The translations under genes were made by a program, and so were the position numbers. Source: Akkermansia muciniphila ATCC BAA-835 (lineage in GTDB: Bacteria > Verrucomicrobiota > Verrucomicrobiia > Verrucomicrobiales > Akkermansiaceae). From it: a stretch of 32,000 nt of DNA. The notes under the pieces are model-generated. The model worked only from the letters and a program-made list of their open reading frames with translations. It had not been told where the DNA came from and did no database searches. Of this stretch, positions 1 to 32,000 are shown one piece after another. Position 1 is the first letter of the stretch, and every line of letters begins with the position of its first letter. The DNA lies in assembly GCF_000020225.1 (NCBI RefSeq), contig NC_010655.1:1800001-1832000 (forward strand), written 5' to 3'.

Positions 1-281
1 CCTTCGGTACGCCGTCCATGCCTGTTTATTGCAATTATGAAGCCCGGGTAGTGGAAGGTCCGGACGACATCCGCAGCATGCTGGAACACCAGGTATGCGG
101 ATCCGTGCGCTGGACGGCTTCCATGCAGAAGCTGGTGGATCAGGGCCACCGCCTTTTCATTGAACTGGGGCCGGGCAAGACACTGGCCGGCATGATGGCT
201 CGCATCTGCAAGGAAGCTACGGTCATCTCCATTGAAGACGTGCCCAGCCTGGAAGCCGCCGTTGCGGAGCTGAACAAATAA
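1..281 (+). CDS. fabD: malonyl-CoA:ACP transacylase, C-terminal fragment (5' part lies upstream of the window)
   Basis: Frame 3 is open from the window edge to TAA at 279-281. The translation (..HQVCGSVRWTASMQKLVDQGHRLFIELGPGKTLAGMMARI..) matches the conserved FabD C-terminus (xVRW ... ElGPGkvL). A terminator hairpin follows. Confidence 0.85.
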   Translation, partial: FGTPSMPVYCNYEARVVEGPDDIRSMLEHQVCGSVRWTASMQKLVDQGHRLFIELGPGKTLAGMMARICKEATVISIEDVPSLEAAVAELNK

Positions 282-302
282 TTTCCCTGAATAAAAGGGG
301 GT

Positions 303-337
303 AAGCCGCCGGCCCGTTGGGGAGCCGGCGGTTTTTT
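303..337 (+). terminator. rho-independent terminator after fabD
   Basis: Stem CCGCCGGC (306-313) pairs with GCCGGCGG (324-331) around a 10-nt loop, followed by T6 (332-337). It lies about 25 nt after the fabD stop. Confidence 0.75.
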
Positions 338-745
338 GTTGGCGTGTTCATGGCGGGGTTCTGTCAAATAGGCAATATCCCATGGAACAGGGGAAATGCC
401 TGCCTCCGTGCCAGCGGCCCTGCTCCTGCGCGGGCATTTTCCTCATGCCGCCGGTGGGAAGATGCATGAACATCAGCATCGTTCCCATGAAAAAAGCGAT
501 GGCGGGCACGAACAGCGGTTTCCATATAAGGAAAAGTGCGGGCATGATGGAATGCGCCGCTCCTCAGGTCAGAAGAATCAGGGCAATGAGGTAAAACAGG
601 AGGCCGCTTTTAGGAGGCCGGCAGGAGAGCATGAAAGCCGAGGCTCTGAGCCGCGCCAGGCGTTCCTGGCGGCGCAGCCCCCTGCATCAGGCATGAAAGG
701 AATTCCGTCAGGAAACAGGCGTTATGGAATAGAAATTCCTGATTT

Positions 746-1441
746 CTAAAGAAGTTCCGTCAGAGAGCGGATGATACTGGTCGCCAGGGAAAAATCCGCC
801 TGCTCCGTTACCCTGTTTGGAACCGAGATGACTGGCATTCCTGCGCGGTGTGCGGCTGTAGTGCCGTTCTGGGAGTCTTCCAGCACCAGGCATCCAGACG
901 GAGATTTACCCAGGTTTTCCGCGGCTTTCAGGAACAGGGCCGGATCCGGTTTGACGGGGAGGCCGTCGTCGCGGCAGACGACGGTTTGAAAATAGGGCAT
1001 GATGCCCAATCTGTTCAGCCAGCCGTCCACCCAGCGGTGGGAAGAACTGGAGGCCACTCCCATAGGGGTTCCGGCTTCCCCCAGGTTCCGGATGAGTTCT
1101 CCGGCGCCGGGCAGGAGGCCGGCATGTTCCAGATCCCGGACGATTTCCTCCTGGCGGCGGCTGTTGACGGTTTCCCAGTCGAAAGTGCGCCCCGTCAATT
1201 TCTCCAGATGTTCTCCGGGATTCCAGTGGGTGTAACCGCTGCCCAGGCATTGGTTGAACAAATCCAGGGGAAGAGGGTGGCCGCAGGACGCGAAAACCCG
1301 TTCCCAGGAGGAATAAATGGCATATTCCGTATCCACCAGCAATCCGTCAAAATCAAAAATGACGGCGTGTGCCCGCCGGAGCAGTTCACGCGCTTTCAGA
1401 ACGGCTTCCCGGGAATCGGCAAAGTGATCAGGAATGGTCAT
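746..1441 (-). CDS. HAD-IA family hydrolase (beta-phosphoglucomutase/phosphatase-like)
   Basis: 231-aa ORF with HAD motif I VIFDFDGLLVDTE, motif II GVASSS and motif IV LEDSQNGTTAAHRAGM. It overlaps the upstream permease gene by 14 nt on the same strand. Confidence 0.85.
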   Translation of the reverse strand: MTIPDHFADSREAVLKARELLRRAHAVIFDFDGLLVDTEYAIYSSWERVFASCGHPLPLDLFNQCLGSGYTHWNPGEHLEKLTGRTFDWETVNSRRQEEIVRDLEHAGLLPGAGELIRNLGEAGTPMGVASSSSHRWVDGWLNRLGIMPYFQTVVCRDDGLPVKPDPALFLKAAENLGKSPSGCLVLEDSQNGTTAAHRAGMPVISVPNRVTEQADFSLATSIIRSLTELL

Positions 1442-2822
1442 GGACGGGAGTCTTTTTCAAGCCTCTCAATAATTCCGAGAAGCTTCTGTGAGCCAGCTTG
1501 GTTTGAAAAAGGCGGATGGCGATGATGGTGTAGATAATGTTGGGCATCCATGCTCCCAGCCAGGTGGGGAGGTAGCCTGCGGAGGCCAGGGTGGGGAAAA
1601 ACTCATACAGGAACAGCATGGCTGCCGCTAGGAACAACGCAATGCCGATGCCGGACATGGCGGAGCGCCTCTGGAACGTGATGGCGGAGGGGATGGCAAT
1701 AAATGTCAGGATAATGCAGGAAAATATGCGGGCGATCCTGACGTGCCATTCCGTCTGCAGGCTTCTGAGGTACCTGGCATTTGTCGTGCCGGACTTGATG
1801 AGTTCCTGGAGAGCCGGGGTTCCCTGTGTATCCACGCGGACGTTGGGTGAAATCAGTTGCCAGGGTGTTTCGGGATAATGCTCTTTCAGCGTTTGGTATT
1901 CCTGTCCGGCAAAAACGGGAACATCATGGAGCTGGCGGGGTTCCTCCTGGGAATAATTTCTTTTGATGGCCTGCCGGAAGGTCCATGTCCTGGAGGCCGG
2001 ATCCCAGGTGGCTTCATCGGCAAACAGCTCGTATTTCATCTTTCCGGGGGCGCTGAACTGTTCCACCCGCACCTGCCGGAAAGGATTGCCGGGGGAATCA
2101 ATTCCGGGAGGATTGCCCAGATACCAGATGCGGGATTCCGCATCATTTTTGTAGATGGTGCTCTGGGAAGCATGGTTATTTTTGTTCTGGCTCAGGGAGG
2201 AGAACATCAGTTTCCTGTACAGGGCGGAGTTGGGTGCCCAGTGGAACCCGAAGATGCCGAAGTAGATGGAGGCAAAGACGGCACCGATGATGATGGGGGT
2301 GTTGATTCGGAGCAGGGACCGTCCGGACTGCAGCATGCCGGTGATTTCTGAGGATGAGGAAAGTTTGGTAAGCGCCCAGAGTGTTCCCAGGAGAAGGGTA
2401 TAAGGCAGAATCAGGTTCAGGATCATGGGCAGCTGGCTCAGGTAAAAGCGGAACGTGCCCATGAGGGGTGCGTCCAGGTTCATCAGGTCTCCCACATTGT
2501 CCGCAAAATCTCCGATAATGTAAATCAGCGTCAGGATGGCCGTACACATGATGAAGGCCGTGAACCAGGTGCGCGCCACATACTTGTCCAGGATGCTCGA
2601 ACGGTTGTACAGGAACATTCCCAGCGCGGGGAGAAAGCAGCCCAGAAGGATGAGCCAGGGCCGCAGGAGCTGGGAAAGGGGATATTCGGACGGCGTACCG
2701 GGAATTTCCCATTGCATCTGGGACCATTCCCGGGGCATCAGAAACCAGGCTGCCGCTCCTCCCAGCGCAAGCAGGAGGAGAAATGCGGACCATTGGCGGA
2801 AATGTCGGGCCTGGATTGCCAT
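1428..2822 (-). CDS. LptF/LptG (YjgP/YjgQ) family LPS export permease
   Basis: 464-aa multi-TM ORF. It has the family-typical SILDKYVARTWFTAFIM.. N-terminal helix, GMLQSGRSLLRI, a large central soluble loop and C-terminal TM helices. The first ~68 aa form an unusual extension, so Met69 (nt 2618) is an alternative start. Confidence 0.8.
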   Translation of the reverse strand: MAIQARHFRQWSAFLLLLALGGAAAWFLMPREWSQMQWEIPGTPSEYPLSQLLRPWLILLGCFLPALGMFLYNRSSILDKYVARTWFTAFIMCTAILTLIYIIGDFADNVGDLMNLDAPLMGTFRFYLSQLPMILNLILPYTLLLGTLWALTKLSSSSEITGMLQSGRSLLRINTPIIIGAVFASIYFGIFGFHWAPNSALYRKLMFSSLSQNKNNHASQSTIYKNDAESRIWYLGNPPGIDSPGNPFRQVRVEQFSAPGKMKYELFADEATWDPASRTWTFRQAIKRNYSQEEPRQLHDVPVFAGQEYQTLKEHYPETPWQLISPNVRVDTQGTPALQELIKSGTTNARYLRSLQTEWHVRIARIFSCIILTFIAIPSAITFQRRSAMSGIGIALFLAAAMLFLYEFFPTLASAGYLPTWLGAWMPNIIYTIIAIRLFQTKLAHRSFSELLRGLKKTPVHDHS

Positions 2823-3073
2823 GAAAAAAGAGGGTGGGGCAAGAATGCCAGATCGGGAGCGGGAAATAAAGCGTTATTTGGCCGCCGGACAGGGATAAAA
2901 GGCTGCCTGAACCGCATGTATGTGCTTGCTTCGTGAACCTCAGTGCGGTTCCGCTCCTTAAAGGGAGGAAGTGGCTGCTGGAGATGTTCCGCCTGATAGA
3001 AGTTGGCTGTTGTCAACGTAAACTGGATGAGATAAAATCTTCCTGACAACTGTTTCCCGGCAACAGCCTTTCC

Positions 3074-4186
3074 ATGTTCAAACGTCTTGTTCAATTGTTT
3101 CTTCTGTTTTTTCTGGCTGCTGCGGGTGTTCTGGCGTGGTTTGCTTGGTACGTCTCCACTCCCCTGCTCATTCCCGTGGGAGGGGAGGAACCCGCCTCTT
3201 CTCCCGTTGCGGGTTCCCTGGTGATGGAACCCGTGGAAGCCGTTTCATCCGATGGCACGGCTATTGAAGGTTATCTGGTGAGCCCGGGGCGTCCGGAGGC
3301 TTTGTCTCCGCGCCAGAGCCGCGTGCGGGATACTCTGAAATTGCGCGGGAAAATGCCGCATTTGGAGGCAAAACCGGAGCTGGTTGTGATAGCCGCTTCT
3401 TGGAATGAGGGAGTGGAAAGTTCCCTCCCTCTGGCGGAAGGGCTGGCAGGAGCCGGTTACACGAGCCTGATATGGAATCCGCGCGGGAAGAACAATACCC
3501 GTCAATTCTGCACGTACGGATTAAGGGAATATGCGGATGTAACGGCGCTTTTGGACGCCGTATCCCGGAAGCAGGGCGGATTGCCTCCCGTGGCTGCCGT
3601 GGGGCAGGGATTTGGTGCGGCCGTGCTGTTGAAAGCCGCGTCTGAAGATCCCCGCATCCGCTGCATGGTCAGCATGGACTGCTTTCCTTCCCTGAAAACC
3701 GTGGCTGTCCGGGAGATGGAGCAGGATTGGGGCAAGCCTCTGTGCTATGCCGCTTATTGGCTGCTGGATGCCGGGGTGGATTGGCGTGCGGGGTTCAGTA
3801 CGTTTGACGTGGCTCCCGTGGATGATGCCCTGAAATTGGATTATCCGGTCATGGTGGTTTGTACGAACCAATATTTTTTCTCCACGCTGGAAGATTGCCT
3901 GAGCATTTACGATTCCCTGAAAAATGAGAAAAAACAGCTTTATGAATCCATCCGGGAAGGGGAACCGTATGGCACCCGGGAACGGACTTTCCTGCATTCC
4001 ATTGAAGGAAAGAAGGGGGAAAAATTTGAAAAAATTTATAAGGTCAACGTCTATGCGGGGGATGACGAGCTGCAGGCTGGCATTGCGGAATGGATTCATG
4101 AGAATACGCGTATGCCCATGCCCAGGGTGTTGCCTCATGAGTCTTACAGTGCGCCCGTTACGGGTACCGCTCCTTCCGGTTCATGA
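3074..4186 (+). CDS. membrane-anchored alpha/beta-hydrolase-fold protein (nucleophile elbow degenerate)
   Basis: 370-aa ORF with an N-terminal hydrophobic anchor (LVQLFLLFFLAAAGVLAWFAWYV). Its layout is alpha/beta-hydrolase-like (..WNPRGKNN..EYADVTALLDAV..VAAVGQGFGAAVLLKAAS..). The stop overlaps the next start as ATGA. Confidence 0.6.
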   Translation: MFKRLVQLFLLFFLAAAGVLAWFAWYVSTPLLIPVGGEEPASSPVAGSLVMEPVEAVSSDGTAIEGYLVSPGRPEALSPRQSRVRDTLKLRGKMPHLEAKPELVVIAASWNEGVESSLPLAEGLAGAGYTSLIWNPRGKNNTRQFCTYGLREYADVTALLDAVSRKQGGLPPVAAVGQGFGAAVLLKAASEDPRIRCMVSMDCFPSLKTVAVREMEQDWGKPLCYAAYWLLDAGVDWRAGFSTFDVAPVDDALKLDYPVMVVCTNQYFFSTLEDCLSIYDSLKNEKKQLYESIREGEPYGTRERTFLHSIEGKKGEKFEKIYKVNVYAGDDELQAGIAEWIHENTRMPMPRVLPHESYSAPVTGTAPSGS

Positions 4187-5619
4187 ATTGTTCCTTTCCT
4201 TTTGCTGATGATCCCGTGAGTGCGAATCAGGACAACAACCGAGAACTCCGCGAAAACCGCCGCAGGCGCAGCCGTTTTATTCTGCCCGCGCCTCGCCATC
4301 TGGCAGCTGTGGCGGCAGGGGCTCTCCTTGCCGCCGTGCTGGTGCATTACCTGGGGTTTATCGTTCTGAGCTGGTTTGATCTGGGCATTCATGTGCACAA
4401 AGCCCCCACTGTCCAGGAGGACAGAAAGCCTCTGCCTGAAAAAATAGTTCTGAAGGCGGACGACCGTCCTGCTCCGGATGTAGCGGAAGCCGTTGAAAAA
4501 CCGGATATTGAGCAACTTGAAGAGATTCCCCCGGAATTGCCGGATTTAGAGGATATGCTTCCGGAGCAGGTAGTGATTGCTCCGGGGGAAACCAGCTTTT
4601 CCGCAGATCCGGTAAGTCCTTCCCCCCCGGAATCCCTTTCCCCGAAAATGCCGCAGGTGGACATGAATGCCGTCGCGAAGGGGTTGCCCGAACCCTCTCC
4701 GCCTGAGATGCTGAAATCTTCCGCCAGTCCGGTTACAATCAAGACGGCTGAACCGGATATGGTGAATCCGGATGAATGGTATAACAATAAGCTCAAAGGG
4801 GCGGGCGGTCAGGATGATTCCCATTTGCCGGATGGGAGCAAATCTCTTTCCCAGCTCATGGCCCAGTCCTCCTTGGGCAAGGACAGCGGGTACAGCAGGC
4901 TGGGAGCGGATCTTCTTTTTGAATACAACAAGGCGGTGATGAAAAATTCCGCCAGGCTGAGCATGCTTCAGCTTGCGGGACTGATGATGAAAAATCCGGA
5001 TACGATTTTCATTGTGGAAGGTCATACGGACAGCTTTGGTTCCGAGGAATATAATGCCGTGCTTTCCCTGATGCGTGCTAATGCCGTCCGCCAGTGGCTG
5101 AAGGATAACGGCATAGCTCTGACGCGCCCGAATGGGGAATGCAGATTGTACATACGCGCTTGCGGCTCTTCCCGTCCCGTCGTTTCCATCAGGGGAGACC
5201 GGGATGCCCAGGCCGCCAACCGGAGGGTGGAAATCCACATGCGCAAGCCGGGAGAGGAAATACCCGCCGGGAGCCTGCCCCTTACGTATGCGGTGGATAT
5301 GAGCACCCCTGTCGCCCGCCAGGTGCGTGCCGGAGTGGGCGCCCGCGCCGGAATTCCCTCCTCCGCGGCAGAAAGGAAAGCGCCCCCCGCAGGGCGTTCA
5401 TCTTCTGCCTCCCCGGAACGCCGGGAAAATCCTGCGCTGCGTCAGGAAGTAATTCCTGAGGCGGAACCCATTCCGGAAACGATTCCTTCGGCAGAGCCTG
5501 TGGAGGAACGCATCCCTTCGGCAGAGCCGGTAGAGGATGACATCCCGCTGGCTGAACCCGTCGTGTGTGCGGGGAGCCGCGCCGTAGTGAAGGGAGGTGC
5601 CGGATTGAGATGGAATTGA
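4183..5619 (+). CDS. OmpA/MotB-domain peptidoglycan-binding protein with a Pro/Glu-rich linker and repeat tail
   Basis: 478-aa ORF with one TM segment (LAAVAAGALLAAVLVHYLGFIVL) and a P/E/S-rich spacer. The OmpA-like core reads FIVEGHTDSFGSEEYNAVLSLMRANAVRQWL ... ANRRVEIHM. The start is coupled to the upstream stop through an ATGA overlap. Confidence 0.85.
   Translation: MNCSFPFADDPVSANQDNNRELRENRRRRSRFILPAPRHLAAVAAGALLAAVLVHYLGFIVLSWFDLGIHVHKAPTVQEDRKPLPEKIVLKADDRPAPDVAEAVEKPDIEQLEEIPPELPDLEDMLPEQVVIAPGETSFSADPVSPSPPESLSPKMPQVDMNAVAKGLPEPSPPEMLKSSASPVTIKTAEPDMVNPDEWYNNKLKGAGGQDDSHLPDGSKSLSQLMAQSSLGKDSGYSRLGADLLFEYNKAVMKNSARLSMLQLAGLMMKNPDTIFIVEGHTDSFGSEEYNAVLSLMRANAVRQWLKDNGIALTRPNGECRLYIRACGSSRPVVSIRGDRDAQAANRRVEIHMRKPGEEIPAGSLPLTYAVDMSTPVARQVRAGVGARAGIPSSAAERKAPPAGRSSSASPERRENPALRQEVIPEAEPIPETIPSAEPVEERIPSAEPVEDDIPLAEPVVCAGSRAVVKGGAGLRWN
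5452..5562 (+). repeat. in-frame tandem 30-nt repeats encoding IPxAEPVEE units
   Basis: attccttcggcagagcctgtggaggaacgc (5482-5511), atcccttcggcagagccggtagaggatgac (5512-5541) and the partial copy atcccgctggctgaacccgtc (5542-5562), preceded by degenerate copies at 5452-5481. Confidence 0.8.
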
Positions 5620-6485
5620 TGCGTGTCCTTCCGGTTCGGGCGCTGCCGAAACCCGAACGGCTCCGGTATCTTTTCTCCTTTGATTTTGACGATACTCTGT
5701 TCACTCTTGGAGGCCCTGCGGAAGAAAGGAGCATTTTTTTCAGAACCATGCGCATGCTCCGGTCGCAGTATGGTGTTCTCTGGGGCGTTAATACGGGGCG
5801 CGACCCTGTCTACCTGAGGGAAGGTCTGGCGGATATGTTCCGGGATGATGCGGAAGCGTTTGCCCCGGATTTTACGGTGACGATGGAACGGAATGTTCAT
5901 CTGGCGGATGCGGAGGGCAGGCTGATGCCCGGCGCCGCGTGGAACGATGACTGCGCTGTTGCCCATGACAGCTTGTTCACCCGTTACGGCGGCATGCTGG
6001 AATCATTGATGGGCCAGCTGGAAAGCCGGTTTTCCGGGCTGGGACTTCGCAGGCAGGACAATGACGCTTTTTCCCTGGTGGTGGATGATGCCTGCGGCCT
6101 GGATGAAGTTTCCTGCGTCATTCAGGATACGGTTGGTCCGTATGAGGAAATTGTCACGCAAAGGGCAGGTCCCTACCTGCGTTTCAGCCACCGTGATTAC
6201 AATAAGGGAACATCCCTTTCCTTTGTTGCCTCCCGGTTCGGCATTCCGTCTTCCCATGTCGCCATTTTCGGCGACGGGCACAATGATCTGGACGCCATGC
6301 GGCACTTGCCGGAGGCATTCCGGTGCTGCCCTTCCAATGCGGCGCAGGAAGTGAAAGACATGGTTGCCCGCGGCCATGGATACATTAGCCCGGAACCGCG
6401 CACCCGGGGCGTTCTGGACGGCCTGGCACATGGAGTGTTCCCTTATTTCGGGATGAAGGCGGAGGTTTTGAAGGAGGATATTTGA
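5610..6485 (+). CDS. Cof-type HAD-IIB family hydrolase
   Basis: Motif I is LFSFDFDDTLF and motif IV is IFGDGHNDLDAM. I prefer the ATG at 5610 (AGGGAGG at 5591-5597) over the track start at 5565. It overlaps the upstream stop by 10 nt. Confidence 0.8.
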   Translation: MELMRVLPVRALPKPERLRYLFSFDFDDTLFTLGGPAEERSIFFRTMRMLRSQYGVLWGVNTGRDPVYLREGLADMFRDDAEAFAPDFTVTMERNVHLADAEGRLMPGAAWNDDCAVAHDSLFTRYGGMLESLMGQLESRFSGLGLRRQDNDAFSLVVDDACGLDEVSCVIQDTVGPYEEIVTQRAGPYLRFSHRDYNKGTSLSFVASRFGIPSSHVAIFGDGHNDLDAMRHLPEAFRCCPSNAAQEVKDMVARGHGYISPEPRTRGVLDGLAHGVFPYFGMKAEVLKEDI

Positions 6486-6579
6486 AAACGGAGCTTTCGG
6501 ATGCTGACGGGAGATCGGCTTTCAACATGTTTCTTTCATCAAGGCGCTCCCGGAAGGGGAAGAATCGTATTGACAAGGA

Positions 6580-8571
6580 ATGCCTGCAATGCAGAAATGG
6601 GAAAGATTCTTTCCCAATCCCGATTACATGAACATTCCCTCTTTTTCCCGTAGCGTTTCCAGAGGTTCCGCCGTGGGCTGGTTTTTAGTGTTGCTGCTGG
6701 TTTGCGGTGCCGGAGCCGGATATTATCTTTACCAGGATAACCTGGCAAAAAGAAAAGCGGCCCAGGAATTGACCGCCGAACGTAAATTGAAGGAGAAGAA
6801 GGCCAGGGAAGCTGCGGAGAAACAGCGAATAAAACGGGAACGGGAAATCAGGGAGAAGAAGGAAAAGGAACGGCTGGCGGCCCAGAAGGCTTATGAGGAA
6901 GCGCAGGAAGAGAAGGCGCGGCAGGCGGCGGAAGCGGCCCGTAAGCTTCAGGAGCAGGCCGAACGCGAAGAACGGGAAAAAAGGAGAAGGGAGGAGCTGG
7001 AACGGCGCGAACGTGAGGAAGAGGCCCGCAGGCAGGAGGAAGATACTCCTGTGGAGGAAGAGCCTGAACCGGAAGGGCGTTTTCCCCAACCCGTGAAAAA
7101 CCGGATGCCGGAGCTTTCCGTTTATTCTATTCCTTGCAGGGATGATATCCAGACGGAAAAAGACAAGCTGCTGGAAACATGGTCCTGGGACAAGGCGGAA
7201 AAAATGGAGGGTATGGAGGAATTCCCCACGGGTTCCTCTCCGTGGAAAAAAGGGAAAGACGCCGGACGCATGCAGGCGCTTCTGGAAAAATGCCGGGAAT
7301 GGAAGGATGCCAAACTTGCCTCGCTGAAGGCGTGCCCGGCGGCGAAGGATTTTCCCGGCGTTCCGGAGAATGGGGCCCAGACGGTCAGGCGGACGGTGGA
7401 GATAGATTCCAATATTGGAGGCTGGCATAGTACGGGACTGTATGCGCCGCCCGGGGCGGAAATTTCGTGTTCCCTGTCCGGCGCTCCCAAAGACGGTTCG
7501 ATCAGCGTCCGCATAGGATGCCATACGGACAGCCTTCATAAGCTGGATGAATGGAAAAGAGTGCCGGAAATAACCATGCAGGTTCCGGCTGGCCGTGGGC
7601 GCGTGAAAATGGTGAATCCGATGGGCGGCCTTGTTTATGTGAATGTAGGCCAGCGTCCCAGACGGGGAAAGGTCTTCAAGGTTCAGATTTCCGGAGCCGT
7701 GCCTTCACCTCTGTTCGTAATGGGGAAGACCACTCCGGAACAATGGGCCGAACAATTGGAAAATACCAAGGCCCCGTGGGGGGAAATCCGCATGCCCCGG
7801 CTTATTGTCACGATGCCCGTGGAACAGCTGAAACAATGTCCGGATGTTCAGAAGACGGCGGAATTTCTGCAAAAAAACATGGCTCTTCAGGACTGGATTA
7901 TGGGATGGGATACCAAGCCGGACCGCCTGCATCATCCGATGCGCTTTGTCGTGGACAGGCAGATATCCGCCGGGGCCGGGCATTCCGGTTATCCCGCCAT
8001 GGCCACGAAGGACTGGACGAATTCCATTGCCACCGGTTCCATCATCCATTCCGGAAGCTGGGGTTTGTGGCATGAACTGGGGCATAACCACCAATCCCCT
8101 CCCTTTACGATGGAAGGCCAGACGGAGGTATCCGTCAACATATTCTCCATGGTGTGTGAAGTGATGGGGACTGGAAAAGACTTTGAATCCTGCTGGGGCG
8201 GCGGCATGGGGCCGTACGGCATGAGCGCGGAAATGAAAAAATATTTTTCAGGCACCCAGACTTACAATGAGGCTCCCAACAAGGTGCAGCTCTTCTTCTG
8301 GGTGGAGCTGATGTACTATCTGGGGTTTGACGCCTTCCGCCAGGTGGCTCTTCAATTCCATGACAAGCCTTATGACAACGGCGAACTGAGTGATGAAAAG
8401 AAATGGGAATGGGTCATGAACGCTTTTTCCAAGGTCACGGGAAAGAACATGGGGCCTTTCTTTAAGATTTGGCGTACGCCGGTTTCCGAACGCGCTACGG
8501 GCAGAATGAAAGACCTTCCCGCCTGGCTTCCTTCCAAGGATTATCCGGCCTGTTATACCGCAGAGGAATAA
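6580..8571 (+). CDS. membrane-anchored M60-like (enhancin/TCAF-type) zinc metallopeptidase with a charged helical stalk
   Basis: 663-aa ORF with a TM anchor (GWFLVLLLVCGAGAGYYLY) and a ~100-aa E/R/K-rich segment (nt ~6745-7075). M60-like N-domain style sequence (GGWHSTGLYAPPGAEI) is present, as is the zinc motif GLWHELGHNHQ (HELGH at nt 8071-8085). ATG 6628 is an alternative start. Confidence 0.8.
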   Translation: MPAMQKWERFFPNPDYMNIPSFSRSVSRGSAVGWFLVLLLVCGAGAGYYLYQDNLAKRKAAQELTAERKLKEKKAREAAEKQRIKREREIREKKEKERLAAQKAYEEAQEEKARQAAEAARKLQEQAEREEREKRRREELERREREEEARRQEEDTPVEEEPEPEGRFPQPVKNRMPELSVYSIPCRDDIQTEKDKLLETWSWDKAEKMEGMEEFPTGSSPWKKGKDAGRMQALLEKCREWKDAKLASLKACPAAKDFPGVPENGAQTVRRTVEIDSNIGGWHSTGLYAPPGAEISCSLSGAPKDGSISVRIGCHTDSLHKLDEWKRVPEITMQVPAGRGRVKMVNPMGGLVYVNVGQRPRRGKVFKVQISGAVPSPLFVMGKTTPEQWAEQLENTKAPWGEIRMPRLIVTMPVEQLKQCPDVQKTAEFLQKNMALQDWIMGWDTKPDRLHHPMRFVVDRQISAGAGHSGYPAMATKDWTNSIATGSIIHSGSWGLWHELGHNHQSPPFTMEGQTEVSVNIFSMVCEVMGTGKDFESCWGGGMGPYGMSAEMKKYFSGTQTYNEAPNKVQLFFWVELMYYLGFDAFRQVALQFHDKPYDNGELSDEKKWEWVMNAFSKVTGKNMGPFFKIWRTPVSERATGRMKDLPAWLPSKDYPACYTAEE

Positions 8572-8656
8572 GAAGGTTCTGGAACAGGGGGGGGAGGAGG
8601 CGTTGCCGCACTCGCTTCTGGACGGTTCCGCCGGCTGGGGCTAGGATGGCGGAGCT

Positions 8657-9907
8657 GTGAAATGGCTGAATGACTGGCTGGGCTTTTTCAAGCCCCTTCA
8701 GGTGCGGAACCTGCAAATATTCTGGTCAGGGCAGGCTTCGGCCCTGATTGGAATGTGGTTGCAGGTGACGGCCATGGGTATTCTTGTGTACGATATTTCC
8801 GGAGGCTCCGCCACGGCAGTGGGGGTGTTGGCTGCCTTGAACGCTCTTCCTTTCTTTCTGGGCGGCATGCTGCTTGCCGGGCTGGGGGACCGTTTTGACC
8901 GGAGGAAACTCCTCATAGCCGTGCAGTGCGTCCAGTGGCTGGTGGCTGTAGCCCTGTTTCTGCTGACTGTGCTGGATATGCTCCAGCTGTGGCACTTATA
9001 CGCCGCCGGGCTGGTGATGGGCGTCAATCAGACGGTGGGTTTTCCCACACAGCAGGCTTTTGTGGGAGACCTGATACCGCGCCGGCAATTACAGGAGGCC
9101 GTGGGCATGTATTCTCTGGTATTTAATACGTGCCGGGCTATAGGGCCGGCGCTTGCCGGCTACATTATTGCGGAATGGGGCGCCGGAACCGCCTTTGGCG
9201 GCAATGTGGCGGCAAGCCTTCCGCTGGTTGGCTGCCTGGTTGCCTTAAAGGGACGCGTTGCGGATACCTCCGCTCCCAGAAAACAGCGCGGCGCAGGAAG
9301 GAAAGCATCCGGCCTCAAGGCGGTGCTTGCCACGCGCAGCCTGCTTTTCATCATGATCAGCGCTCTGATTCAGAATATCTGCGGGCAATCTCTCTATCAG
9401 ATTGTTCCGGCATTGATGCACGGAAATCCCAGGAATACCGGCCTCATTCTGGGTGCGGTCGGAGCCGGAGCCATGGTGAGCATCCTCTTTGTCCTGCCGT
9501 TTGCACGCAAAAGCGACAGGGTGGGAGCCAAGCTTTCCTCAGGCACCCTGTGGATGGGATGCGCACTGTGCGTGGCAGGCGCCATCCCGGTGGTGGAAGT
9601 GCAGGCCCTCTGTTTCTTTTTTGCCGGTTTGGCCACTTCTTCCCTCTTTGTTACTTCTTCATCCGCCGTGCAGCTTCTGTCGCCCCCGGAACGCAAGTCG
9701 GCCATTCTGGGGCTGTTCAGCATTGTCACCATCGGTGTGCAGCCGCTGGCGGCCATGGGGTGGGGAGCTGTGGTGGATGCCTGGGGTGTCCAGATGACGA
9801 TTGTCGTGGCGGGGGGGCTGGAAGCCTTGTTTTCCATTTGGATGCTGGGCGTTCCATTTTGGCGTCATTTCAAATTTTCTCCGGATGATTGTCCGGAGAC
9901 GACATAG
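8657..9907 (+). CDS. MFS transporter (EntS/MFS_3-like)
   Basis: 416-aa, ~12-TM ORF with the family-typical N-terminus LQVRNLQIFWSGQASALIGMW and GDRFDRRKLL after TM2. The GTG start at 8657 is forced by an in-frame TAG at 8642-8644. Confidence 0.85.
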   Translation: MKWLNDWLGFFKPLQVRNLQIFWSGQASALIGMWLQVTAMGILVYDISGGSATAVGVLAALNALPFFLGGMLLAGLGDRFDRRKLLIAVQCVQWLVAVALFLLTVLDMLQLWHLYAAGLVMGVNQTVGFPTQQAFVGDLIPRRQLQEAVGMYSLVFNTCRAIGPALAGYIIAEWGAGTAFGGNVAASLPLVGCLVALKGRVADTSAPRKQRGAGRKASGLKAVLATRSLLFIMISALIQNICGQSLYQIVPALMHGNPRNTGLILGAVGAGAMVSILFVLPFARKSDRVGAKLSSGTLWMGCALCVAGAIPVVEVQALCFFFAGLATSSLFVTSSSAVQLLSPPERKSAILGLFSIVTIGVQPLAAMGWGAVVDAWGVQMTIVVAGGLEALFSIWMLGVPFWRHFKFSPDDCPETT

Positions 9908-10065
9908 CGCCTTCCCTTCCATTTGCGGCAGGGGAAGGCTGTCGGTCCTCATGCTGCGGGGAAAAGGGGTGCATGTAGGGTTTCCCCCCCGCGGATAATT
10001 CCGGGATGCAGCCGGCCAGGGAAGAGGAAGCAGGTTTGGGAAACGTCAGGAGCAGGAACCGGCTG

Positions 10066-11703
10066 TTAGCCGTCCGTTTCTGCCTCGTGTTCGGAATAGC
10101 TGATGCCCAGCATGCAGATATCGTCGGCCTGATTGGTGCAGCCGGTAAATTTGGCTACGCAGGTAAGGGCCTGATGGACAAAATCCTTGGTGCTGTGGGG
10201 GGAGGAATTATTGAAATAGTCAATCAGCCTTTCCACGCCCATTTCTTCCCCGTCCTGGTTGGCTGCTTCCGTCAGGCCGTCCGTGTACATCAGGATGCGG
10301 GACCCCGCCAGGAGCGAAAACTGGGCATTATGGTACGTAGCGTCATCCAGCAGCCCCAGGGCGATTCCTTTGGGCAGCGGCATTTTGCGGGCGACTCCGT
10401 CCGGTCCCATAATGATGGGATGCGGATGCCCGGCTGTAGAAGCCGTCATGACCCCGGTTTCCAGATCCAGGTAAATATAAACGGCAGAGGCAAACATGGT
10501 GGTGTTCGCCCGTTGCAGGATTTTGGCGAGCTGGTGGTTGAGGGAAGTAAGGAAAGCCGCCGGGTTATCCGCCAGGTGGGACAACTGTTCCATCAGGCCG
10601 CGGAGCATGGAGGCGATCAGGGCGGCGCGGATGCCGTGGCCCATCACGTCGCAGACAATGGCGCCGACGCCGGAACTGCCTACGGGAAAAGCATCGAACC
10701 AGTCTCCTGCAACCCCCTCCGAAGGAGTGAAAATATGGTGAAAATCCGCATGGCGGGTCAGGCCGTGTTCCGTATGGGAGCGGGAGGGAATTTCGTAGGG
10801 AAGCAGGGCGAACTGGATTTCCCTGGCCAAATCTATTTCCTTTTCCAGAGTTCTGTTGCGTTCCTCCAGGATGCGGGCCGTTTCCGTGGCCTTGATTTCA
10901 GTCTTCACCAGTTTGGTGACATCACTGGAAATACCTACAATTCCCTTTAGCTCTCCGTTGCGTCCGTACCACGGGAACTTGCTGATCTGGCTCCAGGAAT
11001 CATCCTTGTGGAGCCATGTCTCATGATGAAGGCGGGCGCGGATGGGGCGTCCGGTAACCATGATGTCCATTTCCTCCTTGCGGGAAATATCGGACATCGT
11101 TTGGTCAAAAAAGTAATCGTCCGTGCGTCCGGTCAGGTCTGCCGGCGTCGGTACGCCCAGCTTATTGGCTGTGGCGGTATTCGCCAGGACGAAACGTGAT
11201 TCCCGGTTCTTGAAATAGATACTGTCGGGAATGTGTTCAATCAGGGTATGAAACAGGTCCCTGTCCTCCGCAGCACGCAGTTCCGCTGTTTTCCGCCGGG
11301 TAATATTGACCCATACGCCCACCAGCATAACGGGCCGGCGCTGCTTGTCCCTGCGGGCGAGTCCGTTGACGCGGACCCAGCTCCAGCTTTTGGAGTTCAG
11401 CTTCTTCATCCGGATTTCAATGCGCATGGGCACATGGGAGTGGCCGTCCAGATAACGGCGCACTTCCTGGGAAAAAAAAGCCTGGTCTTCCTCGTGTATG
11501 GTAAGCTCCGGCTGGGTGAAGATATTGGGGGCTTTCTCCTTGCGGCTGGCCCCCATCATGGTCAGGCAGCGGTCCGTGTAATGAATGACGCCCGTTTTAA
11601 TATTCCAGATATAAAATCCTTCTTCCGCCGCCGCCAGGGCCATTTTGATTTTGTCCCAGGTAAAAACTCTCTGGGCGGAATGTCTGTTGCGTGAGGGCGG
11701 CAT
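10066..11703 (-). CDS. PAS-domain SpoIIE/RsbU-type PP2C protein phosphatase
   Basis: 545-aa ORF. The N-terminal half is PAS-like repeats (..EGFYIWNIKTGVIHYTD.. and ..IPDSIYFKNRESRFVLANTA..). The C-terminal part is PP2C (GVAGDWFDAF, VCDVMGHGIRAAL, ILMYTDGLTEA, DDICMLGI). No TM segment is present. Confidence 0.85.
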   Translation of the reverse strand: MPPSRNRHSAQRVFTWDKIKMALAAAEEGFYIWNIKTGVIHYTDRCLTMMGASRKEKAPNIFTQPELTIHEEDQAFFSQEVRRYLDGHSHVPMRIEIRMKKLNSKSWSWVRVNGLARRDKQRRPVMLVGVWVNITRRKTAELRAAEDRDLFHTLIEHIPDSIYFKNRESRFVLANTATANKLGVPTPADLTGRTDDYFFDQTMSDISRKEEMDIMVTGRPIRARLHHETWLHKDDSWSQISKFPWYGRNGELKGIVGISSDVTKLVKTEIKATETARILEERNRTLEKEIDLAREIQFALLPYEIPSRSHTEHGLTRHADFHHIFTPSEGVAGDWFDAFPVGSSGVGAIVCDVMGHGIRAALIASMLRGLMEQLSHLADNPAAFLTSLNHQLAKILQRANTTMFASAVYIYLDLETGVMTASTAGHPHPIIMGPDGVARKMPLPKGIALGLLDDATYHNAQFSLLAGSRILMYTDGLTEAANQDGEEMGVERLIDYFNNSSPHSTKDFVHQALTCVAKFTGCTNQADDICMLGISYSEHEAETDG

Positions 11704-11833
11704 TGCAGTTGCCCTTAATCTAACGATAAAACCGCTGTCTTGGCAAGAGGCAAAATAAAGGAATCCTTTCTGAAAGGAGGCCTGGCCGGGGGAACGCGTA
11801 TGAAGGACACCGGCTGGTTTTTAAGATGGACTC

Positions 11834-12520
11834 CTATTTTTCTTTTTCCTTTTCCTGGGATTGAAGAAATTGCAGTTCTTTCTTCAAAGCGCTTCCTACG
11901 CGGTGCTTTGCCAGATAGACCTGGGCAATCGTGACGCCGAGCTGCCGGCGGACCTTGGCCGCGTCCCACTCCCGCAGGACATAATAGTCAAAAATCTGGA
12001 ACTGCTTGGGCGACACTTTTGCTTTGACGCGTTCCAGAGCCGCCTGAAGAAGGTTATTCTGCCATTCCCGTTCCCATACCTGGTCAAAATTATTCTTCCC
12101 TTCATCCGGGATTTTGTCGATGGGGTGTTCCAGGGTATCCGTGGCATCAGGGTTCATCAGCATGGCCGTGTCCTTTTTCCGCTTGCGGAACTGGTCATTG
12201 ATGCGCCAGCGGGTCATGTTCCATAGCCAGAGTTTGAAGGAACCCTGTTCCGGTTTGTAAATATTTTTCCTGCTCTGCTTGGCGATGGAAAGAATGGTTT
12301 CCTGTACCACGTCCCAGGCCTCGTCTTCCCTTAATCCGGCCTTGAGGGCGACGGAATAAATAAGCCGCCAATATGTCCGGTAAAATTCATCCCAGGTACG
12401 CTGGTCTTCCCAGTTTTCCAAACGCGCGATCAGGCTTTTCCTGGTATGTTCCGCGTATTGGGAAAGTGTCTGCTCGTCAGGCTGGGACTCGTTATGGGGT
12501 TGCAATGGGGGCACATTCAT
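11834..12520 (-). CDS. ECF-type RNA polymerase sigma-70 family factor
   Basis: 228-aa ORF. Region 2 reads FYRTYWRLIYSVALKAGLREDEAWDVVQETILSI and region 4 has the HTH VRRQLGVTIAQVYLAKHRV. A Lys/Glu tail follows. Confidence 0.85.
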   Translation of the reverse strand: MNVPPLQPHNESQPDEQTLSQYAEHTRKSLIARLENWEDQRTWDEFYRTYWRLIYSVALKAGLREDEAWDVVQETILSIAKQSRKNIYKPEQGSFKLWLWNMTRWRINDQFRKRKKDTAMLMNPDATDTLEHPIDKIPDEGKNNFDQVWEREWQNNLLQAALERVKAKVSPKQFQIFDYYVLREWDAAKVRRQLGVTIAQVYLAKHRVGSALKKELQFLQSQEKEKEK

Positions 12521-12643
12521 GGTTTATCATGAACTACGGATGGAAGTGAAGCGAAAGCCGAGTAATAGGCCGGAAAATTCTGCACGGTCCAGCCTGTTCA
12601 TTCACTACGTCCGTCGTGGAAAAAATCTTTCAGGGAAACGGAC

Positions 12644-13654
12644 ATGATCAGGAAAACGTCAAAACGCAGGGGAACCTCCGTCATTGCGGCCCTGATTGCG
12701 TTGTGCGCGGTGGTGGGGTACGGTTTGACGGAGTGGGCGCCGCTGGATAATGAACCGCAGGCGGTTCCCTCCCGCCAGAGGGAAGAGCGGCAGACGGTTC
12801 GGGAGAAGGTGGAAATCCCCGACAAGGGGGAGCCCGTTCGTTTGCTGACCATGAACGCCGGAAACTACTTTGTGCCGGAAGACCCGAGGAGAAGCAATTT
12901 TCAGGTAAAATACAAGCCTGTGGAAGCCCGTGAAGCCGTGGCGGAGCTGGTTCGCCAATCGGGGGCGGAAATCGTGGGGCTGTGTGAAATGGGCGGGGAG
13001 GCTGCCGTTCGTGACTTGCAAATGCGGCTGAAAAGAAAAGGAGTTCATTTGCCGTACAAAGTTCTTGTCATGCGGGACGGGGAGGACCGTGGTTTGGCCC
13101 TTCTTTCCAAATACCGCATCGCGGATGACCGTTCCGTAACGGACATGCCTGTATCCGGAGAGGCGAAACGGAAAAAGACGATGCTGCGGGGCATTCTGGA
13201 CGCCACGGTCAGCATGCCGGACGGACGGCTGTTCCGCCTGGTGGGCATTCATCTGAAATCACGCCTCAGCCGTGACGGTTCCGCAGAAGACACACGGAGA
13301 AGGGAAGCCTACGCCCTGCGGGACTACCTGAATGAAGCTCTTGCCTCTCAGGACGGCATGCCTCTGCTTCTGTACGGAGATTTTAATGACGGCCCGTCAG
13401 ACAGCGCCGTGCAGGTCATCCAGGGGCCGGCCAAAACGGAATACCGCCTGAACCGTTTGAAGCCCAGGGATTCTCGTGGTGAGACCTGGACCATTTACTA
13501 CGAAGACGGTGACACCTACCATTCCTTCGACCATCTTTTCCTGAACAATACTCTGAAAAAGCGCCTCGGCCGCAAGCCTCCCATGGGCATCCTTGACTCT
13601 CCCCCCTCGCTCCAGGCCAGCGACCACCGCGGCGTGTGGGTGGAATTAAGGTAG
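12644..13654 (+). CDS. endonuclease/exonuclease/phosphatase (EEP) family protein, exported or anchored
   Basis: 336-aa ORF with an N-terminal signal/anchor (SVIAALIALCAVVGYGL). EEP motifs are LLTMNAGNYF, GLCEMG, GIHLKSR, YGDFND and SDHRGVWVEL. Confidence 0.8.
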   Translation: MIRKTSKRRGTSVIAALIALCAVVGYGLTEWAPLDNEPQAVPSRQREERQTVREKVEIPDKGEPVRLLTMNAGNYFVPEDPRRSNFQVKYKPVEAREAVAELVRQSGAEIVGLCEMGGEAAVRDLQMRLKRKGVHLPYKVLVMRDGEDRGLALLSKYRIADDRSVTDMPVSGEAKRKKTMLRGILDATVSMPDGRLFRLVGIHLKSRLSRDGSAEDTRRREAYALRDYLNEALASQDGMPLLLYGDFNDGPSDSAVQVIQGPAKTEYRLNRLKPRDSRGETWTIYYEDGDTYHSFDHLFLNNTLKKRLGRKPPMGILDSPPSLQASDHRGVWVELR

Positions 13655-14198
13655 ATAAAAATGATTTACTATAAATGGAATATGTAATAAATATCTGTTA
13701 GATTTTTTTATTTGATCGAATTGATATTTTTGTGATGTAAAAATGCACTTGTAAAAACCTAAAAAATAATATTGCTAACGAGAATAAAATTTGTAGAGCT
13801 ATCCCTCAGCATTACCTTCTCGCATAACTGATAACTATTTATTATGGATTTTCTAATTAATTCTAATGATATATCTCATTCATACAATTAGAGGATTTAA
13901 ATTTAAAATATAAAAACTGAATTGTTTAATTTAATTTTGTTTCGGTCACCTTCTCTGCCTTTCGCTGGATATATTGCCAGATGTTGGTATTTGAATGATG
14001 TTGAAATTTTACAGTAAGACTATTCTGCTTAATCCCGTAAAAAAATATGGACTGCTTTCACTTAATGTTTCTTATTGGGGTTCTTTTGTTGAATTGGCAA
14101 ATCATTTTTACCATAGTTATATATGAAATATCCAGATACACTTATAGATTACAAATATTTGTTGTCTGATCTTAAATATTGCTTCTAAAAATTAGGGT

Positions 14199-14233
14199 TT
14201 TGTAAAAATGTAAAAGGTTGCATTTTAACTTTG
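14199..14233 (+). promoter_or_regulatory. candidate Bacteroidetes-style promoter (-33 TTTG / -7 TAnnTTTG) for the four-gene operon
   Basis: TTTG at 14199-14202 and TAACTTTG at 14226-14233. The predicted TSS falls just downstream, which favours ATG 14271 as the real start. This is a pattern match in AT-rich DNA only. Confidence 0.3.
14223..14233 (+). repeat. left copy of the 11-nt direct repeat TTTTAACTTTG bracketing the operon
   Basis: Identical to 23051-23061. Looser similarity extends upstream (GTAAAAGGTTGCA.. versus GTAAAAAAGAACC..). Confidence 0.6.
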
Positions 14234-14270
14234 AATGGAACTCAATCTCTTAATTAGGGATAATAGTAGA

Positions 14271-17200
14271 ATGGAGCTTATAGATAACATAAACAAGACC
14301 CTGAAAGGGGATTTGACCAGGGAGTTGCACGACGGCAGCAAAGTTGCCATTGCCGCTTCGTGCTTTTCCATTTACGCCTTTGAGGAGCTGAAAGCGCAGC
14401 TTAAAGACATTGAGGAGTTGCGCTTTATCTTTACCTCCCCGACTTTCGTCACCGAGAAAGCCAACAAGCAAAAACGGGAGTTCTATATTCCACGGTTGAA
14501 CAGGGAGGGCAATCTCTATGGCTCTGAGTTTGAGATAAAATTGCGCAACGAGCTTTCGCAAAAAGCCATTGCCAAAGAGTGCGCCGAATGGATCAGGCGG
14601 AAAGCCTGCTTCAAGTCCAACTATACGGGAGAGAACATGATGGGCTTCGCCACCGTTGACGACAAGGCGTATATGCCCGTCACCGGATTTACCACGGTGG
14701 AATTGGGATGCGAGCGGGGCGACAACGCCTACACGGTGATAAACAAGTTCGAGGCTCCTTTCTCGCAGCAATACCTTTTCCTTTTCGATCAGCTTTGGAA
14801 TGACAGCGCGAAGATGCAGGTAGTCACGGACAAGATACTCGACAACATCAGCAATGTCTATAAGGAGAACGCCCCCGACTTCATCTATTTCGTCACCTTG
14901 TACAATATCTTCCGTGAATTCCTTGACAACCTCTCCGAAGACGACCTGCCCAACGAGGCAACCGGATTCAAGGAAAGCCAGATATGGAACAAACTATATA
15001 ATTTCCAGAAGGATGCCTGCCTTGCCATCATCAACAAGTTGGAAAAGTACAACGGCTGCATCCTTGCCGACAGCGTGGGATTGGGCAAGACGTTTACCGC
15101 CCTCTCGGTCATCAAGTATTACGAGAACCGCAACAAGTCAGTGCTTGTGCTTTGCCCGAAGAAACTTAACGACAACTGGATAACCTACAAGAGCAACTAT
15201 CTGAACAACCCCATCGCCCGTGACCGCCTGCGCTATGACGTGTTCTTCCATTCTGACCTGTCACGCCGGGGTGGAAAGACCAACGGGCAGGACTTGGACC
15301 ATATCAACTGGGGCAACTACGACCTTGTGGTCATAGACGAGAGCCATAATTTCCGAAACGGCGGCAAGGTGACAACGGATGGGAATGACGACAACCCGCG
15401 CGAGAACCGCTACCTGCAACTGCTGAACAAGGTTATCCGGGCGGGGGTCAAGACAAAAGTGCTGATGCTCTCGGCCACGCCCGTGAACAACCGTTTCAAC
15501 GATTTGAAGAATCAGATACAGCTTGCCTACGAAGGTGAGTGCGGCAGGATGGATGCCCTGTTGAACACGTCTTCCGGCATTGACGACATTTTCCGTCAGG
15601 CTCAGAAGGAATACAACATATGGACGAAGCTCCCGCCGAAGGAGCGCACTACGAAAGAACTGCTCAGCCGGTTGAGCTTCGACTTCTTTGAAGTACTCGA
15701 CAGCGTTACTATTGCCCGCAGCCGCAAGCATATAGAGCAGTATTACAATACGGCGGACATCGGCAAGTTCCCCATGCGGCTGGCTCCGCTGTCACGCCGT
15801 CCCAACCTGACTGACCTCGACACGGCTATCAACTATAACGGGATTTACGAAATTGTCAGCCGCCTCAACCTTGCCATTTATACCCCTTCCGATTTCATTC
15901 TGCCAAGCCGGAGGAAAAAATACATGGACGAGGATAACGACTTCCACGGTCGCGGCAGAGCCGGACGCGAGAAGGGAATACGCCGCCTGATGAGCATCAA
16001 CCTGCTTAAACGTCTGGAAAGCTCGGTCAATTCTTTCCGCCTCACCCTTGAAAGAATCAGGAAGTTGATAGCGTCAACCATCGGACAGCTTGATGAGTTG
16101 AATCAGGGCGACAGCTTTTCCATTGAATGGGAGGATATTTCGCGGAATCTCGATGCCGATGATCGAGAGGCGGATATGTTCATCGGTGGCAAGAAGACAA
16201 GAATTGCCCTGCAGGATCTTGACCACATCACATGGCGCGGCTACCTCAAAAAGGATTTGGAGAACCTTGATCTTCTGCTGCTCATGATTGGCTCCATCAC
16301 TCCGGAACACGACCGCAAGCTGCAACAGTTGATTGCCGACTTGCGCGGCAAGTTTGCCTGCCCCATCAATGCAGGCAACAGGAAGGTGATTATCTTCACG
16401 GCGTTCTCCGATACCGCCGAATACCTGTACGGTTGTCTGGCTGCTCCCATTCTGGAAAAGTATGGGCTGCATACGGCACTCGTCACCGGAGACGTGGAAG
16501 CACGCAGTACATTGCGCCTTCCACAACGCGAGAAGCTCGACTTCAATAAGGTGCTTACGCTCTTCTCTCCAATTTCAAAGGAGAAGTCTGCCATTTATCC
16601 GCACATCCGGGAGGAGATAGACGTGCTTATCGCTACCGACTGCATCAGCGAGGGACAGAACTTGCAGGATTGTGACTGTCTCATCAATTACGACATCCAT
16701 TGGAATCCCGTGCGCATCATTCAGCGTTTCGGGCGTATCGACCGCATTGGCTCGCGCAACGAGGTGATTCAGCTTGTGAACTACTGGCCGGACGTGACCC
16801 TTGACGAATACATCGACCTGAAAGGACGGGTGGAAGCCCGCATGAAGGTGTCGGTGCTGACAAGTACGGGCGATGACAATCCCATATCGCCTGAAGAGAA
16901 AGGCGACCTTGAATACCGGCGCGAGCAACTGAAACGCCTGCAGAGCGAGGTGGTGGACATGGAGGAGATGAACACGGGCGTTTCCATCATGGATTTGGGG
17001 CTGAACGAGTTCCGTCTTGACCTGCTTGCCTGCCTGAAAGACGCTCCCGGCCTGGAGCATATGCCTTTCGGTCTTCATGCCGTGGTACCCGCAAGTGACG
17101 GTGCGCCTGCCGGAGCGGTGTTCGTATTGAAAAACCGTAACAACGGCGTGAATATTGACCACAGGAACCGCCTGCATCCTTTCTATATGGTCTATATCTC

Positions 17201-17507
17201 GGAGAGCAGGGAAGTGGTGGTCAATCATCTTTCACCCAAGGAGATGCTCGATCGCCTGCGCTTCCTGTGCAAAGGCAAGACCGCACCGGACATGGAGCTA
17301 TGCCGGGAGTTCAACAAGGCCACTTCCGACGGGAAGAACATGCGGCGGTATTCCGGACTGTTGGGCGATGCTATCTCCTCCATCATCCATGTGAAGGAAG
17401 AGAGCGACATCGACAGTTTCCTGAGCGGCGTGCAAGGTTTGCTCTTCACGGAAGAGATACGCGGGCTGGACGACTTTGAATTAATCTGTTTTCTCGTCAT
17501 CAAGTGA
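14271..17507 (+). CDS. SNF2-family DEAD/H helicase with a ~230-aa N-terminal accessory domain
   Basis: Motif I is DSVGLGKT (GLGKT at nt 15078-15092) and motif II is VIDESHNFRN (DESH at 15336-15347). Helicase-C motifs are ATDCISEGQNLQDC and QRFGRIDRIGS. The track ORF starts at 14235. I prefer Met13 (MELIDNINK..) at 14271. Confidence 0.9.
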   Translation: MELIDNINKTLKGDLTRELHDGSKVAIAASCFSIYAFEELKAQLKDIEELRFIFTSPTFVTEKANKQKREFYIPRLNREGNLYGSEFEIKLRNELSQKAIAKECAEWIRRKACFKSNYTGENMMGFATVDDKAYMPVTGFTTVELGCERGDNAYTVINKFEAPFSQQYLFLFDQLWNDSAKMQVVTDKILDNISNVYKENAPDFIYFVTLYNIFREFLDNLSEDDLPNEATGFKESQIWNKLYNFQKDACLAIINKLEKYNGCILADSVGLGKTFTALSVIKYYENRNKSVLVLCPKKLNDNWITYKSNYLNNPIARDRLRYDVFFHSDLSRRGGKTNGQDLDHINWGNYDLVVIDESHNFRNGGKVTTDGNDDNPRENRYLQLLNKVIRAGVKTKVLMLSATPVNNRFNDLKNQIQLAYEGECGRMDALLNTSSGIDDIFRQAQKEYNIWTKLPPKERTTKELLSRLSFDFFEVLDSVTIARSRKHIEQYYNTADIGKFPMRLAPLSRRPNLTDLDTAINYNGIYEIVSRLNLAIYTPSDFILPSRRKKYMDEDNDFHGRGRAGREKGIRRLMSINLLKRLESSVNSFRLTLERIRKLIASTIGQLDELNQGDSFSIEWEDISRNLDADDREADMFIGGKKTRIALQDLDHITWRGYLKKDLENLDLLLLMIGSITPEHDRKLQQLIADLRGKFACPINAGNRKVIIFTAFSDTAEYLYGCLAAPILEKYGLHTALVTGDVEARSTLRLPQREKLDFNKVLTLFSPISKEKSAIYPHIREEIDVLIATDCISEGQNLQDCDCLINYDIHWNPVRIIQRFGRIDRIGSRNEVIQLVNYWPDVTLDEYIDLKGRVEARMKVSVLTSTGDDNPISPEEKGDLEYRREQLKRLQSEVVDMEEMNTGVSIMDLGLNEFRLDLLACLKDAPGLEHMPFGLHAVVPASDGAPAGAVFVLKNRNNGVNIDHRNRLHPFYMVYISESREVVVNHLSPKEMLDRLRFLCKGKTAPDMELCREFNKATSDGKNMRRYSGLLGDAISSIIHVKEESDIDSFLSGVQGLLFTEEIRGLDDFELICFLVIK

Positions 17508-17509
17508 GT

Positions 17510-18112
17510 ATGTACGGACTGCCCATCACTACGGAACGCAAGAAGCAATTGCCGAAAAAGGCCGTATATGCGAAGTTCGACCTGAAGCCCTCGCAGCGCG
17601 ACGGCTTCGATGCCGATGTGAGCCGCATGGATATTGTGGCGGTCTTGTCTCCGGCAACATTGCCGGCCATTGCGGCGGGAGAAAACATCAAGGACATCTA
17701 TATGCTTGCCGTGCAGCTGAAGCGGAAGGATTACGATAGCAAGAGCATCGCCCTGTTATCCCGGCTCATTCCGCAGAATATCCTGTTTGCCTTGCAGTTT
17801 GAGGCGGACACGCAATTCGCCGTTTATCATGCCGACAGGCTTATCCGTTCCGCATGGATGCCGACAGGGGAAGCGAAGATTGCGTTTTCGGGATTGAATC
17901 TGGATGCCGTTTGGGAGAATATCGTGAAGAGCATCGGCGGCATTGAGATGGAACAGGGCAAGACTCTTACACAGCAGATACAAACCAATGAACAACGAGC
18001 GAAAACCCTTGCTCAGATTGCTGCTTTGGTGCGGAAGATGGCAAGTGAGAAACAGCCTCGGCGCAAACGGGAGTATTTTGAAATAATCAAAAAACTAAAA
18101 TCAAACCTATAA
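17510..18112 (+). CDS. DUF4391-like protein of unknown function
   Basis: 200 aa starting at ATG 17510, 2 nt after the SNF2 stop (the track uses GTG 17504). The sequence (MYGLPITTERKKQLPKKAVYAKF .. VSRMDIVAVLSPATL .. LLSRLIPQNILFALQFE) matches my memory of the DUF4391 family, which typically sits between a helicase and a methylase. I could not verify this. Confidence 0.65.
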   Translation: MYGLPITTERKKQLPKKAVYAKFDLKPSQRDGFDADVSRMDIVAVLSPATLPAIAAGENIKDIYMLAVQLKRKDYDSKSIALLSRLIPQNILFALQFEADTQFAVYHADRLIRSAWMPTGEAKIAFSGLNLDAVWENIVKSIGGIEMEQGKTLTQQIQTNEQRAKTLAQIAALVRKMASEKQPRRKREYFEIIKKLKSNL

Positions 18113-20011
18113 ATGGACAAATTGAAAATGCAGAGCCACGATGTGACAAGCTCCAACATAAATAAGATAGCGCGATTGTTCCCGAACTGCGTTACGGAAC
18201 GGTTAGGTAAGAACGGCAAGCCGGAACTGGCTATCGACTTTGAAAAATTGGAAGCGGAGTTATCCAACGATATTCTTGCAGAAGGGGAGGAACGCTATCA
18301 GTTCACTTGGCCGGACAAGCGGGCGGCAAACCGTTTGGCGAACACTCCCACGACAATGACGCTCCGCCCGTGTCGGGAGGAATCGGTGGATTTTGACAAC
18401 ACGCAGAATCTTTATATCGAGGGTGACAACCTTGATGTGCTGAAGGTGTTGCGTGAGACATACCTCGGCAAAGTGAAGATGATTTATATTGACCCGCCTT
18501 ACAACACGGGCAACGACTTTGTGTACAATGACGAGTTTGCACAAGGCAAGTCGGAGTTTGAGCAAAACAGCGGCTTGTTCGATGAAGAGGGGAATCAGAC
18601 GATTGACCCGATGTTGCGGAATACGGAAAGCAACGGGCGTTTTCATACGGATTGGCTGAATATGATATATCCGAGGCTGAAGGTGGCCCGCGACTTGCTC
18701 TCTGAAGACGGCGTGATTTTCATTTCCATTGATAATAATGAAATCGAAAACCTCCGAAAAATATGCGACGAGATCTTCAGCGAATCTAATTGCATATGTC
18801 AATTTGTTTGGAAAAACAAGTATGGAGCAGGAGGGGGCACAAATTCTGTGGCTTATGTTCACGAATATATATTAGCATATTCAAAAACTCCAATAGTGAG
18901 TATAAGTTCAGACTTATCAGAAGACTTAATATCAAGCTATAATAAAACTGATGAAAAGTATAGTACCAGAGGAGGGTACGTTACGCAACCTTTGGCAAGC
19001 ACAAGTAAGGGTGCAAGAGTAAATTTAATGTACGATATTTTACATGAAGGCAATATAATCAAGCCTCCAAAGGGAGGTAGATGGATTTGGAGTAAAGATA
19101 AATTTGACGCTGCTTATGCAAATAATGAAATCGTGATTTCAAAAAATTCAAGTGGATATAGTGTACGTTTCAAACAATATCTTAGAGATAAAAACGGAAA
19201 AATGCGTAAAGGTACACCGTTATCTCTAATTGCATCTGTCTTCAATCAAGAGGGTACAAAAGAATTTGCAGAGCTTATGGGGGATAAACGTATCTTTGAT
19301 TTTCCAAAGCCTTCTGATTTAATAAAATTTTTATTAAGTCTAAATATAAATGGCGGAACTACAGATTTTACTATTATAGACTTCTTTAGCGGTAGTTCAT
19401 CGACCGCCCATGCTGTGATGAAACTCAATGCCGAGGACGGCGGCAATCGCAAATTCATCATGGTGCAGCTTCCCGAATTGACCGATGAGAAGAGCGAAGC
19501 CTATAAAGCCGGATATAAGAATATCTGTGAGATAGGCAAAGAACGCATCCGCCGTGCCGGAAAAAAAATCAAGGAAGAGAATGCCGACAAGGAAGGCATC
19601 GATAAGCTCGACACCGGTTTCCGCGTGCTGAAACTCGACAGCAGCAATATGGAAAATGTCTATTACACTCCGCAAGAGTTTGACGAGCAATCCTTGTTCA
19701 ATGAGAATGTGAAGCCCGACCGCAGCAGCGAAGATTTGCTGTTCCAAGTGATGCTCGACCTCGGCATTGAACTCTCGGCAAAGATTGAGACGCGGCAAAT
19801 GGCAGGAAAGAACGTGCATTTTGTGGACGGGAACTATCTGATAGCCTGTTTCGACAAGGACGTGAATGAATCCGCCATTACGGAAATCGCCAGACTGAAG
19901 CCGGTATATTTCGTGATGCGCGACGCTTCGGCAGCCAACGACAACGTGATAGACAATTTCGAGCAGATATTCCGCCACTACTCGCCCGACACGAATTGCA
20001 GAATACTGTAG
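18113..20011 (+). CDS. mod: beta-class N6-adenine DNA methyltransferase, Type III Mod-like
   Basis: Motif IV IYIDPPYNTGNDF (DPPY at nt 18491-18502) precedes motif I DFFSGSSSTAHAV (about nt 19379-19417), with a ~200-aa variable region between them. That is the Type III Mod order. The ATG directly abuts the upstream TAA. Confidence 0.9.
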   Translation: MDKLKMQSHDVTSSNINKIARLFPNCVTERLGKNGKPELAIDFEKLEAELSNDILAEGEERYQFTWPDKRAANRLANTPTTMTLRPCREESVDFDNTQNLYIEGDNLDVLKVLRETYLGKVKMIYIDPPYNTGNDFVYNDEFAQGKSEFEQNSGLFDEEGNQTIDPMLRNTESNGRFHTDWLNMIYPRLKVARDLLSEDGVIFISIDNNEIENLRKICDEIFSESNCICQFVWKNKYGAGGGTNSVAYVHEYILAYSKTPIVSISSDLSEDLISSYNKTDEKYSTRGGYVTQPLASTSKGARVNLMYDILHEGNIIKPPKGGRWIWSKDKFDAAYANNEIVISKNSSGYSVRFKQYLRDKNGKMRKGTPLSLIASVFNQEGTKEFAELMGDKRIFDFPKPSDLIKFLLSLNINGGTTDFTIIDFFSGSSSTAHAVMKLNAEDGGNRKFIMVQLPELTDEKSEAYKAGYKNICEIGKERIRRAGKKIKEENADKEGIDKLDTGFRVLKLDSSNMENVYYTPQEFDEQSLFNENVKPDRSSEDLLFQVMLDLGIELSAKIETRQMAGKNVHFVDGNYLIACFDKDVNESAITEIARLKPVYFVMRDASAANDNVIDNFEQIFRHYSPDTNCRIL

Positions 20012-20013
20012 TC

Positions 20014-23000
20014 ATGAAATTCAAGTTTAAGATACAACAATATCAGACGGAGGCGGTGGAGAATACCGTGGCTGTCTTCACGGGGCAGCCCTCGTACGCC
20101 ATAGAGGGATATCGCCTCGACCGCGGACGGCAGGCACAACGACAGTTGGATTTCGATGATGAAACAGGATACAGGAACCACTGCGTGGAACTGGATGGGA
20201 AAGCCCTGTTGAAAAACATCAATACCATTCAGAATCTGTATGACATCACGCCGTCTTCTTCCCTTTCAAAGGGTATCGGTGCGGTGAATCTCGACATAGA
20301 GATGGAGACCGGAACGGGAAAGACATACGTCTATATCAAGACGATGTTTGAGCTGAATAAACAGTACGGCTGGAGCAAATTCATCGTGGTGGTGCCGAGC
20401 ATCGCCATCCGTGAGGGCGTGGCAAAGAGTTTCCGCATGTTGGAGGAGCACTTCATGGAACACTACGGCAAGAAAGCGCGGTGGTTCATTTACAACAGCG
20501 GCAACCTGCAACAACTCGACAGTTTTTCATCTGATTCCGGGTTGAGCGTGATGATTATCAACACGCAGGCTTTCGCCTCCTCGATGAAGGAGGGCGGCAG
20601 AAGCAAGGAGAGCAGGATTATTTACTCCGAGCGTGATGAGTTCGGCAGCCGCCGTCCCATAGACGTGATTGCCGCCAACCGTCCCATCATTATCATGGAC
20701 GAACCGCAGAAGATGGAGGGCGATGCCACGCAGGCGGGCATCAAACGCTTCAACCCACTGTTCGTGCTGAACTATTCGGCTACGCACACGACCAGGCACG
20801 ATACCATCTATGCGCTGGATGCTTTGGACGCTTACCGGCAGAAGCTGGTGAAGCGCATTCATGTGAAAGGTTTTGAAGTGAAGAACCTCCGGGGAACGAG
20901 CGGGTATCTCTATCTCGACAACATCGTGTTGTCGCCCAAACGTCCGCCGGAAGCGCGCATTGAGCTGGAGGTGAAGAATGCTTCAGGCAGCATCGTCAGG
21001 AAGATAAAAACATTCGGCGTGGGCGACAACCTGCGCGAAGAGTCCGGGCTGGCCGAGTACGACAACTTTGTGGTGTCGGAAATCAACATGAACGGCTATG
21101 TGACCTTTCTCAACGGCGTGACCATACGCAGGGGCGAGGTGATAGGCGACCCGGATGAGCTGGACATGCAGCGGGTGCAAATCCGGGAGACCATCATGTC
21201 GCACTTGGAGAAAGAACGCCAGCTTTTCAAGCGGGGCATCAAGTGCCTGTCCCTCTTTTTCATCGACGAGGTGGCGAAGTACAAGAGCTACGATGAGAAC
21301 GGGGAGGAAGTGAAAGGCGTGTTCCAGAAAATGTTCGAGGAGGAATATGCGAGGTTGGTGAATGAGGAGTTCTACATCTGGGATGAGGACTACAACGAAT
21401 ACCTCCGCCGTTTCCTGCCCCAGGACGTGCATCGGGGTTATTTCTCCATAGACAAAAAGACTAACCGGGTGATTGACGGCAAGGTGGAAAAGAAGACGGG
21501 ACTGTCAGACGACATTTCCGCTTACGACCTTATCCTGAAGAACAAGGAACGCCTGCTGAGCTTTGAGGAGCCGACACGCTTCATCTTCTCGCACTCGGCA
21601 CTGCGTGAGGGGTGGGACAATCCCAATGTATTTCAGATTTGCACGCTGCGCCATTCCAACTCCTCCACCGCCAAACGTCAGGAGGTAGGGCGCGGTTTGC
21701 GTATCTGCGTGGACAGGAACGGCGTGCGCATGGACAAGGAACTGCTGGGGGAAGACGTGCATGAGGTGAACAAACTGACCGTGATAGCCAACGAGAGCTA
21801 TGCGGATTTTACCACAGCCCTGCAAAAGGAGACACGGGAAGTGTTGCGTGAGCGCGCAGCCAAGGCAACGGTCGCCTATTTTCAAGACAGGCAGATTAAG
21901 ATTGGGGAGGAAATACATACCATTACCGAAACGGAAGCCAGCCGCATCATCATCTATCTGGAAGACAACGGCTATATTGACGAGGACAAGCACATCACGC
22001 CGGATTACCGTGAGGCCGTGGCAAACGGCACGGTGGCTCCATTGCCGCCCAGGCTGCAACCGATAGCTGAGGGGGTAGTCCGTCTGATAAACTCCATCTT
22101 CGACCCGAAGGCACTCGACGACATGGTGGTGGAGGAGAAGACAACCACGCCGGACAACAAACTTAACGAAAACTTCCAAAAAGCCGAATTCCAAGCTTTG
22201 TGGAACGAGATAAACCACCAGTATGTTTATACGGTAAGCTACGACAGCAACGAGCTGATAGAAAAAGCCATCCTGCACATCAATTCCGAACTGGAGGTAA
22301 AGCGGCTCCGCTATGTGATGGTGGAGGGAACGCAGGATGAGGAGCAGGTAACTGACTTCGGAGACACCCGTTCCCAATCCAGGCAACTGACCGATGTCTG
22401 CACTTCCACCGTCCGCTACGACCTTGTGGGCGACATAGCCAAAGGCGCCAATCTCACCCGCCGCACAGTGGTGAAGATACTGCAAGGCATCCAGACGAGC
22501 AAGCTTTACCTGTTCAAGAACAACCCCGAGGAGTTTATCCGCAAGGCTGTAAGCATCATCAAGGAGCAGAAGGCCACGATGATTGTGGAGGCCATCCGCT
22601 ACAACATGACGGAAGGCAAATACGACAGCAGCATCTTCACCGTGAAGAGCAGAATGGATTTTGACCGGGCATACGAGGCGAAGAAGCATATCACCGATTA
22701 TGTGTTCAGCGACAGCAAGGGGGAACGCCAATTCGCCCATGACCTTGACGAGGCCCATGAAGTGGTGGTCTATGCCAAACTGCCCCGTACTTTCCAAATA
22801 CCCACTCCGGTAGGCAACTATGCCCCCGACTGGGCTATCGCTATGACGAAAGACGGAGTGAAACACATCTTTTTCATTGCCGAGACCAAAGGCTCCATGT
22901 CATCAATGGATTTGAGTGCCATCGAAAAGGCAAAAATCGCATGTGCGGAGAAGTTGTTCAACTCTATCTCAACGGCAAATGTGAAGTATCACAAAGTGGC

Positions 23001-23040
23001 TACCTATCAGGATTTGATTGATGAGATGAACGCGGGGTAA
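20014..23040 (+). CDS. res: Type III restriction enzyme Res-like subunit (SF2 helicase plus C-terminal PD-(D/E)xK nuclease)
   Basis: Walker A is IEMETGTGKT, motif II is IIIMDEPQKM, and a motif VI-like QEVGRGLRI is present. The C-terminal YAPDWAI ... FIAETKG carries D at nt 22828-22830 and E-x-K at 22882-22890. ATG 20014 lies 2 nt after the mod stop, whereas the track start 19996 overlaps mod. Confidence 0.9.
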   Translation: MKFKFKIQQYQTEAVENTVAVFTGQPSYAIEGYRLDRGRQAQRQLDFDDETGYRNHCVELDGKALLKNINTIQNLYDITPSSSLSKGIGAVNLDIEMETGTGKTYVYIKTMFELNKQYGWSKFIVVVPSIAIREGVAKSFRMLEEHFMEHYGKKARWFIYNSGNLQQLDSFSSDSGLSVMIINTQAFASSMKEGGRSKESRIIYSERDEFGSRRPIDVIAANRPIIIMDEPQKMEGDATQAGIKRFNPLFVLNYSATHTTRHDTIYALDALDAYRQKLVKRIHVKGFEVKNLRGTSGYLYLDNIVLSPKRPPEARIELEVKNASGSIVRKIKTFGVGDNLREESGLAEYDNFVVSEINMNGYVTFLNGVTIRRGEVIGDPDELDMQRVQIRETIMSHLEKERQLFKRGIKCLSLFFIDEVAKYKSYDENGEEVKGVFQKMFEEEYARLVNEEFYIWDEDYNEYLRRFLPQDVHRGYFSIDKKTNRVIDGKVEKKTGLSDDISAYDLILKNKERLLSFEEPTRFIFSHSALREGWDNPNVFQICTLRHSNSSTAKRQEVGRGLRICVDRNGVRMDKELLGEDVHEVNKLTVIANESYADFTTALQKETREVLRERAAKATVAYFQDRQIKIGEEIHTITETEASRIIIYLEDNGYIDEDKHITPDYREAVANGTVAPLPPRLQPIAEGVVRLINSIFDPKALDDMVVEEKTTTPDNKLNENFQKAEFQALWNEINHQYVYTVSYDSNELIEKAILHINSELEVKRLRYVMVEGTQDEEQVTDFGDTRSQSRQLTDVCTSTVRYDLVGDIAKGANLTRRTVVKILQGIQTSKLYLFKNNPEEFIRKAVSIIKEQKATMIVEAIRYNMTEGKYDSSIFTVKSRMDFDRAYEAKKHITDYVFSDSKGERQFAHDLDEAHEVVVYAKLPRTFQIPTPVGNYAPDWAIAMTKDGVKHIFFIAETKGSMSSMDLSAIEKAKIACAEKLFNSISTANVKYHKVATYQDLIDEMNAG

Positions 23041-23050
23041 AAAAGAACCT

Positions 23051-23061
23051 TTTTAACTTTG
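23051..23061 (+). repeat. right copy of the 11-nt direct repeat TTTTAACTTTG
   Basis: Identical to 14223-14233. It begins 10 nt after the res stop codon. Confidence 0.6.
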
Positions 23062-23341
23062 TTTTTGGGACTCTTTTTTATGAGCCGGATTTTATCCCAG
23101 GCCGGTTTGACCCTATCTTGCTTGAGGTGTACCCATTGGGTCAGCCGGATGTTTTCTCTTACGGACGAATGGCCTGGGAGAGGATTACCGGATGGCAATG
23201 AGTTTTATTTGGCCAGGAACATATCAGGCATTCCAGTTCCTCAAAAAATGATTGCCGTGTCCGTCTGAAACGGGTAGCATGCCAAAAATCGTTGTTCAAT
23301 CCTGCATCATCTGTATGAGATATTTTTCCAAGCATTCCGGA

Positions 23342-24025
23342 ATGGCTCCGCGCTGTTCCTCGCCGGGGAGCAAGGGGTTTACCCTGGTGGAATTGATTGT
23401 CGTTATCACCATTATGGTTGCCATGATGGCCTTGGCCGCCAGCATGTTGAGGGGCGGGGGCAGGGGGCAGGGGCTTCAGGCCGCCGTTGAAATGGTGGAC
23501 GGCATGGTGCAGGAGGCGCGGCTGGATGCCATGGGCAAAGGAACGTGGAGCCGCCTGATTATTGTGAGCACTCCCGATGACGAAGCCCGCAATATGCGCA
23601 CTTTGGGCGTGATGTCCAAAAATACCCGCACCGGGAAATGGCATCTGGTGAACCGTTTGCAGACTCTCCCCGCCGGTTTTTACGTCAGTCCGGCCTACAG
23701 CACCCTTCTGGAAGGCTCGAAGAAAGCCAGAGGCGAGAAATCCACGGCCCGCGGTTTTGCCAGCCGTGACGGGCAGGATACCGTCAACCTTCCCGGCAAC
23801 AGAATGACGGATATTTACTTCATTGAATTTGACGAGGAAGGCCGCATGTCCCAGCCGAACGCCCCCACCCGCCTGGTGGTGGTTGCCGGTTCCGCCGGAA
23901 ACGGCAAGGAGGAGAGGCCGACCCCGATGGTGGACGGCAAACCGGGCCTGGCAGGCGGCATTGTGATTTATCCCAAAGGCAATATCAGCCGTCTGAGGAC
24001 GACGGAGCAGGTGATTCCCAATTAG
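23342..24025 (+). CDS. prepilin-type N-terminal cleavage/methylation domain protein, GspH/FimT-like pseudopilin
   Basis: Leader ..SPGSKG followed by FTLVELIVVITIMVAMMALAASML, then a GspH-like AVEMVDGMVQEARLDAM. The start is uncertain: the track gives 23252, and I chose ATG 23342 because it gives a short leader. Confidence 0.75.
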   Translation: MAPRCSSPGSKGFTLVELIVVITIMVAMMALAASMLRGGGRGQGLQAAVEMVDGMVQEARLDAMGKGTWSRLIIVSTPDDEARNMRTLGVMSKNTRTGKWHLVNRLQTLPAGFYVSPAYSTLLEGSKKARGEKSTARGFASRDGQDTVNLPGNRMTDIYFIEFDEEGRMSQPNAPTRLVVVAGSAGNGKEERPTPMVDGKPGLAGGIVIYPKGNISRLRTTEQVIPN

Positions 24026-24031
24026 TTTCTG

Positions 24032-24040
24032 TGATATAAT
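24032..24040 (+). promoter_or_regulatory. extended -10 box TGATATAAT upstream of the second pseudopilin gene
   Basis: A perfect TGnTATAAT at 24032-24040, 18 nt before ATG 24058 and just after the stop of the first pseudopilin gene. No clear -35 element. Confidence 0.35.
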
Positions 24041-24057
24041 ACCGGATTTCCCATTTT

Positions 24058-24858
24058 ATGTTGACCAAGTGTATGAAACAGTCTCGTGCCAAGGGGTTCA
24101 CCCTGACGGAAGTGGTGCTTGCGATCGGCGTGGTGGCCGTGCTGATTGTAGTGTTCATGGCCATGTTTATTCCTGCCAGAAGGACGGTTCAGTCCGCCCT
24201 GACTATTCGTGAAGCGGACCGCATCGTCCACGCCCTGACGGCGGAACTTGGAGAACTCCGCAATTCCGAGCGTGCCGCGTCCAACGCCAGAAAGTCTTCC
24301 TCCTCCAGATATGTTTCCGCTTTTGACAAGGCGTTTTACTGGATGCAGTTCACGTCCAGGCCCGCTACGACCATTCTTGTTTACAATTACAGGGCGGATT
24401 TGACCAAGGGGGCCCGCAAAGACGGAACTCCCCAGCCCTGGCTGGAGGATGGCGGAAGCATTCCCGGCAAAAATACTGCGGTGGTGACAGGGGTCTGCCT
24501 GGCGAACAACAAAGAGCGTTGGGATGATTTCAAGGCCCTTGTCGGTCCCGTCTTCGCCGTGCGCATGACCCAGCTGGTAGTGGAGCGCATGGATTCAAGC
24601 TCCTACGGGTACAAGCTGGCTCCCAAGTACGGGACGATTTATAATCCTTACAACCGCGGCAAGGTGATTAAGGAACCTTCCCTGTATGTTTATACGCCGG
24701 AGAAAGGCGGCGGCCTGAATTTGCCGTGGGGGGCGGAAGTCCTGTACCAGGCGGAGTTCTTCCAGCTGTTGAATACGGACCCCGAGCGTTTACAACATCT
24801 GACGTGGGAAAATTTAAAGACTCCCGTGTTTACGCGCAATCTCGCTTTCCGCCGTTAG
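24058..24858 (+). CDS. prepilin-type N-terminal cleavage/methylation domain protein (large pseudopilin)
   Basis: MKQSRAKG then FTLTEVVLAIGVVAVLIVVFMAMF. 266 aa, or 261 aa from ATG 24073. Confidence 0.8.
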   Translation: MLTKCMKQSRAKGFTLTEVVLAIGVVAVLIVVFMAMFIPARRTVQSALTIREADRIVHALTAELGELRNSERAASNARKSSSSRYVSAFDKAFYWMQFTSRPATTILVYNYRADLTKGARKDGTPQPWLEDGGSIPGKNTAVVTGVCLANNKERWDDFKALVGPVFAVRMTQLVVERMDSSSYGYKLAPKYGTIYNPYNRGKVIKEPSLYVYTPEKGGGLNLPWGAEVLYQAEFFQLLNTDPERLQHLTWENLKTPVFTRNLAFRR

Positions 24859-24888
24859 CGGGCATTATCTGAAGACCTCTGAAAAAAC

Positions 24889-25959
24889 ATGAAGACATTT
24901 GCCAAAATCAAATCCGGCGCGTTCACCCTGATTGAGCTCCTGGCAGCCATGACCATCACTACCGTGCTGGTTCTGGTAATTGTGGCCCTGACTTCCCGCG
25001 GGGTGGATATCTGGAGATGGGTGCTGCAGGATGTGCGGACCACGACGCTTGCCCGCACGGCCATGGATACCATGACCAAGGATTTTGAAAGCATGCAGTT
25101 CCGTTCCGGGAATCCCTTTGAGTGGATGCTGGTGCAGCGGGACAGCGATTTGGTTTCCCGTGCGGGAAAGACCAAGGTTTCCAGGAAAAAGGGCCGCTCC
25201 TCCTCCCTGAATGAAGCCCGCGTGAACCTGATGACCATGGGGCCGGAAGGCGCCAAAATCACGAATGCCTCCCAATTGGTTTTCTTTACCACGGCTACGG
25301 ACCGCAATCCGGCCAAGTCCAGTATGGACATGAGGAATGACCGCATCATCGGCGATGTGAATTGCGTGGGGTACAAGCTTCTTTACCGTGACCAGATTCT
25401 GGACCAGGACGCTACGGCGGAGTCTGACGGTTTTCCCGTTTATTCCCTGTACCGCAACTTAATCAGCGCGGAGGATACCGTGCGTAACCTTCTGGGCCAG
25501 CAGGATCTATGGTCCGCTTATGCACGGTACCAGCAGGATGAAACCGTCCCTTCCAACTTCCTGGTGGAGAATATTGTGGAAATGACGCTGATTTTTGAAG
25601 TGGATTACCAGAAGAAGATCGGCAATTCCGGCAGCAACAAATCGGACAAGGATGCCTCGCAAAGAGCATCCGTGCTGGTTCCGGTCATGACTACGGGCGC
25701 CAACCGTCTCGGCTCCTGCACCCAGATGGATGTGTATGGCAATCGCCTGGACATCATAGGCAGCAGCGTGAATATTGATGATTTGAAATCCGGCCGCGTT
25801 ACTGCCGTGACAATTTCCATGACGGTGGTGACGGATGAAGGCATGGCTCTTGTGGACCAGATCCGGCAGAAAAAGCGTCCCGCTCCTTCTCCTGAAGAAT
25901 TTTTCGAACGTTATACCCGGTCTTTCACCCAGAGGATTGCATTGCCGATGAACCGTTAG
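24889..25959 (+). CDS. prepilin-type N-terminal cleavage/methylation domain protein (GspJ/PilW-like, large)
   Basis: MKTFAKIKSGA then FTLIELLAAMTITTVLVLVIVAL. 356 aa. The residue at -1 is Ala rather than the usual Gly. Confidence 0.8.
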   Translation: MKTFAKIKSGAFTLIELLAAMTITTVLVLVIVALTSRGVDIWRWVLQDVRTTTLARTAMDTMTKDFESMQFRSGNPFEWMLVQRDSDLVSRAGKTKVSRKKGRSSSLNEARVNLMTMGPEGAKITNASQLVFFTTATDRNPAKSSMDMRNDRIIGDVNCVGYKLLYRDQILDQDATAESDGFPVYSLYRNLISAEDTVRNLLGQQDLWSAYARYQQDETVPSNFLVENIVEMTLIFEVDYQKKIGNSGSNKSDKDASQRASVLVPVMTTGANRLGSCTQMDVYGNRLDIIGSSVNIDDLKSGRVTAVTISMTVVTDEGMALVDQIRQKKRPAPSPEEFFERYTRSFTQRIALPMNR

Positions 25960-26049
25960 GCCTGTATCCGGGAAACCGGGGAGGGCGGAACGTCCGCTGT
26001 TGCTTTTTGCCTGGAGCGTTCCTGCCATTAATTGTTCTGTAGTTGCCAT

Positions 26050-26790
26050 ATGTTGGGTTTCACAAATATCGTCGGCAATTTATCCCCTCTGCCGGAATTA
26101 GTGCTGTGGCGCGATCCTGTCGCCAGAAGCGGGGAGGAAGCCATGGCCGTGGACGAAGCTCTGCTGGAATGGGGCAGGAAGCCTGTGCTGAGGGCGTACC
26201 GCTGGGCGGAACCGACCGTGACTTACGGTTATTTTGATGAGGAGGCCACGGCGCGCGCCATTTTCCCGGGTGAGGAGCTTCATTTTGTCCGCCGCTGGAC
26301 AGGGGGGGGGATTGTAGACCATCGGCAGGATATTCCCTTTACGCTGGCCATGCACCGCAAGGGAGAAAAAGAGCGTCCTTCCAGCGCGGTTTTGTACCGT
26401 TGGATTCATGGGGCGCTGGCCCGCGTCCTGAGGGATTGCGACGTGGAGTGCGTGATGCTGGACGGGGATGCCCCGGACGGAGGGCGGGCCTGTTTTTCCA
26501 GCCCCGTAACGAGTGATCTTGTCCTTCCCGGCGGGGAAAAACTGGCTGGCGGCGGCCAGAGAAGAGTCCGCGGAGGCGTTCTTCACCAGGGGAGCATCCA
26601 GAATTGTCTTCTCCCTTCCGGATGGGATGAATTGCTGGCCGCCCGCCTGGCGGAAAAGCATTCCCTGTGCGTGGACGCGGAATTGTTCCCCGGCATGAAT
26701 GCCCGCGTGGAGGAACTGCTGGCTTCCAAATACCGTACGGAAGCATGGCGTTCCGGCGTACGGCATGGGCGTCCGTCTCAGCCACGGTAA
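26050..26790 (+). CDS. biotin/lipoate A/B protein ligase family protein (LplA/LipB-like)
   Basis: RRWTGGGIVDH and EKLAGGGQRRVRGGVLHQGSI resemble the RRxSGGGAVxHD and KxxGsAQrr motifs of lipoate-protein ligases. The track start is 26032, and I prefer ATG 26050. Confidence 0.7.
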   Translation: MLGFTNIVGNLSPLPELVLWRDPVARSGEEAMAVDEALLEWGRKPVLRAYRWAEPTVTYGYFDEEATARAIFPGEELHFVRRWTGGGIVDHRQDIPFTLAMHRKGEKERPSSAVLYRWIHGALARVLRDCDVECVMLDGDAPDGGRACFSSPVTSDLVLPGGEKLAGGGQRRVRGGVLHQGSIQNCLLPSGWDELLAARLAEKHSLCVDAELFPGMNARVEELLASKYRTEAWRSGVRHGRPSQPR

Positions 26791-26813
26791 TTCCCCCCCC
26801 TTTTTTCTTTCCG

Positions 26814-27803
26814 ATGAATTATCTTCCAGATCCCGGCCGCTATAGCCACGCAGCCTACCGCCGCTGCGGGCGCAGCGGGCTGCTGCTTCCTCCCGTTTCC
26901 TTGGGGCTTTGGCATAATTTTGGCGCTGCGGATGATTTTGAGAACGCCCGTCGGCTTATTCACGGCGCGTTTGATGCCGGTATCACGTATTTTGACCTGG
27001 CGAATAATTACGGACCTCCTCCCGGTTCGGCGGAAGAATGCTTTGGCCGTATTTTCATGCAGGATTTGTCCCGTTTCCGTGATGAACTTGTTATTGCAAC
27101 CAAGGCGGGGCATCTGATGTGGCCCGGCCCGTATGGGGATTGGGGATCCCGCAAACACATGCTTGCCAGCCTGGACCAGTCCCTTTCCCGCATGAAGCTG
27201 GATTATGTGGATATTTTCTACGCGCACCGGCATGATCCGGAAACTCCCCTTGAAGAAACGGCGGGAGCCCTTGTTACGGCGGTTCGCTCCGGAAAGGCCC
27301 TGTATGCCGGTATTTCCAAGTTCCCGGCGGAACAGGCCAGGCAGATGTGCTCCATGCTTGGGGAGGCCGGCGTTCCGTGCCTGGTGCATCAGATCCGGTA
27401 CAATATGTTTAATCGGGAACCGGAGAAATCCGTTTTTCAGGCTGTTCGGGAAACGGGTACCGGGTGCGCCGCTTTCTCTCCCCTGGCCCAGGGGATGTTG
27501 ACGGACCGTTATCTGGAAGGCATTCCCGAAGATTCCCGCGCGGCGGGTTCCTCCGTCTTTTTAACAAAGGAGCGGGTTCTTCAGCATGGGGATAAAATTC
27601 GCCGCCTGGCCGCCCTGGCCCGGAGCCGGGGCCAGAGCCTTGCCCAGATGGCTCTGGCCTGGGTGCTGAAAGATCCCGTAGTGACCACGGCCCTGATTGG
27701 AGCCAGCCGCCCCTCGCAAATCAGGGATTGCCTGAAAGCACTGGATAGTGCGCCGTTTACGCCGGAGGAGCTCTCTCTGATTGACGCAGATGCGGATAGA
27801 TAG
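26814..27803 (+). CDS. gpr: L-glyceraldehyde-3-phosphate reductase-type aldo/keto reductase (YghZ/Gpr-like)
   Basis: From ATG 26814 the sequence is YRRCGRSGLLLPPVSLGLWHNFG, DLANNYGPPPGSAEECFGR, ATKAGHLMWPGPYGDWGSRKHMLASLDQSL, YVDIFYAHRHDPETPLEET, SGKALYAGIS. It is close to collinear with E. coli Gpr as I remember it. The upstream 49 codons of the track ORF overlap the preceding gene and look spurious. Confidence 0.9.
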   Translation: MNYLPDPGRYSHAAYRRCGRSGLLLPPVSLGLWHNFGAADDFENARRLIHGAFDAGITYFDLANNYGPPPGSAEECFGRIFMQDLSRFRDELVIATKAGHLMWPGPYGDWGSRKHMLASLDQSLSRMKLDYVDIFYAHRHDPETPLEETAGALVTAVRSGKALYAGISKFPAEQARQMCSMLGEAGVPCLVHQIRYNMFNREPEKSVFQAVRETGTGCAAFSPLAQGMLTDRYLEGIPEDSRAAGSSVFLTKERVLQHGDKIRRLAALARSRGQSLAQMALAWVLKDPVVTTALIGASRPSQIRDCLKALDSAPFTPEELSLIDADADR

Positions 27804-27850
27804 GCGCTGTTTTTCCCGTGGTGCTGGTCTTTCTGCTGGAAGGGGCATTT

Positions 27851-27873
27851 CCTGTTCCGGACACAGGTTTTTT
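27851..27873 (+). terminator. weak rho-independent terminator after gpr
   Basis: CCTGT (27851-27855) pairs with ACAGG (27863-27867), followed by T6 (27868-27873). The stem is only 5 bp. Confidence 0.35.
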
Positions 27874-27874
27874 C

Positions 27875-27903
27875 TTGGAGTAAAGTAGAGCTGGTGTTAT
27901 GTT
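27875..27903 (+). promoter_or_regulatory. candidate sigma-70-like promoter for the pyrophosphatase gene
   Basis: TTGGAG (27875-27880), a 17-nt spacer, then TATGTT (27898-27903), about 30 nt upstream of ATG 27934. Pattern match only. Confidence 0.25.
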
Positions 27904-27933
27904 TTTACTACTTTAATTTAAAGTGTACTGACA

Positions 27934-30162
27934 ATGATAACCATCCAGGATTTATTTTGGCTCATCCCATCGGCTTCCGTGCTGGCCCTCATTTTTGCGG
28001 GCATCTTTTTTTACCGCATGAAAGCGCAGGATGAGGGGAACGAGGTCATGAAAATGATCGCCCGGCATGTCCGCAGCGGCGCCATGGCCTACCTGCGGCA
28101 GCAGTATAAGATTGTCGCCATTTTCTTTGTGCTCATTACTGTTGTCTTCGCTTTTCTGGCCTACTGCCTCCACATTCAGAACCCCTGGGTTCCCTTCGCT
28201 TTCATTTCAGGCGGCTTTTTCTCCGGTCTGGCCGGCTACATCGGAATGAAGACGGCTACGTATGCTTCCGGCCGCGTGGCGAATGCCTGCCGCCATTCCC
28301 TGGATGCCGGGCTGCAAATAGCTTTCCGCTCGGGCGCCGTGCTAGGCCTGACCGTCGTGGGCCTTGCCATGCTTGATATCGGTGCCTGGTACTGGGTTCT
28401 GGATTGGTTTTACGGGGACATGGAGCTTTCCATGCGCCTGGTCGTCATTACTACCACCATGCTGACGTTCGGCATGGGGGCTTCCCTCCAGGCGCTGTTT
28501 GCCCGTGTGGGCGGCGGCATTTTTACCAAGGCGGCGGATGTAGGGGCCGACCTGGTGGGGAAGGTGGAGGCCGGCATTCCGGAGGACGACCCCCGCAACC
28601 CAGCCACCATTGCGGATAACGTGGGCGATAACGTGGGGGATGTGGCCGGCATGGGGGCGGACCTTTACGAATCTTACTGCGGTTCCATTCTTGCTTCCGC
28701 CGCTTTGGGTGCGGCAGCTTACATGGCCGTTCCTGAAATGGCGATCAAGGCCGTCCTTACGCCCATGCTGATCGCCGCCCTCGGCACCATTCTTTCCCTG
28801 TTGGGCGTGTACGCGGTGCGCGTGAAGCGCGGCGCTTCCCAAACGGAGCTGATGGCAGCCCTGAACCGCGGCATCAACTTGAGTTCCTTTCTGATTGCCA
28901 TTGCTTCCGCATTCCTGCTCCAGCTCATCGGCCTGGATAACTGGGCCGGCATCTGGGGGGCCATCGTCACCGGCCTGGCGGTGGGCATCGTCATCGGCAA
29001 GAGCACGGAGCATTACACTTCCCATGATTCCTATCCCTGCCGTAAAATCGCCCACAGCGCGAAGACGGGGCCGGCCACCGTCATTATTTCCGGCATCGGC
29101 ATCGGCATGATTTCCACCTGCATTCCCGTAATTACTGTCGTCGTTGGCACTGTGCTGGCTTACGGCCTGGCTTCCGGAGACTGGCATTTCACCGGGGCGG
29201 AAATGAGCAAGGGGCTGTATGGCATCGGCATTGCCGCCGTCGGCATGCTTTCCACGCTGGGCCTGACATTGGCGACGGACGCTTACGGCCCCATTTCCGA
29301 CAACGCCGGGGGTAATGCGGAGATGAGCAAGCTGGACCCGGAAGTGCGCCGCCGCACGGATGCCCTGGATGCCCTGGGCAACACGACCGCCGCCACGGGC
29401 AAGGGATTTGCCATCGGTTCCGCCGCTCTGACGGCATTGGCGCTTCTGGCCTCCTATATTGAAGAATTGAAGATTTCCATCCTTCACTGGAGTGAGGCCA
29501 CGGGCAATACCATTTACAAAATTAATGATGCCGTGAGTGTGGAGGTTTCCAAAATCTCCACTGCTTCCCTGTCTGATTTCATGGGCTATTTCCAGGTAAC
29601 CCTGATGAACCCGAAGGTGCTCATGGGGCTCTTCGTGGGGGCCATGATGTCCTTCATGTTTTGCGGGCTGACCATGAATGCCGTCGGCCGCGCCGCGGAA
29701 AAAATGGTTAAGGAAGTGCGCCGCCAGTTTAAGGAAATCAAGGGAATCCTGACCGGAGAGGCAGAACCGGATTACGTGCGCTGCGTGGAAATTTCCACGG
29801 CGGGAGCGCAGCATGAGATGATCTGGCCGTCCGTACTGGCGGTCATCACCCCCATCTGCATGGGTATCGTTTTCGGTGTTCCCGGCGTGTTCGGCCTGCT
29901 GGCCGGCGGCCTGGCTTCCGGCTTTGTGTTGGCCGTATTCATGGCTAATTCCGGCGGAGCGTGGGACAATGCCAAGAAATATATTGAGCAGGGCCATGTG
30001 GGCGGCAAAGGCTCGGAAAGCCATAAGGCAGCCGTTATCGGCGATACGGTGGGCGACCCCTTCAAGGATACGTCCGGCCCGTCCCTGAACATCCTGATCA
30101 AGCTCATGAGCATGGTGGCTATCGTCACCGCCGGCGTGAATATAGCCGTGACCCTGTTCTAA
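27934..30162 (+). CDS. hppA: membrane-integral pyrophosphatase (ion-translocating, K+-dependent-type signature)
   Basis: 742-aa, ~16-TM ORF with canonical motifs [67 protein letters not shown] and [22 protein letters not shown]. Confidence 0.95.
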
Positions 30163-30190
30163 ACAGAAAGATTCTTTCACGGAAAACGGA

Positions 30191-30225
30191 GGGAGTCCGC
30201 AAGATTGGCGGACTCCCTTTTTTTT
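30191..30225 (+). terminator. strong rho-independent terminator after hppA
   Basis: GGGAGTCCGC (30191-30200) pairs with GCGGACTCCC (30208-30217) around a 7-nt loop, followed by T8 (30218-30225). Confidence 0.9.
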
Positions 30226-30393
30226 CTGGCTGAAGGGAACCGTCCACTGGTGAGCGGTTTTTTAATTTCCGCTTCTTTCAAAGGCTCTCTGAAAGACTGT
30301 TCCTAATAGGGGGGGGAGGGGGTAAGTATGATTTTTTAAATCATATTTTTATTTGTATCAGATTTTATTTTTGTTAGTATAAAAAATAACAAA

Positions 30394-31428
30394 ATGACTG
30401 ACAGAATAGGCCAGCTACCTTTTTCTTCCTTCCGGTTTTTATTCTGCTGTCTGGCAGTTTTTTCCGGAGTTGTTCCCTTGTGGGCTTCGGATGGCCCGGA
30501 TGATGACATGAAGGAGACGGAAGAGGAAGCCTGTGGCCCCCTCCAGATTAAATCTCAGACAGAGTTGTGCTCTGCGGATTATTATATCAAGGGAAGAAGT
30601 GAACAGGACAAGGAAGAAGACAGAAAGAGGAAGGATATAGGCATCGGGGAGAACATCACCTTGCTTCTAATCGGCAAATCCAAGGGAAATATTGAAGAAA
30701 TTACCTGGGATATTAAAGGAGAAGGCTTCCAGCAGACAGATACTAATCCATTCAAAGGTTCACAACAAATTACCCTGACTGCCAAAAAGGATTTAACCAA
30801 AGATGCCCGTGTCACCATTACAGCCAAAACCGGTGAAGACAAAGAAGCTAAAATCACCGTCAATATCAGGATTCCCAAGAAGATAACGAAGGAAAAATAT
30901 GAGGGACACATGGATTTGGGAGATGGCTTTTTCGTCAATACGGCTGATTTTAAAATATCCAAGGGGGAACACGGTGTCTGGGGATTTATTAAAGTGACGC
31001 TTTTTCCTACTGACGTCAGTTTTAAGGGAGTCAAGGTGATTGAGCGGGATGGAGGACTCATGTGGGAAGGAAAGAACGGGACTCCCCCGCGGCCTCAACC
31101 GGAACTGGCAGCCGAGCATGTAACCTGCAACATGGCCGCTCCCATTCAGGATAAAAATAATTTTTATGATATGGTAGGGGATAATCGCAATATTGAGGAA
31201 GTTCTTGAAACGATTCGCCGGTCCAAACATAATCCTCAACAATTTTGGTTTGTATGCAACTTCCATATTCATTGGGGAAAGGGAGGGAAAGGCAGCGAGC
31301 AACAGGATTCCATCTTTTTAGGAACAACTAATCAAAAATATTCTATTGAAGCTTTGGACCAGCGTACGACAAAAACGGTCGTTGAAAAATTCGGGTTCAC
31401 GTTTAAAAGAAACAGCAATGAGGATTAA
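30394..31428 (+). CDS. secreted hypothetical protein, lower G+C than surrounding genes
   Basis: 344-aa ORF with a signal peptide (FRFLFCCLAVFSGVVPLWASDG) and an acidic/Lys-rich, beta-rich body. I recognise no motif. An AT-rich promoter-like region lies upstream. Confidence 0.7.
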   Translation: MTDRIGQLPFSSFRFLFCCLAVFSGVVPLWASDGPDDDMKETEEEACGPLQIKSQTELCSADYYIKGRSEQDKEEDRKRKDIGIGENITLLLIGKSKGNIEEITWDIKGEGFQQTDTNPFKGSQQITLTAKKDLTKDARVTITAKTGEDKEAKITVNIRIPKKITKEKYEGHMDLGDGFFVNTADFKISKGEHGVWGFIKVTLFPTDVSFKGVKVIERDGGLMWEGKNGTPPRPQPELAAEHVTCNMAAPIQDKNNFYDMVGDNRNIEEVLETIRRSKHNPQQFWFVCNFHIHWGKGGKGSEQQDSIFLGTTNQKYSIEALDQRTTKTVVEKFGFTFKRNSNED

Positions 31429-31434
31429 AAAACA

Positions 31435-32000
31435 ATGACCCTGTTACCTCCTTTATGCGCATGTGCCGTCTGCCTAGTAATCGGGAAGGGCAATCAGGCC
31501 TATTCCGATTCTCCCCTGGAGAACCCGGCGTGCATCGACCAGTACAAACAGCCGTCCGCAACCATTCGGGAACTCTCCGGTTTGCTGAAGGACATGCGGC
31601 TCAAATCCTTCTATAACGGGGCCAGGAAACATACGCTCACCTTTAGTTTGGCGACTCGGGATAACATTGATACCGAGCTGAAAGAGAAAATATGGAATTA
31701 TTATCTGGTAGCCTCGGCTCCCCTTTTTACCTACAAAACGTATCGGGAAATCGAGCCGGATGTTGATATGGGCGATGATAGGGCTGATATTCACCGCAAG
31801 TCCGAAGCCTGCCTCCTCATGGAAAAATATATCGGCCTGGTCCGGAAGACGAACAAAATCAAGGAACCCGTTAAAAATCAGATCATCCGGCGCCTGTTTC
31901 TTCCCTATTACGCGCGCATCCTGAAACAGTACAAAAACGCGCAGGAGCCCAATCCCTACCAGAGGGATGCCCAGGGAAATCCCGTCCCTCCCCTTTCCGA
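31435..32000 (+). CDS. hypothetical exported protein, 3'-truncated by the window edge
   Basis: The ORF track omits it, presumably because no stop codon falls inside the window. I translated frame 1 by hand from ATG 31435 (7 nt after the previous stop) and it stays open to nt 32000: MTLLPPLCACAVCLVIGKGNQAYSDSPLENPACIDQYK... It has a hydrophobic Cys-rich N-terminus. It outcompetes the 106-aa antisense ORF at 31474-31794. Confidence 0.55.
   Translation, partial: MTLLPPLCACAVCLVIGKGNQAYSDSPLENPACIDQYKQPSATIRELSGLLKDMRLKSFYNGARKHTLTFSLATRDNIDTELKEKIWNYYLVASAPLFTYKTYREIEPDVDMGDDRADIHRKSEACLLMEKYIGLVRKTNKIKEPVKNQIIRRLFLPYYARILKQYKNAQEPNPYQRDAQGNPVPPLS

Follow-up and report, generated by a model that had tools for sequence, protein, structure and literature searches.

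A Type III restriction-modification operon of Akkermansia muciniphila with a conserved upstream SNF2-family ATPase and DUF4391 protein

Gene content and boundaries of the operon

Within the window, by which we mean the whole stretch of 32,000 nucleotides analysed (Akkermansia muciniphila ATCC BAA-835, contig NC_010655.1, positions 1,800,001 to 1,832,000), four genes encoding an SNF2-family ATPase, a DUF4391 protein, a Type III methyltransferase (Mod) and a Type III restriction subunit (Res) lie on one strand with near-zero spacing (Table 1). Direct reading of the sequence places TGA 17505-17507 and ATG 17510 at the SNF2/DUF4391 junction, TAA 18110-18112 and ATG 18113 at the DUF4391/Mod junction, and TAG 20009-20011 and ATG 20014 at the Mod/Res junction. 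The coordinates and all three junctions agree exactly with a preliminary description of this DNA; the motifs that it named in SNF2, Mod and Res are all present as given. Pfam returned SNF2-rel_dom and Helicase_C for the first protein, DUF4391 for the second, N6_N4_Mtase for Mod, and ResIII and RE_endonuc for Res. The mechanically called DUF4391 reading frame begins earlier, at GTG 17504, and the SNF2 protein probably starts at ATG 14271 (M13), giving 1078 aa, because nearly all orthologue alignments start within a few residues of that position.

Table 1. Coordinates of the operon features within the window
Feature	Position	Strand	Size or residues	Basis or remark
AT-rich non-coding leader, presumed promoter region	13655..14234	.		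GC, ORF list, sequence reading
Repeat copy 1	14212-14233	.	22 nt	77% identity to 23040-23061
TAACTTTG, candidate -7 promoter motif	14226..14233	+		also core of the bracketing repeat
SNF2-family ATPase gene	14235..17507	+	1090 aa	Pfam SNF2-rel_dom, Helicase_C
SNF2 conserved N-terminal domain	14271..14990	+	aa 13-252	orthologue alignment
SNF2 ATPase core	14991..16751	+		Pfam, alignment, motifs
SNF2 conserved C-terminal domain	16905..17504	+	aa 891-1090	common to PADLOC C3a139 'HKD+Snf2'
DUF4391 gene	17510..18112	+	200 aa counted from ATG	PF14335, E = 5e-27
Type III Mod gene	18113..20011	+	632 aa	beta-class N6-adenine methyltransferase
Mod target-recognition domain (TRD)	18725..19387	+	~aa 205-425	swapped cassette; low-GC dip
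Type III Res gene	20014..23040	+	1008 aa counted from ATG	SF2 ATPase and C-terminal PD-(D/E)xK nuclease
Res nuclease domain	22684..23001	+	aa 891-996	D939/E957/K959
Repeat copy 2	23040..23061	+	22 nt	imperfect repeat, 77% identical to copy 1

The 580-bp AT-rich spacer noted earlier upstream of the operon is borne out by a GC content of 0.358 across 13501-14500; this leader contains no ORF for an HTH regulator, just short spurious ORFs. Close to its end, TAACTTTG fits TAnnTTTG, which we take to be a Bacteroidetes-type -7 promoter consensus, and is therefore a candidate promoter element. The preliminary description also held that the whole module has a lower G+C content than its flanks. This is true of the leader and of the region of the Mod TRD (0.394 over 18501-19500), to which the dip in the operon is due, but not of SNF2 and Res, at 0.52-0.54 versus 0.54-0.60 in the flanks. 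The direct repeat that was thought to bracket the module, whose two copies share the exact core TTTTAACTTTG, is one of 23 comparable repeat families within 12 kb; it is thus no better than chance and provides no evidence for an insertion boundary. The downstream copy is probably no att site but a match by chance or a motif that resembles a promoter.

The four proteins

Mod carries DPPY at residue 127 ahead of DFFSGSS at 423 and matches Pfam N6_N4_Mtase (PF01555), the PADLOC model MTase_III (E = 8e-220) and, in the PDB, EcoP15I Mod (2e-63) and 6K0W Mod (4e-68). Compared with the Mod of another locus (L001), residues 1-200 and 430-632 are ~99% identical and the TRD between them is unrelated. Res possesses GTGKT at 100, DEPQ at 229, SATH at 255, PD at 938-939 and ETK at 957-959, with D939, E957 and K959 invariant among eight diverse orthologues; it matches PADLOC REase_III (E = 1e-290), Pfam ResIII and RE_endonuc, and EcoP15I Res in the PDB (3e-68). 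Its score against NCBIfam PRK15483, 374 bits, lies under the cut-off of 564, which places it in a separate subfamily. In Type III systems two subunits are enough, one strand is methylated, and cutting requires ATP and two inversely oriented unmodified sites. Judged from their sequences, Mod and Res are a genuine Type III R-M pair with all catalytic motifs intact, homologous to EcoP15I Mod and Res and complete in itself, as had been proposed. The mod-to-res order, the beta-class Mod with a central TRD, and the SF2 Res with a C-terminal PD-(D/E)xK domain are those of canonical Type III systems (EcoP15I, EcoP1I); what sets this clade apart is the pair of conserved genes, SNF2 and DUF4391, that lies ahead of mod-res in almost every member. 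The reading of the locus as a helicase-augmented Type III R-M operon is hence upheld.

The ATPase core of the SNF2 protein consists of lobe 1 (aa 253-424) and lobe 2/Helicase_C (aa 712-839) separated by a long insert, and contains GLGKT at 282, DESH at 368, SATP at 413 and QRFGRIDRIG at 830. Nine diverse orthologues all share motifs I, II, III and VI without change, and this invariance across phyla indicates that the motor is under selection. PDB matches of the protein include SMARCA5, RapA and Snf2. The N-terminal domain is strongly conserved, with invariant E91, E100, E115 and K123, and its AF2 model has a low pLDDT of 43.8. That conservation, together with the fact that PADLOC ranks C3a139 'HKD+Snf2' first for the full-length protein (E = 5e-114), could be taken to mean that the N-terminal domain is a divergent PLD/HKD or other nuclease, so that SNF2 would act as a second effector in a dual-nuclease arrangement like that of HKD+Snf2. 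We find this scarcely credible: the N-terminal 230 aa alone match neither C3a139 nor any Pfam, PADLOC or PDB profile, the H-x-K motif is missing from the N-terminal domain in the nine aligned orthologues, and the similarity to C3a139 is carried by the core and the C-terminal domain only. The C-terminal 200 aa alone match PDLC01075 (E = 2.6e-9, profile positions 779-946) and have no relative in the PDB.

DUF4391 is recognized by its Pfam model with 95.7 bits, versus a gathering cut-off of 29.9, over residues 3-200 (profile positions 2-232). Its predicted structure (AF2 pLDDT 96.6) combines an alpha/beta core with a helical hairpin at the C-terminal end, and Foldseek returned no significant match for it in the PDB or BFVD. 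Pairwise identities fall as low as 18%, and no residue is invariant in an alignment of 76 sequences. Because no residue is invariant and the confidently modelled fold has no significant structural relative, DUF4391 probably serves as an adaptor and has no catalytic activity.

Conservation of the cassette and its relation to named systems

The order SNF2-DUF4391-Mod-Res is repeated in ~60 loci from at least five phyla (Bacteroidota, Verrucomicrobiota, Bacillota, Pseudomonadota and Actinomycetota); beyond the window, 35 of these loci have all four genes at full length in this order, and many more are cut at contig ends. Among annotated plasmids and chromosomes, the hosts include E. coli, Mycolicibacterium, Enterococcus, Acinetobacter, Listeria, Lactococcus, Aeromonas, Paraburkholderia and B. 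cereus, and the carriers comprise many plasmids as well as ICEs and islands. In 54 of the 5426 complete E. coli genomes, CFT073 included, RefSeq annotates each gene of the cassette individually, and it names the SNF2 orthologues 'helicase-related protein'; the cassette is therefore neither rare nor hidden. The conserved linkage of SNF2/DUF4391 with Mod/Res in other genomes, on which the preliminary description had staked its reading, is strongly evident from these loci.

The four genes do not vary as a single block. Matrices of pairwise identity are correlated at r = 0.88 between SNF2 and DUF4391 and at r = 0.86 between Mod and Res, and at just 0.47-0.58 across the two pairs; given these weaker cross-pair correlations, the cassette acts like two sub-modules reshuffled by recombination. 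In four loci (L031, L039-L041), SNF2 is 78-82% identical, yet Res merely 42-43%. That SNF2 and DUF4391 vary together need not mean that the proteins touch: it could stem from the adjacency of their genes, with recombination breaking the operon at the DUF4391/Mod junction. Such recombination of the pairs, and the presence in various loci of extra genes, some of them other defence genes, at every operon junction, would also be expected if SNF2-DUF4391 were a self-standing defence system that lies beside an independent Type III system through clustering in defence islands. We consider this very improbable, since across the ~60 loci SNF2-DUF4391 always has Mod-Res beside it, with gene order and strand unchanged, save where a contig ends and in a single truncated remnant, and since neither protein has a recognizable effector domain: SNF2 lacks HKD, and DUF4391 lacks conserved residues.

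Class 1 DISARM, as credited to Ofir et al. 2018, is said to consist of the SNF2 protein DrmD, DrmMI, DrmA, DrmB and DrmC. The cassette resembles it in placing an SNF2 ATPase alongside an N6-adenine methyltransferase in a methylation-based defence, but a Type III Mod and a Type III Res supply its methyltransferase and nuclease, and the listed DISARM components do not include DUF4391. The comparison, which had been drawn before, is apt, as one B. cereus plasmid carries a single array of drmA, DUF1998 (drmB), SNF2, DUF4391, Mod and Res. When the DrmA and DrmB proteins of that plasmid were used as tblastn queries, no match was obtained in the window or in the ~60 other loci. The top NCBIfam match of the SNF2 protein is DrmD (NF038317); however, the match covers aa 577-856 only and its 139.4 bits fall below the cut-off of 610, and we rejected a DrmD-type helicase. 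No DrmA, DrmB (DUF1998), DrmC (PLD), PglZ or BrxC was detected when the four operon proteins were scanned along with 20 flanking ORFs from among the largest, and PADLOC matches to BrxHI/II were confined to the helicase C-lobe. With these components absent from the ORFs scanned, the cassette is neither DISARM nor BREX, in agreement with the preliminary description.

In CglI and NgoAVII, the R subunit is motorless, and cutting depends on a DEAD-Z1 protein, the H subunit. These enzymes provide a precedent for a separately encoded SF2 motor that works with a restriction nuclease, but here Res has its own ATPase and the extra ATPase is an SNF2 protein in which Pfam finds no Z1 domain; membership in the R+H group was rejected on these grounds. 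A parallel in layout is MANTIS (Gao_RL, BREX-related type 2), which comprises the DUF499 AAA+ protein MtsA, the small protein MtsB, the methyltransferase MtsC and the PLD-SF2 protein MtsD. MtsC methylation requires MtsA and MtsB; asymmetric sites are hemimethylated, inverted sites are preferred for restriction, and the authors of that work liken the system to Type III and ISP enzymes. Both operons thus encode an ATPase, a small protein, an N6-adenine methyltransferase and a helicase-nuclease, and the hemimethylation and inverted-site behaviour may be common to them, which for the cassette follows from Type III homology alone. Unlike MANTIS, the cassette has no DUF499/AAA+ gene and no DUF3780; its upstream ATPase is SNF2, its small protein is PF14335, its nuclease is PD-(D/E)xK instead of PLD with no HKD motif, and homology between the two sets of proteins is restricted to the SF2 core and the 'HKD+Snf2'-type C-terminal domain. 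Membership in MANTIS / Gao_RL was therefore rejected.

EcoR22I of E. coli ECOR22 is an SNF2-linked Type III system in which mod and res alone restrict lambda-vir and are also enough for Ocr-triggered cell death (Silas et al., bioRxiv 10.1101/2023.04.06.535777). It differs from the cassette in that three genes only are mentioned and that its Res residues are D1024 and D1043, versus D952 and E971 in the E. coli members of the cassette; because of this misfit in numbering, EcoR22I is not taken here as a member of the family. A DrmD-like SNF2 gene adjoining a Type III system has been remarked on in one preprint, and the literature searched yielded no description of the four genes as a unit. DUF4391 has no model in PADLOC or NCBIfam.

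A possible role for the SNF2-DUF4391 pair

We regard the cassette as a Type III R-M variant with a conserved SNF2 and DUF4391, and we infer the contribution of these two proteins in every mechanistic step given below. By homology with EcoP15I, Mod would recognize a short asymmetric site by means of a TRD that can be exchanged, and would methylate one strand; Res would spend ATP to switch the complex to long-range movement along DNA, and its PD-(D/E)xK domain would then cleave unmodified invading DNA. The reading that we favour, with about even confidence, is that this complete Type III enzyme is joined by an accessory motor/adaptor module that strengthens or broadens restriction. SNF2 and DUF4391 would form a co-evolving pair, in which the first is an active dsDNA translocase of SNF2 type and the second is small and has no catalytic role; DUF4391, at our best guess, would couple the motor to Mod-Res or to Mod-marked DNA. 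The motor, accessory and not obligatory, might for example strip DNA-bound proteins, roadblocks or anti-restriction factors off the incoming DNA; alternatively, it might help Mod-Res complexes to meet. Against this reading, the decisive activity might lie in the N- or C-terminal domain of the SNF2 protein.

Two plasmids hold Mod-Res of the same clade without SNF2-DUF4391, namely C. taeniosporum pCt3 (Res 54% identical) and a plasmid of S. epidermidis (Res 43% identical), and in L. cremoris pJM1D IS712 breaks SNF2 while DUF4391-Mod-Res is intact. Because of the two plasmids, Mod-Res can probably act by itself, with SNF2-DUF4391 as an accessory, although both plasmids may represent decaying systems. 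The earlier proposal that the extra genes 'license' Res fits poorly with these plasmids, and also with EcoR22I, where mod and res reportedly suffice. Another reading is an obligate loader or regulator, as in MANTIS and BREX, in which SNF2 and DUF4391 would load or activate the methyltransferase and pass the site to the helicase-nuclease as one machine, with Mod-Res on its own inactive or deregulated. The equal gene order of MANTIS and its need for MtsA and MtsB, the close spacing of stop and start codons and the almost invariable co-occurrence of the four genes argue for such a machine; against the accessory reading, near-universal linkage at so deep a divergence (DUF4391 identity down to 18%) exceeds the expectation for a dispensable helper. 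Nevertheless, we judge it unlikely. Mod and Res keep all that EcoP15I requires to work alone, loci with Mod-Res only or with a broken SNF2 exist, SNF2 does not belong to the AAA+ loaders of ORC/Cdc6 type, and DUF4391 has no relationship to DUF3780. Moreover, inserted genes are tolerated at every junction, which means that tight coupling is not required.

The accessory pair might instead serve the host. SNF2 relatives such as RapA, which is among the PDB matches here, recycle stalled protein-DNA complexes, and a DUF4391-targeted SNF2 could clear stalled or colliding Mod-Res from host DNA at replication forks, at transcription complexes or after the gain of a new TRD, and so curb autoimmunity instead of enhancing the destruction of invaders. 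The TRD exchange seen between operons that are identical elsewhere would leave host sites transiently unmethylated, and plasmids, ICEs and islands bring the cassette into naive hosts. Such a housekeeping role still appears decidedly unlikely, as canonical Type III systems manage without a helper of this kind because cutting needs inverted unmodified sites.

More ambitiously than the accessory-module reading, one may propose that SNF2-DUF4391 turns the Type III enzyme into a dual-motor machine of four components and is the minimal ancestral core of class 1 DISARM, which would have been assembled (DrmD + DrmMI) from the core of the cassette. We put this forward tentatively, as a possibility. Such a machine would do things that are foreign to canonical Type III enzymes: for instance, it might use ATP to be loaded or licensed by way of a new adaptor fold, might cut DNA in which all sites point the same way, or might resist DNA-mimic anti-restriction proteins. 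If this proposal is true, it would supply a testable function for DrmD-like SNF2 proteins in the simple system of E. coli CFT073.

SNF2-type ATPases are repeatedly seen in defences called methylation-based, including DISARM (DrmD), BREX (BrxHII), Hma and Zorya (ZorD), and to our knowledge most of them have no established role. We found no simpler or more widespread setting than the cassette in which an SNF2 motor is joined to a well-understood enzyme, Type III R-M; here the link between the two is a single small partner, DUF4391. Its occurrence in five phyla and in tractable strains (E. coli CFT073 and ABU 83972, Listeria, Lactococcus and Enterococcus) makes clean genetics and biochemistry possible. 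If the pair alters target range, anti-restriction resistance or autoimmunity, two-gene Type III annotations will need to be redone, and DUF4391 will belong in the models of defence finders. The operon junctions themselves serve as docking sites for other small defence genes and are helpful for finding new ones.

Components of the operon

The four same-strand ORFs of the preliminary description were recovered at the same positions by ORF calling, their three junctions agree base by base (TGA 17505-17507 then ATG 17510; TAA 18110-18112 then ATG 18113; TAG 20009-20011 then ATG 20014), and every motif quoted there was found in the proteins. A Pfam scan returned the expected domains in gene order: SNF2-rel_dom plus Helicase_C, DUF4391 (95.7 bits against a cut-off of 29.9), N6_N4_Mtase, and ResIII plus RE_endonuc. 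Because nearly all ortholog alignments start within a few residues of M13 of the window SNF2 protein, the SNF2 gene probably begins at ATG 14271.

Mod and Res are, judged by homology, genuine Type III subunits. Among PDB entries, Mod matched EcoP15I Mod (2e-63) and the Helicobacter-type Mod structure 6K0W (4e-68), Res matched EcoP15I Res (3e-68), and the PADLOC Type III models aligned over the full length of both proteins (Mod, 8e-220; Res, 1e-290). Walker A (EMETGTGKT), motif II (DEPQ) and motif III (SATH) of Res, together with its nuclease motif PDWA ... ETKG (D939, E957 and K959), are invariant in eight of eight orthologs from distant taxa. Homology also establishes the predicted activities: Mod would read an asymmetric site through an exchangeable TRD and methylate adenine, and Res would serve as an ATP-dependent switch and nuclease. 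Between the near-identical operons of the window and L001, its closest relative (Res 100% and SNF2 95% identical), the TRD has been swapped as a cassette; Mod is ~99% identical outside residues 205-425 and unrelated within them, an exchange that implies a predicted switch of specificity.

The first protein is, by its motifs, a true SNF2-family ATPase, with SMARCA5, RapA and Snf2 as best PDB matches and motifs I, II, III and VI invariant in nine of nine diverse orthologs. Its best PADLOC match is PDLC01075 ('C3a139, HKD+Snf2', 5e-114), with similarity confined to the core and the last 200 residues; the latter alone match at 2.6e-9, and a profile search of the PDB with the C-terminal domain gave no match. 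The N-terminal 230 residues had no match in Pfam or PADLOC, nor in a profile search of the PDB, their AlphaFold model is of low confidence (pLDDT 43.8), and the H-x-K motif is absent from this domain in all nine orthologs aligned. A PLD/HKD identity was rejected at the sequence level on the missing profile match and motif; both also count against the domain being a hidden second nuclease, which we consider extremely improbable.

The AlphaFold model of the DUF4391 protein is very confident (pLDDT 96.6, pTM 0.86) and shows a core of mixed alpha/beta structure, after which a long helical hairpin forms the C-terminus. Foldseek returned nothing significant for this model in the PDB (best E = 0.08, TM < 0.3) or BFVD, and in a 76-sequence alignment no column was invariant and no acidic or basic residue was conserved as a catalytic candidate; we read the protein as a non-catalytic partner. 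Foldseek also gave scattered weak matches to PD-(D/E)xK proteins, Hjc among them, which serve as no more than a lead. The family is of moderate size, with 854 clusters at 50% identity (E up to 1e-3) and about 2,900-3,100 at 90% identity. Seeming fusions of DUF4391 to further domains, in P0133, P0428 and locus L043, were rejected as Rosetta-stone evidence, as they look like chimeras, deletions or remnants.

Distribution and variation of the cassette

The recurrent SNF2-DUF4391-Mod-Res order anticipated in the preliminary description was found, on every contig of sufficient length and with all genes on one strand, by tblastn and phmmer searches that took the four window proteins as queries. A census of one genome per species, queried with a seven-sequence alignment and biased to relatives of at least 46% identity, gave 47 loci. 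Besides the window, 35 complete loci carry all four genes at full length; the one exception, on a Treponema contig, has a truncated DUF4391 joined to part of a hexokinase and is taken to be a remnant. Plasmid and E. coli records (table) widen the census beyond its identity bias. The operon had no megablast match in E. coli genomes and plasmids, and tblastn of the window DUF4391 against plasmids also gave none; plasmid members were found only with more distant DUF4391-family queries, and DUF4391 is only 24-30% identical in the distant annotated members. A further profile search mostly re-found the gut Bacteroidales clade and added little diversity.

Intact cassettes occur in Bacteroidota, Verrucomicrobiota, Bacillota, Pseudomonadota and Actinomycetota. 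RefSeq names the genes 'helicase-related protein', 'DUF4391 domain-containing protein', 'site-specific DNA-methyltransferase' and 'type III restriction-modification system endonuclease'. On E. coli chromosomes the cassette adjoins a P4-like integrase and tRNA-Leu; the CFT073 locus is at NC_004431.1 5116943-5126603. The fecal contig L059 (SNF2 63% and Res 45% identical to those of the window) is a bacterial fragment binned wrongly or else a copy carried by a phage. The cassette is widespread and present in model strains, and therefore directly testable.

Positions and records of the operon, its relatives and associated genes
Feature	Locus or record	Position	Remark
SNF2 gene	window	14235-17507	+ strand
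DUF4391 gene	window	17510-18112	+ strand
Mod gene	window	18113-20011	+ strand
Res gene	window	20014-23040	+ strand
Swapped Mod TRD	window	18725-19387	compared with L001 1432-3327
ORF, 344 aa	window	30394-31428	
~250-286-aa family	L025	9192-9998	
~250-286-aa family	L031	9173-9997	
~250-286-aa family	L041	7742-8572	
~250-286-aa family	L043	1857-2606	
HTH gene upstream of SNF2	L056	6264-7169	
HTH gene upstream of SNF2	L058	9057-9221	
HTH gene upstream of SNF2	L053	5520-5705	
HTH gene upstream of SNF2	L054	5434-5634	
Hybrid array	B. cereus plasmid pMRY14-0045_1 (NZ_AP022858.1)	195907-209649	L068 9908-14736 plus L065 1089-9970
Cassette	plasmids of E. coli (IncFIB), Mycolicibacterium, Enterococcus faecium, Acinetobacter		annotated records
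Cassette	plasmids of Listeria, Lactococcus		annotated records
Cassette	plasmids of Aeromonas, Paraburkholderia, Bacillus cereus		annotated records
Cassette	E. coli chromosomes		54/5426 complete genomes, including CFT073 and ABU 83972
Cassette, divergent variant	E. coli		ICE-borne
Cassette	L059, MT836075.1 'UNVERIFIED: Bacteriophage sp.'		complete; 13-kb human fecal contig

In gut Bacteroidales, extra same-strand genes often lie at all three junctions (SNF2/DUF4391, DUF4391/Mod and Mod/Res). The loci with such inserts are L004, L008-L011, L015, L016, L019-L032, L036-L042, L045 and L049-L051, and the genes identified are DUF4238, DUF4365, AbiGi, AbiJ-like, HepT/MNT pairs, a 23S-rRNA-IVS protein, Schlafen AlbA_2 + HATPase_c_4 + HTH, SIR2_2, RhuM, PDC-S02 and PDC-S31. 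The cassette is a docking site for small defense and toxin-antitoxin genes, as in Type I operons. At 10 loci, four of them given in the table, a protein family of ~250-286 residues recurs between SNF2 and DUF4391; neither Pfam nor PADLOC returned a match for it, and it may be a fifth, optional component. In other phyla, a helix-turn-helix gene that may encode a controller protein often lies directly 5' of SNF2; its E. coli chromosomal form has 301 residues, and the one before an E. coli variant is annotated as MAD1-like. No HTH ORF is present in the 580-bp leader of the window operon.

That the module fits no named system was borne out, in that no curated model or paper for the four-gene unit was found in the literature reached, which took in a minority of subscription papers. 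In the literature searched, DUF4391 is mentioned rarely and never for this system (one mention is a mistaken name for another family), and PF14335 is not mentioned. The components and general logic are already known, RM-plus-helicase combinations are a familiar theme, and the association of Type III systems with SNF2 has been noticed in passing. What is not described in the curated models and literature reached is the conserved architecture of four genes, in which DUF4391 obligately accompanies one specific SNF2 clade and one specific Type III clade.

Role of the SNF2-DUF4391 pair and relation to named systems

Across the 36 complete cassettes, pairwise-identity matrices correlate with r = 0.88 for SNF2/DUF4391 and 0.86 for Mod/Res, and with only 0.47-0.58 across the pairs; at some loci SNF2 is 78-82% identical to that of the window and Res only 42-43%. 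Because correlations are high within pairs and lower across them, and SNF2 and Res identities are discordant, the cassette is, on these alignments, two sub-modules that apparently recombine with each other yet are kept together. Linkage alone could be the source of part of the correlation pattern. Mere co-location of two independent systems, to be set beside the cross-pair values on one side and the recurrent gene order on the other, is very unlikely.

Mod-Res of this clade occurs without the pair on Clostridium taeniosporum pCt3 (L060; Res 54% identical, with the flanks on either side checked) and on Staphylococcus epidermidis plasmid NZ_CP121530.1 (L064; Res 43% identical), both of which may be secondary losses. 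Natural disruptions also occur: IS712 interrupts SNF2 in L. cremoris pJM1D, a single Akkermansia MAG has a frameshift in SNF2, IS30 interrupts Mod in E. coli 0H26, and pMsp65 has an IS1 element between Mod and Res. The existence of these plasmids and disruptions suggests that Mod-Res may be able to stand alone, with SNF2-DUF4391 as an add-on. A pair that shields the host from its own restriction enzyme seems quite unlikely.

With about even confidence, we favor an accessory role in which SNF2 and DUF4391 would form a motor-adaptor pair working on the same DNA as Mod-Res and would boost or broaden restriction, for example by removing proteins or anti-restriction factors or by helping sites to communicate. 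This role is favored because Mod-Res keeps all the features of an autonomous enzyme, because Mod-Res-only relatives exist, and because the pair has no recognizable effector domain. The hints obtained so far favor an accessory over a transformative role. In EcoR22I, an SNF2-linked Type III system of E. coli ECOR22, mod and res alone confer lambda-vir restriction and Ocr-triggered cell death, and transposon suppressors mapped to mod and res only (Silas et al., bioRxiv 10.1101/2023.04.06.535777). However, the residue numbering of EcoR22I Res does not fit the cassette family, and no DUF4391 is mentioned for EcoR22I.

An identity with Gao_RL was rejected, as that system is MANTIS (BREX-related type 2) and is centered on DUF499. 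MANTIS is built from different proteins, but its layout (ATPase, small protein, MTase, helicase-nuclease) is strikingly parallel to that of the cassette. An obligate MANTIS-like loader or regulator function for SNF2-DUF4391, for which this parallel speaks and beside which the autonomous features of Mod-Res must be placed, is unlikely. MADS, raised by the MAD1-like HTH gene, was rejected since none of the four proteins matches an NCBIfam MADS model.

The likeness to class 1 DISARM proposed in the preliminary description is supported. On the B. cereus plasmid, drmA, DUF1998 (drmB), SNF2, DUF4391, Mod and Res follow one another on the same strand, a DISARM / Type III hybrid without a PLD gene, which shows that the SNF2 and Mod of the cassette can take the places of DrmD and DrmMI. 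The window itself, however, does not classify as DISARM: no other locus examined, the window included, has DrmA or DrmB, and the SNF2 protein was rejected as DrmD (NF038317, 139 bits against a cut-off of 610).

Leader, composition and flanks in A. muciniphila

The claim that the operon has lower G+C than its flanks stands mainly for the AT-rich 580-bp leader (0.358 over 13501-14500) and the Mod TRD (0.39), where the local dip is due to the TRD exchange; SNF2 and Res lie at 0.52-0.54 and the flanks at 0.54-0.60. The bracketing direct repeat did not hold up. It is 22 nt long with 77% identity and belongs to a set of 23 comparable families found in 12 kb; it is therefore not counted as evidence of an insertion boundary. 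Its exact core is TTTTAACTTTG, containing TAACTTTG, which we take to fit the Bacteroidetes -7 promoter consensus TAnnTTTG. Promoter-like sites within the operon are as numerous as expected from shuffling; terminator-like sites are somewhat above shuffles (16 versus 10.6 +/- 3.1), with no convincing internal terminator among them. No simple-sequence or tandem repeats were found in the operon, and phase variation is therefore unlikely.

No integrase, transposase or tRNA adjoins the window operon. Both flanks (1-13654 and 23159-30162) carry chromosomal genes with housekeeping functions, from a host that is Gram-negative and possibly of PVC type; among them are LptF/G, OmpA, an M60-like peptidase, an MFS transporter, PAS-SpoIIE, a sigma-70 factor, Exo_endo_phos, an N_methyl pilin-like protein, LplA, an aldo-keto reductase and an H+-pyrophosphatase; the same N_methyl gene lies downstream in L001. 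A second stretch of low G+C (0.44-0.48), at 30000-32000, contains a 344-aa ORF without a Pfam match and may be another acquired segment.
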